Shown piece by piece: positions 1-64,000 of a stretch of DNA of 64,000 bases. Made by a program: the position numbers and the translations under genes. The stretch comes from Methanobacteriota archaeon (lineage in GTDB: Archaea; Thermoplasmatota; Thermoplasmata; SG8-5; JAGLSY01): the NCBI GenBank assembly GCA_020697715.1, contig JAEHCO010000006.1, positions 1-64,000 on the forward strand, read 5' to 3'. Position 1 is the stretch's first letter; every line of letters starts with the position of its first letter. Under the pieces are notes generated by a model. The model did not search any database and was not told the origin of the DNA. It worked only from the letters and a program-made list of their open reading frames with translations.

Positions 1-120
1 GCCGCGGGCCGGCCGTGTCGGTGCCTTCGTCGAAGTGACGGGCGTAAATGGTGTCGTTCGCTAACGCGCCGCTGGTGAATAGGTTGTACTGGCTCCAGGC
101 GGCCACGAAGTCGCCAAGCA

Positions 121-1677
121 GAAGATGAATATACCAATTATTGGGACAATGGCTACCCAGATGGTGGCAATTACTGGTCGGACTATGATGGGGTGGATAG
201 TTATACCGGGATCAACCAGAACATTCTCGGATCGGATGGTGTAGGAGATACACCGTACACGAAGATAATAGGCGGTGCTGGAGCCCATGATGATTATCCT
301 TTGATGGATCCTTGGGGCGGCATATTGCCAGAGACTGTCTATGACACCATACTGCCAATTGCAGATGCGGGACAGAACCAGACAGTTTATGAAGATACCG
401 TAGTGTCATTCAATGGAACTGGTTCTTCAGATGATATTGGAGTGGTCAATTACACATGGGAATTCTATGATGGATCGAGCAATATAACGCTTTATGGACC
501 TTCACCATCCCACAACTTCACAGTTGCGGGGAATTACACTGTGAGCTTGACCGTCATTGATTCTGGCGGCAATATGGGGCAGGATACGCTAATGATCAAT
601 ATTGAGGAAAGACCACTTGATACGGATGGTGACGGCATACCGGATGAGGAAGATGCGGATGATGACAATGATGGAGTGCTGGATGATGATGACGCCTTCC
701 CAGTAGACCCAGATGAAGATACGGACACCGACGGAGACGGTATTGGTAATAACGCAGATACCGATGATGATGGCGATGGAGTCGCGGATGTGGATGACGC
801 CTTCCCAATTGATCCGGATGAAAATACGGACACCGACGGAGACGGTATCGGGGACAATGCAGACGTTGATGATGATAATGATGGAGTCGTAGACATTGAT
901 GACGCCTTCCCAACTGATCCGGATGAAAATACGGACACAGATGGCGACGGTATCGGCAATAACGCCGATACCGACGATGACGAGGATGGATTCCCAGATG
1001 CGTGGGAGGAAGAACTAGGCACAGATCCATTGGATTCAAGCGATGAGCCAATAGACACGGATGGAGATGGCGCACCGGATGGAGATAAAAGTAATTCCGA
1101 ATCATGGATGGATCCTGATGATGATAACGATAGTGTGATCGACACCGATGACGATTTCCCAACTGATCCTACTGAAACCACTGATACAGATGGGGACGGC
1201 ACAGGGAATAATGCGGATACGGACGATGACGATGATGGATTCCTGGATGTGTGGGAGGAGTTCCTGGACACGGATCCTGCGGATGAAAATGATACGCCAT
1301 TGGATACGGATGATGACGGTATCCCGGATGGAGATGGTACCAATTCAAAATCCTGGATGGATACCGATGATGATGGAGATGATGTATCTGATGAAGATGA
1401 TCTTGATCCATTGGATCCAGATGTGGGAGATGTCAATGAAGACGATGATATTGATGATAATGGTGGAACTGGAAATTATCTGTGGATAATCATCTTGATC
1501 ATCATCGTGGTGGTTATAACCATAGTGATCATGGCATGGTGGATGAAAGGAAAAACTCCTCCTGAGCAAGAGATATACGAACCCGCACAATCAGACATCG
1601 TTGAAGAAGGAGAATATCCATCAGATATTGATGGTGGTGTTCCGCCTCTGCCTCCGCCTCCACCTCCTACGGAATGA
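121..1677 (+). CDS. 5'-partial cell-surface protein: NosD-type C-terminal motif, PKD domain, thrombospondin type-3-like Ca-binding repeats, C-terminal TM helix and Pro-rich tail
   Basis: The ORF-track frame (193..1677) stays open upstream and reads EDEYTNYWDNGYPDGGNYWSDY from 121. It has a PKD signature (ADAG..FNGTGSSDD..YTWEF), many DTDGDGxGNNADxDDDxDG repeats and hydrophobic WIIILIIIVVVITIVIMAW. Confidence 0.85.
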   Translation, partial: EDEYTNYWDNGYPDGGNYWSDYDGVDSYTGINQNILGSDGVGDTPYTKIIGGAGAHDDYPLMDPWGGILPETVYDTILPIADAGQNQTVYEDTVVSFNGTGSSDDIGVVNYTWEFYDGSSNITLYGPSPSHNFTVAGNYTVSLTVIDSGGNMGQDTLMINIEERPLDTDGDGIPDEEDADDDNDGVLDDDDAFPVDPDEDTDTDGDGIGNNADTDDDGDGVADVDDAFPIDPDENTDTDGDGIGDNADVDDDNDGVVDIDDAFPTDPDENTDTDGDGIGNNADTDDDEDGFPDAWEEELGTDPLDSSDEPIDTDGDGAPDGDKSNSESWMDPDDDNDSVIDTDDDFPTDPTETTDTDGDGTGNNADTDDDDDGFLDVWEEFLDTDPADENDTPLDTDDDGIPDGDGTNSKSWMDTDDDGDDVSDEDDLDPLDPDVGDVNEDDDIDDNGGTGNYLWIIILIIIVVVITIVIMAWWMKGKTPPEQEIYEPAQSDIVEEGEYPSDIDGGVPPLPPPPPPTE

Positions 1678-1710
1678 GATGTGACTTATCCAGTGCTCGT
1701 TCGATATCGA

Positions 1711-3120
1711 TCACTTACTATCTTTTGCTGTTTCCCCAGTCCAGCAGTACAGGCACAATTGATCCCTAGGTAGACCGATGGCCTCTATCATATCATCCAC
1801 GATCTGGAACCTCAAGGTCGTCACATCGATATCCTTTCGGATCCACTCCAACATCTTTTGATATTTTTCCGTTGTGTGATCCACATATTCGGAGACATCC
1901 TCAATATCCTCTCCCTCTATATCGAATATCGCCTTCCTGGCAGATAGTTCATGAATACTTCTTGTTGAAAGATTGAATTTGCATGGGAACATCAAAGGCG
2001 GGCAGGCAGGTCGAACATGGATCTCCTTGGCCCCTCTGTCCCACAATTTCTTCACAGTGAAGTTCTTCAGCTGGGTACCCCTGACGATGGAATCCTCGCA
2101 GACGAGTATGCTATTGCCTTTTATGATCTCTTTTACAGGCACGAGCTTCATCTTGGCGATCAGATCCCTGGTTGTCTGAGCCGGAGGAGTATAGCTCCTG
2201 CCATACCCTGGCGTGTATTTGACCAATGGCCTCCTATAGGGTTTTCCGGATTCATTTGCATATCCTATAGCATGGGCGATCCCAGAATCTGGAATTCCCG
2301 CGACAAGGTCGATATCGATATCCTTGTCCCGTCTTGCTAAGGCTGCGCCACATTTTTCCCTGACGACCTCGGCATTGATCAATTCATAGTTCGAGGCTGG
2401 AAATCCCGTGTATATCCACAAGAACGTGCATGTCTGAGCCTGGTTTTTCCCTTCCTTCTGGACATGGATGCCATCCTCATTGATCATGGTGATCTCACCT
2501 GGGGACAGATGTTTGACGACAGTGAACTCGATATTTGAAAAGGCCGCGGTCTCAGACGTGACAGCCCATTCATCGCCCTTCTGGCCTATGATAAGAGGCC
2601 AGTGTCCGTTCTTACCTCTGGCACAATATATGCCATCCTTATGAAGTAGCAAAAGAGAGCATGAACCTTCAATGGCTTCGAACATCCTTTCCATGCCGTC
2701 GATAAGGTCTTCTCCCTGAGTTATCATCTTGGCCACAAGTTCTGTCGGATTGGTCGTATGAGTTCCCATCTCACTGAAGCATATGCCCTTCTTCATAAGC
2801 ATATCCGAGAGCTCTTCGACATTCTCTATGAGACCATTGGTCACGATGCAAAAGGGGCCGAACTTGGAATTGATATAGATGGGCTGCTCCTCAAAGGCAC
2901 TGATAACACCAATGCCCTTATTGCCCTTCATCTCTGTCAAACTATCAAAGAACTTGGATTTGAATTGGCTCTGGCTTATGTCCCGGATCTGACGATCGAT
3001 CTCATCACCATAAACAGCCATCCCGCCATATTGGGTTCCAAGATGGGTGTGGTAGTCCGTTCCATACAATAACATCTCCGCACAATCGCCTTTCGTAACA
3101 ATTCCAAAAATTCCACTCAT
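1711..3120 (-). CDS. purF: Amidophosphoribosyltransferase-like paralogue lacking the N-terminal catalytic Cys
   Basis: Likely start ATG 3120 (MSGIFG) after GGAGG. Has GIPDSG, PRPP loop EDSIVRGT, and Fe-S Cys motifs CTF, CPP..FPC, CLYC. Confidence 0.8.
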   Translation of the reverse strand: MSGIFGIVTKGDCAEMLLYGTDYHTHLGTQYGGMAVYGDEIDRQIRDISQSQFKSKFFDSLTEMKGNKGIGVISAFEEQPIYINSKFGPFCIVTNGLIENVEELSDMLMKKGICFSEMGTHTTNPTELVAKMITQGEDLIDGMERMFEAIEGSCSLLLLHKDGIYCARGKNGHWPLIIGQKGDEWAVTSETAAFSNIEFTVVKHLSPGEITMINEDGIHVQKEGKNQAQTCTFLWIYTGFPASNYELINAEVVREKCGAALARRDKDIDIDLVAGIPDSGIAHAIGYANESGKPYRRPLVKYTPGYGRSYTPPAQTTRDLIAKMKLVPVKEIIKGNSILVCEDSIVRGTQLKNFTVKKLWDRGAKEIHVRPACPPLMFPCKFNLSTRSIHELSARKAIFDIEGEDIEDVSEYVDHTTEKYQKMLEWIRKDIDVTTLRFQIVDDMIEAIGLPRDQLCLYCWTGETAKDSK

Positions 3121-3183
3121 ATAAGAGCCTCCACTGACCTTGATAAGTAAATTGATATTTAGTATTATTGAATCCATTAATCC

Positions 3184-3306
3184 TCAATCGAACAAATCCA
3201 GGATATGCTCACCAATTTCCACTATCAGTCAAACATATCCTGGATGTGTTTAACTGTTTTTCATCTCAGTCAAACATATCAAGTGTATGCTGATCTCTTT
3301 CTCGTT
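3184..3306. repeat. Three degenerate 41-bp tandem units, the last being the 3' end of purF
   Basis: Units start at 3184 (tcaatcgaacaaatccagg), 3225 (tcagtcaaacatatcctgg) and 3266 (tcagtcaaacatatcaagt). Confidence 0.8.
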
Positions 3307-4720
3307 CTCCAGTAATTGGAAGTGGATATTCCGAGGTCACACATCCCAGACAGAGATTCTCTTGCTCTATCTGAAGTGCCTCGACCATTCCATCAATGGA
3401 AATATAACCAAGACTGTCCGCTCCTATGGCTTTTCCAATATCCTTGACCTCTTTATGATTCGCAATGAACTGATCCCTGGTGGTCATATCGATGCCCAGG
3501 TAACAAGGAGCTATGATCGGGGGTGAGCCAATTCTAACATGCACCTCTACAGCTCCGGCATTCCGAAGTATCTGGACTATGGTCTTCATCGTCGTGCCCC
3601 TGACAATGGAATCATCCACCAGGACCACACGGCGACCTTCCACCACGGCCTTCACAGGATTCAATTTATCCTTGATACTGACATCTCTTAGAAACTGGCT
3701 TGGCATGATGAACGTTCTCTGAACATAACGATTCTTCATTATCCCTTCACTGAGCTTGATACCAGAACCCATTGAGAAGCCATATGCATGACCTCTGCCG
3801 GAATCCGGGATCGCGATGACAACATCCGCATCGACAGGATGTTCCTTGGCAAGCCTCCAGCCTATCCTCTTTCGAGCATGATAAACACTTAATCTATCAA
3901 TTATGGAATCCGCCCTGGCAAAATACACCCATTCGAAAAAGCAGTGGGCACGCCTCTTGCTATTGGCGATCTTGAAGCTCTCTACCTTGTCATGGAAAAG
4001 CTCTATGGCCTCACCGGGCTGGATATCCCTTATCAATTTGGCTCCGATAACATCAAGTGCGCCAGTCTCGGATGCGACAATATATCCTCCATCGAACTGC
4101 CCGAGGCACAGTGGCTTGAGGCCAAGAGGGTCGCGCATAGCGAACACCCTGCCATTAAGCATGAGTGTGAAAGAATAAGAGCCAATGAGTTTTTTGGCCA
4201 CGACCTGGAGAGCTTTTTCAATATCATTGTTCTTTTTCATTTCGTCATTGAGGATCAGGGCAAAGGCCTCCTCCTCGCTTGACTTGGTGAACATATAGCC
4301 CTGAGATTTCATCTCCTTGACAAGCTCGGGAGCATTGACGATAATACCATTATGAGCGATGGCGATGTCCCCGACCTCGGCCTTGAGCGTGAAAGGCTGA
4401 GCGTTCTCTGGCTGGGATACTTTAATGGAATAATAAGTGTGGCCAATGCCCATATTGCCCTTTAGTCTTTTAAGATCTGCTTCGGAGAATACCTGATCGA
4501 CAAGGCCAATGCCTTTCTTCATCTTCTGCCTTTTATCAAAAGTGACCATGCCCGAGGCTTCTTGTCCTCTGTGCTGTAAAGCTCTCAATGCATAATACAT
4601 ATGAGATGTGAGGTCGCCCTTGCACGCAATGGCAACTACTCCGCATTTCTCCTTTGGCTTATCATCATTAAAATAAGGGTCATCATCACTGAATTCTTCA
4701 TAAGATCCAGTCGGCAACAT
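3266..4720 (-). CDS. purF: Amidophosphoribosyltransferase (canonical, with propeptide)
   Basis: KPKEKCG propeptide/Cys1, LQHRGQE, HNG, PDSG, VDDSIVRGTT, CLGC. Start moved to ATG 4720 because the longer ORF overlaps rpl37e. Confidence 0.95.
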   Translation of the reverse strand: MLPTGSYEEFSDDDPYFNDDKPKEKCGVVAIACKGDLTSHMYYALRALQHRGQEASGMVTFDKRQKMKKGIGLVDQVFSEADLKRLKGNMGIGHTYYSIKVSQPENAQPFTLKAEVGDIAIAHNGIIVNAPELVKEMKSQGYMFTKSSEEEAFALILNDEMKKNNDIEKALQVVAKKLIGSYSFTLMLNGRVFAMRDPLGLKPLCLGQFDGGYIVASETGALDVIGAKLIRDIQPGEAIELFHDKVESFKIANSKRRAHCFFEWVYFARADSIIDRLSVYHARKRIGWRLAKEHPVDADVVIAIPDSGRGHAYGFSMGSGIKLSEGIMKNRYVQRTFIMPSQFLRDVSIKDKLNPVKAVVEGRRVVLVDDSIVRGTTMKTIVQILRNAGAVEVHVRIGSPPIIAPCYLGIDMTTRDQFIANHKEVKDIGKAIGADSLGYISIDGMVEALQIEQENLCLGCVTSEYPLPITGERERDQHTLDMFD

Positions 4721-4724
4721 GTGC

Positions 4725-4892
4725 CTAATGCTCCTTGGCCCAAGCATAACTTCTAAGTTTAGCACTGGCTCCGAAGCCGCATGATGCGCATCTCTTCTTT
4801 CTAACATGATATGCATGCTTACCGCATCTTCGACATACAATGTGCGTTTTCTTGGAGCTGTGTTTACCCCTTGACGGTGTACCTTTCGACAT
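4725..4892 (-). CDS. rpl37e: 50S ribosomal protein L37e (55 aa, absent from the ORF track)
   Basis: Manual translation [55 protein letters not shown], directly downstream of lsm. Confidence 0.97.
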
Positions 4893-4927
4893 GTTCACCA
4901 ACCTTCCTTAATTTTATTAAACTTTAT

Positions 4928-5143
4928 TCAAGGTGAGATATATATGACGTTGTCACCCCTAACGATCGCAAGATCATGCTTACGGATGATCTTACCTTCA
5001 TCCAGTTCCTCCGCACTGCGAAGCACTAGGTTCAGATGAGGATCAAAGCCGTCCAGAGTTCCTCTGTATGACTTACCTCCGCGCAATTCGACCATTACAG
5101 GCTTGTTCAGATACTTGCCCAGTATTGAGAGTGGCTTACTCAT
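4928..5143 (-). CDS. lsm: Sm/Lsm-family RNA-binding protein
   Basis: Sm1 (GTLDGFDPHLNLVL) and Sm2 (IVRGDNVIYISP). Likely start ATG 5143. lsm-rpl37e linkage is common in archaea. Confidence 0.95.
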   Translation of the reverse strand: MSKPLSILGKYLNKPVMVELRGGKSYRGTLDGFDPHLNLVLRSAEELDEGKIIRKHDLAIVRGDNVIYISP

Positions 5144-5309
5144 AGATTCACCATTTCTGAGTCCGATATCGGATACAATACTTAAAGGTTTCACCCTATT
5201 AATGGTTTAGATAGGGGTTATGTGTGGAGCGTGGTGTTTTAATTTTTTGTTAAGGTTGTCGGCTGTTTGAAGCAGCCGAAGTGGCTGAGTGCGTGGATGT
5301 TAATATATT

Positions 5310-6233
5310 TTATTTATCATTCACATATTCAGCCAGTGCCTTCTTGGTCGAATGCCATACCCTTCCTATCTTGACAGCGTCCAGTTTTCCCTGCCTTGCT
5401 CTGAGGCTTAGGTAATCCTGAGAATATGGAGAGTCTTTGGCCAGTTCTTTCAATGGTATTAGCTCATCCTCACCCCCGAATATTGATAGGTAGATGGTCA
5501 GTGATTCGATCACAGCCTTAGCAATCATACTAGTGAAAGGCTTAAGATTACCCATATCTGCCTTTCTTAAGAAATCATAATATCTCATTCGATCCTCCTT
5601 ATTTAGGACTATTGGAGGATATCCTTTTTTCATGAGATACAGATTTGTCAACAGCCTAGCGACTCTACCATTACCATCTGAGAATGGATGGATCTCAACG
5701 AATCGATGGTGTAAGTAGGCGGCTATAATCACATCATGGTTTTTCATTTTTTTGACTTTATCCAACATCCCGCCCATAAGGATTGGAACCTCTGAAAAAT
5801 CGGGCGGATTCTTAACAGCCCCAGTTATCATAACGTTAGTAGTTCTGTAAATCCCGTGATCTTTCAGAATACCCCATGTGACCAGATCATGAAGTGTCAA
5901 AACACCGGCATGAGTTATTGGTATTGGATTCTTGGCCATATCCTCCAGAAGATCGAATGCCTTGCCATTACCAGACACCTCTAAATGTTCCAAGATAGAT
6001 TTACCGCCTATGGTCATTCCTTCCTCAAGCACGAGCTTGGTTTCCTGAAGCGAGAGAGTATTTCCCTCTATCGCATTAGAATTGTATGTATGTATGATCC
6101 GCATATCATTCTGAAGCCTCTTCAAGGCATCTGCTGGTAGTGGCCTTCTGGAATCGAGTAATTTCTTTTTCTCATCCAACCGTTTAATTAGATTTTCATC
6201 CATGAACGTATCGGTATCGGTAATTTTCATCAT
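5310..6233 (-). CDS. Fic-family protein with C-terminal HTH-like DNA-binding domain
   Basis: Fic motif HPFSDGNGRVAR, N-terminal SNAIEGN motif, C-terminal YSQDYLSLRARQGKLDAVKIGRVW. Confidence 0.92.
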   Translation of the reverse strand: MMKITDTDTFMDENLIKRLDEKKKLLDSRRPLPADALKRLQNDMRIIHTYNSNAIEGNTLSLQETKLVLEEGMTIGGKSILEHLEVSGNGKAFDLLEDMAKNPIPITHAGVLTLHDLVTWGILKDHGIYRTTNVMITGAVKNPPDFSEVPILMGGMLDKVKKMKNHDVIIAAYLHHRFVEIHPFSDGNGRVARLLTNLYLMKKGYPPIVLNKEDRMRYYDFLRKADMGNLKPFTSMIAKAVIESLTIYLSIFGGEDELIPLKELAKDSPYSQDYLSLRARQGKLDAVKIGRVWHSTKKALAEYVNDK

Positions 6234-6330
6234 TAGCCGATATGAGAGTCATGATATATATTGGTATCGGTATCGACTATTTCTGATAGTTGCCGATACG
6301 TGATGATGTCGCGAAAGAGAGTGAGAAATA

Positions 6331-6560
6331 GGCCAGGTGAAAGTAGTGGAGTAATCTTCACTGGTACGATGAATGTAGGCGATAACTCTACTCTATCCTC
6401 CATGCACATTACTGAGATCCCTTCACTGAGATATTGAATGAAAACGGGGGGCCAGGTCAAGGTAGTGAAGTAATCTTTACTGGTACGATGAATGTAGGCG
6501 ATAACTCTACTACCTCCACCTTTTGCAGAGATGTAGTAAAGAGCCAGGTGGAGGTAGTAA
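6331..6560. repeat. Direct repeats downstream of rnpB that echo its 3' end
   Basis: ~62-bp near-identical units at 6331-6392 and 6450-6511. Both begin with gccaggt..gtagt, matching the rnpB terminus at 6543-6558. Confidence 0.85.
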
Positions 6561-6865
6561 GCCCCATTCTGTTTCTAAGCAGCATTCAACTATGCGTCCT
6601 ACCTAATTTGGACTTGCACCGAATGGGAGTCGCCGTTTCATCATTTCCGAACCTTCGTAGCTCAGGGTCAACACCCATCATCGCTCCAGCCCGGCTGTGT
6701 CGTTTCTGCGCCCTTGCCATGCCTCTAAGCATACCGGCTTGAACCGGTCATTCATGTTTCACCCAAGAACACCGAAATGTCTCGGGTGGGAGTGGGGACT
6801 TTCCTCGGTTGGCTTCAGCAAGCGAACTTGCTTCAGCCCCCGTTAGCCGCTCACCTTCTCCTGGC
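6543..6865 (-). ncRNA. rnpB: RNase P RNA
   Basis: Minus strand has GAGGAAAGUCC, GCAGAAAC, UGAAAC, GGUGCAAG and ACAGAAUGGGGCUUAC. Termini GCCAGGAGAAGGU / ACCUCCACCUGGC pair as P1. Confidence 0.95.
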
Positions 6866-6981
6866 ATATGACCAATGAGCATGGGGATATAAAAAACCAA
6901 CGCACGTTTTAGAAATAAGGGCTTGGGGATATTTTAATAAAGAGAAGCTATTTCTGGGTTTGATATAAAGGAATGATTATT

Positions 6982-7368
6982 ATGTCATGGCAACAAGCTG
7001 AAGTAAGGACTCTGAAAGTAGGTAGATACGTCATAATAGACGACGTGCCCTGTAAGATCACAGCTTACAGCGCATCCAAGCCAGGCAAGCACGGTGAGGC
7101 TAAGGCCAGGGTGGAAGGCGTGGATATTTTTTCAGGACAGAAGAAGAGCTTCGTGAGTCCAGTTACTCATAAGATCAAAGTACCGATGATCGACAAGAGG
7201 GGCGCACAGATAATTGCGAAACAGGGCGAGGAAGTTCAGTTGATGGACCTCGAATCCTATGAGATGTTCAATGTTCCGATCCCAGAGGAATATGCGGATT
7301 CACTGGAACCAGGAAAGGAAGTCCAGTACCTCATAGCGATGGATAGGAAAAAGATCACCAAAGTGTGA
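6982..7368 (+). CDS. eif5a: Translation factor aIF5A/eIF5A
   Basis: Hypusine loop SKPGKHGEAK. Confidence 0.97.
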   Translation: MSWQQAEVRTLKVGRYVIIDDVPCKITAYSASKPGKHGEAKARVEGVDIFSGQKKSFVSPVTHKIKVPMIDKRGAQIIAKQGEEVQLMDLESYEMFNVPIPEEYADSLEPGKEVQYLIAMDRKKITKV

Positions 7369-8204
7369 ACATGAAATTCGCGGATGCTGATTCTGATTTT
7401 GATAGTGCTGAATTTATAATCTTTGGCGCTCCGATAGACATATCTGGCAGCCATAGGCCTGGATGTGGTCTGGCTCCGGATGCTATTCGTAAAGAATCTT
7501 TTAATTTCGAGACCTACCTTTATGATCTTGAAGTGGAGCTCATACAGGTCAGCATATACGATAAGGGAAATTTTGATTCTCCTTCCGAAATAGAGAAGGT
7601 CAGCCGCGAGATAACTTCTGCTGGCAAGTTCCCACTGGCCATGGGTGGCGAACATTCTATCTCGCCTCACATAATTTCCGGATTCGACAAAGAAGATCTA
7701 TCTGTTCTGGTCTTAGACGCACACCTGGATTTCCGTGATTCCTATGAAGAGGATAAGAACAGCCATGCCTGCGCGACCAGACGCATATCGGAGATCGTGG
7801 GTGTGGAGAATGTCGTTCCTATCGGAATTCGTTCCATCTGCTCCGAGGAGCTGGAGGATGCGAGAAAAGCCGGTTTGACCTATCTCACAGCCGATGCTTT
7901 CCGTGAGAATGAGCTATCTGTTCTCCTTACCTATCTGGACGGCCTATTATCAGATAAGATCTACATATCACTGGACATGGATGCCATCGATCCATCTCAT
8001 GCCCCGGGAGTTGGCACACCCGAACCCTTTGGACTCACGCCCCTGATGGTCAGGGACATCGTACGCCATTTCGCAGACAGGATAGTGGGGTTCGACGTGG
8101 TCGAGGTATGCCCGCCAGTTGACAATGGCAATACGTCCGCACTGGCTGCCAAGCTGATGAGGGATGTTATCGGCGTGGTCTCGAAGGCCAAAGACACGGA
8201 TTAG
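7365..8204 (+). CDS. speB: Agmatinase
   Basis: GGEHS, DAHLD, SLDMDAIDP, APGVGTPEP ureohydrolase motifs; overlaps the eIF5A stop. Confidence 0.93.
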   Translation: MNMKFADADSDFDSAEFIIFGAPIDISGSHRPGCGLAPDAIRKESFNFETYLYDLEVELIQVSIYDKGNFDSPSEIEKVSREITSAGKFPLAMGGEHSISPHIISGFDKEDLSVLVLDAHLDFRDSYEEDKNSHACATRRISEIVGVENVVPIGIRSICSEELEDARKAGLTYLTADAFRENELSVLLTYLDGLLSDKIYISLDMDAIDPSHAPGVGTPEPFGLTPLMVRDIVRHFADRIVGFDVVEVCPPVDNGNTSALAAKLMRDVIGVVSKAKDTD

Positions 8205-8283
8205 TCTCTACCAATGTTTTATATATAGGTATAGTGTATAATATTCATATACAGATTGCAAGCCGATCTAAGGACGGAATCAT

Positions 8284-9333
8284 ATGAGAATTATGTTTGA
8301 TATGGGACATCCTGCACATGTGCACCTCTTTAAGAACACCATAAGAGGATTGGAGGAGCAAGGCCATACAGTCAAGGTCACGGCCAGGGACAAGGATGTG
8401 ACATTACAACTTCTAAACGAAATGGGCATAGAGCATGAGATCAGAGGAGTTCTCAAGCCCAAACTCATATCCAAAGCAACGGACATGATGAAGGTGAATT
8501 TGAAGGTCATGAGGATCGCCAAGGACTTCAAGCCAGATCTTATGATGGGGGTGCACAATCCATACATCGCCCAGGTATCCAAAATGCTGGGTATTCCATC
8601 TATAATATTTACAGACAGTGAGCCAGTTCCTATTGCGGATTTCCTAACCTTCCCATTCACCAAAGTGATAGTGACGACCACGACCTACAGGAAGGAGCTG
8701 GGAAAGAAGCAGATGAAGGTCAATAGCTTCAAGGAATTGGCATATCTTCATCCAGATCGTTTTTCTCCAGACCCAACTGTCCTGGATTCATTGGGACTGA
8801 AACCTGGCGAAAGATTCGTCATATTGCGGCTAATTTCCTGGGAAGCCAGCCATGACATGACAGAAGGTGGGTTCACTCCGAAGGACAAAGAAGATCTTGT
8901 TAATTCTCTCAAGGACAAGTTCAAGATATTCATATCCTCGGAAAGGGAACTGCCGGATTCGATGAAAAAATACAAGCTGGATCTGCCGGCCAATAAATTC
9001 CATGATCTACTGAATTATGCAACTTTACTAATCACGGACGGCCAGACCGTTACCACTGAAGCAGCTTGCTTGGGAGTGCCAGCCATCAGATGCAATTCAT
9101 TTGTCGGTGATGATGACATGGGCAATTTCATAGAATTGGAGAATAAATACGATCTGATATATTCTGTAAGAGAGCCTGCCCGGATCATGGAGATCGCTTC
9201 GGAGCTTCTGGCAAGACCAGACCTTGAAGAAGAATGGCAAGTGAAGAAAGATAAGATGCTGGCGGATAAAATTCCCCTTACAGATTATTTCTTGAAATTG
9301 ATAATCGATGGACCAGATAGTTTGAAAAAATAA
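8284..9333 (+). CDS. DUF354-like GT-B fold protein
   Basis: MFDMGHPAHVHLFK start, KELAYLHP, TTEAACLGVPAI. Confidence 0.85.
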   Translation: MRIMFDMGHPAHVHLFKNTIRGLEEQGHTVKVTARDKDVTLQLLNEMGIEHEIRGVLKPKLISKATDMMKVNLKVMRIAKDFKPDLMMGVHNPYIAQVSKMLGIPSIIFTDSEPVPIADFLTFPFTKVIVTTTTYRKELGKKQMKVNSFKELAYLHPDRFSPDPTVLDSLGLKPGERFVILRLISWEASHDMTEGGFTPKDKEDLVNSLKDKFKIFISSERELPDSMKKYKLDLPANKFHDLLNYATLLITDGQTVTTEAACLGVPAIRCNSFVGDDDMGNFIELENKYDLIYSVREPARIMEIASELLARPDLEEEWQVKKDKMLADKIPLTDYFLKLIIDGPDSLKK

Positions 9334-9351
9334 TGATATTTCGGCAGGTAA

Positions 9352-10446
9352 ATGTATATGGATGACAGTGAGATGAAGATAATATTTGTCGGCTCCTTTA
9401 ATAAAAATGGAAAAAGAGGAGGCACCAGTACCTATCTGGATAGCATGGAACAGTTCTTGACATCTAGAGGCATTGCGACAGAATATCTGCCTGAGAAATC
9501 CGCATCACAAAGAAGCAGTTACAGCTCCATGATGAGGATATTTATATCGGCCTTCAGTCATAAGATGGGTGCCGGAACGATCATTCAAACTCAAAGACCT
9601 GATGATCTTGTTCCTTTCAAATTCATAAAGAGAGGAGTTCCAACGATCTGCGTCCTGCATGGTGATAATCTTCGAAAGATGAAGATCAAGCGTAAAAGAT
9701 CCGTGTACAAGGCGTATAGATTCCTGGAGATACGAGGTTTGAAGAAAGCAGATTCAGTCATATGTGTAGATGATAGAACCTATAGGATCTATCTAAAAAG
9801 ATATCCTTGGTTGAAGAATAAAATGACAGTAATACCTGTAGGGATCGATACAGAACACTTCAAGCCAATGGACAAAAGTAAAGCCAGAGCATCCATGAAC
9901 ATCCCTGAAAATGCAAAGGTCATGCTCATAGCGGGCAGACTGGAAAAGGAAAAGAACATTGGCGGAGCGATCAAGCTTGTTCAAAGATATCTGGATGATG
10001 ATAATAACATATTATTGGTGGCTGGAATGGGAAGTGAGAATAAGGCTTTGAAACAGCTTTCCTCCAAGACAAAAAAAGCAAAGATCCGATTTCTCGGTCA
10101 AGTTCCATTTGATAAATTACCCATGGTGATCAATGCAGCGGATGTCGTACTGGTCACGTCATTGTTCGAAGCAGGGCCATTGATAATACCCGAAGCCCAG
10201 GCCTGCGGAGTGCCAGTGGTATCCACAGATGTAGGAAGAGCCAAATTATTTCTCCCAAGTTCGGAATATGGGGCTGTGCTTGAGAAAGTAGATGGCGAAT
10301 TTGCCAAGAAGGTCATTCACTATATCGAGAAGGATGATGTGATATCCAAGAAAGCCCGCGTGGACCATTCCAGAAATTTCTCATTCGAAAAGACAGGTCG
10401 GGAGACGCTTGATCTCTTTTCCAAGCAACTGGAGGTTGTCAAATGA
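9352..10446 (+). CDS. Glycosyltransferase family 4
   Basis: GRLEKEKN and FEAGPLIIPEAQACGVPVVSTDVG. Confidence 0.9.
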   Translation: MYMDDSEMKIIFVGSFNKNGKRGGTSTYLDSMEQFLTSRGIATEYLPEKSASQRSSYSSMMRIFISAFSHKMGAGTIIQTQRPDDLVPFKFIKRGVPTICVLHGDNLRKMKIKRKRSVYKAYRFLEIRGLKKADSVICVDDRTYRIYLKRYPWLKNKMTVIPVGIDTEHFKPMDKSKARASMNIPENAKVMLIAGRLEKEKNIGGAIKLVQRYLDDDNNILLVAGMGSENKALKQLSSKTKKAKIRFLGQVPFDKLPMVINAADVVLVTSLFEAGPLIIPEAQACGVPVVSTDVGRAKLFLPSSEYGAVLEKVDGEFAKKVIHYIEKDDVISKKARVDHSRNFSFEKTGRETLDLFSKQLEVVK

Positions 10447-12104
10447 AGACAGATAAAGGGATACTTAACAACCGATGTGTCATCCTGCTTATCTTCGCTC
10501 TTATCTTTTTAAGCCTGGCCTTGAGATGGCCCACAACTCCTCATGAGATTGGCCAAGATGGTTTCATGAACAATTCACTTGCTAAATCCATCACAGAATT
10601 CGGGTATGCGAAATGGCATGTCAGCCCATATTCAGTATTTGGCATGGGTCCTTTTTCATATCCCGCCGCTATCCATTTTCTTATATCTGGCACTTCGCAA
10701 TTGACTGGCCTTTCACTGGAGATATCTGTTCTGGCTATTTCCATGACGATCGGAGTATTGGGAATGTTACTCACCTTCATTTTAACAAAAGAGATCACGG
10801 ATAATAATGAGGTCTCATTACTTTCAGCATTCTTATTCTCCACATCACCAGTATTTCTGAGACTGACTACATGGAATGGCTCTTCAAGGCAGTTGGCGAT
10901 GGTCTTCATTATTTTATTGATATTCTTATTATTGAGGATGGTGTATGCGAAAAGAACATACAAATATTCTCATTATGATGAAGGCAAATACACCGCTCTT
11001 GCACTATTTATTTTAGTCTGTCTTGCCAGTATGCACAGATTGGCAATATTGGGAATTTTCATATTAATGGGATATCTTATAGCCAGACCGGCATATAAAT
11101 TCGTCAATGCATTTACTCTAAAGAATATAGGAGAAATAGAAAAAAAGCGAAAAGTTGGATTGGCATTAATGTATTTCTTATGGATCGCAGCAATTGCTAC
11201 CGTGATATATATGCAATTAGTAAATTTTGGTCCATATGAAGGGATGGATCTATGGTCAAAATATCAATCAGGCCTTTTCTTCAGAGGTAGTGATATAGGC
11301 ATACTTCTAACCAATATGATTATTGATTATTGGAGTGGTTGGGGAGTATTATCCGTGTTCTTATTGATCGGTGCCTACTACCTTTTCAAACAGAGAAATA
11401 AAGATTTCAAATTATTCTTCTTATTACTATCGATATTACTAATGGCACCCATCTCGACCCTGGGTCTTTATGCACAGTTATTTCTGATATGTTTAATAAC
11501 TCCTGTCGCGGCAATTGGCATCATAAGATTTTTAAGATCAAAACATTTCAAGAAAATAGCATTGCCCATCACCATATCTTTGATCATAATATCATTAGGA
11601 TTCAGCATGTTCATGACAGATCACTGGATCGGTCAGTCAGGTGAAGGATACATGAATGAAAGGCAATATGACACAGGCATGTACACGGATCATTATCTAA
11701 AAAGTAATGAAACTTACATATCAAATAATCAGGTTTTTGCAAATAGAGTTCTCTCAGTGTCTGATGCCCAATACTTGACAGAAGGATTTGCCTATCCGAT
11801 GATATATGGATGGGTGGATGAAGATAATTTAGAGAAAATTATTGATTGGGATTCCATGATAGAAAATCAATCTGTCGAGATATCTTATCCAGAGGAATAT
11901 GCATTACTACTTGACCATCGATACATAAAACATAATGATGTTGATGATCCAATATCGGAATATCTACGTTCATATTATGATGTGAGATATTCCGTAGATA
12001 ATAGAATCAGCACGACCAATTATTACATAGAATCAAGCCTTGAAGCTAAAAGATATAAAATATTCGATAATGGAGAAGGGAGGATATGGTATCTTGGACA
12101 ATAA
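10443..12104 (+). CDS. Polytopic membrane protein, possible GT-C fold or glycan assembly protein
   Basis: About a dozen hydrophobic segments, first loop HEIGQDG, soluble C-terminal domain, embedded in a GT cluster. Confidence 0.65.
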   Translation: MKTDKGILNNRCVILLIFALIFLSLALRWPTTPHEIGQDGFMNNSLAKSITEFGYAKWHVSPYSVFGMGPFSYPAAIHFLISGTSQLTGLSLEISVLAISMTIGVLGMLLTFILTKEITDNNEVSLLSAFLFSTSPVFLRLTTWNGSSRQLAMVFIILLIFLLLRMVYAKRTYKYSHYDEGKYTALALFILVCLASMHRLAILGIFILMGYLIARPAYKFVNAFTLKNIGEIEKKRKVGLALMYFLWIAAIATVIYMQLVNFGPYEGMDLWSKYQSGLFFRGSDIGILLTNMIIDYWSGWGVLSVFLLIGAYYLFKQRNKDFKLFFLLLSILLMAPISTLGLYAQLFLICLITPVAAIGIIRFLRSKHFKKIALPITISLIIISLGFSMFMTDHWIGQSGEGYMNERQYDTGMYTDHYLKSNETYISNNQVFANRVLSVSDAQYLTEGFAYPMIYGWVDEDNLEKIIDWDSMIENQSVEISYPEEYALLLDHRYIKHNDVDDPISEYLRSYYDVRYSVDNRISTTNYYIESSLEAKRYKIFDNGEGRIWYLGQ

Positions 12105-13248
12105 TAAAATTAAAATTGCTTTTATTTCACCAATAAACACGAATGATGCCATAGTCGGAGGGGCGGATATTCATATCAGAAATATTCTAGGACATCTTTC
12201 TGCCTTTAAAGAGCTCGAATTACATGTAATAACAATGAGAAAGAATGAAGGAAAATCCGCTGAAGATATCCAGGGCAATGTGACGTATCATTATCTACAA
12301 TCTCCAAATATATCGAAGACCATAAGTGGAATATTCTCAGATCATAAAAAGATCATTAAAAAAGTTAGGGAATTAAATCCCGATATAATTCATGCACAGG
12401 TTCTGGGAGCCCCTTATGGATTAGCCGCTATGAAGCTGGCGAAAGATTACCCAATTATCCTTACAGTCCACACCCTTGTTGCCCAGGATTCATTGAATCG
12501 CTCACCAAACATCAAAAGCAAGATACATGACGCATTGTGGAAAAACCTTGAAAAGAAAGAGATCGTGAATATTCCAAATTTCATTACAGTATCTGAGGCA
12601 AATAAAACCGAGCTGGTTGAGAGAGGTGCTCGTAATGTTTGGGTAATCCCAAATGGAGTTCCAGAGTCCTGGTTCCAGATAGAGAAAAATGAGATCGAAG
12701 GAAGAATATTATTTGTTGGCCGGATCATTCCAATCAAAGGACTGGAATTTCTGATAGAAGCATTCAATGAGATCAAACAAAAGATTCCAGAAGCTGATTT
12801 ACATCTGGTCGGGCCTTTGATCGATGATAATTATCATAATAAATTATTGAAACTTGCCAAGGATCTGGATGTGGAGAAAAGCATAAGATTTCTTGGGTCA
12901 AAAAATATTATAGAGTTGGAGATAGAATATGGTGAATGCTCTGTTTTCGTACTTCCATCTGAAAGGGAATCATTTGGAATTGTAGCTCTGGAAGCAATGG
13001 CATCTGGCAATTCAGTAGTGGCATCAAATACAGGAGGGATACCTGAGATCATTACAGATGGAATAGAAGGTTTTCTCTTAAACTATGGAGATGCAAAGGC
13101 CTTATCTACCAAGATCACAGAATTGTTATTAGACAAGGATCTAAGAAGTAGATTCGGAAATGCTGGAAAGGAAAGAGCAAGAAGATTAGGCTGGAATAAT
13201 ATTGCTCTGCAAACAATAGAGGTTTACAAAGCCGTGCTTGATAAATGA
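12040..13248 (+). CDS. Glycosyltransferase family 4
   Basis: FVGRIIPIKG and ESFGIVALEAMASG; true start probably somewhat downstream. Confidence 0.92.
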   Translation: MKLKDIKYSIMEKGGYGILDNNKIKIAFISPINTNDAIVGGADIHIRNILGHLSAFKELELHVITMRKNEGKSAEDIQGNVTYHYLQSPNISKTISGIFSDHKKIIKKVRELNPDIIHAQVLGAPYGLAAMKLAKDYPIILTVHTLVAQDSLNRSPNIKSKIHDALWKNLEKKEIVNIPNFITVSEANKTELVERGARNVWVIPNGVPESWFQIEKNEIEGRILFVGRIIPIKGLEFLIEAFNEIKQKIPEADLHLVGPLIDDNYHNKLLKLAKDLDVEKSIRFLGSKNIIELEIEYGECSVFVLPSERESFGIVALEAMASGNSVVASNTGGIPEIITDGIEGFLLNYGDAKALSTKITELLLDKDLRSRFGNAGKERARRLGWNNIALQTIEVYKAVLDK

Positions 13249-13254
13249 GGTATA

Positions 13255-14424
13255 TTGAATATGAAAAATATTGTTATTTACTGGCCGAGATGGTATCCGC
13301 TTATAGGCGGGATCACTACCCATGTCCATGAATTGATCAATGGCATGCCAGATCATCATTTTCATATCATAACGAACAGACTGGAAGATATACCAGATAA
13401 AGAGAAGTTCTTGAGCAATTCCACAGTTAATAGGGTAGGACCAAGGGATCTAAGTCTTTATCATCCGAGGCATAACAGATTGCCGAAATTCTATTACCCC
13501 TACATAGCTATAAGCGACCTAATAAGAATAAAAAAGAAACTCAAATTCATAAGATCTATAGAACATGATATTCTTCATGTCCATGGTCCATCTATCGAGC
13601 CTAATATGAATCATCTGGACAAATTAACTGGAACTACAATTTTTTCATCCAAAGTTAATTTCAAATTTGATAAAGGTCCGAAGGTTCTGACCTGCCATGG
13701 CCTGGCTTCACATTATTCAGATGATGAGAATGTTGAGATATCTGAAAGAAAGTTACTGAACATGTTCGACAAGGTGATCTGTGTCGATGAATATGTCTAT
13801 GAAAATGCTCGTAGCCTCCTGGAAGATGGAGGAAAAGCAGTATTCATTCCCAATTCCATTGATGTCAAACATTTCTCTTTCAAGAATATCGAGTTAGGCG
13901 AGAAGCTGAAGATCGGCTTTGTTGGAAGATTAACAACAGAGAGAGGAACTGAACTTATCAACCAATTGATCGACAAAATGCCAGATAACATCAGCTTAAG
14001 GCTCATAGTTACCGGATCTGAATCCCAGATATCTGATATCAAGGAACTGGTCAAAGGGAAGGATATACAATTATTCTCCAATGTTGATCCAAAAGATATG
14101 CCAGGGCAGCTCTGGAAGATGGATATCATATTGAATCCAGTCATTTATGAAGGGAGTTCGCGTGCAACCCTGGAGGCTTTCGCCTGTGGCAGGCCTGCTA
14201 TCATGATCGATGCAGGAAATAGATATCCTCTTATTGACAAGGAAACGGGATTCCTTATTGAAAATAAGATAGATGAGCTATTAAAACTTATAAAAGATAT
14301 ATCCGAGAACAAGAATATCCTTAAGGATATGTCAATCAAAGCTAGAAAGGTGGTTGAAGAAGAATATAGTAATGAGATCATAATCCCAAAAATAAAAAAA
14401 GTGTATGAATCATTAGGATCATAG
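13255..14424 (+). CDS. Glycosyltransferase family 4
   Basis: GGITTHV, FVGRL, EGSSRATLEAFACG. Confidence 0.88.
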   Translation: MNMKNIVIYWPRWYPLIGGITTHVHELINGMPDHHFHIITNRLEDIPDKEKFLSNSTVNRVGPRDLSLYHPRHNRLPKFYYPYIAISDLIRIKKKLKFIRSIEHDILHVHGPSIEPNMNHLDKLTGTTIFSSKVNFKFDKGPKVLTCHGLASHYSDDENVEISERKLLNMFDKVICVDEYVYENARSLLEDGGKAVFIPNSIDVKHFSFKNIELGEKLKIGFVGRLTTERGTELINQLIDKMPDNISLRLIVTGSESQISDIKELVKGKDIQLFSNVDPKDMPGQLWKMDIILNPVIYEGSSRATLEAFACGRPAIMIDAGNRYPLIDKETGFLIENKIDELLKLIKDISENKNILKDMSIKARKVVEEEYSNEIIIPKIKKVYESLGS

Positions 14425-14429
14425 GCGAG

Positions 14430-15467
14430 TTGAAAATGACAGATGATCAGTGGATAATAAGGAAATATGTCGAGTCGGACAAGGATCAGATAGTCCATGA
14501 TCTCGAAAAAATATCCAAAATGAGCCGTGAAGAATGGGAATGGAAATATTTTGGCCAGAAAGAAGAGCCAGATATATGGGTGGTCGAGAAGGATAGCACT
14601 ATCATCGGACATCTTGGCCTTATCAATCACAAAATAAATTCAAAAGGAAATGTCATTGATGGATGTCACGCTGTTGACCTCTACATTTATGAAGAACACA
14701 GAAGAAAGGGCATATTTGTCGAGCTTGGTAAGAAAGCACTGGATTCTGCTGGTGAGAAGGGGACGGACATCGCTTTCGGATTTCCAAACATAGAAGCAAT
14801 GGGTGGACATTTGAAATATGGCTGGAAACAGATAGGAATGATCACCAGGGCGATGAAGCCCCTGAAGCCACATGAATATTCTATGAAAGTATTTCCAGAT
14901 AATAAGCTCAAACAGACATTACTCAAGAGCAAGATGAAACAGTATGGCAAAAGAAAGGCCATTGACCCTATTTCGGGATTGACCATATCAGGTATTGAGA
15001 AGTTTGACGATGACATCAATAAATTTATCGATACCTATGCAAATAAGAGCGAATTAAATATGGTTCAGAGAGATTCAGATCATCTAAACTGGAGATACAA
15101 TGCTCACCCTGAAAAGAAATACAAGTCAATGGTAGCAATTGCAAATGGTGAGATCAAGGGATTCATAATCGGTACGACCGACAAAGGAAATGGATACATT
15201 GTCGATATGATGGTATCGCATGGCGAACATGACATACTGAAAAACCTTATATGGAATATGGAAGAATATTTCTTGAAAATGGATGCGGTTGCTGCATATA
15301 CCTGGATCCCAAAACCATATCTTGAAATATTCAAGGGTATGGAATATATAACAAGGAAGCCTACACAATATTTCATAGTGAGATCAAATTCAGATAGAAC
15401 TGATCTGGATGAGATGTTTGACATTGATAATTGGTTTATTACCATGGGAGATTCAGATCTTCATTAG
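14430..15467 (+). CDS. GNAT-family N-acetyltransferase (two-domain)
   Basis: HRRKGIF acetyl-CoA motif, FGFPN, LNWRY, C-terminal GDSD. Confidence 0.8.
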   Translation: MKMTDDQWIIRKYVESDKDQIVHDLEKISKMSREEWEWKYFGQKEEPDIWVVEKDSTIIGHLGLINHKINSKGNVIDGCHAVDLYIYEEHRRKGIFVELGKKALDSAGEKGTDIAFGFPNIEAMGGHLKYGWKQIGMITRAMKPLKPHEYSMKVFPDNKLKQTLLKSKMKQYGKRKAIDPISGLTISGIEKFDDDINKFIDTYANKSELNMVQRDSDHLNWRYNAHPEKKYKSMVAIANGEIKGFIIGTTDKGNGYIVDMMVSHGEHDILKNLIWNMEEYFLKMDAVAAYTWIPKPYLEIFKGMEYITRKPTQYFIVRSNSDRTDLDEMFDIDNWFITMGDSDLH

Positions 15468-16643
15468 GTGAACATGATGGTGCATGAAAATATCAATAAG
15501 GAAAAATTGCAGCAGACAATTCAAAAAGGCCTCAACTGGCTCACCTCCAGTGATATATATTGCGATAATGGAGGTATGAGATCAAAATATGATCCAAAAA
15601 CAAAGCAATATGAAATCTGGAAAGAAGGCAACACGGATGTGTTATGTACATCTGGACTTGTCGAAGTAATAATAAATTATTCTGAGATGTTCAATGATGA
15701 CCAGTATGATGATCAGCTTCTAAGATCTGTAAATCATCTATGCGATCTTTGGGATGATGAAAAAGGATTAATGTGGGCGGGCCAGGGATCAAAATGGATA
15801 TATCCTTTCTGGGCCAGTAATGCTGCATATGTTCTATACGATTATTATGAAAAAACCAAGCATGAAAGATCAAAAAATATTGCTGAAAAGATTATTGATT
15901 GGTTGATATCCATTCAAAATCCAGATGGAGCAATTCCAAAGAATCAAATATGGTCTGGAAAGATCGATAAGAAGCCTGTTACTAGCTGGAACACGATACT
16001 TATCAGGGCATTCCTGAAAGCCGATGAAATGGGACATATTGGAGCTCAGGAAGCAGCTCTCCGCCTTTCTGAATGGATGCTGGCCAATCAATTGAAAGAT
16101 GGAAGTTATTATTATTCATTTGACTCGATAAATAATATATACCGTAATATCAAGGATCGAAAAGAACATGCTATTTCATTAACTGGAGCAATGAAAAAGC
16201 ACACATTGTGGAAGCACCCGACATCCCAGGCTAATTGTCTGTTAGCGTCTCTTCTTCTTTACGAAAGAAATAACGATGAGAAAATGATGAGATCAGCTCT
16301 CCAGACTCATAAATGGATCTCACACAATTTAAGCCCTCGGAACATCATGTATGAAAAGTATTACTTGAACAGCCACTCCATGCAGGAAGATGTCTATCCA
16401 ACAGCTTTATTTGTGAACTCTATTTTGATATTATATGATATCACTGGTAAAGAAAAATACCTTACAGAAGCAAAGCTAATTTGGAAAGATATGATCAATG
16501 TTCAATTTGACTCCGAAGATAAAAACCTACATGGTAGTTTTCCAGGTGTGCCTCTCCACCCAACAGAAGGTGGAAAAGCATATGCTTGGGACACGATCGG
16601 TGCAGTGTATTCACTAATGGAGCTTTACAAAAGAATTATATAG
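15468..16643 (+). CDS. Alpha/alpha-barrel protein (glycoside hydrolase or prenyltransferase-like repeats)
   Basis: Repeated WL..Q..DG motifs (WLISIQNPDG, WMLANQLKDG). Confidence 0.6.
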   Translation: MNMMVHENINKEKLQQTIQKGLNWLTSSDIYCDNGGMRSKYDPKTKQYEIWKEGNTDVLCTSGLVEVIINYSEMFNDDQYDDQLLRSVNHLCDLWDDEKGLMWAGQGSKWIYPFWASNAAYVLYDYYEKTKHERSKNIAEKIIDWLISIQNPDGAIPKNQIWSGKIDKKPVTSWNTILIRAFLKADEMGHIGAQEAALRLSEWMLANQLKDGSYYYSFDSINNIYRNIKDRKEHAISLTGAMKKHTLWKHPTSQANCLLASLLLYERNNDEKMMRSALQTHKWISHNLSPRNIMYEKYYLNSHSMQEDVYPTALFVNSILILYDITGKEKYLTEAKLIWKDMINVQFDSEDKNLHGSFPGVPLHPTEGGKAYAWDTIGAVYSLMELYKRII

Positions 16644-16655
16644 AGAAGAAATGTA

Positions 16656-18005
16656 ATGATAATTGGAAGGTGTATGATGAAACAAAGACCATTGATCGGG
16701 ATCATCGATGACCAGACACCGGAATTCAAGGTCATGGTCGAACTCCTTAATCTTAATGGTCATATTTTTGAAGAAGCTCAGGAAGATGAGAAATACATCT
16801 GCGTTCTGATACCTCATAAATCATACTCTGTGATCGAAGTTGCCAAGATGCATGTGGAGAATGAAAAGCACATCATCATTGTTGACGAGATTTTCCCATT
16901 AAAAGAGGTGTTTGACCACCTGGCAGGTATTGATGATAAGAGATATCTTGAAGATAAACTTATGGAAGTTCCAGTCAATGAATTTGCAGATAAATTATTG
17001 GATAGGATCAGGCGGCTTTTCATACTACGAAAATTCCCACTTATAAGAAAATGGTATTGGCCAGATTTCGCCAATGCATGCGCGATAATCACGCATGACA
17101 TTGACACCATGAACAATCCACCGTCTGGCTCAACAGCACAGACATTGAAATACGGATATACCAGGAAGGTCAAAAAAGAGCCATTCTCAGATAATATGGA
17201 TAATATCTTTGAGATCGAAAAAGAGGCTGGCATATCATCCTCGTTCTTCTTCTTCTCGGATTATGGTAAGTTCCAAAGTCATTTCATAGAGAATTATTGT
17301 AATATGAAGGACAAATTCCCTGGAGAACTGGGATTGCATGGATCTCTACATTCTTTCCAGAGTCACCATGTACTGGCCAAGGAAAAGAATGATCTAGAAA
17401 AATTATTTGTAACGAGGATCACAGGAACAAGACAGCATGGTCTCAATTTCAGAATACCTCATACATGGCGATACCATGAGGAGGCTGGCTTTGATTATGA
17501 CATGTCACATTATTACAATGATAAATTCGGTTTCAGAGCCGGTATATGCCATCCATATCACCCCTTTGATGCCCTAAAGAAAGAAAGGTTCGATATATTG
17601 GAATTACCAACCTCTTTCATGGACTGGACAGCATTGGATATGAATATTGATCATGACAAAATAATGAAGAATATTACATCACTTTCAGATATCATTGAAA
17701 AAGAAAATGGTATATTTGCGCTTAACTTTCATAATATGTACATCAATGAAGACACATATCCAGACATAACCAAGGCCTTTTCAGATTCGATTGCTCTTTT
17801 GAAACAAAAGAAGTTCTGGATCACAACTGGCAGGGAATGTGCAGGATGGTGGAGAAGGAGAGAGAATTCGAATATCGTGATCAAGGTTGCTCAAAACAAG
17901 ATGGCGATCTATTCCAAGGAAAAGCTTCCTGTAATAATTGAATATCCAGATAAGAAGATCGTGAAGAAGATCATTGATGCCAAGGGTATAAGAATGGAGT
18001 GCTAA
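16656..18005 (+). CDS. Polysaccharide deacetylase-family protein
   Basis: ITHDID, LGLHGS, RQHGL, GFRAG, NFH motifs. Confidence 0.82.
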   Translation: MIIGRCMMKQRPLIGIIDDQTPEFKVMVELLNLNGHIFEEAQEDEKYICVLIPHKSYSVIEVAKMHVENEKHIIIVDEIFPLKEVFDHLAGIDDKRYLEDKLMEVPVNEFADKLLDRIRRLFILRKFPLIRKWYWPDFANACAIITHDIDTMNNPPSGSTAQTLKYGYTRKVKKEPFSDNMDNIFEIEKEAGISSSFFFFSDYGKFQSHFIENYCNMKDKFPGELGLHGSLHSFQSHHVLAKEKNDLEKLFVTRITGTRQHGLNFRIPHTWRYHEEAGFDYDMSHYYNDKFGFRAGICHPYHPFDALKKERFDILELPTSFMDWTALDMNIDHDKIMKNITSLSDIIEKENGIFALNFHNMYINEDTYPDITKAFSDSIALLKQKKFWITTGRECAGWWRRRENSNIVIKVAQNKMAIYSKEKLPVIIEYPDKKIVKKIIDAKGIRMEC

Positions 18006-18006
18006 A

Positions 18007-19002
18007 ATGGTGACCATCAGAGAAGCCACAGAAGCAGATAAAGATGAATGGAATGAGGTGGCTTCTCAATCCAAAGATGGCACTTATGCACATACTTGGG
18101 AGTGGGCGGATGTCATCGAACAAGGCCTTGGAATTGGATCCGTGAAGCTCGTCGCAGAAGATGACGGGCACATCGTAGGGATCTATTCCGGCTTCCTGAA
18201 AGAAGGAAAACACAATGTCCTTTTCTCACCCATTGATATTACCTGGGATTATGGTGGACCTTGTTGTCTGAGATCAGCACCCGGATCCACATTGTCAGAA
18301 TTGCTTACTGCAATGGAGAAACAAGCCAAGGGAAAAAAGGCTGTTTCGCTTAGGATATCACCCTTTTTTAATTCAGATTATTTTTCGATGCTGGAAGATT
18401 CAGAATATCGAAGAAGTGAGAGACTTACCTCGATCATTGACCTTGCCTTAGCTGAAGATGAATTATGGAGCAATGTGAAAAAGAATGCCCGTAGATATAT
18501 CAATAAACCCAAAGAAGCTGGTATTAAGATCATTGAAGATAATTCAATTAACGGTATAAGAAATTGTCATAATATTTTAGATAAATTCTCTTCAGAATCA
18601 GACATGAGATGCCCACCTCTAGTCTTTTTCGAAAAGCTTCATGAATACTTTTCTCCCCTTGGTTTTTTAAAGATCCATTTAGTTTACGATGATGATAAAA
18701 TAATTGGAACTGGCCTAAGCTTCAGATACAATGGGGTATCGACGTTTAGATATGCTGCAATAATGGATGAATACAAGGAAACTTATGCTCATTATTTACT
18801 TCATTGGGAGAGGATCCTTGAAGCAAAACAAGATAGATTAAAAATGGTAGACCTGGGCGGTATGCCAAATGATGAAGATAATGGAGTTTATTTCTTTAAA
18901 AGTAGATTTGGTGGTAAAATAGTCAATGTGGACTGGTTTGTGAAAGACATTAAATACAAAACACTTCGTAAGATTCGTAGAGACATGAAGGGTAGAAAAT
19001 GA
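18007..19002 (+). CDS. FemAB/FemX-like GNAT protein
   Basis: HTWEW, YGGP, KKNARRYI, DLGG, FFKSRFGG. Confidence 0.85.
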   Translation: MVTIREATEADKDEWNEVASQSKDGTYAHTWEWADVIEQGLGIGSVKLVAEDDGHIVGIYSGFLKEGKHNVLFSPIDITWDYGGPCCLRSAPGSTLSELLTAMEKQAKGKKAVSLRISPFFNSDYFSMLEDSEYRRSERLTSIIDLALAEDELWSNVKKNARRYINKPKEAGIKIIEDNSINGIRNCHNILDKFSSESDMRCPPLVFFEKLHEYFSPLGFLKIHLVYDDDKIIGTGLSFRYNGVSTFRYAAIMDEYKETYAHYLLHWERILEAKQDRLKMVDLGGMPNDEDNGVYFFKSRFGGKIVNVDWFVKDIKYKTLRKIRRDMKGRK

Positions 19003-20036
19003 ATGAAATAACAGTGCAGATCGCTGAAGAAGATCAACATGATGCTTGGAACAGCATAGTCAACCAAAGTCCAAATGGAACTTTTTATCATACTTGGGAA
19101 TGGACCAAAGTTATTGAAGACGGTATTGTGGGCAATGGCGAGAGCACATATCGTATCTGTGCTATTGTTGATGGGAAAGTTGCAGGAATTATGCCAGTAT
19201 TCATTAGAAAAGCATTCATTGATACTAAATTGAAGGTACATTTGCCACTATATGTTGCCTGGTCACCCCATCCTAAGCTATACGGATTTGGTGGACCTTG
19301 TACAACACCGGAACATAAAGATGAAGTATCTAAGGCTCTCATTTCTGAATCCATAAAATTGATCTCTGAAAAGCACAAAATGAGAACTTGCTGGATGTGG
19401 TGCTATGATGAAAGGCCATTGGAAAATGTTTTGGCCAGATCCAACTATCAATTACGTCGCCACAAGAAAACATCATTCATTGATCTAAGACCACCTGAGG
19501 ATGATATATTAAATAACATCAAGAAAAAATATCGACAGAATATCAGAACTGCAGAGAAATCAGGAGTTCGTATAATTGAATCTAACAATGTCGATGATGT
19601 AGATCATTTTTACAATAAATTTCAGACAGAGCTTATAAAAAACATAAAAAGCCAACCAGGAAATAAATATAGGCAGGTCTCAAATGCAACTTTGACCAAG
19701 AACTATTTTGATGCTTTGTTCAAACATGCTTTCTCAAAAAAAATGGCACGTCTTTTCTTTGCCGAGTACCAGGGTGAGCGAATTGGTGCTTTGATCAATT
19801 TTTATTTCAAAGGTGTGGTATCTCTCGGCCACACTTCGATATTAAGTGAGCATGGCAATCTCCAAGCCTATAAGTTATTGATCTGGAACACAATATTAGA
19901 TGCAAAAAATAAAGGGTACGTTAGATTGGATCTGACAGGACTTCCACCTGACGAATCACATGGTCAATACAGATTCAAGAAAGATTGGAATGGAGATATA
20001 GTGGACATAGGAATATACAAAAGGAAGGTGGAGTGA
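18999..20036 (+). CDS. FemAB/FemX-like GNAT protein (paralogue)
   Basis: HTWEW, FGGP, RQNIRTAEKSG, DLTG, FKKDWNG. Confidence 0.85.
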   Translation: MNEITVQIAEEDQHDAWNSIVNQSPNGTFYHTWEWTKVIEDGIVGNGESTYRICAIVDGKVAGIMPVFIRKAFIDTKLKVHLPLYVAWSPHPKLYGFGGPCTTPEHKDEVSKALISESIKLISEKHKMRTCWMWCYDERPLENVLARSNYQLRRHKKTSFIDLRPPEDDILNNIKKKYRQNIRTAEKSGVRIIESNNVDDVDHFYNKFQTELIKNIKSQPGNKYRQVSNATLTKNYFDALFKHAFSKKMARLFFAEYQGERIGALINFYFKGVVSLGHTSILSEHGNLQAYKLLIWNTILDAKNKGYVRLDLTGLPPDESHGQYRFKKDWNGDIVDIGIYKRKVE

Positions 20037-20054
20037 ACGTCAAAGAAAGTTGCC

Positions 20055-21251
20055 ATGGTGATCAAAGAAGATTTTCTTTCAGGATCTGTTCGCGACCCTA
20101 GAGTGGACAAGGCCGCTATTAGTCTTAAAAAAGCAGGTTATGATGTGCATATAATTATTCGTAATGCTGCTCCAGATGTAGAAAGAATTCGAAGTTATGG
20201 CAATATTCCTGTTATCGTAGGACGCCTACCTCCAAAATTATTGATCCCAAAATCCTCTATTTCAAGGAAGATTGCTAAAAAAGCAAAGTTGTTTCTTTGC
20301 GCAAAAGAGATCATTGATATCAACCCAGATATAATTCATATTCATGAAGAGAACATACTACATATTGGAGTACTGGCTAAACTATTATCTGGAAAGCCAT
20401 TGGTCTATGATGCTCATGAAGATTATGTAAGATACATCATCGGAAGAATGAATATTGATCTCAAGGAAAATCGTAGCTTAAGAAAAGTTCTCCATTATAA
20501 AATACAAATTCTTCGCAGATCATTCACCGAAGCTTTCTTTATTAAGCATTTTGTAGACCATGTAATTACTGTGAACTCATTTTTGGAGAATAAATATTCT
20601 AAATGGGCACCGACCTCGATAGTCATGAATTCCAGGAGTATCAATGACTTGCCCAAATCCTCATCAAATGACATTCTGGATCAGTTTGATATAGCAAAAG
20701 AGCAATTCAAGGTTATCTTTGTAACGAAATATTATAATAATTGGGGATTTGAAACAGTTTTTGAAGCCTCTAAATTACTTCCAGAAGGATATCAAATAAT
20801 CGTGGTTTGTCCATTGAGAGATGAACTTAAGTCATTGATAAAGGAATATGAGCCAATGCCAAATGTCATTTTTACGGATGCTGTTTCTAAGGAAGGTGTC
20901 ATGGAACTAATTGCTAACTCCGATGTTGGAATAATTCCATTACCGTATGACCCAAATACCTTCATTAGTACCCCAAATAAAATATTTGAATATATGCTGG
21001 GCGGCATCCCAATAATTTCATCTAATTTCCCAGAGATAGAGAAGATCATCAAGAATGATAATTGCGGTTTATTGATCAAGCCAGAAGATCCTGAAGAATT
21101 GGCGAAAGCTATCATTTATTTGAAGAATAATGAAGAAAAAAGAATTAACATGGGCAATAATGGTAAAAAGGCCAACCGGGAAAAATATAACTGGGAGATT
21201 CAGGAAAGAAGATTGCTCGGAGTGTATGATAAATTATTGAAGAATAATTAA
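20055..21251 (+). CDS. Glycosyltransferase family 4
   Basis: DPRV, YDAHE, PNKIFEYMLGGIPII. Confidence 0.9.
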   Translation: MVIKEDFLSGSVRDPRVDKAAISLKKAGYDVHIIIRNAAPDVERIRSYGNIPVIVGRLPPKLLIPKSSISRKIAKKAKLFLCAKEIIDINPDIIHIHEENILHIGVLAKLLSGKPLVYDAHEDYVRYIIGRMNIDLKENRSLRKVLHYKIQILRRSFTEAFFIKHFVDHVITVNSFLENKYSKWAPTSIVMNSRSINDLPKSSSNDILDQFDIAKEQFKVIFVTKYYNNWGFETVFEASKLLPEGYQIIVVCPLRDELKSLIKEYEPMPNVIFTDAVSKEGVMELIANSDVGIIPLPYDPNTFISTPNKIFEYMLGGIPIISSNFPEIEKIIKNDNCGLLIKPEDPEELAKAIIYLKNNEEKRINMGNNGKKANREKYNWEIQERRLLGVYDKLLKNN

Positions 21252-21279
21252 TTATAGTGATTATATTATCCGATAATAG

Positions 21280-22467
21280 ATGAAAGTATGTATAATTGGA
21301 AATATTGAAAGTATTCATATCCAAAGATGGTGCCAATACTTTTCAAACAAAGACCATGAAGTTCATCTAATTTATTTTACAGAATCACAAGGAAAGAAAG
21401 ATGTATTATCCATTTTCCCAAATGCTGATAATTCCAATATAATGTTTCATCATATGAAGACAATCACGTTTAATGATAGGCCAATAAAGCCTTTTTTTAA
21501 TTTTTTTAATATGCTAAGTAATGATCATTTAAGAATACGAATTCATAAAGTATATTTAGATAAGATAATAGATAATATCAAGCCAGATATAATACATGGC
21601 CATTATCTTGAAAGATATGGATATTGGGCCACCAAAAGTGGAGTACGTCCTCTTGTTCTAACTGCATGGGGCAGTGATATTATTTTTGCCGAATCTAAAA
21701 CTCAACTTAAAAATCTAAAATATATGTTCAATAAAACAGACCTGATCCACACAGGAGATACAGAAGGAAGGATGAGATTGATTGAATTTGGCTGTGATCC
21801 AGATAAGATATTCATACAGCCATGGGGTATAAATACAAATAGATTCAAACCATCTGCGAAAGAGGATGAATTACGAAAGAAAATAATAGATGATGAAGAT
21901 GGCTGTATCATAACCATAGTTCGTTCTTTGAAAGAAGTTTATGATATTCCTACTCTGATTAAAGCAGCATCTGTTATTGTCAAAAAAGGAAGTGATGTGA
22001 AATTTTTAGTTATCGGTGAAGGTAAAGAGAAAGAAAATCTAAAAATGATGGCTAAAGAATTGAGCATAAGTGATAATATCATTTTCAAGGGAGCGATCCC
22101 TAATGATCAATTACACACTTATCTTGCAAGTAGTGATATTTATGTAGATACCCCACACCCTACAAAAGGTGGGGGCGGAATTGGAGTTGCTTTAATGGAA
22201 GCTATGAGCTCCGGATTGCCTTGTGTCGTGGCCAAGAGACCAGGGGCAGAATCTGGTGTCTTAGATGGTGAGAATGGATATGTTTTTGAAGGCGGTAACT
22301 ATGAAGAATTAGCTGAAAAGTTACTTACACTTATAGAAAATAATGATGCAAGAATCGAATTTGGTGAAAAAGGTAGAGCTATTGCCCTTGAAATTGGAGA
22401 TTGGGATAAGAATATGAAAATATTTGAGGATAAATACCTCAAGTTGATAGAAAAACTCAATGCCTGA
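21280..22467 (+). CDS. Glycosyltransferase family 4
   Basis: SIHIQRW, WGSD, ALMEAMSSGLP. Confidence 0.9.
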   Translation: MKVCIIGNIESIHIQRWCQYFSNKDHEVHLIYFTESQGKKDVLSIFPNADNSNIMFHHMKTITFNDRPIKPFFNFFNMLSNDHLRIRIHKVYLDKIIDNIKPDIIHGHYLERYGYWATKSGVRPLVLTAWGSDIIFAESKTQLKNLKYMFNKTDLIHTGDTEGRMRLIEFGCDPDKIFIQPWGINTNRFKPSAKEDELRKKIIDDEDGCIITIVRSLKEVYDIPTLIKAASVIVKKGSDVKFLVIGEGKEKENLKMMAKELSISDNIIFKGAIPNDQLHTYLASSDIYVDTPHPTKGGGGIGVALMEAMSSGLPCVVAKRPGAESGVLDGENGYVFEGGNYEELAEKLLTLIENNDARIEFGEKGRAIALEIGDWDKNMKIFEDKYLKLIEKLNA

Positions 22468-22523
22468 TTGTCTGAGAATTATAGATAAACCTAATTATTC
22501 ATCTTTATTAGTTTAGGTTATAC

Positions 22524-22604
22524 ATGAATGACAAGATTCCTTTGTTAAAGCCATACTTTGATTCAGAAGAACTTGATGAAATTATAATGTTAATGAAGAG
22601 GTAA
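22524..22604 (+). pseudogene. Remnant 5' end of a DegT/DnrJ-type sugar aminotransferase
   Basis: Translates MNDKIPLLKPYFDSEELDEII, then stops after 26 codons; resembles the typical IPxxKPxFxxEE start of this family. Confidence 0.55.
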
Positions 22605-22704
22605 GGCTTCGTCTTTGGCTATAGATTATTCTTTTGTTGAAATATGCATAGGCACTATTTTTATATAAGAGAGGCAATAAATATGAGGTTATGAGACATT
22701 AATA

Positions 22705-23775
22705 TTAAGAATATTTTATTTGTTTATTTTTCATCTTCTTTTTATACCATATATTTGGTTGTCCAGTCCAAAAATCACATCCCTTGCAATCGGGAATTTT
22801 GTCCCATTGACCTGATAAATGTAATTCTCTTAAGGTATTTAACTTCGTCCCAAAATAGACTTCACGCAATGGTTTATCTTTTATATTGCCCAGTGATAAT
22901 GAGCCTTTTTCACGAGATGATAAGCCAATACAACATGGATAAATATTACCATTTTTGTCTATTGATATTGTTGTCCATAAATTATAACATGGATATCTTA
23001 TTATCCTATTTTTTTCAATTGTATTTTCTTCAATTTCTAATTCATCAAGATTTATTTCGCCTGACCAATTTACTAAAGGGCGAACATGGATCAAATCATT
23101 TTCTTCAATAAGGGGACTCCAATCTTTTTTGAATTGTTGTACTTCATCTTTAGTCTTAGCAGTCTCTAATATTTGAATGATGAGTCTTGGGTTTTCGACA
23201 CCATTTGATTTTCTTATTTCTAAAAAAGTTTTTATATTTTCAACAACTAAATCAAACTTATCATCCCCCATTAACCATTTGTAGGTCTCAGGTGTTCCTG
23301 AATTTAAACTTATTAATAATCTATCACCAATATTATTTAACAAATTGACTAGTAATAAAGAATTACTTTTATTTAATAAAATTCCGTTCATATCAAAAAT
23401 TATTGGAATGCCTGGGCATTTTTCTTTGGCATATATTATTGCCTCAGATAGATGAGGATAAAACAAGGGGTCGCCAAGACCCACAGGAGTCAATGTGGCA
23501 GATTTATTCAAATTATTAGAAATATCGTCTATTATTTTTTTATATAACTCAATATCGATATCACCAATGTCAAGATCTTTCATATTTGGACGAGGGCACA
23601 TCCGACAAGTTAGATTACATTTATTTGTAAGTTCAATAATTATTGCGTAAGGGAAATCCTTTAGTATTTGATTTCTTAACATCATGAATCTCTCTTTTTT
23701 TATTTTTTCTCTATATAAAGACGTAGAGGAAATTTTTTGTTTAACTGGCTTAGGTATTAGATTTTTCAAACTCAT
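22705..23775 (-). CDS. Radical SAM protein with SPASM/twitch domain
   Basis: CNLTCRMC; C-terminal YPC..LW, GNIYPCC, LGNI, CKGC. Confidence 0.92.
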   Translation of the reverse strand: MSLKNLIPKPVKQKISSTSLYREKIKKERFMMLRNQILKDFPYAIIIELTNKCNLTCRMCPRPNMKDLDIGDIDIELYKKIIDDISNNLNKSATLTPVGLGDPLFYPHLSEAIIYAKEKCPGIPIIFDMNGILLNKSNSLLLVNLLNNIGDRLLISLNSGTPETYKWLMGDDKFDLVVENIKTFLEIRKSNGVENPRLIIQILETAKTKDEVQQFKKDWSPLIEENDLIHVRPLVNWSGEINLDELEIEENTIEKNRIIRYPCYNLWTTISIDKNGNIYPCCIGLSSREKGSLSLGNIKDKPLREVYFGTKLNTLRELHLSGQWDKIPDCKGCDFWTGQPNIWYKKKMKNKQIKYS

Positions 23776-23866
23776 TAAAATTCAATATGTATTTAGACTA
23801 TTTGAAATTATCCTCTTAATAAAACAATTATGAGTTTCTTACTTGTGGTTAATATGAAGTATTTGT

Positions 23867-25378
23867 CTATGGCTTTAATTTGTTAAGAAATTTTTTAACA
23901 TCATTTTTTTCAGAATTATCTAGGCTAAATGTGAAAAATAATCCAAAATAAATGCAAACTCCAATAAGCCCTTCAATTCCCAGGGATATAATATTAGTTG
24001 GTGGAAGGAAATTAAGCAGGAAAAACATACTAATGCCCATAATTGCGGCAGGAATATAGGTAGTTATAACCACTGCCATGAAATATTTTCGGAGATTGAA
24101 TCCTAGGTGTTTAATCACATATGAAGCAACAAATGGGGAGCTTACAACCCATGGAATGGCAGTACCCAAAACAACACCAGTTACACCATAATATTGTACA
24201 AGTATCAAACTCAAGATGAGATTGGAAACAGTGACGAAAACCAGCGGTATCAAAATCAACTTATATTTTTCCTGTGCAAACAGAATCTTTCCACTAATTC
24301 CGCCATAAGATGTGAAGAATGTGTAAAATATAAATATCCTGGTTGGGAAAACCATATCCAAAAATTTATCACCCATCCAGAAATGAATTATTGGCTCAGC
24401 AAATACAAAAATCAAAGTCCCAGTTAATAATGCTATAGCACATGTGTATTTAGAACCCCTAATTAACAGACGTTCCAACTCCTCTTTTTTATTCATAGTA
24501 TCTAGTTCGGTAGCAGCTGGAAGAAGTGCACTTTGAGGAAGTAAAGTAGCAGTGCTGACAAGATCAAATAATTTTCTAGCAACTGCGTAAGATGTTATAG
24601 CCCCTACTGAAACATAAAAGCCTACTAAAATCCTGTCCAAACCTAACATTAGAATTCCCATTATTTGGCTGATAAAAATTACAGAGCTGAAAGTGAATAT
24701 TTTCTTCAATGTGGAAAAACCCATATATTTGAATCTTAAATCCAGATAGGGTAAAAGACGTTGAACAGGAATAACCAGGGCAATCTGACCAATTGCACCT
24801 ATTACTATTCCCCAGAATATTATCTCTGTTATTCCATAACCACTGATTAAGATCAATACTGTGGCAATTGCATTTATAATACTAATAATAAAAACCCTGA
24901 CTGCATTTATGTCATGTCTCTGCATACCAGATAGTACCGTGGCGAAGCTACGCATGGGCCATGATGTTAAAGCACCAATAGCAACAAGGTAAGCGATTAA
25001 GCGAGCTTTATCACCTTGGCTTTGATCTATGTTAAATATATCAACGAAAAAAGTTCCAATGATCATTATGGATATGAATATCACAATGCCCACACATAGA
25101 TAGAATATGAAAGTGGAATTCACCATTTTATTAATGGTTTCTTTATCATCCTTAGCATTGAATTCTGCTACGTATTTAACCAGAGCGCTTCCAACTCCGA
25201 AATCCAGCAAGCCAAAGTATCCAATAAATGCCCCGACAAGGAGGTAAACCCCATAATCTTCAACACCGACATAGCTGACGATAAATGGGAACAATAAAAA
25301 CCCAATAATATATTGTGAAAATTTCAATAGAGTATTGGCAATAGTGTTTTTAATAATCTTTTTCTTGACACTTGCCAT
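23867..25378 (-). CDS. wzx: Oligosaccharide flippase (Wzx/MOP family)
   Basis: Many TM segments, YGVY, LLDFGV, DRILVG; likely start ATG 25378. Confidence 0.88.
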   Translation of the reverse strand: MASVKKKIIKNTIANTLLKFSQYIIGFLLFPFIVSYVGVEDYGVYLLVGAFIGYFGLLDFGVGSALVKYVAEFNAKDDKETINKMVNSTFIFYLCVGIVIFISIMIIGTFFVDIFNIDQSQGDKARLIAYLVAIGALTSWPMRSFATVLSGMQRHDINAVRVFIISIINAIATVLILISGYGITEIIFWGIVIGAIGQIALVIPVQRLLPYLDLRFKYMGFSTLKKIFTFSSVIFISQIMGILMLGLDRILVGFYVSVGAITSYAVARKLFDLVSTATLLPQSALLPAATELDTMNKKEELERLLIRGSKYTCAIALLTGTLIFVFAEPIIHFWMGDKFLDMVFPTRIFIFYTFFTSYGGISGKILFAQEKYKLILIPLVFVTVSNLILSLILVQYYGVTGVVLGTAIPWVVSSPFVASYVIKHLGFNLRKYFMAVVITTYIPAAIMGISMFFLLNFLPPTNIISLGIEGLIGVCIYFGLFFTFSLDNSEKNDVKKFLNKLKP

Positions 25379-25553
25379 ACAAGTATGTTGAGATTTAGCT
25401 TGATATAAATAAGTTTCCATTTCAAATATATAAAATGTATTGCCAGATAAAGAAGAAAAAACGAAAGGTTTAAGTGCGATTGTATATATGTGTATTTAAC
25501 TTGGATGACTAGGTGGAGTTTAGTCAACTAAATATAAAGGAGTGAGGAAAAAT

Positions 25554-26507
25554 ATGAAGAAAATAATACCATTTGTATTATGCTTGGCACTTGTGGCAAC
25601 ATGTGGAGGAGTAATTGCAACAGATTCATTGCCTACGGAGATCAATGGCACAGGAACTGTAACAATATCCAATGTGGCTCCAAGCCTTACAAGCATAGCG
25701 ATAAATGATGGAGCATGGATAAACTACATAGATGTAGCAACAGAGTATGATTTCTACGTCAATGTGACAGACACAAATGCCATAAATGACATCAAAGAGA
25801 TCACCTTGGAAGCATGGATGGTGTCCCACGAGGCAGATGACGACCCGACATACAGGTACAAATTCACATACACAGAAACAACAACTGGTGATGGAGTACT
25901 TGCAGGAAACTGGGTTCAGAATTTCCCAACAACAGAGAACTACCTGGATGTCACAACTGCAAGCACATTACCTGGTGACCCAGCATTAACCACTGGAAGC
26001 TATATGTTCAGCTTGACATTGAATAAAACTGCAAAGGCAGGAAGCTGGAGATACAATGCGACAGTTACTGATGAGAGCGGTGCCAAATCCACAATAGGAT
26101 ATGAGGCATTTGGAGTCTACAAGTATGTGGAAATGACATACGATACCGGCGCAGGAAATGATTTCGCATGGACATCTTCAGCAGGTCAGAATGATGTTTT
26201 AGCGACCTTTGATACAACTGTTACATCAAACACAGTATACACATTAGCTGCAGCCTATGAGGACAGTTTCTATGGTGATGACCCAGCAACCACATGGTGG
26301 GGAAGTGAACCGTCATTAGAAATTCAAACGTCTAGTCAGTCCAAGGTTACAGTGACCAACTACACTGTATCATTTGCAGATTGGACGATCAACGCGCTAC
26401 CAGTATACGACCAGACCCTGACACACAATCTCTATCTGGATGTACCTATTGGATTGCCATCGGCGACCTACACTGGTGTGACGATCTACATACGTGCTTC
26501 AGTATAA
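25554..26507 (+). CDS. Secreted beta-rich (Ig-like) protein without a membrane anchor
   Basis: Signal peptide MKKIIPFVLCLALVATCGGVIA, Thr-rich, several NxT/S sequons, ends VPIGLPSATYTGVTIYIRASV. Confidence 0.8.
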   Translation: MKKIIPFVLCLALVATCGGVIATDSLPTEINGTGTVTISNVAPSLTSIAINDGAWINYIDVATEYDFYVNVTDTNAINDIKEITLEAWMVSHEADDDPTYRYKFTYTETTTGDGVLAGNWVQNFPTTENYLDVTTASTLPGDPALTTGSYMFSLTLNKTAKAGSWRYNATVTDESGAKSTIGYEAFGVYKYVEMTYDTGAGNDFAWTSSAGQNDVLATFDTTVTSNTVYTLAAAYEDSFYGDDPATTWWGSEPSLEIQTSSQSKVTVTNYTVSFADWTINALPVYDQTLTHNLYLDVPIGLPSATYTGVTIYIRASV

Positions 26508-26520
26508 GCATAAAATGCAT

Positions 26521-26560
26521 ACGTGCCTCTTAACGGAGGCACGTCCCTTTTACTTTTTTT
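26521..26560 (+). terminator. Hairpin plus T-tract terminator
   Basis: acgtgcctc/gaggcacgt 9-bp stem followed by cccttttacttttttt. Confidence 0.7.
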
Positions 26561-26612
26561 ATTTACTAAATAAGAAATATACATATATATGATAAATGGG
26601 TTAAGTGGTCTG

Positions 26613-28484
26613 ATGCGTGGCAAAATAATATTGATCGCAATACTGCTCCTTACATCGATACTGATAGTCCCAGCAAACACAAGTGCTAACTATCCATTGG
26701 GGATATCAGGAGCATCGGGCTTTGTTGTTCCACCTTTCCAATCAGAACTGCTTAATGATACAACAACTTACTTCAGATTGTATCTGGCAGACACTGCCCA
26801 GTCATCTTTGGATATAGAGGTGGATGTAGAAGGAGATATTGCACAATACATTACTTTCCCTGGTTATGATGGGGAACTGCCCACCTTCACGATCTATCCT
26901 GGAGATAATTTGAAGATTCCATATATGATCGATTTTCCTGCTTCATTGCCTGGAAAGTATCCCGGGACGATCCTAGCAATAGGCAGCCCACCGCCATCAC
27001 AGATCACTGGAACAGGTGCTATAGGCAAGCCAGTTTTGTCCGTCGATATTATTGTTGATGTTCCAACAGATGTTCAGGTCTATAATTTCGCTGTGACAAA
27101 TCCGAATGGATTTGTAGATCAGGATTGGAGCAATTGGGGAACTGGATGGGGTACAAGCTTCGATGTTATCAATGGAGCTAATAAGACCTTCAATGGCTAT
27201 TGCAATGTGACACTCAGCGATATTGATGGGGTAATTGAATATGATAATTACAGCATTATCAATCTTACCGCATTGACAGGAACTGATCCACATACAGTAT
27301 CTTGGCAGACTGATCTCCCTCTGGGAGAGACATACATGATTAGTGCGAAGGTCTACTCTTCGGACAATGTTGCTTTCGATGAAGAATTTGGATCAATAGT
27401 CATTCCATCTCCAGCAAAGATCAGCGATGTTTATCGGCAGCCAGACATTGTGTTTGGAGATGATGTTGTCACGGTCTATGCCGTACTTGCAAGCTCAGAT
27501 TCGACAGTGACATTACATTGGCAACCAGTCGGTGGCTCTGAAACAACAGTACCCATGACCTTTTCCGCCACACTAGGAGAAGATGGAGAGTTCATAGGCA
27601 ATATACCAGCCCAGCCAATAGATACGACCATCAATTACTGGGTTACCTCAGACAATGATGCATTTTCATATCGGTCACCAGGAGCGGGCTCTTATTCTTA
27701 TTATGTATTTTCACCAAATATTCCAGACCTGGTAATGGATGAGAATAGCATATCTTTCTCTCCCATAGATCCCACTGCAACCATTATGAATGAGTCTGAA
27801 GCCGGAACTAATATCATCATAACTGTAAGAAATACTGGCCCGGGAGATGCAGCCAATATTTTAGTTAGAGTGTATGACTTGGAAGTAATGGTATTCGAGC
27901 ATACGATACCAAGCTTAGCCGGGGAAGGCAATTCAGACACTGTGAACTTCAACTGGGCTCCAACTCAGGGTGAACATAATCTGAGGTTCGATGTTGATCC
28001 AGATAATACGATCTTTGAATTAAATGAGAACAATAATGATTATTCCATATCTGTCACCATACACGAGGCTCCTCCTGTAGTGGAGGATGAAGCAGATGAC
28101 CCTCTGGCAGACGATCTTGCATTCATATCCATTCCATTAATAATCCTTCTAGTTATCTTCTTATTATTATTCCTCATGAAGAAGGGAAAGAAGATCAATG
28201 TCATGGTGTACAAGGCTAGACCATCCAGGTCAGATAAAGAAGGGAAGATGAGATGGATCTACAACTGCGGCTACGGTGATGAGATCAGACTGGGAAACAC
28301 AAACCCAACAACTGTGAAAGCCACCAAAGGCGATATTATTCAAGTAGAGGTCAAAGGCCTCTCACAAAGAGATGACGGCCGAATCGTGTGGCAGAGTGCG
28401 AATGCCACCAAGCTGCAGCCGAAGTTGGACAAGGCAGATGACCCGGACAAGATCAGGAAGATGATCGCGAAAAAGAAGAAGTAA
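26613..28484 (+). CDS. Membrane-anchored surface protein with Ig-like and CARDB domains and a basic cytoplasmic domain
   Basis: Signal peptide, CARDB motif (PDL..TVRNTG..VDPDNTIFELNENNN), TM ISIPLIILLVIFLLLFLM, ~100-aa Lys/Arg-rich tail. Confidence 0.82.
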   Translation: MRGKIILIAILLLTSILIVPANTSANYPLGISGASGFVVPPFQSELLNDTTTYFRLYLADTAQSSLDIEVDVEGDIAQYITFPGYDGELPTFTIYPGDNLKIPYMIDFPASLPGKYPGTILAIGSPPPSQITGTGAIGKPVLSVDIIVDVPTDVQVYNFAVTNPNGFVDQDWSNWGTGWGTSFDVINGANKTFNGYCNVTLSDIDGVIEYDNYSIINLTALTGTDPHTVSWQTDLPLGETYMISAKVYSSDNVAFDEEFGSIVIPSPAKISDVYRQPDIVFGDDVVTVYAVLASSDSTVTLHWQPVGGSETTVPMTFSATLGEDGEFIGNIPAQPIDTTINYWVTSDNDAFSYRSPGAGSYSYYVFSPNIPDLVMDENSISFSPIDPTATIMNESEAGTNIIITVRNTGPGDAANILVRVYDLEVMVFEHTIPSLAGEGNSDTVNFNWAPTQGEHNLRFDVDPDNTIFELNENNNDYSISVTIHEAPPVVEDEADDPLADDLAFISIPLIILLVIFLLLFLMKKGKKINVMVYKARPSRSDKEGKMRWIYNCGYGDEIRLGNTNPTTVKATKGDIIQVEVKGLSQRDDGRIVWQSANATKLQPKLDKADDPDKIRKMIAKKKK

Positions 28485-28581
28485 GGACTCACACCCATAA
28501 GGGGTCCATATCTCATCCACATCCTGGATAGTTTAATAAACAACCTCTTTATTCTATAAGCCAACATCATGGTGAAGGAAC

Positions 28582-29529
28582 ATGAATGCCATTGACACTG
28601 TATTGACGATATATCTCATCATCGCTTTCCTTGTGGGTATAAAGATATTTACAAAGAAGAAGCTCACATTCACAAGCCTCTACAATATGGCATGCAGGTA
28701 CCAGTATCATTTCTACATCCTGTTCACCATAATGATCATAAGGGTCTTTGTGGACTGGGCGGAGGATCCCATCGAATTGATACTGAATATAGATTTCACA
28801 CCGTTGATATATGATCTGGAAGGCCACAGGGTGTATTATATCCAGAAGGCACTGCTCAATGATAATTTTACAACGTTCATGGCCCTGATCTATATTGGAT
28901 CCTTCATGTTCATCATGACCTTTTCCTTCTCCATGTTCGCCTACGTTGACAAATACAAGATCGCTAGTCAACTGGCATTGCTGAACATCGTGCTCCTCCT
29001 CATGGCCATTCCCTTCCAGCTTCTGGTCATTGTCTATGTGCCTTCGTATCCAAAAATGTTTTACCCGGGAGCAACACCAGTGGTCTCTGGGATCGAGCCT
29101 TTACTTTATAATTACAACCCACTGGTCAATGAATGGTTCGTTGGTTATGAGACCTTCAACAATTGCTTCCCATCACTGCATATAGGCTATCCAACGGCTA
29201 TATTGATGATGATGGTGAGGAATGTCAAGGGTTTCAGAGGATACAAGATCTTCATGTTCTCCATGATAATACTCATAGCTATATCGATATTATACCTGGG
29301 CATCCACTGGCTGACGGACATTTTCGGAGGTGTGGGGATAGCTATAGTCGCTGTCATGGTCACAGAGAGATTATCCTATCCCTTCTGGAGAAAGGTTCAC
29401 ATATTTGATAAGAATAGGACATTCAGGCTCGAATTACCTCAAAAGAAAGATCCTGAAGAAGAGACTGTTATCGGATCAGATGAAGAGCAACTGGAATCTG
29501 AAGAAATTTTACAAGATCCAGACCAATAG
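28582..29529 (+). CDS. PAP2-superfamily membrane protein (Aur1/IPC-synthase-like)
   Basis: NCFPSLH and HWLTD catalytic motifs, multiple TMs. Confidence 0.85.
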   Translation: MNAIDTVLTIYLIIAFLVGIKIFTKKKLTFTSLYNMACRYQYHFYILFTIMIIRVFVDWAEDPIELILNIDFTPLIYDLEGHRVYYIQKALLNDNFTTFMALIYIGSFMFIMTFSFSMFAYVDKYKIASQLALLNIVLLLMAIPFQLLVIVYVPSYPKMFYPGATPVVSGIEPLLYNYNPLVNEWFVGYETFNNCFPSLHIGYPTAILMMMVRNVKGFRGYKIFMFSMIILIAISILYLGIHWLTDIFGGVGIAIVAVMVTERLSYPFWRKVHIFDKNRTFRLELPQKKDPEEETVIGSDEEQLESEEILQDPDQ

Positions 29530-29534
29530 ATAAT

Positions 29535-30701
29535 TCAATAAAATTCTTCCATCGCCCTGGAATAAAAGGCCTTGGTTTGGTCAGATATGATCTCCCAATC
29601 GAATTTCTCAACCGCTATCTCACGGCTCTTCCTGCCCATGTCCCGTCTTAGATTATTATCGGACAGCATGATATTGACCTTGTTAGCCAATGCCTTTGGA
29701 TCGGCCTTTTCGAATACCAGGCCATTCTTACCATCCTGAATGACCTCGGGTATCCCACCGGCATTCGAGCCGCAGAGTGGAGTGCCACAAGCTCCGGCTT
29801 CGACAAGAACGAAACCAAAAGTTTCCCAGAGGGATGGCAATACGAAGAGATCGGCAGAAGAGTAAAGTTCTGGCATTCGGGCATCATCTATGAAGCCCGG
29901 AAATATTATATTATTATCAAGTCCCATCTTGGATATCTTCTCCTGAAGTCGTGGGACGAGCTTGCCCTTGCCGACTATCAGAAGGCGGGTGCTCTTATGT
30001 TCCTTCAGGATAGCTGGCATCGCGTCAATGAGATGATCAAGTCCCTTTTGTTGGATAATTCTCCCGACAAATACCAGTAGATTATCAAATCCTTCAGCGT
30101 GTTCCTCCCTGAAGGTCTTTTCCGATGGTTTGTAGAATTCCGTGTCCACGCCATTGTATATGACATCTATCTTGTCGCCATCCAGGCCATATTCCATGAT
30201 ATCCTTTTTCAGAGCATGGCTGACTGAGATTATTCGGTCCACACTTCGCAGAACGTCCTTTCCTCTCAGGCCGTCGTATGTTGTGCCGAAAAGATCGATG
30301 GTCTTGCTGATGCCAACAGGTCTTGCATTATGCAGGGTGAAGACCATTAGCTTTTTCTTTTTCTTGGCATAATCCACAACTGAATTATAACTGCCGAACC
30401 AGCGGCCATGCAGATTGAACACATCGTATTGATTCTCATCGTCCAGCTTGGCTATCCTGGAGATAACGCCTTTTGTAACTGGGAGAGGTGGGGGATAGAT
30501 AACTGGCATCTTGTAATGCTTTGTTGGGAGTCTATGGACATTGATGCCTTCGATGACCTCGAACTCAGAAGTTCCTTCCATCTGAGAGGTGACAACCGAG
30601 ACATCATCCACTCTGGCCAGTCTTTTTCCGATCTCGTACATGTTCTTCTCGGAGCCACCGATGAAAGGATGAAAATAGCCATTGACCATGCATAGCTTCA
30701 T
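29535..30701 (-). CDS. Glycosyltransferase family 4
   Basis: GGSE, FVGRIIQQKG, ETFGFVLVEAGACG. Confidence 0.92.
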   Translation of the reverse strand: MKLCMVNGYFHPFIGGSEKNMYEIGKRLARVDDVSVVTSQMEGTSEFEVIEGINVHRLPTKHYKMPVIYPPPLPVTKGVISRIAKLDDENQYDVFNLHGRWFGSYNSVVDYAKKKKKLMVFTLHNARPVGISKTIDLFGTTYDGLRGKDVLRSVDRIISVSHALKKDIMEYGLDGDKIDVIYNGVDTEFYKPSEKTFREEHAEGFDNLLVFVGRIIQQKGLDHLIDAMPAILKEHKSTRLLIVGKGKLVPRLQEKISKMGLDNNIIFPGFIDDARMPELYSSADLFVLPSLWETFGFVLVEAGACGTPLCGSNAGGIPEVIQDGKNGLVFEKADPKALANKVNIMLSDNNLRRDMGRKSREIAVEKFDWEIISDQTKAFYSRAMEEFY

Positions 30702-30811
30702 AGGATTGTTGAGAATAAGCCAGCCAATATATATTTATCGTAAGATGGGAACGAACATCTAATATATTGTCAAGATCATAATGTATCAATTGTAGCAGAG
30801 GTGGAAGTATC

Positions 30812-33800
30812 ATGAATGACGTACTTGTTGGGAGAAAGGAAGAGACAAGGATATTGAGCGAGTTCATGGACAATTCACTAAATGGAAAGGGTGTGGCTGC
30901 CATTATCAAAGGCGGCGCGGGCATTGGGAAGAGCAGGCTTATTGCGGAATTCAAGGAAATCGCCGAAGGAAAGGGATTGAAGATCCTCACAGGAATAGCA
31001 GATGCCTATACGTCAAGACCATTCCATCTTTTTCGTGAGATCCTTGATAATATTGATGAAGAGCCAATGCTCAGAGATTCGGAATTCACTAACTTTGCCA
31101 AAGTATTTGCCGTGAACAAGGGCAGCCTCCTTATAGCCGATGCGTCACCGCAGGATGAAAAAGGCCTTGATTCGGACATATTTGCAGGAATGCTCTCTGC
31201 GGTTCAGGATTTCATCAGAGATTCCTTTGGCGGGACTGGCAAGCAGTCATCTGGATTGGGGAGATTGGAATATGGGGATCTGAAGATCATCATAGAACAT
31301 GGAGAAAGTGTGTTCCTTGCAGTTGTTTTCAGAGGTAAAGAACATCCCAATATGAAAAATTCCATCAGGCTGGCTGTCAATGACATAGATGAGGCTTGCG
31401 GAGACACCCTCGCTGATTGGAATGGCAATATGGAACATGTAAAGCCAGCGCAGGATATCCTGGAAAAACTGGTGGATATTCGCTTTCTGGTCAGAAAGGA
31501 TCTGGAAGGTGTGAAGCTGGATGCCGAGAGGATACGTGTGGCAGACTCGGTGCTCGATCATCTAATATCAGTATCTGATGAGCAAACTCTGGCCATATTA
31601 TTGGAAGACATGCATTGGGCGGATGAATCCTCGCTATTCGTCCTCCAGTACTTGATGAGAAGTATATCGAATAGACGAATTATTATCCTTTCCACACTGA
31701 GAACTGGAGAGGTGGAGAGCGTGGAAGAATTTGCTGATCTGATGATAGATGAGGGCAGTTGCAAGGATATTGCCCTTGAAAGACTGGCATCCAAGGATAT
31801 ATTGAACATGGTGGAGAACATATTACCAAAGCATGGACTTGGCATGAATTTCATAGATGAGCTTGAGTCCCGATGTGAGGGAAATCCCTTCTTCATCCAG
31901 GAGATTTTGAGACACATGTTATTGGATGGGGCCATTGTTCAGGAAGATGGCGGATACTCATTGATAGGGGATATGTACATGATCCCAGACAATATCGAGG
32001 AATTGGTCCACAGAAAGCTGGAGGCCATAGAGCCAGATGCATTGTCCATAGTGGAATTCTCATCATGCATTGGGAGGGAATTCGATATCAATATACCAGG
32101 ATCATCGAGAATGGTCAGTGATATAGGATCCGCGATAAGCAAACTGGAAGATTCTGGCCTGATACAGATCATTAATGAAAAAGCGATATTCACCCACGCT
32201 TTGTTCCAAGAGGTGATATACAAAGGGATAACAGATCGCTGGAGATCCGTGTACCATCAGAACATTGGGGAGATATACGAATCATTGTACAATCATGATA
32301 TGGTCATATTTGAATTGGCCAGACATTTCTCCAGGTCAAGGAAGCATAGCAAGGCCTTTGATTATTGTTCCAGGGCGGGAGAGAGATCCGAAGCCATGTT
32401 AGCTCCTGAACAGGCCATTGACTATTACCTGGACGCGATAAAGGCATTGGACAATATGAGGAAGATCACTGGCACGAACGAGAGCAGAGGCGAGCTCCTG
32501 CAAAGGTTGGGAGATGCCTATTCACTTATCAGCGACTTCGATAAGGCCATAGAGAAATACGATATGGCCTTCGAATTGGACACAGATATTGATACCATGG
32601 CCATGCTGCACAGGAAGAGAGCGGGCATATTCGAGAAGCGAGGAGATTATATTGAGAGTGGTTTGGAATGCCAGAAGGGACTGGATCTACTGGATGGGAA
32701 GATAAATGCCGTCACTGTCAACCTAATGCTTGTAAGATCTGCGAACTTGCTCAGGACGGGATCTGTCGAAGAGGCTGGAGAGCTTGCGAACAAAGCACTC
32801 GGGCTGGCAAAAGAACTGGGCGACAAAAAGCTTGAAGCCAATACCTATCATTTACTCGGAAGTATGGGCCTTATAACTGGACAGTTCGCAACGGCGATCG
32901 AGAACCTTGATAAAGCGATAGGGATAAGAGAGGAGATAGGAGACGAGTCTGGAGCCTCCGCCTCCCTGAACAATCTGGGTATCGCCCATTATTATACTGG
33001 TGATGTGAACATGGCACTGGATTGTTATAGCAAGAGCCTGGCCATATATCAGAAGATAGGTGACAAATATGGAATGGCCTCCCTATTGAACAATATGGGA
33101 GGCTTCAGCCAAGATTTTGGAGAGCTCGATAAAGCACTGGATTACCATATGCAGAGCATGGACATCAAGAAGCAGATAGGAGACAAATACGGTATGGCCA
33201 GCACTTACACCAATCTTGGCATCGTGCACAGAGGCCTTGGCAAGCTTGATGAGGCACTGGAATTCAATCAGAAGGGGTTGAAGCTGGCTACCGAGATCGC
33301 CAATGCAAAGGAGATCACGATTAACATCAACAATATAGGAGAGGCATATTTTGAAAAGGGCGAATACAGCAAGGCCGAAGAGCAATACAAGAAGGCCATC
33401 CTGATATGCCAGGAGTGCAAGGACAAGCATCAGGAATCTCACTCCCTAAGAGGAATGGCCAAGATAAATATCATGATGAAGGATAGTGGAAAGGCCGTGG
33501 AATTTGCAGATGAGGCTTTGGCCATATCCATAGAGATCGGATCACAGGGCGAGGAGTGGAGGTCCAGGAACATATTGGGAGCCGCACTCAGATCATCCGG
33601 ATCATTTGACAAATCCAAAGAGGAGCTGGACAAGGCCCTGGAGATACTAACAGCCACAGGAAGTAGTGAGAAAGAACCAGCGGTGATGTTCGAATTAGGT
33701 CTTTTGCACAGAGATATGGGAAATACAGATGAAGCAAAAAAGAGCTTCTCAGTCGCCAGAGAGATATATGATAAGAGAGGGTATATCAGAGATGTGAGCA

Positions 33801-33835
33801 AGATCGACAAGGAATTGGTCAATCTGAACCAGTGA
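30812..33835 (+). CDS. STAND/AAA_16-type NTPase with C-terminal TPR array and inserted roadblock/longin-like domain
   Basis: VGRKEE, Walker A GGAGIGKS, Walker B LLEDMHWAD, EGNPFF, repeated A.SLNNLG TPRs. Confidence 0.88.
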   Translation: MNDVLVGRKEETRILSEFMDNSLNGKGVAAIIKGGAGIGKSRLIAEFKEIAEGKGLKILTGIADAYTSRPFHLFREILDNIDEEPMLRDSEFTNFAKVFAVNKGSLLIADASPQDEKGLDSDIFAGMLSAVQDFIRDSFGGTGKQSSGLGRLEYGDLKIIIEHGESVFLAVVFRGKEHPNMKNSIRLAVNDIDEACGDTLADWNGNMEHVKPAQDILEKLVDIRFLVRKDLEGVKLDAERIRVADSVLDHLISVSDEQTLAILLEDMHWADESSLFVLQYLMRSISNRRIIILSTLRTGEVESVEEFADLMIDEGSCKDIALERLASKDILNMVENILPKHGLGMNFIDELESRCEGNPFFIQEILRHMLLDGAIVQEDGGYSLIGDMYMIPDNIEELVHRKLEAIEPDALSIVEFSSCIGREFDINIPGSSRMVSDIGSAISKLEDSGLIQIINEKAIFTHALFQEVIYKGITDRWRSVYHQNIGEIYESLYNHDMVIFELARHFSRSRKHSKAFDYCSRAGERSEAMLAPEQAIDYYLDAIKALDNMRKITGTNESRGELLQRLGDAYSLISDFDKAIEKYDMAFELDTDIDTMAMLHRKRAGIFEKRGDYIESGLECQKGLDLLDGKINAVTVNLMLVRSANLLRTGSVEEAGELANKALGLAKELGDKKLEANTYHLLGSMGLITGQFATAIENLDKAIGIREEIGDESGASASLNNLGIAHYYTGDVNMALDCYSKSLAIYQKIGDKYGMASLLNNMGGFSQDFGELDKALDYHMQSMDIKKQIGDKYGMASTYTNLGIVHRGLGKLDEALEFNQKGLKLATEIANAKEITININNIGEAYFEKGEYSKAEEQYKKAILICQECKDKHQESHSLRGMAKINIMMKDSGKAVEFADEALAISIEIGSQGEEWRSRNILGAALRSSGSFDKSKEELDKALEILTATGSSEKEPAVMFELGLLHRDMGNTDEAKKSFSVAREIYDKRGYIRDVSKIDKELVNLNQ

Positions 33836-34406
33836 TGGTATCCTTGCCTATTCTTTTTTGATATATGTACGATGATAGGAAGCTAAGACCGATCACGATG
33901 AAAAGAGACAGTATTGTGAACTTTTGAGCTGTCTCTTGCTCGAACTGGATATTGAGGAAGCCTATCAGGGCGAAGAGAGCGCCGTACTTGGCCAATCCAC
34001 CTATTATCAAGTAAGACATGGACTTCCAGTAGTTCCACTCACAAACTGCGATAAAAGCGCCTGTAAAGGGCACTATGGGGGCCACTCGGTTGATGAGGAT
34101 GATGCGTTCATCCTTCAGGAATATGAAATCCGTCCACTTCTTCATCGCCTTTTTGATGAAATCCGGGAGCTTCGCTTTCTTTACCAGGCCATAAAGTAAA
34201 GAATTGCCTGTGAACTCCGCAGCCACGGCCGTGATAAGTAAAATAATACCCCATATTAGAGTGGGGTCAAGAAGGAAGGCCAGTGTGGCAAATACCTCCG
34301 GTAATGTTGGGAATATCACGGAATCTATGACCAGTATGATGAATATGGCTATCAGGGCGTAGTACATCCCGTGATTGACGAACCAGTCGAAAAGTCCTTC
34401 GAACAT
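33819..34406 (-). CDS. DedA/VTT-like membrane protein
   Basis: FPTLPE, NRVAPIVP, about 4-5 hydrophobic segments. Confidence 0.65.
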   Translation of the reverse strand: MFEGLFDWFVNHGMYYALIAIFIILVIDSVIFPTLPEVFATLAFLLDPTLIWGIILLITAVAAEFTGNSLLYGLVKKAKLPDFIKKAMKKWTDFIFLKDERIILINRVAPIVPFTGAFIAVCEWNYWKSMSYLIIGGLAKYGALFALIGFLNIQFEQETAQKFTILSLFIVIGLSFLSSYIYQKRIGKDTITGSD

Positions 34407-34527
34407 CAGAACTGGATGTTTCCGTGTTCATATAAGGATATTGATTCGTCGAATGTACTCTGGAGAGGTATTTTTAAATAATATTCTTGAGTTAATGTGG
34501 TTTAGGGAAAGAGATAGAGGATCCTAA

Positions 34528-35055
34528 ATGACTCATCCAGAACATGAGCTATATGAATTTAAAAAGAAGGTCAAGAAGGGGCAGAGAATTATTAATGTTG
34601 TATTGATTATCTGCATACCAGTAATACTTTACATTCTTTTTGATCTATTGTTCGAAGTGGCCGGTCCATATGCTGGAATCGCTATCACGATCGTTGCATT
34701 TTCTATTGGCGGAATTCAAACAATAGGCAATTATCTTGATCTGAAAAGATGCAGGTATCATAGATTCTATGGATCCGTGGAAGAGCTAAAAGAAAGGCTG
34801 GAATCATATTTCGATGAAAATAATATGAAATATGAAAAAGATCTAAATTACAAATATAAAAAACCATATAATCCGACCAAAACAGACAGTGTGAATTATG
34901 ATCTGCGAACATTTGATATTAACATATTTCCTTTTCCTGGCCACGGTTTTTCTGATATTCGTATCCTGCCAAAAGGCCTATTGGAGACTTTTGTTGATGA
35001 CATTGAAGAACAGATATATGATCTGATAAAGGATAAGCGAGGATGGGAGAATTAA
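34528..35055 (+). CDS. Hypothetical membrane protein (2 TM)
   Basis: 175-aa ORF with GAGG upstream and two hydrophobic segments. Confidence 0.65.
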   Translation: MTHPEHELYEFKKKVKKGQRIINVVLIICIPVILYILFDLLFEVAGPYAGIAITIVAFSIGGIQTIGNYLDLKRCRYHRFYGSVEELKERLESYFDENNMKYEKDLNYKYKKPYNPTKTDSVNYDLRTFDINIFPFPGHGFSDIRILPKGLLETFVDDIEEQIYDLIKDKRGWEN

Positions 35056-35071
35056 TTCGCCTCATCAACCC

Positions 35072-35151
35072 TCATAAACATTCAATGACTTGATATTGGT
35101 AAATGCCAAGATCAAGATTCATAAACATTCAATGACTTGATATTGGTAAAT
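35072..35151. repeat. 33-bp exact direct repeat duplicating the 3' end of the aldehyde dehydrogenase gene
   Basis: tcataaacattcaatgacttgatattggtaaat at 35072-35104 and 35119-35151. Confidence 0.9.
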
Positions 35152-36506
35152 TCCCTGATGCCGAACTTTCCAAGTTCCCGGCCAATACCACTTTTCTTGA
35201 TGCCACCAAAAGGTACACGTGGGTCGGATTTGGTTATGGAATTGATAAAGACCGTGCCAGCTTCTATCCTGCTGGCAATTCGTTTTCCATTATCCAGATC
35301 ACTGGTCCATACACTTCCGCCCAAACCAAACTCCGTCATATTCGCGATCTTGATGGCCTCATCATCGTCCTTGAAAGATATTATGGGAGCCACAGGCCCA
35401 AAGACTTCCTCTTTCATCACCCTCATGTCCAAATCCACATTCCCAATAACAGTCGGCATATAGAAGAAGCCAGTGCCTTGCCGGATATTGCCGCCGGCAA
35501 GTATCGACGCGCCCTTTTCAACAGCATCCCTCACCTGCCCATCCACTTCCTCAAGGGCATGTTGATCCACTATGGGGCCTATTTGTGTTTCAGGGCTCAT
35601 TGGATCGCCCACTTTCAGGGCACTGACCTTTTCTGCAAATAAAGTTGAGAAAGACTTCAGAACGGACTCATGCACGATGAAGCGCTTGGCCGCGATACAG
35701 CTCTGGCCATTGTTCATCATTCGACCGATGACTGCATTGCCTGCGGCCTTTTCAATGTCCGCATCCGCCATAACTATAAAGGGGTCGGAACCACCCAGTT
35801 CGAGCACCACTTTCTTCAGACCCTGGCCAGCGGATGAAGCGACCATGCTTCCCGCAGCTGTACTTCCGGTCAGCGACACACCTTTGATAAGATCCGAATT
35901 GAGCAAAGGGGCTACATCATCATGCCCGGCGATTATGGTTCGGAATACATCCTTGGGGAAGCCAGCTTTCATGAAAGCGAACCTGATGGCCATCGCACAC
36001 CCAGGAACCGTATTGGAATGTTTCAAGATCGAAACATTTCCAGCAAGAGTTGTGGGAATAGCGAATCTCAGAGCCTGCCAGAAGGGGAAGTTCCAGGGCA
36101 TTATCGACAAAATAACACCCAGTGGTTCGTATGACACTTGGTGTTCCAGGCCATCGGCCACAATACTTTCCGGGGCAAGCCATTCAACCGCATTCTCTGC
36201 AAACACCTCCGCGGTCCAGGCGCATTTCTCCACCTCGGCCAGCGCCTCGGATATGGGCTTTCCCATTTCCCTCACCATCAACCGTGAATATTCATCCTTA
36301 TTATCTCTCAAGACCTCTGCCAATCTTAGATAATGTGGTATCCTGTCCTCGAGAGGGACATCCCGCCATGAGAGAAAGGCCTCATGGCATTCCTTCGATA
36401 TCTGGATGATCTCGTCCCCAGTCATGGTATCATACTCGCCCATGACGGAGCCGGTCGTTGGATCTATGGTGTAAAATCTCATTGAGCTATTAATGGCTTT
36501 AGTCAT
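35112..36506 (-). CDS. gabD: NAD(P)-dependent aldehyde dehydrogenase, succinate-semialdehyde dehydrogenase (GabD/Sad)-like
   Basis: MPWNFP, LTGS, LELGGSDP, NGQSC, EEVFGP, PFGGIKKSG; start could be ATG 36482. Confidence 0.88.
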   Translation of the reverse strand: MTKAINSSMRFYTIDPTTGSVMGEYDTMTGDEIIQISKECHEAFLSWRDVPLEDRIPHYLRLAEVLRDNKDEYSRLMVREMGKPISEALAEVEKCAWTAEVFAENAVEWLAPESIVADGLEHQVSYEPLGVILSIMPWNFPFWQALRFAIPTTLAGNVSILKHSNTVPGCAMAIRFAFMKAGFPKDVFRTIIAGHDDVAPLLNSDLIKGVSLTGSTAAGSMVASSAGQGLKKVVLELGGSDPFIVMADADIEKAAGNAVIGRMMNNGQSCIAAKRFIVHESVLKSFSTLFAEKVSALKVGDPMSPETQIGPIVDQHALEEVDGQVRDAVEKGASILAGGNIRQGTGFFYMPTVIGNVDLDMRVMKEEVFGPVAPIISFKDDDEAIKIANMTEFGLGGSVWTSDLDNGKRIASRIEAGTVFINSITKSDPRVPFGGIKKSGIGRELGKFGIREFTNIKSLNVYES

Positions 36507-36643
36507 ATATGATATTAATCATACTCATGATAGTTGATATCATAGATCGACATATATGATATTAATCGTGCTTATGGTAGTTGATATCATAGATCGACAT
36601 ATATGTTATTAATCATGCTCATGGTAGTGAATGTCACATATCA
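36504..36643. repeat. Three 47-bp tandem repeats filling the intergenic region
   Basis: Units at 36504, 36551 and 36598, each catatatg(a/t)tattaatc..atg(a/g)tagt.. Confidence 0.9.
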
Positions 36644-37078
36644 TTATGGACAGTATAACATTTTTATATGTTCTATTCCAGCCTCTAAGAACACATCCCC
36701 CACGGGTTTGAAACCAAGCTCGATATAGAAATCTCTGGCGGTCAATTGCGCATGACCGCCAATTGGGATGTCAGGCCTCTTTTCACATTCATCCAAAATG
36801 GCCTTTACCATTAATTTTCCCAATCCCAGGCCCCGGTAATCTTTCAGGATGGCAATTCGCTCCACCTTCTGCATATCCTCATGAATGGTCAATCTTCCAG
36901 CACCAACAGCCTGGCCATTGACCAAACCGATGAAGTGCATGGCCTCATCCTCAAATCCATCATATTCTATGTCCGCTGGAACATTCTGTTCGGTGATGAA
37001 AACCTCTCTACGGATATCGAAGACCTTCTGCCTTTCATCCAGATCAAGAATGGGGCGGCATACGATATCACTTGTCAA
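36644..37078 (-). CDS. GNAT acetyltransferase (ElaA/YjcF-like)
   Basis: IRREVFITEQ, YRGLGLG, HAQ, FLEAGIEH. Confidence 0.9.
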   Translation of the reverse strand: MTSDIVCRPILDLDERQKVFDIRREVFITEQNVPADIEYDGFEDEAMHFIGLVNGQAVGAGRLTIHEDMQKVERIAILKDYRGLGLGKLMVKAILDECEKRPDIPIGGHAQLTARDFYIELGFKPVGDVFLEAGIEHIKMLYCP

Positions 37079-39131
37079 GATACCGCTTCCCTATCAAGAC
37101 CATGATGACGGTCGCGATGATCGCAATGACAATAAGCACACCGAGATATCCCGATGCCTCTTCAATGGATTCACTTATCGGGACAGTCCTTATAGGCTCG
37201 CTGGTGAAGGAAAGTACCAGGCCATCTTTCAGATGATTCCCCCAAAGGTCCGTGGCATCATCAGATAATGTCACGACATAATATGTGAGATTAGTAAAAG
37301 AGCTTGATGGTGTGAAGGTCATATTATTATCAGACCAGGAAAAGACACCAGTGACATTATTTGATATGATGAAGGACTCTTCCACCGAGGTCTTGTTCAT
37401 GGCCTCGGAGAAGTATATGATAATGGTGGAGTTCAGATTCACATCCAGCTGGCCATGTATCAGATTCGTCGATGTGATCACAGGCGGGGTTATATCTCCA
37501 AGATCGGTGAATGTCACAAGGACCTCATCGGCGATCTCCACGCTTCGAGGATTATTATTGAAGGCCATTCCAGGGTTCCAGACTTCCACTTCCAATGTGT
37601 AATAGAAAAGCCCGACCGAGGTCACTCTGATCTTCTGTACCAGTATGAAATCAGTAAAGCCAGATGCGCCGGTTGAGATATTATTGCTGTAAATGGTGGA
37701 AAGCTCCCTGATCTCCACCGTGGCATTCTGCACAGGATGTTCTGTGAAGTTCTGCACCTGAACCCGGATGCTGCCATATGACACGAAATAACAGCTTTCC
37801 CCAACAATTATCCGGGATTCATTGACAGAATTATTATATGATCTGGCATTCGATGTTTCGAAGAGGTTCACATCCCCATGCCTGGAATTTGAGAACGCGG
37901 AATTATAGATATTGAAAGAAGAATTAACAGCATAGATACCATTCATATTGAAGGATATCGTACAATTATCAATGGTCACATTCTTACAATCATAAAGGGT
38001 GATAGAGCCCTGATTTGTAGCAAAACCATAGAAGCCATTGTCAAGCCCAGAGTTCAGATTGACATCTTTAATTGTCGTGTCCTTGAGCCCTATATGATAA
38101 AGATCACCTGCTGGGATGCCATTGATAGAATTGCCACTCATATTCATTATCACATTCTTGGAATCATATGGAATATCCACGCCCACATCATTAAATTCCA
38201 TTCGATTGTTCCTGAAAGTGGAATTAGAACCTATGAACCGCGTACCATTGCCATCGCATGATCTTATCAAATTACCTTCAACAAGAGGAGAGCAGTAGAA
38301 AACGAATAATCCATCATAGCAATGACTGACCGTATTATCTCTTATGATGGTTGATGAATTCCATAAGAGCATGCCAACAGCGCACACTTCGATATTATTA
38401 TTCAGAATTAGGGCGTCGGAATAAGCGATTATACCATGCCAGCATGTGTTGATACGATTATTCAGGATGGTCGGCATAGAGAGATTGTCGCATATTATCC
38501 CTGCATAGAGCGAATTGTTGATATGGCAATTATTTATCATCGGAGTTGAATTGGCACCACAGTAAACAGCGAAAAAATGACTGTAAGCGATGGTGGAGTT
38601 CGATATGACTGGCGAAGTTCCATTAGAGCATTTGATCCCTTCAGTAGCGAATGTCACGTCCACGTAATCGAGCACTGTGTTCTTGCTGGTCGATAGGATA
38701 TCGATGCCGTCCCAATCTCGAGATGCAGGATTAGGGGTCGCTGGTTTGAACTGGATCCGACTCTGAGGATCCAGCGGATCCCTCCCATGCGCATCCAGAG
38801 TTCCAGCCACATTGAGTTTGGCACCTAAACTGAAAAGCATGACGACACCAGGTTCGATCGTGAGAACAGCACCAATTCCAATAGTGATAGTGTTCTGCAC
38901 CTTGTACGGGCTCCTTCCAATATCCCAGGTTGTGGATGAGAGAATATCATCTGTTATTATTGTCCCGGGATCGATAGCCCTTGTGCCACCCGGATCAAAA
39001 TCCTGGGCTACAGGAACCTGGATGTCCAGGTCATGGACATCCAGGGTATCATCCGCAGGGCCATAGGAAAATGGCAATGGCGCTATCATGAATATAACAA
39101 GCAATATGGCCAGTACACGAACGTGGTTCAT
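37068..39131 (-). CDS. Surface protein with right-handed beta-helix (NosD-like), Ig-like (Big_5) domain and C-terminal TM
   Basis: Signal peptide, SPY..LTIEPGV, Asn ladders, FSEAMNKTSV, TM tail. Confidence 0.82.
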   Translation of the reverse strand: MNHVRVLAILLVIFMIAPLPFSYGPADDTLDVHDLDIQVPVAQDFDPGGTRAIDPGTIITDDILSSTTWDIGRSPYKVQNTITIGIGAVLTIEPGVVMLFSLGAKLNVAGTLDAHGRDPLDPQSRIQFKPATPNPASRDWDGIDILSTSKNTVLDYVDVTFATEGIKCSNGTSPVISNSTIAYSHFFAVYCGANSTPMINNCHINNSLYAGIICDNLSMPTILNNRINTCWHGIIAYSDALILNNNIEVCAVGMLLWNSSTIIRDNTVSHCYDGLFVFYCSPLVEGNLIRSCDGNGTRFIGSNSTFRNNRMEFNDVGVDIPYDSKNVIMNMSGNSINGIPAGDLYHIGLKDTTIKDVNLNSGLDNGFYGFATNQGSITLYDCKNVTIDNCTISFNMNGIYAVNSSFNIYNSAFSNSRHGDVNLFETSNARSYNNSVNESRIIVGESCYFVSYGSIRVQVQNFTEHPVQNATVEIRELSTIYSNNISTGASGFTDFILVQKIRVTSVGLFYYTLEVEVWNPGMAFNNNPRSVEIADEVLVTFTDLGDITPPVITSTNLIHGQLDVNLNSTIIIYFSEAMNKTSVEESFIISNNVTGVFSWSDNNMTFTPSSSFTNLTYYVVTLSDDATDLWGNHLKDGLVLSFTSEPIRTVPISESIEEASGYLGVLIVIAIIATVIMVLIGKRYLDK

Positions 39132-39140
39132 ATTATCGGC

Positions 39141-39764
39141 TCATTTGTCTGATTTTTCCACACGGGTCCTTAGCAAGCCAGCTGCCCTGAGTTCTTTCTT
39201 CAGAGTCTCTACACCTGTTATGATGTCCGCTTCCTGCTTCGCACCTGTGCACACGACCTTTCCTGATCCGAATAGAAGCATGACGACCTTTGGCACTGCA
39301 ACCCTGTAAACCAATCCAGGGAACTGCTCTGGCTCGTATTCCACTCTTTCCAATCCCAGAGTGATGGCTATCGCATTGAGATTGAGATCGCTCTTGAGGT
39401 CATAAACTGCAACGATGTTCTGAACTGTTATGACTGGTTTCTTGATGATCCCGGCCATGCCAGCATCTTCCAGTTTCTTGCTCACTGTCTTGATCGTGGT
39501 CTGCACACTCTCAATGGTCTTGGCGCCTGTACAATTTGCCTTACCACTTCTGAAAAGTAATATAGCTGTCTTCTCTGACTTCAGCCTGTACACGAGCCCA
39601 GGAAACTGCTCTGGCTCGTATTCCGCACCCTCAAGTGCGAGAGCGACTGCTGTAAGATCCAGCTTTTCTGCCAATACTGTCGAAGCAACGATATTCTCGA
39701 TGCTAACCTCTGTCTTCTGTACTTTCTTATCATCAGATTTTTTATCTGCTTTCTTTGCTGCCAT
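39141..39764 (-). CDS. tbp: TATA-box binding protein
   Basis: Two repeats of NIVA...YEPEQFPGLVYR...LF.SGK..CTGAK. Confidence 0.98.
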   Translation of the reverse strand: MAAKKADKKSDDKKVQKTEVSIENIVASTVLAEKLDLTAVALALEGAEYEPEQFPGLVYRLKSEKTAILLFRSGKANCTGAKTIESVQTTIKTVSKKLEDAGMAGIIKKPVITVQNIVAVYDLKSDLNLNAIAITLGLERVEYEPEQFPGLVYRVAVPKVVMLLFGSGKVVCTGAKQEADIITGVETLKKELRAAGLLRTRVEKSDK

Positions 39765-39940
39765 TTTCAAACTCCCCTTACTTTAAATACTCTTTATATA
39801 GTCTTTATATACTAATTTATCACGCGAGATACTCTTACTGTTTAAATAGTATTTGGTTCAAAGCCCCTATTTTGAGCAATTCTACAATAATCAAATCCAG
39901 GCCAAAATATTGAAATGGTCCTGGTGTTTACGGCCTACTG

Positions 39941-40576
39941 ATGAAAGCGATCATATTCGACCTTGATGGAACTCTTCTGGATTCCCGCCAGACAATTAGA
40001 AGATGTCTCAATGCCGCGATAATGGAATTCGGAGAAGAGCCATTTGAGGGAGAGGATCTGAAACAACTTATTGGCAGACATCTGATGGAGATCCTGGCCC
40101 TGAAAGGTCTGGGAACCGAGGAAGTGGCCGAAAGATATCGGCAGATACAGATGGACACATACCACCAGGACATGAAGATGTATGACGGAGTGGTCCAGAT
40201 GCTGGATCTGCTTAAGAAAAATGGTCTTTCTCTGGGAGTGGCCACCATGAGGAATGGCCGAATAACAAGGGACATACTGAATGGTATCGGGATCGGCCAT
40301 TATTTTGATGCGATGGTGGGAGTGGATGATGCAGAAAGGCCGAAGCCAGAGCCGGATCAGGTGGTCAAGGCTTGCCGTCTTTTAGGAGTGAGTGAAAAGG
40401 ATGCGGCAATGGTGGGAGACACCACCATGGATGTTCTATCTGGCAAGGCAGCGGGTTGTGCCGCTATCGGAGTCTCATGGGGAAATGGCGAGGCGCAGGA
40501 TCTGAAGAATGCGGGCGCGGATCATGTATGTGATTCCATGAAGGAACTGGAGCAATTGCTTCTTGGTATGATCTAA
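39941..40576 (+). CDS. HAD-superfamily phosphatase (PGP/PPaX-like)
   Basis: FDLDGTLLD, KP.PD, MVGDT..D. Confidence 0.92.
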   Translation: MKAIIFDLDGTLLDSRQTIRRCLNAAIMEFGEEPFEGEDLKQLIGRHLMEILALKGLGTEEVAERYRQIQMDTYHQDMKMYDGVVQMLDLLKKNGLSLGVATMRNGRITRDILNGIGIGHYFDAMVGVDDAERPKPEPDQVVKACRLLGVSEKDAAMVGDTTMDVLSGKAAGCAAIGVSWGNGEAQDLKNAGADHVCDSMKELEQLLLGMI

Positions 40577-40612
40577 GAAAATTGGTCAGATGTTTTTCAA
40601 TATATTGAGATA

Positions 40613-40642
40613 CAAAAAAAGATGGGGCAGACGAACTGCCCC
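40613..40642 (-). terminator. Hairpin plus T-tract terminator downstream of ftsZ
   Basis: ggggcag/ctgcccc stem with a UUCG-containing loop on the minus strand, then T7. Confidence 0.7.
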
Positions 40643-40742
40643 AGAGATCTTTGGATAGGTTAATTCGGATACTGGCTGTAGACCAGCCAATTCATTAATT
40701 TGAATACCGGAGGTGTCATGAATACCCCCGGAGGCTATCTTA

Positions 40743-41786
40743 TCAGGCGATCATGGGTATCGCATATTGGATCGTCGTCTGCTCGGACTGCATGCTCATA
40801 TATGGGTCTGAGAATTCCACACCATTTACCACGGACATTATCTTGATCTCTCCATGATAATCATCATCTATCCTGGCACCGAATATCACATTGGCATCTG
40901 GTCCCATGAAATCAGTCATTCCACTGATTATCTCATTGGTCTGAGCCACTGTCAGATCTGGTCCAGAGGTTATGTGAATGAAGGTACTGGAGGCACCGGA
41001 ATAATCCACATTGAGAAGAGGATTGCCCAATGCTTCCGCGATCACAGCCTGTGGATCGTGAGAGGAGTTCTCCGCATAGAGAATGGTGGACGTTCCACCG
41101 CCGCTCATGACCGTACGAAGATCTGCAAAGTCCAGATTTATCATGGAGGGTTTGAGAATGGCGTCGCTTATGCTCTTTATGACCTCGGAGATAAGCTGAT
41201 CCATGACACTGAATGCCTGACCAATTGGTAAGGAAGGCACCATTGTCAATAATCTATTATTATCCATAATGATCGTACTATCAGTAGCTTTTTTCAGCTT
41301 ATCAATGCCGATCATGGCCTTCTGCCTTCGACCCTTTTCAGCATCGAAAGGTGTTGTCACCATGCCGATAACTACTGATCCTAATTCTTTCGCGATTTCT
41401 GCTACAACTGGTGCTGAGCCTGTGCCTGTGCCACCGCCCATACCTGCTGTAATGAAAGTTATGTCCGCTCCGGAGAGAAGTGATCTAATTTCTTCTCTCG
41501 CTTCTTCTGCACAATACTCACCAACCTCTGGGTGTCCACCTGCGCCTCGGCCCTTCGTGGTCTTGCGACCAATGAGGAGCTTCTTATCAGCGATGATGGT
41601 CTTGAGGTGCGCCTCATCGGTGTTGATAGCAATGGTCTCGGCTCCATGAACACCAAGACGTCCCAGTCTATCCAGACTGTTATTGCCACCACCACCGCAG
41701 CCAACCACGACTATCCTGGGGTCAGCTATGAGTTGCTCCATCGGCGAGGAGTACTGCAATGCATCGTCTACTATTTTTAATCCCAT
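40743..41786 (-). CDS. ftsZ: Cell division protein FtsZ (FtsZ2-type by context)
   Basis: VVGCGGGGNN, INTD, GMGGGTGTG, INLDFADL; likely start ATG 41786. Confidence 0.95.
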   Translation of the reverse strand: MGLKIVDDALQYSSPMEQLIADPRIVVVGCGGGGNNSLDRLGRLGVHGAETIAINTDEAHLKTIIADKKLLIGRKTTKGRGAGGHPEVGEYCAEEAREEIRSLLSGADITFITAGMGGGTGTGSAPVVAEIAKELGSVVIGMVTTPFDAEKGRRQKAMIGIDKLKKATDSTIIMDNNRLLTMVPSLPIGQAFSVMDQLISEVIKSISDAILKPSMINLDFADLRTVMSGGGTSTILYAENSSHDPQAVIAEALGNPLLNVDYSGASSTFIHITSGPDLTVAQTNEIISGMTDFMGPDANVIFGARIDDDYHGEIKIMSVVNGVEFSDPYMSMQSEQTTIQYAIPMIA

Positions 41787-41832
41787 GTTTATCCATCCTG
41801 TTTGGAGCAGTATTACTGTAAATAATGCATTA

Positions 41833-42183
41833 TCTAATCGCCCTCGTATCACTAGCGATTAGATGAACTAACACGTCCCAGTTCATATATCTGGTAAGTG
41901 TTTGTTCATGAAGAGGTGTACTGCTCCGTAGCACCTTTTCGTGCATCCCATTCGAGAAATCCTTGTGCGGGCCTTTGGCGGCCCTCGATAAGGTATCCTG
42001 AGTGGAGCCATAACTCCACCTGGACATTTCTCGTCCCTAATCCAATACCCTATCCCTATGGTATTGGATCCTGACAAGACCATGTTCCCTTCGCCTATTT
42101 TCTAATCGCCTCCGTTCTTAATATCGCTAGCGATTAGTTGAACATACACTTGCCAGTTCATATATCTAGCAAGTGTTTGTTCA
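41833..42183. repeat. Two ~80-bp direct repeats flanking a hairpin-rich segment between cdrS and ftsZ
   Basis: tctaatcgcc..ctagcgattag.tgaac..acac..ccagttcatatatct.g.aagtgtttgttca at 41833-41908 and 42101-42183. Confidence 0.88.
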
Positions 42184-42504
42184 AGGTTCCTGTGAATCCT
42201 GCTCCAGGGTCCTTTTTAGCTTCATGCGCACGTAATCTCGCACGGCATTTCGGACCGCGTCGTCGACGGAGATAGCGTCTCCATCGTGAACGAGCTCTTC
42301 GAGCTTGACCACATTTCCCTTTGGCAATTCAACCGTCATACGGGTGATGTGCTCCGGTGTGATATGCGTTTCAACGAATTCATCGATGGCGGCCCGGACC
42401 ACGTCGGATATATTGGTGTACTGGCCCTTGTCAATTAGTATCTGGAGGGCTTCTAATTTATCCACGGGTATCCTGACTGTCACTCTCTCTGATTCTTTTG
42501 CCAT
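42181..42504 (-). CDS. cdrS: Ribbon-helix-helix regulator, CdrS-like, with two tandem RHH units
   Basis: ERVTVRIP...GQYTNISDVVRAAI, then RMTVELP...SVDDAVRNAV; lies upstream of ftsZ as in the euryarchaeal cdrS-ftsZ2 arrangement. Confidence 0.8.
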   Translation of the reverse strand: MAKESERVTVRIPVDKLEALQILIDKGQYTNISDVVRAAIDEFVETHITPEHITRMTVELPKGNVVKLEELVHDGDAISVDDAVRNAVRDYVRMKLKRTLEQDSQEP

Positions 42505-42526
42505 GATCGCACCTAGTTTTTCGCCT

Positions 42527-42583
42527 TGTCAGACAGATTTATCGTTTCTGTCCGACAGGTATATGACAAAGAAAGTATATAAA
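42527..42583 (-). promoter_or_regulatory. cdrS promoter with an inverted-repeat operator candidate
   Basis: Minus-strand TTTATATA at ~42576-42583. IR tgtcagacaga (42527-42537) / tctgtccgaca (42547-42557), 10/11 match. Confidence 0.55.
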
Positions 42584-42685
42584 CCCTTCGATAAAAGTGC
42601 ATTGTTAAGTTATTGTTGTACGAAACCTCTATAAGGGCAATGAGTGATTCACCTGTACGATCAAATAAAAGTGAGGGTGAAAAAT

Positions 42686-43063
42686 ATGGGTTTATTAGAC
42701 GCAGTATTAGGAAATGCAGGGGTTGTTAACTCCCAGGAGTTAACAAGCGAATACGGAACATTATTGACTGAAGGAGAGATAATTGAAGTTGGATTCAAAG
42801 TGATCAGAGATACTTTTATTTTCACTAATAAAAGGATGATCCTTGTTGATAAGCAAGGGATCACGGGCAAAAAAACAGAGTACAAATCGATCTTGTACAA
42901 AAGCATCTCGAGGTTCAGCATTGAAACCGCAGGAACATTCGATATGGATGCCGAGCTGAAGATATGGATATCAAGCGAGACAATACCATCCATAGTCAAG
43001 ACCTTCAATAAAAAGGTCAATATCTACGACTTGCAAAAAGTGTTGGCAAATCATCTATTGTAA
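42686..43063 (+). CDS. Bacterial-type PH-domain protein (YvbH/DUF1696-like)
   Basis: RDTFIFTNKRMILVDKQGITGKK..FSIETAGTFDMDAEL. Confidence 0.88.
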   Translation: MGLLDAVLGNAGVVNSQELTSEYGTLLTEGEIIEVGFKVIRDTFIFTNKRMILVDKQGITGKKTEYKSILYKSISRFSIETAGTFDMDAELKIWISSETIPSIVKTFNKKVNIYDLQKVLANHLL

Positions 43064-43385
43064 GTTACCAGTCTCTAAATAGGCTTGATCAGGTCAAATC
43101 CTAATGTATATTTTAGATATGCACAAGAAGCTGGCATTCCTGTTTCGGGATCTGTATCAGATACAAGATCCCGCTCATCATACGAATTGAGTACGATATC
43201 AGTTAGATATGTAGGGTTTATACATATATACATAAACCTTTTAATAACAAGTATAAATAGTTTTAAGTATAACTTCAATAATTGGTATATTGGATGGGTT
43301 TTGCACTCATATTGAATGGGTCCATGCTCATATAATGATATGAGAAAGTGCGCTGGAGAAGGCGGACTATGACTCAAAAACAAGG

Positions 43386-45479
43386 GTGATGAAGATGAGA
43401 AAAATATTTGCGATCGCATTAGGAATGGTGATGTTATTGTCTATAACATCAATATTTGTAGTTGGTGACACCGAGCCAAATGATAGCTTCGCGGAAGCTG
43501 ACTACACCTATGATGGCGACATAATAAGTGGGACATTGAATGAATTTACAGATGAATATGACTATTACAGGATGTGGCTGACAGCGGATAATACCGTCAG
43601 TATCACCATGTCCAGTTATGCAGATGATTTCGATATGGAACTCTATGATAGTGACATGGATTTCTCAATTGATGAATCTACAGATTGGGATTCGAATGAA
43701 TTGATCATCTATACAGTATCTACAAGTGGATATTATTACTTAGAGGTCTATGCAGTTAGTGGCTCTGGCAGTTACACACTTTACATAAATGTGGAATCAG
43801 CTGCCTCGGATGATGGTAATGACGACTTCTGGGAAGCGGATTACACCTATGATGGAGACACGATCTACGGATTATTGGATCAAAGCTCTGACTATGCGGA
43901 TTATTATCGACTATGGGTGAGTGAGGATGAGACCATCACTGTCACCATGACAGGCACAGGGGATGACTTTGACATATTCCTGTATGATTACATGGAGAAC
44001 AATGTCGATTATTCTGATAATAGTGGCACCTCCACCGAAGAGATAATCTACAAGGTTTTGTCAAGTGGTAATTACTACATAGAGGTCGTTGCATCGTCAG
44101 GAGATGGTGATTACACATTGAATGTAGATGCTGCTTATGATCTAAGTGCCACTGGCTCCGGTCCAGCTGCCGATGTTCCAGATTGGAACGTGGGCCAGGA
44201 ATGGGCCTTTGGAAACGTAGTGGATATAGAAAAGGTTCTGAATCCATATATTGAGGACACACTGACCCAATTGGATGCATTCGGCTTCGAGACCGTCTTT
44301 GATATAAATGGAGGAGCGGGATTACTATTTGGAATAGAAGTAACGGATGACAGCACCATGGTCAATGGAGAAGAGTGCTATGATACAACTGTGAACGCGG
44401 CTGTAGCCATTGACTTCGACATGGAGGCTTCTGTTGATGGAGCCACATCATTATTCGGCCCAAGGATCATCGCGGAAGGTGAAGGTACCGCATCCGGAGA
44501 AGGAGAGATCGTCGTAGCAGGAAACGTATACTTCACAAAAGACAAGCTGGCAATAGCAAAGATCGACCTTAAGATATCAGCTGAGATCGTTGCAGAGGCT
44601 TACATGGATGCTACCGTGACAGTCGATGGAGATACAGAGTTCATCGAATTTGATGCAGAGTTCTCTGCCGAAGATGTTGAGGTCAATTTGAAAATGAACT
44701 TTGATCCGCCAATAGACCTGTTCGACTTCCCTATAATGGAGGGTGATGTCTGGTATGTGCCTCATACAGGAACAGACACATGGGGAAGCGTAACCGCATC
44801 TGGTGTCGTTAGGATGGACGTGTCCGGAAATGGACCAGATGGAGCAGTCATTAACGAGAGAGAGGTCGAATACCTGAATGACCTGAATGATGGTAACTTC
44901 GAAAGCTACATAGATGGTGGACCAGGACGATATGGTGGAGGCACCTTGTTCGAATGTACTGATCTTACTGGCGATGTTTACACTATCGAATATTACAATG
45001 ACAACTCCATGGACATATTTGGAACCAGGCAAGACACTGGCATTATGAACACATTGAGCACTATCCAGGACTCGACAGCAGGTGTTCAGTTCGATGCTTC
45101 TTCCGGATTCGTAACCGGTATAACGGTCAATGGAGACACTATAACGGATACCGCGACAATGGATGAGGTAGAGGACTTCACAGCAGATCCACAGGGAGAG
45201 GTCGATGAGGTCATTGACGGCGGCAGTGGAGCATTCGGCATACTTCTGATAATCATCATAGTCGTTGTCGTTGCAGTTGTCATGATGGTGGTCATAATGA
45301 ACAAGAAGAAATCAAAACAGCCACCACAACATCATCAGCCACAGCCATACGGTGGGCAACAAAGCCATCAGCCTTATGATGGTCACCAGCAGCCACCACC
45401 ACCGCCACAGCACACTCCTGAGCAATACCCGCCTCAGGAAAATCATCAGCAACCACCACCACCGCCACCACAATATTGA
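43386..45479 (+). CDS. Surface protein with two PPC-like domains, C-terminal TM and Gln/Pro-rich tail
   Basis: Signal peptide, EPNDSF..DYY..DFDMELYD..GYYYLEV repeated, TM, QPPPPPQ tail. Confidence 0.82.
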   Translation: MMKMRKIFAIALGMVMLLSITSIFVVGDTEPNDSFAEADYTYDGDIISGTLNEFTDEYDYYRMWLTADNTVSITMSSYADDFDMELYDSDMDFSIDESTDWDSNELIIYTVSTSGYYYLEVYAVSGSGSYTLYINVESAASDDGNDDFWEADYTYDGDTIYGLLDQSSDYADYYRLWVSEDETITVTMTGTGDDFDIFLYDYMENNVDYSDNSGTSTEEIIYKVLSSGNYYIEVVASSGDGDYTLNVDAAYDLSATGSGPAADVPDWNVGQEWAFGNVVDIEKVLNPYIEDTLTQLDAFGFETVFDINGGAGLLFGIEVTDDSTMVNGEECYDTTVNAAVAIDFDMEASVDGATSLFGPRIIAEGEGTASGEGEIVVAGNVYFTKDKLAIAKIDLKISAEIVAEAYMDATVTVDGDTEFIEFDAEFSAEDVEVNLKMNFDPPIDLFDFPIMEGDVWYVPHTGTDTWGSVTASGVVRMDVSGNGPDGAVINEREVEYLNDLNDGNFESYIDGGPGRYGGGTLFECTDLTGDVYTIEYYNDNSMDIFGTRQDTGIMNTLSTIQDSTAGVQFDASSGFVTGITVNGDTITDTATMDEVEDFTADPQGEVDEVIDGGSGAFGILLIIIIVVVVAVVMMVVIMNKKKSKQPPQHHQPQPYGGQQSHQPYDGHQQPPPPPQHTPEQYPPQENHQQPPPPPPQY

Positions 45480-45529
45480 GTTGCGGTACAGCAACTCCTG
45501 ATGAGCCAGCGGTAATGGATAAATAAAAT

Positions 45530-45572
45530 ATCTGAGTGCGCGAAAAACGCACTCAGATCCCTTTTTACTTTT
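45530..45572 (+). terminator. Hairpin plus T-tract terminator
   Basis: atctgagtgcg/cgcactcagat 11-bp stem followed by ccctttttactttt. Confidence 0.7.
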
Positions 45573-45657
45573 ATTGGAATTGTGATCATTATACATTATT
45601 CATATTATGTTCAGATATCTAACATGTTTTTAATAATTTAATGCAATAGGACTCCCT

Positions 45658-47229
45658 GTGTTAATCTCCATTCTTGACGGATATACAGATGAACCTTCGA
45701 GGCTGGGAGTTCCTCCCTTCATAGCAGGATATCCAAGATACATCGCGGGTGCTGTGATATCAGCTGGCCATGATGTAGAATACATCACCATCGATCAGTT
45801 GAGAAAGGGTCGTACACCTTCATCAGAACTGCTTTTCATAATATCAAATGCGAATGTCCCGGGCAAGTATCTCAGAGGAACACCAATATCAGAAAGAGAG
45901 CTATTGCAGATAAGAAAAGACTTCAAAGGCCAGGTCCATGTATGGAGTTCCTTGGATGCAAAGGGCGACCCAGATGCCTTGGCCTATGACATTCTCACGA
46001 ATGAATATGAAAAACCAAGAAGAAGAACATTAAAGGAATGGAAGAATTGGTCCGAAGCAGGAGCCAGTATGTTAGAACAGCATCCTGATTTCCCCCAGCC
46101 CGCGATCATGGAGATGGATATGTCCTTCGGATGTCCGAGATATGTAACTGGAGGATGTAGTTTCTGCCCGGAGATCGGATTTGGCCAGCCTGTTTTCAGA
46201 CCAATAGCGGATATAATATCCGAGATGCAAGCACTCGTCAAACAAGGAGCTACCAATTTCAGGTTGGGTGGCCAGTCCTGCCTTTTCACCTATATGACGG
46301 AAGAGCTGGGTGAGGATGCCCCGAGGCCGAATGTCAAGGCACTGAAGGAATTATTCGAAAAGATCGGCCAGCTTGATGGCATCGAGATCCTGCATACTGA
46401 CAATGCCAACCCGGGAATCATGGCCAGCCATCCGGAAGACACGAGGGAGATCCTCGAATCCCTTGTCAAGGTATGTACTGGAGGAAATTTACTCTCAATG
46501 GGCATGGAAAGCGCAGATCCAGCAGTCATAAAGGCGAACAACCTCAATGCAACTCCTGACCAGGTCATGTCCGCGATCAGGATGGTAAATGATATCGGTG
46601 GCGAGAGGGCGGACAATGGAATGCCAAAACTGCTTCCGGGATTGAACCTTGTCGCGGGCCTTGAAGGCGAGACTGTAGATACCTTCGACCTGAACTTCAA
46701 ATTCCTCAAAGAGGTACTGGATGAGGGATTGATGTTGAGAAGGATCAATATAAGACAAGTGGCCTCCACAAGAAAGAATTTTGGGCCATCACGACTGAAA
46801 AAGGATTTTATCAGATTCAAGAACCTGGTGAGAGAGGAGATAGATGCCCCTATGTTGAAGAAAGTGATACCCACTGGCACGATATTGAGAAATGTCTACA
46901 TGGAGACCAATAGAGGCAAAAGGAGCTTTGGAAGGCAGATCGGGACTTATCCGATACTTGTTGGTATGGAGTATGAAGTGGAATTGGAAAGATCGTTAGA
47001 TCTCCGGATAGTATCACATGGACAGAGGAGCATCACCGGGATAGAACATCCCTTTGATATCAATAAGGCGAAAATGCAGGCACTTGCCTCACTGCCAGGC
47101 ATTGGGAAGAAAAGAGCGGCAAGGATAATCAGATCCAGACCATATGGTTCGATTGAAGAATTGGAAAAGGTAATAGAAGATCCTTTGGTGATGGAAGGTC
47201 TTGAGGCCTTAGGCCTTGTGTTCAGATAG
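45658..47229 (+). CDS. Archaeal radical SAM protein with C-terminal helix-hairpin-helix (COG1031-like)
   Basis: DGYTDEP..LGVPP, GCPRYVTGGCSFC, RRINIRQV, GRQIGTYP, LPGIGKKRA. Confidence 0.85.
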   Translation: MLISILDGYTDEPSRLGVPPFIAGYPRYIAGAVISAGHDVEYITIDQLRKGRTPSSELLFIISNANVPGKYLRGTPISERELLQIRKDFKGQVHVWSSLDAKGDPDALAYDILTNEYEKPRRRTLKEWKNWSEAGASMLEQHPDFPQPAIMEMDMSFGCPRYVTGGCSFCPEIGFGQPVFRPIADIISEMQALVKQGATNFRLGGQSCLFTYMTEELGEDAPRPNVKALKELFEKIGQLDGIEILHTDNANPGIMASHPEDTREILESLVKVCTGGNLLSMGMESADPAVIKANNLNATPDQVMSAIRMVNDIGGERADNGMPKLLPGLNLVAGLEGETVDTFDLNFKFLKEVLDEGLMLRRINIRQVASTRKNFGPSRLKKDFIRFKNLVREEIDAPMLKKVIPTGTILRNVYMETNRGKRSFGRQIGTYPILVGMEYEVELERSLDLRIVSHGQRSITGIEHPFDINKAKMQALASLPGIGKKRAARIIRSRPYGSIEELEKVIEDPLVMEGLEALGLVFR

Positions 47230-47277
47230 TATGCTGATTGATAGGCCAGAAGATGGCTTTAGATGATCTTTTCATCA

Positions 47278-47379
47278 TTACAATATATCAAAAACAAACA
47301 TTGCCGCCATCAGAAGCCCGAACATGAACAGTGGGAGACTATTCATCAATTTCTCGCCTATGACCTTCAGCTTTTTCAT
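47278..47379 (-). CDS. Putative 33-aa single-TM small protein (not in ORF track)
   Basis: MKKLKVIGEKLMNSLPLFMFGLLMAAMFVFDIL, downstream of and co-oriented with the giant gene. Confidence 0.45.
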   Translation of the reverse strand: MKKLKVIGEKLMNSLPLFMFGLLMAAMFVFDIL

Positions 47380-47444
47380 ATGGTCAAATGATGGAGGGTT
47401 CATGTTAATATATTGTGCGTTTTTATTATCATTTTTGGTTTCGT

Positions 47445-50400
47445 TCATTCATTCACTTCCTTTTTTTCCTTTCTTCTAAATCCTATAAATGTTATACCCA
47501 TTATCCCCAGAGCCAATGGCAATATGGATGAGAATTCCGGAATTATGACAACGGTTATGGTTGCGGAGTCCGATTGCTCAGCGAACTGGTATCCACCAGG
47601 TGATGTGTAGTTAAGGGAAGCCCAGTTCGTTATGGTGCCAGCAGGTGCGAGAGCATCCACCAGGACAGTGATCGTGAGGGAATTGACCGTGTTCTTTCTC
47701 ACATTGGGGAAATACCAGGAATAATCATCGACCACTATCGAATCAGGTGCCGAGCTGGAAGATACGTATGTCGTGCCAGCAGGTATGGTATCATTTATCC
47801 ACACATTGGCAGGTGCCCCGCCTGTATTGTTGTACCAGATGGTGTATACCACTTCTGTTCCAGGAGCGGCAGTGGTGGTGTTCGCCACCTTCACGATGGT
47901 GATATCAGGTCTCGCACATTCCGTGGATGCGCTATCTGAATCACTGCCATAAGGAACTCCTGCGGCATCTGTGAAGTCCACATCCACATTATTTACGAGG
48001 TTGGTACCATCAGCCACTGTGTCATCCACCTGGACCACGATGTCGAAGGTGATGGTGGTTCCGCCGGCCAGGTTCGTGAATGGATAGGTGTATGTCTGCC
48101 CATTTATAGTGGGGGATATACCACTTGTATCGCTTATGTAAGTGACACCAGTGGGCAGAGTGTCATTCAGCCAGACATACGCGGATGTTGCGGAATTCCT
48201 CTTATTCTCCAATGTGATGGTGTAGGAGATATAATCTCCAGGTTCGGCAGTCCGGAGATCCGCATCCTTAGAGACAGATACCTGAGGAACTGGAGGTGGT
48301 TTGGGCAATGGTACATCACCAGGAGGTGCGGAACGTGTCCCAGATGGCGCCTGAGCATTGTGAGACATCGTATCATCACTCTGATCTATCGAATGCTTCC
48401 AATCTGATATCTCGATGAATACCGAAAATTCATCCATGGAGTTCAGACCCATCATGGATAGAGGGATGCCCATTTCCATCCTGTGATAATCAAGATCAGA
48501 TGATATGGTCCCAATATATTCCCATGGTATGGAATTGGTTGGCAAGTATGTGAAAAGTTCACTGGATATGATCTTATTGTTTCTTCCGGCGATCAGAACC
48601 ATGTGATCCGCTCCCAAGATCCCACCTTTGTAATCACCTGTGCTTACATCGTTATCTGAGTCAATGAAGATGCTTAGATAGTCCTGTCCGATGATCTCCA
48701 CATGCCCTATTGGGCCGATATATCTACTTATGAAGTTCCCTGAATAATTTGGGTCAAAGTCCAAAGGTATGGTCGTATTCAACCACATATCTGGACCATC
48801 ATTATTGTAATCAATAACACCATCGCCATCAATATCCCCATTGGAATTCTGGTCATCTATGCCATCATTATTGAAATCATAGGCATAGCTTCCATTTGGT
48901 CCATCGATATTGTTAGGGACACCATCATTGTCAGAATCCGGCAGAGGTGCAGGTGTGATGGGTGACACATTGGTAACAGGCGCAATGCCTGGACGATATC
49001 TTATCGTCGGCACATCCATGCCTCCCATTGCCACCCCAGAAAGTGAAGTGTATATCAACAGGCGATCATCCACTGACATCCTGTAATCTCCTATATCGAC
49101 ATTACGATTGATACGGCTGGTGTTGGTGTCCGAGGCACCAACAACATCATTGGCTGCATCGATATTGCTTCCTATCCCAAGCCAATCTCCGAAAGCACCA
49201 TCAATTTCGATGTTCTCCGGATCTCCAATATTGTGAACTGCTCCTGAATTCTCAGCAATATGTACCTTGATACCATCTGGAACCAGAACATCAGTAAGAT
49301 AAACACCGACATTGGGGGCATCTGTGGATACAGGTATATCGAAGATCAGGAAGATGGATACCCGCTCTCCAGCCTCTATTGTCAAAGGCCTATCGAAATT
49401 AATAGTAAAATCACCACCATCACCTGTCATGGTGGTCTCCAATACCTGGTCACTGGAAGCATCGTATATCTGGTTGCCTTCATCCACAACCAGTCTGAGA
49501 CCTATCATTTCTTCATAACCAAGCTCTCCCCTGGAGCTGAATGCAAGGCCTTCGACATCCGAATCCAGACCAAAGCTCTCCAATAGTAAAAGGCTGGCAT
49601 CATGATCTCCAGGCTGAATTATATCGCTGTCAACAGCCTCGGACATGCTCGCTCTCAATGTTCCTCTCAGGGGCGAGATTACAGAATCGGATATATCAAA
49701 GTGCCCGAAGGAATCCTGCATCATGATAGCATAAGATGGCTGGGATGAGGGTGTCAGTTCATCAAGGATCACCCTTATCTCCATCTCATTATCATTGACA
49801 GCTGCATTTGCTTCATGGGAGTATTCAAATGCATTCCAATCATTATGATCCATATCATTATTGAACCTCTTCAGATCTATCTCGGATATTCTATTTCCCC
49901 ATCCTTGAACATCCAGAAGTACATCCGCACCCATATTGGATATCTCATATCCCGTGGACGTATCTGAGTCCGTGTCGATGAATATGAAAACAGAATCCAG
50001 ACCTCTAACAGAATCACTTGATGAACCTCCCAGAAGATCACCTTCGACCATGATGTAAAAGTACATGTTCGGAGGGCGGAAATTGACCCTTGTTTCAATG
50101 ATGTTCAGATCATCATTGGATATCTGGTCAATTGAAGAATCATGATAGGATGTGAATTCCCTCCACTCGGAGAAATCACCATCGATATCCATGCCATATG
50201 TGTCATCACCTATCATGGAATTGGTCAATATAGGAAGGAACAACATGATGAATATCAGAGCGGCCATCATGGTCACTCTCATCCTCCAAGCGGATGACGC
50301 ATTGGATTTGATGTTCTTACGGTGCGCCCTGCCCCGGTTATTTGCGAGAGCATCACCATTTATCAGACCCATGCCATTTACAAGACCATTGACACGACCA

Positions 50401-53400
50401 TTGACCAGTCCTGAGAGGCGGCCATTGATCAGGCCATTGGTGCTACCAGTGGCATGCCCGGTTGTTCCAAAAGCATGACCATTGATCATACCGCCAGAAC
50501 CATTGATGAGGCCATTCACCCTGCCATTTACAAGACCATTAACACGGCCGTTCACAAGGCCATTGATGCCACCAATGACGCGACCATTGACCAGCCCATT
50601 GGTCCTTCCATTGGTCTTACCGTTCACGCGGCCATTGGTTTTCCCAAAGGCATGGCCATTTGTTCTTCCATTGACGTGGCCATTGGTCTTGCCGTTCACA
50701 CGACCGTCGACTGTTCCGACAGCACGGCCATTGACCTTGCCATTCACACGCCCAGTCCCATTTATCAGACCTGCGGGCGTCTTGCCAGTTTTCTTAAGTG
50801 ACTCTGCCTCGATCTCCTCATAGGAGCTATGGATCACCTGGTCATAGCATTCGAGAGCGGCCTCATGCAGACCCAGCTTATCCAATAATTCTCCCTTTTC
50901 CATAAGCAGGCTTTCAGTTCCCGGGAAAAGTTCCAGGTCTTTGTCTATGTCTATCAAGCGGGCTTTTATTATCCCAACACCCGGATCTGGAGCCTCATCC
51001 AGCTCGAGGTCCAGAAGATCGTCCTCATCATCGGGAATAACAGATCCATGTAATATTTCCAATATCTGTTTTTTGTATTCCGGGGCCTTCTCATCATCTA
51101 ACTCCGCTGCCTTATCATAGCATGATATTGCTTCATCAAAACTGCCGGCCTTTGCCAGGAGCCTTGCTTTCCTTGCCCAGTGAATGTGATTATCTGGGTC
51201 TTCTTTGATCTTCTCATCCAGAGCATCCAAGTCCTCGAGGATAATGACCTCGCCAATATCCATGTCTATATCTACGACATCGGGTAAAGAGAGATCATCA
51301 TCGGTCTCATCTTCATCCATTCCAAGGAATTGTTTTATGAAGTCATCGGTCGGGCCAGAAGGTTTTGTATCCTCTTCTGGCTCATCACCAAGTTTTGACC
51401 AGCGAGATAGGAAATCTTTGGATATCCCTCTCTTTTCCTCTTTGGTCTCGAGCTCTGGCAGGATAAGATCAGATTCCATTTCCTCAAGAACATCCATTTC
51501 GGATAATTCTTCATCAGTATCGTCGTCTGCAAGTGAGTCCACCATGGATCCCAGGCCGACCTTGGGATCGGGCTCGGCCTGATCAACTAGGATATCTGAA
51601 TCGTCACCATCTGGCTCATCATCATCATCTTCCTCATCGATCAAAATATCAATGGGATCGTCCAGGTCCAATGAGATATTTTCAATAATATCTTCATCAG
51701 AAATTATCTCGGATAATATTGGCTCATCGATATCAAGCTCAAGTTCATCTGTTTCCGTCGTGAATAGCTCGATGCCATCTATATCGAAGCTGTCATCCTG
51801 GGCGATGATATCCTCCAGGAGTTTTTCTCCCAGTATATCTCTTTCATCCAGATCATCAGATGCGGCATCTGCAGTTGCATCATCTTCAGATACTGCATCT
51901 GATTCGAATCCATCAAGAACATCCGCAATGTCCAGATCGACAGCGATGTCCTCAAGGGTGATGATATCAGGTTCATCAATATCAAGTTCAAGCTCATCGG
52001 ATACTTCCTCAGCATCACTTATTATGATCCCACAATCCGGGCATTCTGAAAGTTCTGCCTGGACAAAGGAGCCACAGCCAGGACACAGGTTGAGTTCCGA
52101 AACACTCTCCTCCCATTCCATATCCTGAATGAGCTGGGCTTCAGCATCCTTTTTATCACTCACCTCGACCAGAAGGTCAGAAAGCTCCTCGATCTCCCGT
52201 TCAGCCCTGACCTCTTTATCCAGGTCGATCTCCACATCCAGGTCTTCATCGTATACGGCTCCACAATTGGAACACTTGCCAGCATCCTCAGCCAGAAGAG
52301 CACCACATTCGACACATAGGAATATCTGGGTCTTCTCTTCCTTGTACCAGTATCCATCTGGTTCATCAGGATCTATACTGACATCATCGGATGGATCAAG
52401 CTGTGAGATAGGAATATCACCATCTGGCTCGAATTCCGCATGGCATATGTCACAACTGCTTGCTCCGCCAGATAAGAAAGCACCGCAATTAGGGCAGAGA
52501 AATAGCTCAGCTTCATCCTTGTACCAATGGCCATCAAGATCTGTATCGGTCTTTTCCACCAGCATGTCGGCCAGTTCCTCTGTATCCGCATCCAGCTCAA
52601 GAGCAGGTTCTTCAATATTGGGGTCGAACTTCACACCACAATTATTACAACTACTGGCATCCTCAGAGATCAGTGCCCCACACTCGGGGCACATGAAGAA
52701 CTGGCTCTTCTCCTCTTTGTACCAGAAGCCATCTGGAGCATCTGGATCCCTCGCAATTTCAGGTTCCATATCCGTATCTGGCTCGACCTCTCCATCATCA
52801 GCCTCGAACACTATGCCACAGTATTGACAACTATCAGCGGCAGAAGATATGAAAGACCCACAATTGGGACAGAGAAATAGCTCGACCTCATCCTTGTACC
52901 AGTGGCCATCCAGCTCATCCAGGTCAGATGATCCTCCCTCCAGTTCATCATCGTGGAGGAGCATATCTGCCAGTTCTTTTAACTCACTGCCATCTTCAAT
53001 AGATATGGCAGTTCCCAATTCGATCTGATCATCATCGATGCCATGGTCATCATCGAGATCAAGGTCCGCATCTGCGATCATGGTCAATTCATCTGTCAGG
53101 ATGTCCTCATCTTCAGACCCTATTGGGACGGTTGCTTCATCTGCACTCGCAACCTCTTCTTCATCATGGCTGGTGAACTCTTCCAACATATCGAGTATGT
53201 CTGGATCGGATGTCGTGGTCTCTGGCGGAAGTGGTTCCTTATCAAGCTCCGATCTTAGCTTTTCTTCTGTAAATGACAGGCCACATGTATCACATTCCGA
53301 GGCATTTCCGGATATAAATGCACCACAATCAGGACATAGGAATAGCTCGGCCTTGTCCCTGTACCAGAAGCCATCTATGTCATCATTCTTTTCCTCTTTT

Positions 53401-54356
53401 TCAGTGCCATCGACCAATAGGTCCATAAGGTCTTCCGACTCCTTATCTGGCTGGATCTCTGGTTCGGTCTCATCCATATCGAACTTGATCCCGCAATTAG
53501 AGCATTTTTCAGCGTCCTCCGAGATCAGGGAGCCGCATTCGGGGCAGAGTAAGAACTGACTCTTCTCTTCCTTGTACCAATATCCATCCGGAGCATCGGG
53601 ATCCCTTGCGACCTCCAGGTCAGGACTGGCAGCTACCTCATCAGCAGTCTCATCATCAGCCTCGAACACTACTCCACATTTGGAGCAATTGCCCGCATCT
53701 GAAGGTATGAAAGACCCACAATTGGGGCAGAGGAAAAGCTCGGCCTCATCCTTGTACCAGTGGCCATCGATATCACCATCTGCCTTTTCCACCAGCATAT
53801 CTGCCAGTTCCTGTGATTCCGCATCCACTTCGGAAGTTTCTGGAGATACATCCTCCATATCGGGGTCGAATTTCACGCCACAATTATTACATTTACTGGC
53901 ATCCTCAGAAATAAGTGCCCCACAATCGGGGCACATGAAGAACTGGCTCTTCTCCTCTTTGTACCAGAAGCCATCTGGAGCGTCTGGATCCATCTCCTGG
54001 GCAGGGGTTTGGGAAACCTCCTCCTCGCCTTCGAAGGCGATGCCACAATTCGGGCAATTGTCTGTATCCTCTCCCAGAAGTGATCCACACATTGGACACA
54101 TTGTCAGTCCTGTGCTTGTTTCCAGCTTATCGGATGGTTCTTCATCCACATCCACCATCATCTCCGCATAGTCCCTTATGCTGTATGCGAGACTCTTACC
54201 TATGCCAGGTATCCCAGAGAGTTCATCAAATGGACATTCGACAAGTTCCTGCAATGACCTGAAACCCGCGGAGTATAGAATTCGAGCTTTTGCTCTTCCT
54301 ATACCCGGTATGAGCAATAATTCTACAAGATGGTCATCACTAGTAGACATAAGCAA
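47445..54356 (-). CDS. 2303-aa membrane-spanning multidomain protein: HhH, 10 zinc ribbons, acidic region, TPR, xxNG repeats, TM, extracellular domains, 2x DUF11, PEF-CTERM
   Basis: IPGIG x2; ten CxxC-x10-CxxC; AISCYDKA/ALECYDQV TPRs; GLVN/GRVN repeats; TM MAALIFIMLFLPIL; PG..I.YTI..N..V.I.DTLP; IPEF-hydrophobic-RRKEKK. Confidence 0.88.
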   Translation of the reverse strand: MLMSTSDDHLVELLLIPGIGRAKARILYSAGFRSLQELVECPFDELSGIPGIGKSLAYSIRDYAEMMVDVDEEPSDKLETSTGLTMCPMCGSLLGEDTDNCPNCGIAFEGEEEVSQTPAQEMDPDAPDGFWYKEEKSQFFMCPDCGALISEDASKCNNCGVKFDPDMEDVSPETSEVDAESQELADMLVEKADGDIDGHWYKDEAELFLCPNCGSFIPSDAGNCSKCGVVFEADDETADEVAASPDLEVARDPDAPDGYWYKEEKSQFLLCPECGSLISEDAEKCSNCGIKFDMDETEPEIQPDKESEDLMDLLVDGTEKEEKNDDIDGFWYRDKAELFLCPDCGAFISGNASECDTCGLSFTEEKLRSELDKEPLPPETTTSDPDILDMLEEFTSHDEEEVASADEATVPIGSEDEDILTDELTMIADADLDLDDDHGIDDDQIELGTAISIEDGSELKELADMLLHDDELEGGSSDLDELDGHWYKDEVELFLCPNCGSFISSAADSCQYCGIVFEADDGEVEPDTDMEPEIARDPDAPDGFWYKEEKSQFFMCPECGALISEDASSCNNCGVKFDPNIEEPALELDADTEELADMLVEKTDTDLDGHWYKDEAELFLCPNCGAFLSGGASSCDICHAEFEPDGDIPISQLDPSDDVSIDPDEPDGYWYKEEKTQIFLCVECGALLAEDAGKCSNCGAVYDEDLDVEIDLDKEVRAEREIEELSDLLVEVSDKKDAEAQLIQDMEWEESVSELNLCPGCGSFVQAELSECPDCGIIISDAEEVSDELELDIDEPDIITLEDIAVDLDIADVLDGFESDAVSEDDATADAASDDLDERDILGEKLLEDIIAQDDSFDIDGIELFTTETDELELDIDEPILSEIISDEDIIENISLDLDDPIDILIDEEDDDDEPDGDDSDILVDQAEPDPKVGLGSMVDSLADDDTDEELSEMDVLEEMESDLILPELETKEEKRGISKDFLSRWSKLGDEPEEDTKPSGPTDDFIKQFLGMDEDETDDDLSLPDVVDIDMDIGEVIILEDLDALDEKIKEDPDNHIHWARKARLLAKAGSFDEAISCYDKAAELDDEKAPEYKKQILEILHGSVIPDDEDDLLDLELDEAPDPGVGIIKARLIDIDKDLELFPGTESLLMEKGELLDKLGLHEAALECYDQVIHSSYEEIEAESLKKTGKTPAGLINGTGRVNGKVNGRAVGTVDGRVNGKTNGHVNGRTNGHAFGKTNGRVNGKTNGRTNGLVNGRVIGGINGLVNGRVNGLVNGRVNGLINGSGGMINGHAFGTTGHATGSTNGLINGRLSGLVNGRVNGLVNGMGLINGDALANNRGRAHRKNIKSNASSAWRMRVTMMAALIFIMLFLPILTNSMIGDDTYGMDIDGDFSEWREFTSYHDSSIDQISNDDLNIIETRVNFRPPNMYFYIMVEGDLLGGSSSDSVRGLDSVFIFIDTDSDTSTGYEISNMGADVLLDVQGWGNRISEIDLKRFNNDMDHNDWNAFEYSHEANAAVNDNEMEIRVILDELTPSSQPSYAIMMQDSFGHFDISDSVISPLRGTLRASMSEAVDSDIIQPGDHDASLLLLESFGLDSDVEGLAFSSRGELGYEEMIGLRLVVDEGNQIYDASSDQVLETTMTGDGGDFTINFDRPLTIEAGERVSIFLIFDIPVSTDAPNVGVYLTDVLVPDGIKVHIAENSGAVHNIGDPENIEIDGAFGDWLGIGSNIDAANDVVGASDTNTSRINRNVDIGDYRMSVDDRLLIYTSLSGVAMGGMDVPTIRYRPGIAPVTNVSPITPAPLPDSDNDGVPNNIDGPNGSYAYDFNNDGIDDQNSNGDIDGDGVIDYNNDGPDMWLNTTIPLDFDPNYSGNFISRYIGPIGHVEIIGQDYLSIFIDSDNDVSTGDYKGGILGADHMVLIAGRNNKIISSELFTYLPTNSIPWEYIGTISSDLDYHRMEMGIPLSMMGLNSMDEFSVFIEISDWKHSIDQSDDTMSHNAQAPSGTRSAPPGDVPLPKPPPVPQVSVSKDADLRTAEPGDYISYTITLENKRNSATSAYVWLNDTLPTGVTYISDTSGISPTINGQTYTYPFTNLAGGTTITFDIVVQVDDTVADGTNLVNNVDVDFTDAAGVPYGSDSDSASTECARPDITIVKVANTTTAAPGTEVVYTIWYNNTGGAPANVWINDTIPAGTTYVSSSSAPDSIVVDDYSWYFPNVRKNTVNSLTITVLVDALAPAGTITNWASLNYTSPGGYQFAEQSDSATITVVIIPEFSSILPLALGIMGITFIGFRRKEKKEVNE

Positions 54357-54467
54357 GTATTGTTTGTCTTACTAAGTATATAGGCATTGTATCTCGAAAA
54401 GTAGATGTGCTATCTGCAAAATATGCGACAATATTACAAAAAGTTGTTAATCATCATATCTCGATCT

Positions 54468-55178
54468 TCATATCTCAAGAGCCGTGGAAAAGGGATCCAA
54501 TCCGATATCCATAACATGTATCTCGGACTTTTGACCGATCTCCAATATCAATCGATCATTGGAACTCTTGATGACCTTGGGATCCTCGCCACCAGACCTC
54601 AATTTTTCAATGATGAAATCTCGAAAAGCTTTTGTTCGGTCATATTTGGACTCGGACATTTCCGCAAGTAATCTTGTTGGATAATATCGAGTATGGGTTC
54701 CTTCGTTCATCACACTGACAAGACCGATATTGATCAGTTTATTGACCATTATGGACAGGCCTTGATGAGTCATTTCAAAATCCTGGGCATATTCTTTCTG
54801 GGTCATGCCAGGCTCATTTATTATCTTGATAAAAAGAGCTTTTGTCTTTTTTGAAGACAAAACGCAGAAGATATTGACATCCTCATCATCTATTTGACCC
54901 TCTGGCCACATGGATCTCTTGCGGCCTAATTTTCTCTCGACCAAGAATCCCGAGGCCACGAGTTTGCCAATATGCCATTTGACGGTCGTATCACTCACAT
55001 TCAAGATATCGGAGATATCCTTCAGTCCCAGACATGGATGAAAAGTGAGAAGAGAAAATATATTTCTCCGGATCTTATTATCGAATATCCTGGCATTCTC
55101 AGAAATTCCACCAGGTCTCTTGATATTATCAGGTTCCTTGATCGCGCTTTCCAGAGCTTTTCCTACATTCCTACTCAT
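54468..55178 (-). CDS. Double winged-HTH transcriptional regulator
   Basis: RRNIF..HP..TVKWHIGKL..G and PGMTQKE...L...GLV; start ATG 55178 after AAGGAG, 1 nt past the kaiC stop. Confidence 0.82.
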   Translation of the reverse strand: MSRNVGKALESAIKEPDNIKRPGGISENARIFDNKIRRNIFSLLTFHPCLGLKDISDILNVSDTTVKWHIGKLVASGFLVERKLGRKRSMWPEGQIDDEDVNIFCVLSSKKTKALFIKIINEPGMTQKEYAQDFEMTHQGLSIMVNKLINIGLVSVMNEGTHTRYYPTRLLAEMSESKYDRTKAFRDFIIEKLRSGGEDPKVIKSSNDRLILEIGQKSEIHVMDIGLDPFSTALEI

Positions 55179-55179
55179 C

Positions 55180-56058
55180 CTAATCTCCTTGATGTTCAGA
55201 CAATATGGCATTGATCAACTCTTCGGTATTGACCTCTGAAAGGTCCCTATCTTTGAGATCCTTCAATGAATTTGCCAATCTTTTGAAAACATAGGACGGT
55301 AACTGCCCTTCGATCTTATTGAGATCAGTTGCGAATTGACCAACTTTCTCTCGTTTTGGTATCAATGGATAATCTCCAGCCTGTACAACAAGACCAAAGC
55401 CTTTCATCAAAGAATATGGATGCTCCAGTTCACTGTGGGCACTGGATCGGCACTTGATTATCTTCAGCTTTCTCTCCAATCTGGAACCTGCTTCGAAGCT
55501 ACTTCTAAGGTGAATGACACAATCAGACAAGTACATGGGGATCACAGTTTCATTACCCGACAGGTCGCCAACTGTGCCATGCTCCTCCAGTGTGCAGAGT
55601 ACTGTTCCGACCTTTCTTGTTTCCTTCAGCATGAATCCTATCAGATCACGTTGCTCATATCTGTCGGAAGTGGACCACACCACTGGAGTGAGAGGATCCA
55701 CAGCAATTCGGGCATTAGCTCCCTTCCATGAGGATACGAAATCAGGTAATTCCTTCTTTATGAACTGAGAGAACTCCTGACCACTGGCATCGATAAAGAC
55801 AAGCTTGTCCTCCTCGATGAAGTTCAGGATCTCCGTCCAACCCATCTCGATAGCTTCCTTGATGATCTGCTCCTTGTTCTCATCAAGGCTTACGAATATC
55901 CCTTCCTGGCCTGCTTCGAGGCCGCGTCTTATGAATTGAGTTGCGAAGGTGGTCTTTCCCGCCCCGCTCATCCCTATGACGACAGTGGTAGAATTCTCAT
56001 TGATGCCTCCATCCAGAAGGGCATTGAGTCCGTAAATACCACTGCTTATTTTCTTCAT
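55180..56058 (-). CDS. Single-domain KaiC/RAD55-family ATPase
   Basis: SSGIYGLNALLDGG, Walker A GMSGAGKT, VSLDE, IAVD, IIKCR. Confidence 0.92.
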   Translation of the reverse strand: MKKISSGIYGLNALLDGGINENSTTVVIGMSGAGKTTFATQFIRRGLEAGQEGIFVSLDENKEQIIKEAIEMGWTEILNFIEEDKLVFIDASGQEFSQFIKKELPDFVSSWKGANARIAVDPLTPVVWSTSDRYEQRDLIGFMLKETRKVGTVLCTLEEHGTVGDLSGNETVIPMYLSDCVIHLRSSFEAGSRLERKLKIIKCRSSAHSELEHPYSLMKGFGLVVQAGDYPLIPKREKVGQFATDLNKIEGQLPSYVFKRLANSLKDLKDRDLSEVNTEELINAILSEHQGD

Positions 56059-56099
56059 ATATCATCAATCCTTATTTATCAGATCATGGATCTCTAAGA

Positions 56100-57116
56100 T
56101 CATAGGCCTCGATTCTGAAGTATTTGGTCATCAGGTATCTGTCCGATATCAAGTCCTGGCATCGCATTACCAAGTCCCATGGAAACTTCAGTTAGTGTTT
56201 TTGCATCCTCGTAGTTCGTGACAGCATCGGCGATCGACTTGGCCATCTTCTGAGGATCGCTTGATTTGAATATTCCAGAGCCAACGAACACGCCATCGCA
56301 ACCCATGCTCATCATCAGGCTTGCATCTGCGGGTGTCGCTATTCCACCAGCAGCGAAGTTAACGACTGGCAGTCTACCCAGGTCTCTGATCTCTATCAAA
56401 ATAGCTTTAACATCGGCCTCCCAATCGGCCAATGTTCTTCCGCCAAAGACGATCGCATCGGCCGCGGTCTCAGCATCGCACCATTCCTCGCGGGTCGCTG
56501 ATTCCAATTTTCCAAATGGCAGAGCGTATGTGTGGGCCACGGCGTTTAACTTTTCCTCGTCGATGGTCTTCAGATTCTCGATCATCCTGTTCACCAGGTG
56601 CATGTGCCTGACAGCCTCAACAACATTGCCGGTGCCAGCCTCGCCCTTGGTCCTTATCATGGCCGCGCCCTCGGCGATACGTCTGACAGCCTCACCCAGA
56701 TAGGTGCAACCACAGACGAAAGGAACTGTGAATTCTGATTTATTGATGTGATAATATGGATCTGCTGGAGTTAGGACCTCGGACTCGTCTATCATGTCCG
56801 CGCCCATGGACTCCCAAATTCGAGCTTCTGTAAAATGGCCAATTCTAACTTTGGCCATCACCGGAATACTTACCTCGTCCAGTATCTCCTGGAGCTTGGT
56901 CGGATCCGCAGCTCTAGCCACTCCACCCATGGCTCGAATATCCGATGGCACACGCTCGAGGGACATCACGGCCACTGCGCCTGCGTCCTCCGCGATCCTG
57001 GCCTGTTCCGCTGTAACGACGTCCATTATGACGCCGCCTTTCTGCATCTTGGCAAATCCTCTTTTTAGAAGTTCGGTCCCGTGTCTGAATGAAGTTAGGT
57101 CTATGTCAATTGGCAA
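56100..57116 (-). CDS. pdxS: Pyridoxal 5'-phosphate synthase lyase subunit
   Basis: [47 protein letters not shown]. Confidence 0.97.
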
Positions 57117-57227
57117 TATATCACCAGTTTCCCCAATAAATACATCTGTATTTTAAAGTATTGGAAGATGGACATGAAAAATAAGGTTAATTATCAATTA
57201 ATAAATGATAGATAAAAATGAAAAGAT

Positions 57228-57254
57228 GATGATGGTCTTTGAAGGACCATCATC
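57228..57254 (-). terminator. Hairpin downstream of pepF
   Basis: gatgatggtc/gaccatcatc stem with a T-rich run following on the minus strand. Confidence 0.6.
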
Positions 57255-57278
57255 TTTCTGTTTTCGAGCCTAGTTGAA

Positions 57279-59084
57279 TTAATACCCAACTTCCTTGGCC
57301 AGTTCCTCAGCCTGTTTGACCAGTTCATCAACAAGGTCAAATCCTCTCTGCCAGAATCCTGGGTCTGTTATGTCCAGACCAAGTTTCGCAACCGTGTTCC
57401 TTGGGTAGTCGGAGCCGCCAGCTTTCAGAAGATCGATATACTTACCGACAAACTCGTCGCCAGTCCTTCTGTATTCTTCATAAAGCGAAAGGACCATCAG
57501 TTCCCCGAAAGAGTAGGCGTAGGTGTAGAAAGGATAATGGATGAAGTGGAGCACGTACGACCACCACTTTCCGTATTCCTCTGTCATCACGACAGAGTCC
57601 CCGAACATCCAAACATTCTCCTCGGTCCAGATCTTGTGGAGATCCTCAGGCTTCAGCTCGCCAATGTCCCGCCTATGAGCGTGCATGCGCTTCTCGAACC
57701 TGGTCATCATCACCTGGCGGAAGGAAGTGGCGAATATGTCCTCTATCTTTCCACATAGAAGTGATAATCTTAGTTTCGGGTCATCCTCCTTATCCAGCAG
57801 ACTGTGGAAGAGGATCATCTCACCCATGACACTGGCCGTCTCAGCCATGGCCAGTGATGTGCTCATCTGCATGAATCCCTGCTCCCTGGCAAGATACTGG
57901 TGAATTCCATGGCCCAGTTCATGTGCCATGGTCATCGTGTCTGATAGATTATCTGTGTGATTGAGCTTGATATAAGGATGCATATCGGGTGTTATACCAG
58001 CACTGAATGCGCCTCCCTCTTTCCCATGCCTTACTTCGGCATCGATCCAGTTATTGTCGAAGAACTTCTGGGCGATCTCACCAGAGATAGGTGAGAAATT
58101 CTTGTATGATTCCAGTGTCATGTTCTTCGCATCCTCATAGAGGCATTCCTTCTCGATCGGAAGAATGGGTGCGTATCTATCATAATCATACAGTGTGTCC
58201 AGACCCATTATCCTCTTCTTCAAATTGTAGAAGCGAGCAACAAGTTCCACATTCTTATCAGTGGCATCCAGCAGACTCTGAACAGTGGAATCATCAACCT
58301 GATTGTCCATGTTCCTGACAGCCATCGGGTGCTTGTAATCCCTGAATGTATCGTGGGTGTAATGATCCTGTACAAGGGTATTGAACACGAAAGTAAGTAA
58401 GGACATCTGGTCCTCCAAAGATTTGGTAACGGCCTTATGGGCTTGGATCCTCATATCCCTGTCCGGATTGCGTAGATAGTTCAATGCCGCATCCAGAGGG
58501 AATTCTTTCTCTTCGCCGCCATCATTGATCTTGACGACCATGTGACCCATTGTCTCATCGAATAGCCTTATGAAAGCAGATTTGCCAGTATTGGAAAGTG
58601 CATCCCATAGCTTTTCCTCACCCTCGGAAAGCTGGTGGGGCGCTCTCAGTCTCTCGACTTCCAGGAAATGCCTGTACTTGGCAACTTCCGGGCTGTCCAG
58701 CAATTTCTTCGCCTCGTCATCGCCTATCCTACACCAGGCCAATTCAAAGAATATTAGATGTGATTTGATCTCCGTGAACCTTTCTTGTGATCTCTGCATG
58801 AGAGCACCGTTCTCTGGTGAGAGGCAATCTCCCGCGAAGGTCAGATGTGCATAATAAAGGGGCTTGACAGCATCCTGATAAATGTCCTCCAACTCCTTCA
58901 CAGCTTCAAATAGATCGCTTGGAGAGATGCCGGGTTTGACGATATCCCTGTACTTGCTTTCAAAGGAACTAGCTCTTTGCTTGATGGCCTGGACATCGCT
59001 TTCTATCTTTGGGTCATCTATGCCAGCATAAAAATCTGTCAGATCCCAGCGAACTCCATGAGCACTGCTTTTCTTGTCTTCCAT
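57279..59084 (-). CDS. pepF: M3B oligoendopeptidase F
   Basis: WDL, GKEGGAF, TMAHELGH, AETAS, FYTYAYSFG; likely start ATG 59084. Confidence 0.93.
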   Translation of the reverse strand: MEDKKSSAHGVRWDLTDFYAGIDDPKIESDVQAIKQRASSFESKYRDIVKPGISPSDLFEAVKELEDIYQDAVKPLYYAHLTFAGDCLSPENGALMQRSQERFTEIKSHLIFFELAWCRIGDDEAKKLLDSPEVAKYRHFLEVERLRAPHQLSEGEEKLWDALSNTGKSAFIRLFDETMGHMVVKINDGGEEKEFPLDAALNYLRNPDRDMRIQAHKAVTKSLEDQMSLLTFVFNTLVQDHYTHDTFRDYKHPMAVRNMDNQVDDSTVQSLLDATDKNVELVARFYNLKKRIMGLDTLYDYDRYAPILPIEKECLYEDAKNMTLESYKNFSPISGEIAQKFFDNNWIDAEVRHGKEGGAFSAGITPDMHPYIKLNHTDNLSDTMTMAHELGHGIHQYLAREQGFMQMSTSLAMAETASVMGEMILFHSLLDKEDDPKLRLSLLCGKIEDIFATSFRQVMMTRFEKRMHAHRRDIGELKPEDLHKIWTEENVWMFGDSVVMTEEYGKWWSYVLHFIHYPFYTYAYSFGELMVLSLYEEYRRTGDEFVGKYIDLLKAGGSDYPRNTVAKLGLDITDPGFWQRGFDLVDELVKQAEELAKEVGY

Positions 59085-59279
59085 ATTAACACCTTTTAGG
59101 AGCATAATATAAGGGAGGGTATTAGTGCTTTTTGTTAGGTTCAAGGATTATGGAAGTGGTGACCATCATTCTATGGCCGTTTCTTAAATTCGTCAATTGA
59201 CGTACCCACAAATCGAAAGGTACTTATTATCTCAAGTGATATTCGTCTCCAGATGGGACGCACATACTCTTGAGGAGGG

Positions 59280-60080
59280 GTGGATACTATGGTTCTGGAT
59301 ATTGAATATGAAACGATCGCGCTTGTATTCGAAGAAGGTATGGTGAAGCTTGAGCTGAACAGGCCGGATGTTCACAATGCCTTCAATGATATCATGATCG
59401 CGGAGATCTCCGATGCCTTTAGAAGATTAGCATCAGAAAAAGAAATACTGGCTGTGGTCATAACAGGAAATGGAAAGAGCTTCTGCGCAGGAGCTGACCT
59501 CAATTGGATGAAGAAGATGGCTGGCTATTCTCGCGATGAGAACATAGAGGATGCCAGAAAAATGGCCGAGATGTTCATGGCCATTCAAGAATGTCCATTT
59601 CCCACGATCGCCAGTGTGAATGGGGCAGCCTTTGGTGGAGGTGTTGGTCTGGTCGCGGTCTGTGACTTTGCTTTCGCAACCCCAAATGCAAAATTCTCCT
59701 TCAGTGAGACCAACCTTGGTTTAATTCCTGCAGTTATTTCAAAATGGGTGATCGAGCGCATTGGGGTCAAGAGGGCGAAGCAGCTTTTCATGACTGGTGA
59801 GAGATTCGAAGCACCCTATGCTTGCGACATCGGACTGATAGATGGTTCGGTTCATGATCTGGATGGCACGATAAATGAGGTCATGACGCAATTCAGGACA
59901 AGCGGACCTATGTCGATAATTGAATCCAAGAAGCTCATAGATAGATATCAAGATGATACTGGCTTCCTGGAATATTCCATAAATGCCATTGCCGACCTTC
60001 GAGCATCGGATGAAGGCAAGGAAGGAATAGCGGCCTTCCTTGACAAGAGGAAGGCAACTTGGAGGAGGGATGGATCATGA
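59280..60080 (+). CDS. liuC: Enoyl-CoA hydratase family, methylglutaconyl-CoA hydratase-like
   Basis: LNRPDVHNAF, FCAGADL, AFGGGVGL, SETNLGLIPA; adjacent to MCC-type genes. Confidence 0.85.
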   Translation: MDTMVLDIEYETIALVFEEGMVKLELNRPDVHNAFNDIMIAEISDAFRRLASEKEILAVVITGNGKSFCAGADLNWMKKMAGYSRDENIEDARKMAEMFMAIQECPFPTIASVNGAAFGGGVGLVAVCDFAFATPNAKFSFSETNLGLIPAVISKWVIERIGVKRAKQLFMTGERFEAPYACDIGLIDGSVHDLDGTINEVMTQFRTSGPMSIIESKKLIDRYQDDTGFLEYSINAIADLRASDEGKEGIAAFLDKRKATWRRDGS

Positions 60081-61579
60081 TAGAAAAAGTACTTATTGCG
60101 AATAGAGGAGAGATAGCTGTTCGAGTGATCAACGCTTGCCAGGAAATGGATATCCAGACAGTCGCCATATACTCGGATGTGGATGAGAGTTCTTTACATG
60201 TGCAAAATGCTGATGAGGCATATCCTCTGGGCGATCCAACACCTTCAGAGAGCTATCTGAATATCCCGAAGATACTGGATATCGCTGCAAAGAGCGGCGC
60301 GGATGCCGTCCATCCTGGTTATGGATTCCTTTCAGAGAGGGAGGAATTTGCTCAAGCTTGTCTCGATGCTGGCTTGAAGTTCATAGGCCCCAGTGCGGAG
60401 GTCATTCATGGAATGGGTGACAAGATCGAGGCAAAACGCACCATGGCCAATGCTGGAGTTCCGGTCATACCGGGATTCACAGGGGGCGAGGAGGATGGCG
60501 AAGAGACCCTTGAACAGGCGTGCCAGCGTATCGGATTCCCTGTCCTTATCAAGGCCACGGCAGGTGGCGGTGGCAAGGGGATGAAGGTCGTCGAGACGAT
60601 GGAGGATCTAAAGGGTGCGGTTGATTCCGCTCGAAGGGAGGCCATATCCTCTTTTGGCAATGGCGAACTACTCCTTGAAAAATACCTGGAAAGACCCAGA
60701 CATATCGAGTTCCAAATACTGGCTGACGAGCATGGAAAGATCATTCACTTATTCGAGAGGGAATGCTCCATTCAGAGAAGGCACCAGAAGGTCATAGAGG
60801 AATCACCTTCTGTCGTGATCGATGACGATCTCAGGAACAGGATGGGCGAGGCCGCGATATTGGCTGCCAAAACCATCGGGTACACCAATGCTGGAACCGT
60901 GGAATTCATGGTCGATAAGAACAAGGATTTTTACTTCTTGGAGATGAATACCCGTCTGCAGGTGGAGCACGCTATCACGGAGATGACAACTGGTATAGAT
61001 ATTGTGAAATGGCAGTTGCGGATCGCATCCGGTGAGCCATTAACACTGGAGCAGGACCAGGTTGGGCAGAGAGGGCATTCAATTGAGTGTCGAATTTACG
61101 CCGAGGACCCGGAGCAGGGATTCATGCCATCCACCGGGAAGCTGAAGACGGTGGATGTTCCACATGGCATCAATATCAGACATGATACTGGTGTGAAGGA
61201 AGGGGTGGAGATCACTCCTTACTATGACCCTATGCTGGCCAAGCTCATCGTGCGTGGTGAGAAGCGCGAGGATGCCATAAACAAAATGAAATGGGCATTG
61301 TCCAATTATATCACACTGGGTGTCACGACCAATGTGCCTTTTCTCAAAGCGATAATCGCCCATGAAGCCTTTGCCAGTGGGGATATAGACACTCATTTCA
61401 TAGATACATATTTCAAAGACTGGGAGATGGCTGCGGAACTTCCAATGGAGGTGCTGATAGCCGCCGCCCTGGATGATATCAGCCGGAGTGGTCTGGCAGG
61501 TGGAGATGATCAAAAGGACGAGGCGCATGATGCGCATTCCCCGTGGAAGAATGCGGGACCCTGGAGGATAGACAGCTGA
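60077..61579 (+). CDS. accC: Biotin carboxylase subunit (methylcrotonyl-CoA carboxylase-type)
   Basis: IANRGEIA, HPGYGFLSE, GGGGKGM, RECSIQRRHQK, EMNTRLQVEH. Confidence 0.95.
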   Translation: MIEKVLIANRGEIAVRVINACQEMDIQTVAIYSDVDESSLHVQNADEAYPLGDPTPSESYLNIPKILDIAAKSGADAVHPGYGFLSEREEFAQACLDAGLKFIGPSAEVIHGMGDKIEAKRTMANAGVPVIPGFTGGEEDGEETLEQACQRIGFPVLIKATAGGGGKGMKVVETMEDLKGAVDSARREAISSFGNGELLLEKYLERPRHIEFQILADEHGKIIHLFERECSIQRRHQKVIEESPSVVIDDDLRNRMGEAAILAAKTIGYTNAGTVEFMVDKNKDFYFLEMNTRLQVEHAITEMTTGIDIVKWQLRIASGEPLTLEQDQVGQRGHSIECRIYAEDPEQGFMPSTGKLKTVDVPHGINIRHDTGVKEGVEITPYYDPMLAKLIVRGEKREDAINKMKWALSNYITLGVTTNVPFLKAIIAHEAFASGDIDTHFIDTYFKDWEMAAELPMEVLIAAALDDISRSGLAGGDDQKDEAHDAHSPWKNAGPWRIDS

Positions 61580-61700
61580 GGTGATTTGAATGCGAGAACG
61601 AAGTGATTGTATTCCGACCTTCGGACAAAGTCCGAACCCTCATATGTGCGAACATAGTTCTCACATACGAAAAATCCGAGTGAAAGGAGGAGATTAGAAT

Positions 61701-62213
61701 ATGGAATTTCAATATGAATATGCAGGAAAATCATATCCAGTGAACATGAAGCGCGATGGTGATCATTTTACCGCCACCATCGGTGAGAAGGAGTACAAGG
61801 TATCCTCCAAAGAGATCAAACCAGGCTTTTTCGTTCTCAATATAGATGGAAAGCCAGTTAAGGTATCCATCGCATCAGAAGGGAACCAGCGCCACATATT
61901 CCATGCAGGCGCGGTTTACAGGTTCACCAGGCAGGAGGGTCGCAAGCGAGGCGGAGGGCAAGATGGGGAGATATCACCCGAGATAACATCGCCGATCTCT
62001 GGCAAGCTGGTGAAAGTGGATTCGTCGGGCGGACAGGAAGTGGAAGCAGGCCAGAGCCTGATGACCATCGAGGCCATGAAGATGGAGTATCAGATCAAGG
62101 CTCCTTACGATGGAAAGGTAGAGAATGTCAATTTCAAGGAGGGCGATCAAGTGGATATCGGGGTCGTTCTCATAGTCATGGAAAAGAAGGAAGAAGAGGT
62201 CAAGGAGGAGTGA
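61701..62213 (+). CDS. Biotin carboxyl carrier protein with N-terminal BT-like domain
   Basis: EAMKME biotinylation motif. Confidence 0.93.
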
Positions 62214-63823
62214 ATATGGATGCGATAGAGAGCCAGATCGATGTTAATAATGAGGATTTCAAGGAGAATAAAGAGCATTATCTTCTAATGGTGGCTGACC
62301 TTAAAGAGAAGGTGGCATGGGCCAAGGCCGGTGGAGGAGATAAGGTCATAGCCCTTCACAAGGAAAGAGGGAAGATGCTGGCCAGGGAGAGAATAGACGC
62401 CCTGGTGGACTCGGATACTCCTTTCCTGGAACTGAACCCGCTCGCGGGTCTGGGCATGTACGATAATAAAGCTCCGGGCGCTGGTATCGTGACTGGCATA
62501 GGAGCTGTCCATGGCAATGAGGTGATGATAATAGCCAATGATGCCACCGTCAAAGGCGGCACTTACTTCCCCATGACCGTGAAGAAGCACATTCGCGCCC
62601 AGGATATAGCGATGGAGAACAATCTTCCATGTATCTATCTGGTAGATTCTGGAGGGGCTTTCCTTCCAATGCAGGATGAGGTGTTCCCGGATAGAGAGCA
62701 CTTTGGCAGGATATTCTACAATCAAGCTCAGATGTCATCCAGGATGATACCACAGATCGCACTTGTCATGGGCTCATGTACCGCGGGCGGAGCTTATGTG
62801 CCCGCGATGTCTGATGAGACAGTAATTGTCAAGGGAACTGGCACTATCTTTTTGGGAGGACCACCTCTTGTCAAGGCCGCGACTGGTGAGGAGGTCAGCG
62901 CGGAGGACCTTGGAGGAGCTGACGTGCATTGCCGCCAGTCCGGTGTATCGGACCATTATGCCACCAGCGACGAGGAGGCACTGGCCATTGGCCGGAACAT
63001 CATCGAGAATCTCAATCGGCCAAAAAAGACCTATTTGAAGATCAAGAAACCTGAAGACCCCCTATATCCGATAGACGAGATATACGGCATAATATCAAAG
63101 GACTCGCGGAAGCCTTTCGAGGTCCGTGAGATAATAGCCAGGCTGGTCGATGGTAGTAAATTCCACGAGTTCAAGGAATTGTACGGAACCACCCTTGTCA
63201 CGGGCTTCGCCCACATCATGGGTTATCCTGTCGGGATACTGGCCAATAATGGCGTGCTGTTCTCTGAGAGCGCCTTGAAGGGCACTCACTTCATCGAGCT
63301 TTGCTGCCAGCGTAAGATACCACTGGTCTTCCTCCAGAACATAACCGGCTTCATGATTGGCAGGGAATACGAGGCAAAGGGAATTGCAAAGGATGGTGCC
63401 AAGATGGTGGCCGCTGTCTCCAATGCCCAGGTCCCGAAGTTCACAGTTCTTATTGGAGGGTCATTCGGTGCTGGCAACTACGGAATGTGCGGACGCGCTT
63501 ATGATCCGCGCCAACTCTGGATGTGGCCCAATGCCCGGATCTCGGTCATGGGCGGCGAGCAGGCCGCTAATGTTCTTTCAACTGTCAAGAAGGACCAGTT
63601 GTTCAGAAAAGGAGTGGAAATGAGCGATGACGAGGTCGATGAGCTCAAGAAGCCGATCCTGGAGAAGTACGAGATGGAAGGCAATCCCTACTACTCGAGT
63701 GCGAGGATATGGGATGACGGTATCATCGACCCAGTGCAGACGAGATTGGTACTGGCACTTGGAATATCTGCTTCATTGAATGCGGATATACCTGAGGCTC
63801 CGTTCAGCCTTTATAGAATGTAG
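62210..63823 (+). CDS. mccB: Carboxyltransferase, methylcrotonyl-CoA carboxylase beta subunit-like
   Basis: [53 protein letters not shown]. Confidence 0.93.
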
Positions 63824-63833
63824 AGAAATTAAT

Positions 63834-63863
63834 AAGCCAGCGTCATCTAAAGAACGCTGGCTT
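63834..63863. terminator. Hairpin between convergent genes
   Basis: aagccagcgt/acgctggctt 10-bp stem. Confidence 0.65.
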
Positions 63864-63873
63864 CCTTATTATT

Positions 63874-64000
63874 TTACAATACAGCGACGATCTTCTTCAG
63901 CACAGCCAGTCCTTTCTCTTCCGCATCCCTTGCAGCCTCAAGGTATTTGACTCCTTCCGCCCGATGCTCAGGGTCATTCAGCTGTTCCTGCTGCCTAGTG
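63874..64000 (-). CDS. 3' end of a hypothetical protein running off the window
   Basis: Open frame TRQQEQLNDPEHRAEGVKYLEAARDAEEKGLAVLKKIVAVL* ending at the hairpin. Confidence 0.55.
   Translation of the reverse strand, partial: TRQQEQLNDPEHRAEGVKYLEAARDAEEKGLAVLKKIVAVL

Follow-up and report, generated by a model that had tools for sequence, protein, structure and literature searches.

Identification of an archaeal RNase P RNA gene

We identified the gene of an archaeal RNase P RNA on the minus strand at positions 6543-6865 of the window, by which we mean the whole 64-kb stretch of DNA that was analysed. The Rfam family RF00373 (RNaseP_arch) matches positions 6546-6862 (-) over its full model (1-288) with 135.2 bits (E-value 8.8e-38), compared with a gathering cut-off of 84 bits, and it is the only Rfam family that exceeds its gathering score anywhere in the window; this agrees with the first-pass annotation of the locus. 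According to a genome-wide search with RF00373, the gene is present as a single copy in the 2.12-Mb, 94%-complete genome. The match is flanked by GCC on its 5' side and by GGC on its 3' side, and these two triplets, which are invariant in 12 of 12 relatives, pair with each other and extend P1 by 3 bp. Because the flanks are both invariant and paired, the span 6543-6865 that had been proposed is the most likely one. The minimum fold of the whole RNA (-122 kcal/mol, z-score -2.96, with none of 100 shuffled sequences being as stable) shows the extended P1, P3, an extra hairpin, P8 and P9. The features of the locus, listed in the 5' to 3' direction of the RNA, are as follows.

6887-6896 (-): TATA-like box TTTTTTATAT, its centre ~26 nt upstream of the G that opens the GCC flank
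6543-6865 (-): RNase P RNA gene, ~323 nt including the 3-bp P1 extension (RF00373 match plus GCC/GGC flanks)
6806-6842 (-): P3, elongated and two-part, 37 nt; internal loop symmetric (UGAA/UGAA), tip closed by UUCG (whole-RNA fold)
6789-6799 (-): P4 5' strand (6793-6799) and P5 5' strand CUCC (6789-6792) (11-RNA alignment)
6760-6788 (-): additional hairpin in the position of P5.1, with a 12-bp stem, a single bulged U and a UUCG loop (minimum-free-energy fold, covariation)
6754-6759 (-): single-stranded linker AAACAU from the hairpin to P7, identical in 9 of 11 aligned RNAs
6719-6753 (-): P7 5' strand (6749-6753), P8 hairpin (6733-6748) and P9 hairpin (6719-6732) (covariation)
6626-6718 (-): specificity domain with P10/11, CR-II, CR-III and P12 (full Rfam model aligned; P12 covaries)
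6614-6625 (-): P7 3' strand CAUUC and P5 3' strand GGUG, contiguous, then a CAA linker to P15
6596-6613 (-): P15 GUCC/GGAC with the 10-nt terminal loop L15 AAAUUAGGUA, GGU at 6601-6603 (Rfam alignment, covariation)
6543-6595 (-): P15-P2 linker and the 3' strands of P2 (6578-6583), P4 (6561-6566) and P1 (6543-6555)
6505-6521 (-): arm downstream of the gene that can pair with the final 17 nt of the RNA, the P1 3' strand (RNAfold, -30.3 kcal/mol)

The TATA-like box is a putative promoter element, and A/T-rich boxes can be read at a comparable distance upstream of the RNase P RNA in relatives. At the other end, a T-rich tract directly follows the conserved trailer GGCAC in most relatives. The 17-nt downstream arm lies ~22 nt past the 3' end of the RNA and pairs, with one G.U, within 6543-6562; matching arms are found in three other genomes (G003, G012 and G013) and at the metagenome loci L143 and L146, despite differing P1 sequences. 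The T-rich, terminator-like tract sits in the loop between the P1 3' strand and this arm. The arm may lie outside the mature RNA; if transcribed, it would out-compete P1.

Downstream of the RNA, at 5310-6460 (-), a 75-aa open reading frame (ORF) with no Pfam match overlaps the gene for a 307-aa Fic/DOC-family protein (65.6 bits), and the two form a possible antitoxin-toxin module. Divergently from the RNA gene, at 6973-8204 (+), a gene for aIF5A (IF5A-like_N and eIF-5a domains) is overlapped by an arginase-family, agmatinase-like gene, a combination that is usual for the supply of hypusine/polyamine. The plus strand also has a 102-aa ORF (6434-6742), which runs antisense across the RNase P RNA gene and is almost certainly spurious. 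A weak partial match to PIN_5 was also seen at G000:C11:455788-455931 (-), within a 162-aa open frame (29.3 bits versus a cut-off of 27, model positions 142-190 of 205).

Secondary structure of the RNA

We drew the secondary structure from the Rfam alignment and by reading the sequence, and then scored it on 11 RNAs aligned with MAFFT, namely 10 of the 12 RNAs recovered from the order (G008 and G006, which have larger inserts, were omitted) and that of G037 from family f19. In this alignment 91.1% of the 847 cells are paired, versus 34.7-48.9% after displacing the 3' partners by 1-3 columns, and 27 of the 87 pairs show changes on both sides; in 500 shuffles, neither the pairing nor the covariation score nor the count of cells with double changes was ever as high as in the real alignment. 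Compensatory changes were found in P2 (four of six pairs changed on both sides), P4 (three of six), P7, P9, P12 and P15; in the last, 100% of the cells pair and one pair differs on both sides. With nine sequences as the seed we also made a covariance model, and its search against 99 sources gave 92 matches with 86 distinct rows. In the resulting model-fitted alignment of 92 RNAs, which is biased toward the structure used to build the model, P8 and P9 each have changes on both sides in five of five pairs. The catalytic core is complete, with all conserved regions aligned to RF00373, and the specificity domain is full.

Most helices lie where the first-pass annotation had drawn them: P7 (GAAUG/CAUUC) was placed correctly, P8 and P9 are present, and all three covary among relatives. 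P5, however, had been read as CACU/GGUG, a register shifted by two; the true P5 is CUCC/GGUG, whose second pair is a U.U mismatch in 9 of the 11 sequences, and the A that was earlier assigned to P5 covaries with the P4 3' strand (UA in five, CG in four and AU in two of the 11). The P3 region comprises 31 nt, compared with nine in the Rfam consensus, and this elongation resembles the P3 expansion that the accessible text of PMC12974513 ties to protein binding. The UGAA/UGAA internal loop of P3 might form tandem G.A pairs, and long P3 helices occur in relatives as well.

Loss of the P16-P17 arm and of the P6 pseudoknot

P15 is a short hairpin, GUCC/AAAUUAGGUA/GGAC, as had been noted from the sequence, and no P16 or P17 lies distal to it, either in the RF00373 alignment, where 28 model positions are replaced by 1 nt, or on reading the sequence. 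Since there is no P17, no P6 pseudoknot is possible. In type A RNAs of the same class the arrangement is GUCC-AAAC-[P16-P17, 45-52 nt]-GGUA-GGAC, and comparison with this layout indicates that P16 and P17 were removed cleanly, leaving both L15 strands fused as a terminal loop. The absence of P15.1 reported by the first-pass annotation is likewise borne out: only 12 nt separate P15 from the P2 3' strand, and P15.2 and P18 are absent too. P19 is also missing, and there is no insert at P10, so there is no P10.1.

The GGUA motif in L15 pairs with the 3'-CCA end of tRNA, and the loop of the window RNA retains GGUA. In three species of family f4 (L021, L022 and L023) and at the metagenome locus L143, L15 is cut to 5-6 nt (GAUAA, GAUAUA, GUAUAA or GUAUAU) and the GGU is gone, with the hairpin after P5 being retained. 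CCA stands at or beside the called 3' end in at most ~5 of 31 predicted tRNA genes, the others running into T-rich tracts, and the GGU of L15 may be of little importance in this genome.

An extra hairpin between P5 and P7

Immediately after the last P5 pair comes the hairpin CACCCGAGACAU-UUCG-GUG(U)UUCUUGGGUG, followed by AAACAU and P7. This extra hairpin of ~12 bp at 6760-6788, which had been folded by eye, is the minimum-free-energy fold of its own segment (-16.1 kcal/mol, z-score -2.8), forms again when the whole RNA is folded, and covaries. The equivalent segments of five relatives fold alike, giving six of six with z-scores from -1.7 to -6.4. The stem pairs vary in sequence while pairing is kept, as in CAGGUGG/CCACCUG, CAGGCAG/CUGCCUG, CAGACAG/CUGUCUG, CAGGCUC/GGGCCUG, CGUAUCC/GGGUACG and CUACG/CGUAG. 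In the 11-RNA alignment three of the five outer pairs are changed on both sides, with the G021 and G037 rows scored as unpaired here owing to a MAFFT shift by one column. In the model-fitted alignment all seven pairs have changes on both sides and 96.2% and 93.1% of the cells are paired, 55-72 of the 86 distinct rows being gapped at the hairpin, as these RNAs do not have it. A MAFFT alignment of isolated hairpins lost the register of the stem and was left out of the analysis.

Stem length varies between 5 and 12 bp, with two tiers in f2 and f3, and the loop sequence varies as well (UUCG, YUAU, GAUAUUG, GAUUUA and others); this variability speaks against a single precise tertiary contact. A three-way junction joins P5, the hairpin and P7: the hairpin follows P5 without a linker, 4-6 nt separate it from P7, and the 3' strand is continuous (CAUUC|GGUG). 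Exactly at this site, 7-12 nt are left unpaired in the type A RNAs of the class, among them the 5' strand of P6, and by this alignment of layouts the hairpin occupies the former site of that strand. We also considered two known motifs for the hairpin and rejected both: it lacks the tandem G.A pairs with a 3-nt bulge of a K-turn, and the bulge-helix-bulge motif of an intron-like element was not seen.

Distribution in the order, the class and beyond

Twelve of the 22 species genomes of the order yielded an RNase P RNA, and all twelve RNAs have both the hairpin and the short P15. The 10 genomes with no match are mostly incomplete, but two of them (G005 and G009) are 92-94% complete, and the claim of an order-wide design is based on the 12 genomes. 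The RNAs of the order score 127-157 bits with RF00373, while other full-length matches in the class mostly score 164-232 bits.

In the class sample as a whole, 128 of 151 genomes, a tally that includes the unpublished genome G109, gave a match. We read 66 RNAs from 27 families and classified their arms and hairpins by eye; an automatic parse of the P5/P7 region in 121 RNAs was noisy, with its anchor off by one, and the reading by eye was used instead. The families fall into three groups.

Full P15-P17 arm, 14 families: f6, f7, f8, f9, f11, f12, f13, f16, f18, f20, f21, f24, f26 and f28
Reduced arm with a hairpin between P5 and P7, 6 families: f1, f2, f3, f4, f19 and f29
Reduced arm with no such hairpin, 7 families: f5, f15, f17, f22, f23, f25 and f27

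Thus, P16, P17 and P6 are lost to graded extents in 13 of the 27 families, in which P15 is bare or carries a short P16 stub, and only six of these 13 have the hairpin. As the other seven do without it, the hairpin is not required after the loss of P6. FtsZ identity is 72-75% within the same order, 67% for f22, 66% for f29, 64% for f17, 60% for f19 and 58% for f8, but FtsZ is a single protein with paralogues and is too weak a marker to tell a single origin of the hairpin from multiple ones. Some genomes of the class have two RNase P RNA matches (G141 with L117 and L118, G024, G043, G104 and G129). The two RNAs of G141 are both full-length and differ, one having a P16 stub and the other a bare 5-nt L15; this pair may be due to contamination of the bin or may be a true second copy.

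A scan of 185,579 species genomes for the pattern of the short P15 hairpin returned 68 stretches, some of which are chance matches in bacteria. It recovered the same RNA design in metagenome-assembled genomes (MAGs) titled Methanomassiliicoccales, Thermoplasmata, Thermoplasmatota or Methanobacteriota archaeon, and also returned many MAGs of Woesearchaeota, Micrarchaeota and Nanoarchaeota. In one Woesearchaeota RNA (L079:2935-3047 (-)), P5 (CGCC/GGCG) is followed with no linker by the hairpin CCAGG-AAAAUC-CCUGG, the linker AAGU and P7 (GGCCA/UGGCC), and P15 is GUCC-AAAA-GGAC; this layout indicates that the design recurs outside Thermoplasmata. Bare P15 hairpins together with a hairpin directly after P5 were also noticed in the Woesearchaeota MAGs L037 and L051. 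In public sequencing runs, at most 0.19 of the sampled words of the stretch were found, and the contigs were short fragments of relatives.

Protein partners and the possible role of the hairpin

Profile searches show that the genome encodes Rpp29 (67.5 bits), Rpp21 (56.1 bits) and Pop5 (43.0 bits). The Pfam model of Rpp30 found nothing in the genome, but it passes its cut-off in none of 41 genomes of the class and is hence uninformative. Judging from these genes and from the conserved RNA core, the enzyme probably works as a standard archaeal ribonucleoprotein, in which the RNA would be the catalytic subunit of a protein-rich RNase P that removes the 5' leaders of pre-tRNAs.

The reading that we favour, and hold to be probable rather than secure, is that of a normal archaeal RNase P whose RNA is of type A but has lost P16, P17 and P6, and in which the order-wide hairpin most likely serves as a strut in place of P6. 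In the course of events that we propose, the deletion of P16 and P17 would have abolished the P6 pseudoknot and closed the L15 strands as a terminal GGUA loop, and the stretch between P5 and P7, the former source of the P6 5' strand, would have become a stable hairpin. The two changes would be linked, and would have been fixed across an uncultured order of Thermoplasmata. The hairpin would fill space and stiffen the corner between P5/P7 and P15 that P6 formerly held, either alone or through Pop5-Rpp30, and it would be a positional analogue of the P5.1 of type B, acquired independently and lacking the partner P15.1.

It is less likely, yet deserves serious weight, that the hairpin is a neutral expansion segment with no role of its own, tolerated since five protein subunits hold the fold. 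The variation of its length and loop and its absence from 7 of the 13 reduced families are what this reading leads one to expect, and the accessible text of PMC12974513 attributes the tolerance of archaeal deletions to stabilisation by proteins. However, a segment under no constraint sits poorly with a hairpin that is kept with compensatory changes in 12 of 12 RNAs from four families of the order, and with the fixed geometry of the junction, where the P5-side linker is absent and 9 of 11 RNAs have AAACAU before P7. Hairpins at the same site in f19, f29 and the Woesearchaeota MAG without P16/P17 also speak against it.

We regard as rather improbable a stronger claim, namely, that the loss of P6 is compensated by the new P5/P7 helix contacting P15/L15, possibly loop to loop, as a convergent "lateral clamp" defining a fourth archaeal type. 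If this were true, hairpins at the same site in other archaea with no P16/P17, including the Woesearchaeota MAG, would mark a general evolutionary rule.

The specific form of such a contact, a kissing interaction in which the hairpin loop pairs with L15, functionally replaces P6 and ties P15 to the P5/P7 junction, is more doubtful still. At least four contiguous Watson-Crick pairs between the two loops can be formed in 6 of 16 RNAs, involving five different complementary 4-mers, whereas 1.3 RNAs are expected from shuffling; six or more were reached in only 0.1% of 2000 letter shuffles, and just 7.6% of non-cognate loop pairs reach four. A metagenome scan for further members gave six loci, three of which contributed new loop pairs. 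However, 10 of the 16 RNAs fall below four pairs, the window RNA having only two, and when G-U pairs are allowed the excess vanishes (6 observed versus 5.8 expected). The test was moreover post hoc, on the same data that suggested the pattern and on sequences that are related and hence non-independent; a stem of 5-12 bp is hard to fit with a fixed distance between the loops; and the metagenome locus L143 breaks a loop match that is present in a close relative.

Finally, we give practically no credence to the idea that this is a true type B RNA, or another bacterial RNase P RNA gained by lateral transfer. Only the hairpin at the P5.1 position and the terminal L15 loop with GGU speak for it. Against it, the archaeal model RF00373 is matched from end to end, a search of the genome with the type B model RF00011 gave no hit at E <= 10, the RNA lacks P10.1, P15.1, P15.2 and P18, the genome encodes archaeal protein subunits, and the relatives form a graded series from archaeal type A.

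RNase P RNA is a classic example of a ribozyme whose architecture changes under a constant function, and bacterial type B is the well-studied swap of the P6 pseudoknot for another brace. If the hairpin is indeed a strut in place of P6, this order would be an archaeal example of such a swap in an enzyme already held together by five proteins, and it raises the testable question of whether the RNA's own brace is still needed when the proteins are present. These RNAs score 40-100 bits below their neighbours with the standard model, and tools for annotation or structure typing that are limited to types A, M and T will mislabel them.

Comparison with known RNase P RNAs

Archaeal type A is defined by P6, P16 and P17, type M lacks P8, and type T lacks most of the specificity domain. 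The RNA described here agrees with none of the written definitions of the three types, as the first-pass annotation had proposed. According to the part of PMC13462272 (August 2026) that is accessible, the archaeal classification still comprises types A, M and T only.

RF00373 is the best-scoring family for the window RNA, and sister orders carry the canonical type A form. The comparison with the archaeal and the two bacterial Rfam models (RNaseP_arch, RNaseP_bact_a and RNaseP_bact_b) that had been suggested gave a full-length archaeal match in which P16, P17 and P6 are missing. The bacterial type A model reaches 28.5 bits at the RNase P RNA locus, compared with a cut-off of 100. Like the type A RNAs of Methanothermobacter and Pyrococcus, the window RNA has P1-P5, P7-P12 (P8 among them), P15 and all conserved regions, its P10/11-P12 is interrupted, and it keeps both L15 strands (AAAU...GGUA); unlike them, it lacks P16, P17 and P6, and has a terminal L15, the hairpin between P5 and P7, and an elongated P3. 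On this comparison of sequences it is best described as derived from archaeal type A; the class to which it belongs contains all degrees of P16/P17 reduction.

Type M, found in Methanococcales and Archaeoglobus, lacks P8, L15, P16, P17 and P6, according to the portions of PMC1874661 and PMC7191817 that we could access. The window RNA shares with it the lack of P16, P17 and P6, but has a 5-bp P8 and an L15 with GGU, and the P10/11 of type M is uninterrupted. It differs from type T in its specificity domain, which aligns in full at 6626-6718.

The accessible text of PMC12974513 (PNAS 2026), in which 298 archaeal RNAs were helix-mapped, reports that P6, often together with all of P16 and P17, was lost recurrently in several archaeal lineages, generally with no new helices accompanying the loss, and argues that the deletions are tolerated because proteins stabilise the RNA. 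The RNA described here has the same deletion in a similarly protein-rich enzyme, but differs from the deletions covered by that text in an added, covarying helix throughout one order. The main text of PMC12974513 mentions neither Thermoplasmata, Methanomassiliicoccales or DPANN nor an archaeal helix at the P5.1 position, and our literature search found no paper on the RNase P RNA of these groups; the archaeal hairpin between P5 and P7 is thus undescribed in the accessible text, although the supplementary per-lineage maps of PMC12974513 may show it. Hence, the deletion itself has been described before as recurring, while its pairing with the gain of a hairpin was not found in print.

A further comparison is with bacterial type B. 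From the accessible parts of PMC7191817 and PMC5066622, its hallmarks are P5.1, P10.1, P15.1 and P15.2, with the L5.1-L15.1 contact as the key strut, and P5.1 is listed for bacterial type B alone in the 2010 table of PMC2858038, as far as that source could be seen. In Bacilli, according to what is accessible of PMC12974513 and PMC5066622, the loss of P6 coincided with the appearance of P5.1, a helix that forms a bridge to the catalytic domain. Like the type B RNAs of Bacillus and Mycoplasma, the window RNA has lost P6, P16 and P17, has a hairpin branching between P5 and P7, and has L15 as a terminal loop with GGU. On the other hand, it lacks P10.1, P15.1 and P15.2, its specificity domain and its protein set are archaeal, and, as P15.1 is missing, the L5.1-L15.1 contact of type B has no partner here. 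The type-B-like architecture suggested by the first-pass annotation therefore holds for the hairpin position and the terminal GGU loop, but not for the other hallmarks or for RF00011; similarly, the suggested convergent structural class stands in so far as the resemblance to type B is convergent, though limited, whereas the RNA itself is derived from archaeal type A. The correspondence of the hairpin to P5.1 is positional only, homology being excluded by the phylogeny. As the neighbouring orders have full P15-P17 arms and scores of 164-232 bits, the sequences indicate that the loss of P6, P16 and P17 and the gain of the hairpin took place within Thermoplasmata, independently of the Bacilli.

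Follow-up and report, generated by a model that had tools for sequence, protein, structure and literature searches.

A conserved KaiC-like ATPase, double winged-helix protein and giant two-anchor membrane protein in Thermoplasmatota: a possible surface-to-gene signalling unit

In this paper we describe three neighbouring genes of an uncultured archaeon of the Thermoplasmata (Thermoplasmatota), encoding a KaiC-like ATPase, a basic double winged-helix protein (dwHTH) and a giant membrane protein, which form a conserved unit that is inherited together. They lie in a stretch of 64,000 nucleotides, called the window below. We favour, tentatively and at somewhat under even chances, the reading that the trio is a Thermoplasmatota-specific unit for surface-to-gene signalling, based on KaiC, in which the regulator acts on the promoter of the giant gene itself. 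If this is true, contact at the cell surface would be coupled to gene control by KaiC, dwHTH and the giant protein. Our literature search found no published description of the trio, of the HhH/ribbon/TPR/NG scaffold, of the two-anchor CBM9-like outside or of the promoter palindromes, in agreement with an earlier note on this DNA, which did not recognise the architecture as characterised.

Gene organisation

Three ORFs were confirmed in the window, all on the minus strand, and a short ORF follows them.

55180-56058, minus strand: KaiC-like ATPase, 292 aa, single-domain, RecA superfamily, with a conserved C-terminal helical tail of about 60 aa
54468-55178, minus strand: dwHTH, basic double winged-helix protein, 236 aa from the ATG at 55178
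47445-54356, minus strand: giant membrane protein with two anchors, 2303 aa when read from a TTG
47278-47403, minus strand: ORF of 41 aa that follows the giant gene directly and has a single hydrophobic helix

The longest ORF for dwHTH spans 54468-55211, but because its relatives have 230-245 aa translation more likely begins at the ATG at 55178, which lies 1 nt past the KaiC stop, the spacing given in the earlier note. If the giant protein starts instead at an ATG at 54350 it has 2301 aa, as does the database entry P0192. The gap between the dwHTH stop and the giant start is 111-117 nt, close to the roughly 110 nt first noticed. The left edge of the region given in the earlier note, 47278, is the end of the separate 41-aa transmembrane ORF and not that of the giant gene. 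This ORF is found with 73% identity at the same position in a genome of the same genus and has a weak match in one further relative; it is possibly a fourth gene of the unit, in close relatives only. The trio is flanked by housekeeping genes, among them PdxS and a peptidase.

The source genome is a draft of 34 contigs, 93.8% complete. Within the giant gene the DNA repeats have diverged (at most 92% over 144 nt). The genome of the same genus carries the same giant ORF on a 719-kb contig, with ten ribbons and an identical order of parts, and dozens of independent assemblies hold comparable ORFs. Since the repeats have diverged and independent assemblies share the long ORF, an assembly fusion, which the earlier note had named as a threat to its reading, is unlikely.

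Conservation, paralogues and fusions

We compared 80 loci of this KaiC subfamily from public genomes, 61 of which were assessable, with at least 2500 nt downstream. Among these assessable loci from other Thermoplasmatota genomes dwHTH is present in 56 and both dwHTH and a giant in 55, the trio being incomplete in the other six. Dispersal of the three genes in relatives, the other finding that was to count against the earlier reading, is thus not what we observe. When dwHTH matches in relatives are taken as the starting point (61 matches in 60 loci), this KaiC lies directly upstream in 40 and a giant with an NG cluster before its transmembrane helix is present in 29.

The source genome itself encodes a second trio on another contig (identities: KaiC 52%, dwHTH 25%, giant 30% over 875 aa) and a third KaiC-linked giant, with the order HTH-KaiC-giant, and a soluble zinc-ribbon/TPR protein adjoins further KaiC genes. 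The KaiCs beside type-B giants form one clade (8/8, SH-aLRT 99), and the genomes that carry them are also represented in the type-A clade. Vertical inheritance of the module dates back to before the split of two families.

One giant homologue of 1654 aa contains a PF06745 domain at residues 11-245 (E 4.5e-24) with a degenerate Walker A motif, and PF06745 is found in 2 of 13 ecto-core relatives. In the fused relatives the KaiC-like domain stands in place of the HhH at the cytoplasmic end of the giant. Such natural fusions support the view that KaiC is functionally linked to this end of the protein. KaiC and dwHTH are also found as a pair where no giant is present, in one complete genome followed by a ribose-5-phosphate-isomerase-like gene, and therefore the pair does not need the giant.

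The ATPase and the regulator

The KaiC-like ATPase matches PF06745 (E 1.3e-35 in the Pfam scan). Walker A (GxSGAGKTT), SLDE, DPLTP and TLEEH are invariant among 41 homologues, whose mean column identity is 51%, and at the level of sequence the catalytic core is intact. The protein stays below the cut-offs for circadian KaiC (TIGR02655, 74.5 vs 546) and for ArlH (NF052589, 38.5 vs 215), and has weak RadA and Sms matches. KaiB was not found in the source genome at its 93.8% completeness, and no archaellum genes adjoin the locus.

In dwHTH an HTH_24 domain at residues 45-90 (E 1e-9) is followed by a second, MarR-like (MarR_2-like) winged helix at residues 131-167. The AF2 model (pLDDT 88.8) has two winged-helix domains and a C-terminal beta sheet and matches MarR/ArsR folds with Z 11-12; ScpB is among the best tandem winged-helix matches in Foldseek (E 1.4e-4, TM-score 0.27). 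The family is basic, with a median pI of 9.7 and a net charge of +11 (n=41). A dwHTH paralogue in the source genome is paired with a small Ras-like GTPase, a partner that is present in 2 of the 21 KaiC-less dwHTH matches examined (20 loci).

The giant protein

From the N-terminus to the C-terminus the giant protein has the following parts.

54153-54341, minus strand: (HhH)2 head, residues 6-68, two PGIG hairpins
51990-54116, minus strand: ten zinc ribbons and acidic spacers, residues 81-789, by regex and Pfam
51399-51428, minus strand: motif GISKDFLSRW, cytoplasmic, before the TPRs; family form [KG][DG]F[LI]x[RK]W
50802-51251, minus strand: TPR-like hairpins, residues 1036-1185, TPR_1 E 5.5e-8
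50346-50765, minus strand: xxNG tetrapeptide repeats, residues 1198-1337 (about 140 aa), basic, inside and adjoining the membrane
50208-50291, minus strand: central transmembrane helix, residues 1356-1383, signal-anchor, N-in
49665-50198, minus strand: first CBM9/DOMON-like beta-sandwich, residues 1387-1564, starting IDGDFSEW...
49218-49673, minus strand: Ig/cohesin-like domain, residues 1562-1713, from structure matches
48354-49217, minus strand: second carbohydrate-binding-like sandwich, residues 1714-2001, with an inserted D-rich calcium-loop stretch DSDNDGVPNN...
47547-48281, minus strand: two DUF11 repeats, residues 2026-2270, PF01345 E 1.5e-22, TIGR01451 E 4.8e-19
47448-47546, minus strand: PEF-CTERM-like sorting signal (IPEF, transmembrane helix, RRKEKK)

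The cytoplasmic half is as the earlier note had read it, with tandem HhH, ten ribbons, very acidic linkers, TPRs and xxNG repeats; we place the TPRs at about residues 1036-1185 and the xxNG repeats at 1198-1337. HHH_5 matches at residues 12-62 (E 7.9e-11), and by eye an HhH-like head is present in 9 of 9 diverse giants inspected. The regex finds exactly ten CxxC-x10-CxxC ribbons, of which the second to the ninth each follow a DG[FHY]WY[KR] motif, and the array is matched by Zn_ribbon_3 (E 4.5e-35) and DZR (E 1.7e-24); giants of relatives have from 1 to 15 ribbons. D+E make up 29-39% of the linkers, where the genome median is 14%. The net charge of the whole cytoplasmic part is -281, and it is negative in 68/68 giants. 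The motif before the TPRs is found by strict regex in 41 of 86 giants, with a related FTEDFIAKW at the N-terminus of the type-B giant, and the TPR region conserves LxxYDxLLxxDPxLxxAW...LGRxxEA. Across 68 unique giants the xxNG repeats have a median of 16 NG in 86 aa with a dominant period of 4, stop about 16 aa before the transmembrane helix and contain a median of 8 K+R and 1 D+E. All giants examined share this inner scaffold, and the distal outside varies, also between paralogues.

Our membrane and topology calls are based on a hydropathy scan, charge and Cys counts. The central helix has a basic N-side and an acidic C-side, and 43 Cys precede it and one follows. The earlier note was right about this helix and about the roughly 900 aa predicted outside, but the helix is not the sole membrane segment, a second hydrophobic segment being present at the C-terminus. 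There, most giant homologues have (I/V)PE(F/L/M), a transmembrane helix and a basic tail. The match to TIGR03024 is 15.3 bits (E 0.018, cut-off 23), and the genome has genes for ArtA and for an ArtC-like archaeosortase (64.8 vs a cut-off of 100). With this second anchor the outside part would therefore be held at both ends.

The AF2 model of the first sandwich (pLDDT 81.9) aligns in VIA-align with the CBM9 structure 1i82 (Z 11.2, rmsd 3.4, 151 aa, 17% identity) and with 2ivf_C (Z 10.4). The Pfam CBM9 model has no match in the giant in our scan; the modelled likeness is one of fold, and a predicted fold alone does not distinguish sugar from other ligands. The following domain gives Z 8-10 to DUF4466, CLIPPER, cohesins and adhesin Ig domains, and Foldseek matches it to integrin-alpha legs and PrgB Ig domains. 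The second sandwich resembles 7uwu Sas6 (Z 12.7, rmsd 3.2, 170 aa) and 4jpq (Z 11.3), and its D-rich columns are invariant in an alignment of 24 sequences. The C-terminal sorting anchor and the CBM9-like outside, as well as the paralogous modules of the same genome and the KaiC-wHTH pair without a giant, are additions to the earlier note.

The giant promoter

The spacer between dwHTH and the giant gene contains two candidate control elements.

54436-54447, minus strand: palindrome ACAACTTTTTGT, candidate operator; the TATA box of the giant gene lies 64 nt downstream of it
54376-54384, minus strand: TATA-like box CCTATATAC, putative own promoter of the giant gene, read from sequence

The palindrome has the family consensus ACAA-N4-TTGT, and relatives keep the box as (C)CTATATA. 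Of 69 unique wHTH-giant spacers 29 contain the core ACA-N6-TGT, where shuffles give 2.1, and of the other 40 spacers 12 contain GTTAAC, where shuffles give 0.9. These counts come from related, non-independent genomes and were compared with mononucleotide shuffles only. ACA-N6-TGT lies at a fixed 64-66 nt upstream of the TATA box, and it is found in none of 64 regions upstream of kaiC. The palindromes are clade-specific: another clade has GAACCG-N7-CGGTTC in this spacer, and other clades have different palindromes at the equivalent position. Their conservation supports the view that the giant gene is linked to a DNA-binding factor.

Proposed mechanism and alternatives

The earlier note had proposed a receptor or scaffold that couples a surface ligand to a KaiC switch and a transcription factor. 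Three elements of this proposal are supported: the conserved unit from co-location, the KaiC-giant link from the fusions and the factor-gene link from the palindromes. In the mechanism we suggest, the outside of the giant would bind a glycan or another surface ligand and the inner scaffold would dock the KaiC ATPase. The scaffold would also retain the basic dwHTH, possibly through the ribbon array, which is multivalent and strongly acidic. How much regulator is free would then depend on ATP turnover by KaiC, and the free regulator would act at the palindrome to adjust how strongly the giant gene, and perhaps other genes, are transcribed.

An unlikely explanation, though one that deserves serious weight, is that the giant is a regulated envelope protein through which no signalling takes place. 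KaiC and dwHTH would be a cytoplasmic regulatory pair answering an internal cue, and the gene they chiefly control would be that of the giant, which would serve as a structural or adhesive surface protein on two anchors and use its inner part to connect the envelope with cytoplasmic structures or to direct its own assembly. This would agree with the pair existing without a giant, with the Ras-like GTPase that a dwHTH paralogue has as its partner instead, with a palindrome confined to the giant's promoter region and with an outside that resembles adhesin stalks and carbohydrate-binding modules and carries an archaeosortase-type anchor. It sits less easily with the natural fusions, with an inner scaffold that is constant where the distal outside is variable and with the soluble zinc-ribbon/TPR protein beside further KaiC genes, which together point to a probable direct contact between KaiC-type domains and the scaffold.

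We consider it improbable that the trio is a DNA-handling device at the membrane, in which DNA would be held or moved at the envelope by dwHTH together with the HhH head and the RecA-superfamily ATPase, so as to anchor or segregate the chromosome or to take up DNA captured by the surface part. The two canonical PGIG hairpins, the place of the KaiC family within the RecA/RadA superfamily with its weak RadA and Sms matches, and the ScpB match could be read in this way, but the TM-score of the last is low and the HhH is replaced by a KaiC-like domain in the fused relatives. A single central transmembrane helix, in a unit without a channel, pilus, nuclease or translocase gene, also speaks against it. 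Tethering of DNA to the membrane, which the earlier note had offered as its other option, fits poorly because of the strongly negative cytoplasmic part.

Some conflict systems combine an NTPase with a wHTH protein and a surface protein that varies, and the distal outside does differ between paralogues. That a surface sensor triggers an NTPase-controlled antiviral response is nevertheless very improbable: PADLOC gives only weak matches (mad8 5.7e-6, Csa3 wHTH 8.3e-11, none for the giant), the Pfam scan found no nuclease or other effector domain, and the trio sits among housekeeping genes and has been inherited vertically. An artefact, whether an assembly fusion or a chance neighbourhood, is conceivable in a draft genome but has a negligible chance of being right given the diverged repeats, the matching ORFs in other assemblies and the trio's retention in relatives.

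Comparison with known systems

Like the substrates of archaeosortase C, which is paired with PEF-CTERM (PMC5244752), the giant ends in PE(F/L/M), a hydrophobic helix and a basic tail, and an ArtC-like gene is present in the genome. Both scores stay below their cut-offs, and whereas those substrates begin with a cleaved signal peptide, the giant would have about 1350 cytoplasmic residues and an uncleaved signal-anchor. Its first sandwich shares a fold with 1i82 and with the heme-binding DOMON-like subunits 2ivf_C and 7b04_C, but differs from CBM9 in sequence. With KaiC of KaiABC and the archaellum ArlH the ATPase shares the P-loop family PF06745 and keeps Walker A/B and the catalytic glutamate, but it has one domain instead of two and a family-specific C-terminal tail.

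RsgI/SigI of Clostridium thermocellum are described as polysaccharide-sensing anti-sigma/sigma pairs (PMC10328401, PMC6852018, PMC4711584), in which, as proposed here for the giant, a bitopic membrane protein has carbohydrate-binding modules outside, a regulator-holding part inside and control over surface-machinery genes. The giant has no sequence relation to RsgI, and the Pfam scan found no RsgI_N domain in it. To our knowledge sigma factors are absent from Archaea; in the trio their role would fall to an ATPase and dwHTH, and no protease step is evident. The likeness would be one of function only.

Similar in composition are the archaeal KaiC-like ATPases that Makarova, Galperin and Koonin reportedly proposed as signal-transduction hubs (mBio 2017), in a study whose supplements may list this arCOG neighbourhood. 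The hub proposal is computational, and fusions of inactivated KaiC domains (iKaiC) to other signalling parts, as cited from that study (PMC5847659, PMC13700489), resemble the degenerate KaiC fusions reported here. As in those hubs, a single-domain KaiC-family ATPase is encoded beside genes for a wHTH protein and a membrane protein.

Conservation of the module

The earlier note had described three co-oriented genes, and all three ORFs were found on the minus strand between 47.3 and 56.1 kb of the window. Its left boundary for the trio, 47278, has to be given up, as this position belongs to a separate small ORF. The features are arranged as follows, where dwHTH stands for the double winged-helix protein family and giant for the long membrane protein and its homologues.

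55180-56058, minus strand: KaiC-family ATPase, single domain, 292 aa (PF06745, E 1.3e-35)
54468-55211, minus strand: longest ORF of the dwHTH, with two winged-helix domains; likely start ATG 55178
54436-54447: candidate operator palindrome
54376-54384: TATA-like box
47445-54356, minus strand: giant, 2303 aa (TTG start) or 2301 aa (start at ATG 54350)
47278-47403, minus strand: ORF of 41 aa with a single hydrophobic helix, immediately following the giant gene; 73% identical to an ORF at the same place in a same-genus genome

In a sample of the class, 55 of 61 genomes have dwHTH matches, and the flanks were examined at 60 loci. These loci contain 61 dwHTH matches. This KaiC stands immediately upstream of 40 of them, and 29 are followed by a giant whose transmembrane helix has an NG cluster in front; three further giants are truncated by a contig end or by masking. 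A scan of public data covering 185,579 species, with patterns taken from the KaiC alignment, gave 211 stretches with relatives. The best 80 of these, which we analysed, all come from metagenome-assembled genomes (MAGs) of Thermoplasmata or Thermoplasmatota, one of them labelled Candidatus Proteinoplasmatales SG8-5. Among them, 61 loci have at least 2500 nt downstream, with a dwHTH at 56 and with both dwHTH and giant at 55. In the variant at loci L063/L134 the gene is interrupted by masked bases. Lack of co-location in relatives, which the earlier note had named as a ground for rejection, is thus contradicted by the 55 of 61 assessable loci among the best 80 of 211, and the trio is well supported as a conserved module with an inferred mechanism. 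The surveyed genomes are kin, so these counts overstate independence.

The surroundings of the trio in the window contain other genes of interest. The gene at 45658-47229 (plus strand), convergent with the giant gene, encodes a radical-SAM protein that carries HhH_3 at its C-terminus and is not conserved with the trio in the neighbourhoods compared. A 1007-aa protein with AAA_16 and TPRs and a STAND-like architecture lies at 30812-33835 (plus strand). From about 10000 to 25500 the GC content is low (0.30-0.38 vs about 0.45) and glycosyltransferase-4 genes abound; genes for two FemAB-like proteins, a GNAT, a radical-SAM/SPASM protein and a polysaccharide flippase are found there as well. This region resembles a surface-glycan island that may have been acquired.

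The KaiC-like ATPase

PF06745 covers residues 5-226 of the window's KaiC with 123.3 bits (cut-off 26.6). Across the alignment of 41 KaiCs the mean column identity is 51% and the motifs GxSGAGKTT (Walker A), SLDE, DPLTP (in hhhhDPLTP) and TLEEH are invariant; their roles as Walker A, Walker B and catalytic glutamate we take to be those established for the family. A C-terminal tail of about 60 aa, beyond the domain of Pfam, is conserved in the same alignment. The last 74 residues of a 1466-aa beta-propeller/PKD surface protein at another locus (L159:12633-17030, plus strand) match this tail at KaiC profile positions 216-289 (E 4e-16).

Unlike the circadian KaiC of the KaiABC system, which has two tandem KaiC domains, this protein has one domain in 292 aa. 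It stays far below the circadian KaiC models (TIGR02655, 74.5 vs 546; NF006799, 109 vs 408) and below the archaellum ArlH model (NF052589, 38.5 vs a cut-off of 215). A search of the window's genome (93.8% complete) found no KaiB partner (PF07689), and there is no archaellum context: the genes next to the trio encode PdxS, a peptidase and a radical-SAM protein. Across 401 genomes sampled evenly from the phylum, the KaiC subfamily (E <= 1e-90) turned up in 21 and was not found in several well-sampled families (0/48, 0/53, 0/36, 0/26 and 0/24), a patchy distribution.

The putative winged-helix regulator

For the dwHTH the most probable start is ATG 55178, 1 nt past the KaiC stop, because relatives are 230-245 aa long and align from there. 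HTH_24 matches it with 38.3 bits (cut-off 21.9), and in an AF2 model (pLDDT 88.8) it has a pair of winged helices plus a small sheet at the C-terminus. MarR/ArsR regulators match its single domains at Z 10-12 in model comparison, and the score against the ArsR/SmtB metalloregulator model NF033788 is 33.9 (cut-off 55). Among whole-chain Foldseek matches ScpB comes top (E 1.4e-4), but with a TM-score of 0.27 and an rmsd of 10.7; the other matches, to the tandem-wH proteins RPC34/62, TFIIIC and ESCRT-II, have low TM-scores and do not discriminate. No ScpA or SMC gene adjoins the dwHTH in the window neighbourhood. On domain and predicted fold, the dwHTH qualifies as a putative ArsR/MarR-type winged-helix transcription factor. 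The family is basic (median pI 9.7, net charge +11, n=41), which, together with the conserved palindromes beside the gene, would be indirect evidence for sequence-specific DNA binding. Its alignment shows no variation at W68-H69, a pair in the first recognition helix.

A profile search of 1.84 billion representatives found 226 dwHTH-type proteins at E <= 1e-30. In word-based searches the public names of the module's proteins are generic: 'wHTH transcriptional regulator', 'DUF11 domain-containing protein' or 'hypothetical'. Elsewhere in the window's genome (contig C1:8875-11067) a dwHTH paralogue is immediately preceded by the gene of a small Ras-like GTPase, an arrangement also seen at loci L080 and L088; the family may therefore partner NTPase switches of different kinds. 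About 3 kb from this pair, at 5365-6612 on C1, there is a gene for an archaeosortase-C-like protein.

A candidate operator before the giant gene

At most loci about 90-135 nt separate the dwHTH stop from the giant start. In the window and in AT-rich relatives the palindrome ACAA-N4-TTGT stands right behind the dwHTH stop codon, and a (C)CTATATA box follows 64-66 nt beyond it. Of the 69 unique spacers, 29 contain the form ACA-N6-TGT, where 50 shuffles that keep base composition only gave 2.1 on average and never more than 8; the strict palindrome occurs in 15 of 69 (0.2 in shuffles), and variants with N5 or N7 spacing in one spacer each. ACA-N6-TGT is found in type-A modules, the window's kind, and in paralogous type-B modules alike, and the palindrome is absent upstream of kaiC in the 64 regions examined. 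Among the 40 spacers without ACA-N6-TGT, 12 have GTTAAC at the same place (0.9 in shuffles), and three from another clade have GAACCG-N7-CGGTTC. A site that changes between clades and keeps its place is what would be expected of a candidate operator co-evolving with the neighbouring regulator. Across the window's genome ACAA-N4-TTGT occurs 20 times against 45 expected from composition. Only one of the seven stricter sites is clearly intergenic besides the giant's own, so that no regulon could be drawn.

The giant protein

The database copy of the giant has 2301 aa, as from ATG 54350. What the earlier note had read from its inner half holds up well: the (HhH)2 head is present with two PGIG hairpins, the CxxC-x10-CxxC ribbons number exactly ten, most with DG[FHY]WY[KR] in front, the linkers are very acidic (29-39% acidic residues), and TPR hairpins and about 140 residues of xxNG repeats were found. 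Of its outline of one transmembrane helix with some 900 aa outside, the helix (residues 1356-1383) and the length of the outer part stand, and the single membrane segment does not, since there is a second, C-terminal helix.

Relatives keep this plan with variations. The HhH head can be seen by eye in all nine diverse giants compared and was detected by single-sequence search in 28 of 55; the ribbons range from one to fifteen per giant, and a short motif, [KG][DG]F[LI]x[RK]W, is kept across giants together with two TPR-like hairpins. The cytoplasmic part is net negative in 68 of 68 unique homologues (median -28.5), and reaches a net charge of -281 in the window's giant, with an acidic fraction of 0.29 against a genome median of 0.144. 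The xxNG repeats are basic and mainly of period 4, with a median of 16 NG per 86 residues in unique homologues, and stop about 16 residues short of the transmembrane helix. Residues 985-1370 gave generic TPR clusters only, at low recognition, in the ESM Atlas.

Seven K/R lie within the 22 residues preceding helix 1356-1383 and acidic residues on its far side, 43 of the 44 cysteines come before it (in ribbons) and one after, and a basic tail follows the C-terminal helix. Judged from a hydropathy scan and charges only, this fits a topology in which the N-terminus would be inside, the helix would act as a signal-anchor and residues 1384-2270 would lie outside.

The outside was modelled with AF2 from an alignment of 24 homologous ecto-cores, the part of the outside shared by giants (mean pLDDT 81.9), and compared with VIA-align. 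Residues 1387-1564 resemble the CBM9 structure 1i82 (Z 11.2, rmsd 3.4 over 151 aa, 17% identity) and also DOMON-like subunits (2ivf_C, Z 10.4), and on this model they are predicted to have a CBM9 fold; the CBM9 family is not among the giant's Pfam matches (E up to 0.01). Residues 1562-1713 are Ig/cohesin-like (Z 8-10). Residues 1714-2001 resemble the starch-adherence protein Sas6 (7uwu, Z 12.7 over 170 aa) and 4jpq, a putative carbohydrate-binding protein (Z 11.3), and contain a D-rich insert whose aspartates are invariant in the 24-sequence alignment. Two DUF11 repeats follow beyond residue 2001. Foldseek matches of the ectodomain, to integrin-alpha legs and adhesin Ig domains (TM-scores 0.1-0.17), show it only as a chain of beta sandwiches.

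The giant ends in IPEF, a hydrophobic helix and RRKEKK, like a PEF-CTERM sorting signal, so that the outer part would be anchored at both ends. Most full-length homologues examined have an equivalent end, (I/V)PE(F/L/M) followed by a transmembrane helix and a basic tail. TIGR03024 aligns over its whole profile with the last 25 residues and scores 15.3 bits (E 0.018; cut-off 23). The window's genome encodes an archaeosortase A (120 vs a cut-off of 75) and a protein with the exo_archaeo signature (55.8 vs 23) that scores 64.8 against a cut-off of 100 for archaeosortase C, the enzyme that recognises PEF-CTERM according to a passage of PMC5244752.

Paralogous modules and fusions

Contig C11 of the window's genome carries two further modules with giants.

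C11:211720-222239: second trio, type B (locus L009)
C11:221316-222239: type-B KaiC, 52% identical to the window's
C11:220598-221326: type-B dwHTH, 25% identical
C11:211720-220473: type-B giant, 2917 aa, 30% identity over 875 aa
C11:61357-68163: third KaiC-linked giant, 1767 aa (locus L183, C11:55589-68163), in the order HTH-like, KaiC, giant

Unlike the window's giant, the type-B giant has the inner order TPR, HhH, one ribbon, TPR. Both giants have NG repeats and the helix, and their outsides correspond over the first 650 residues; the distal part of the type-B giant carries FG-GAP, CBM-like and other modules. A quick maximum-likelihood tree, built from 41 KaiCs, places all eight that stand beside type-B giants in one clade (SH-aLRT 99), and about seven genomes appear in both the A and B parts (the window's genome G000, and the relatives G003, G004, G007, G012, G014, G016 and G020). 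The whole module was therefore duplicated before these families split, and each ATPase has stayed with its own giant since.

The third giant has an ecto-core 39% identical to the window's, and its first approximately 220 residues, which lack a Pfam match, stand in the place of HhH. The KaiC of its locus matches PF06745 at E 2e-64. Next to this giant are three further KaiC-like genes and a gene for a soluble protein of 1186 aa that has eight ribbons as well as TPRs. Another KaiC paralogue, the genome's third member of the tailed KaiC subfamily, at C11:461171-462055 (locus L010, C11:460278-467606; 35% identical), was set aside as a separate module with other partners: a V4R upstream, and downstream a 263-aa and a 919-aa protein (the latter coiled-coil-like), both lacking transmembrane helices and Pfam matches.

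In a 5.16-Mb chromosome-level MAG (locus L160) the genes after a KaiC-dwHTH pair encode, in this order, a single-wHTH protein, another KaiC and a giant homologue of 1654 aa. This homologue itself begins with a KaiC domain (PF06745, E 4.5e-24, residues 11-245) whose Walker A is degenerate; six ribbons and then the ecto-core come after it. Among the 13 proteins that a word-based search with the ecto-core found at E <= 1e-10, two have PF06745 and five have HHH_5. Two other matches have a subtilase domain, so the ecto-core is used elsewhere too; in the metagenomic proteins P0197 and P0199 the CBM9-like ecto-core is fused to FG-GAP repeats and a subtilase (Peptidase_S8). Among the genomic hints that KaiC-type domains may act at the inner end of the giant, such fusions are the strongest.

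Discussion

The earlier reading, KaiC-based signalling through the trio, is partly supported. Signalling through the giant is a tentative reading, to which we give slightly less than an even chance. A more detailed version, which joins a DNA-mimic tail to a KaiC-driven outside-in pathway using neither histidine kinases nor sigma factors, is speculative and on balance doubtful. The receptor would be a two-anchor, integrin-like, glycan-binding protein whose acidic, multivalent zinc-ribbon tail would store the basic dwHTH at the membrane as a DNA mimic. The KaiC-type ATPase would dock on the same tail, to which it is fused in some lineages, and would load or release the regulator upon ligand binding or a mechanical pull on the ectodomain. 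Release might then feed back on the receptor's own promoter.

The dwHTH might instead be the output of an NTPase switch, with the giant, a regulated envelope protein, as its optional partner or target. The trio is incomplete at six of the 61 assessable loci (L141, L142, L143, L159, L162 and L174), and in a complete 1.5-Mb genome a KaiC-dwHTH pair lacks the giant and is followed by a ribose-5-phosphate-isomerase-like gene. The KaiC-dwHTH pair can thus stand alone, and both this and the dwHTH paralogues paired with a small Ras-like GTPase in the window's genome and at two other loci fit this alternative. We hold it to be less likely than signalling through the giant, yet the strongest of its rivals. 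That the giant tethers DNA to the membrane, as its HhH head and the RecA kinship of KaiC might suggest, seems improbable to us, given that the tail is acidic and that KaiC-like domains replace HhH in some relatives. A defence role has no support in PADLOC, which gives weak P-loop and wHTH matches only and none for the giant. An assembly fusion, which the earlier note had considered, is very unlikely, since relatives have the same long ORF and the internal repeats of the gene have diverged.

Within a single unit the size of an operon, the module brings together all links of a candidate chain: a putative ligand-binding surface protein, a conserved inner scaffold, an intact ATPase, a DNA-binding protein and a candidate operator. 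To our knowledge, almost no input receptor or output factor has so far been tied to a KaiC-like ATPase. The natural fusions and the three paralogous copies in one genome provide built-in comparisons, and the parts are small enough for tests with recombinant fragments, though the hosts are uncultured. With its central helix and putative archaeosortase-type anchor the giant is also a new kind of archaeal surface protein, which bears on envelope organisation and on polymer sensing in sediments by wall-less or S-layer-poor Thermoplasmata.

A full-text literature search gave no description of the KaiC-dwHTH-giant trio, and the supplements of the 2017 paper on KaiC hubs may tabulate the neighbourhood. 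As passages of PMC5847659 and PMC13700489 relate, KaiC-like ATPases have been proposed, on genomic grounds, to serve archaea as native signalling hubs, and the trio is a variant of these proposed KaiC-based systems. In function the closest parallel would be the RsgI/SigI polysaccharide sensors of clostridia, which are built from unrelated parts. The N-terminal anti-sigma-I (RsgI) domain is absent from the Pfam scan of the trio, and RsgI-type pairs use sigma-I, whereas the host of the window is an archaeon with TBP, so that the likeness would concern only the way of working.
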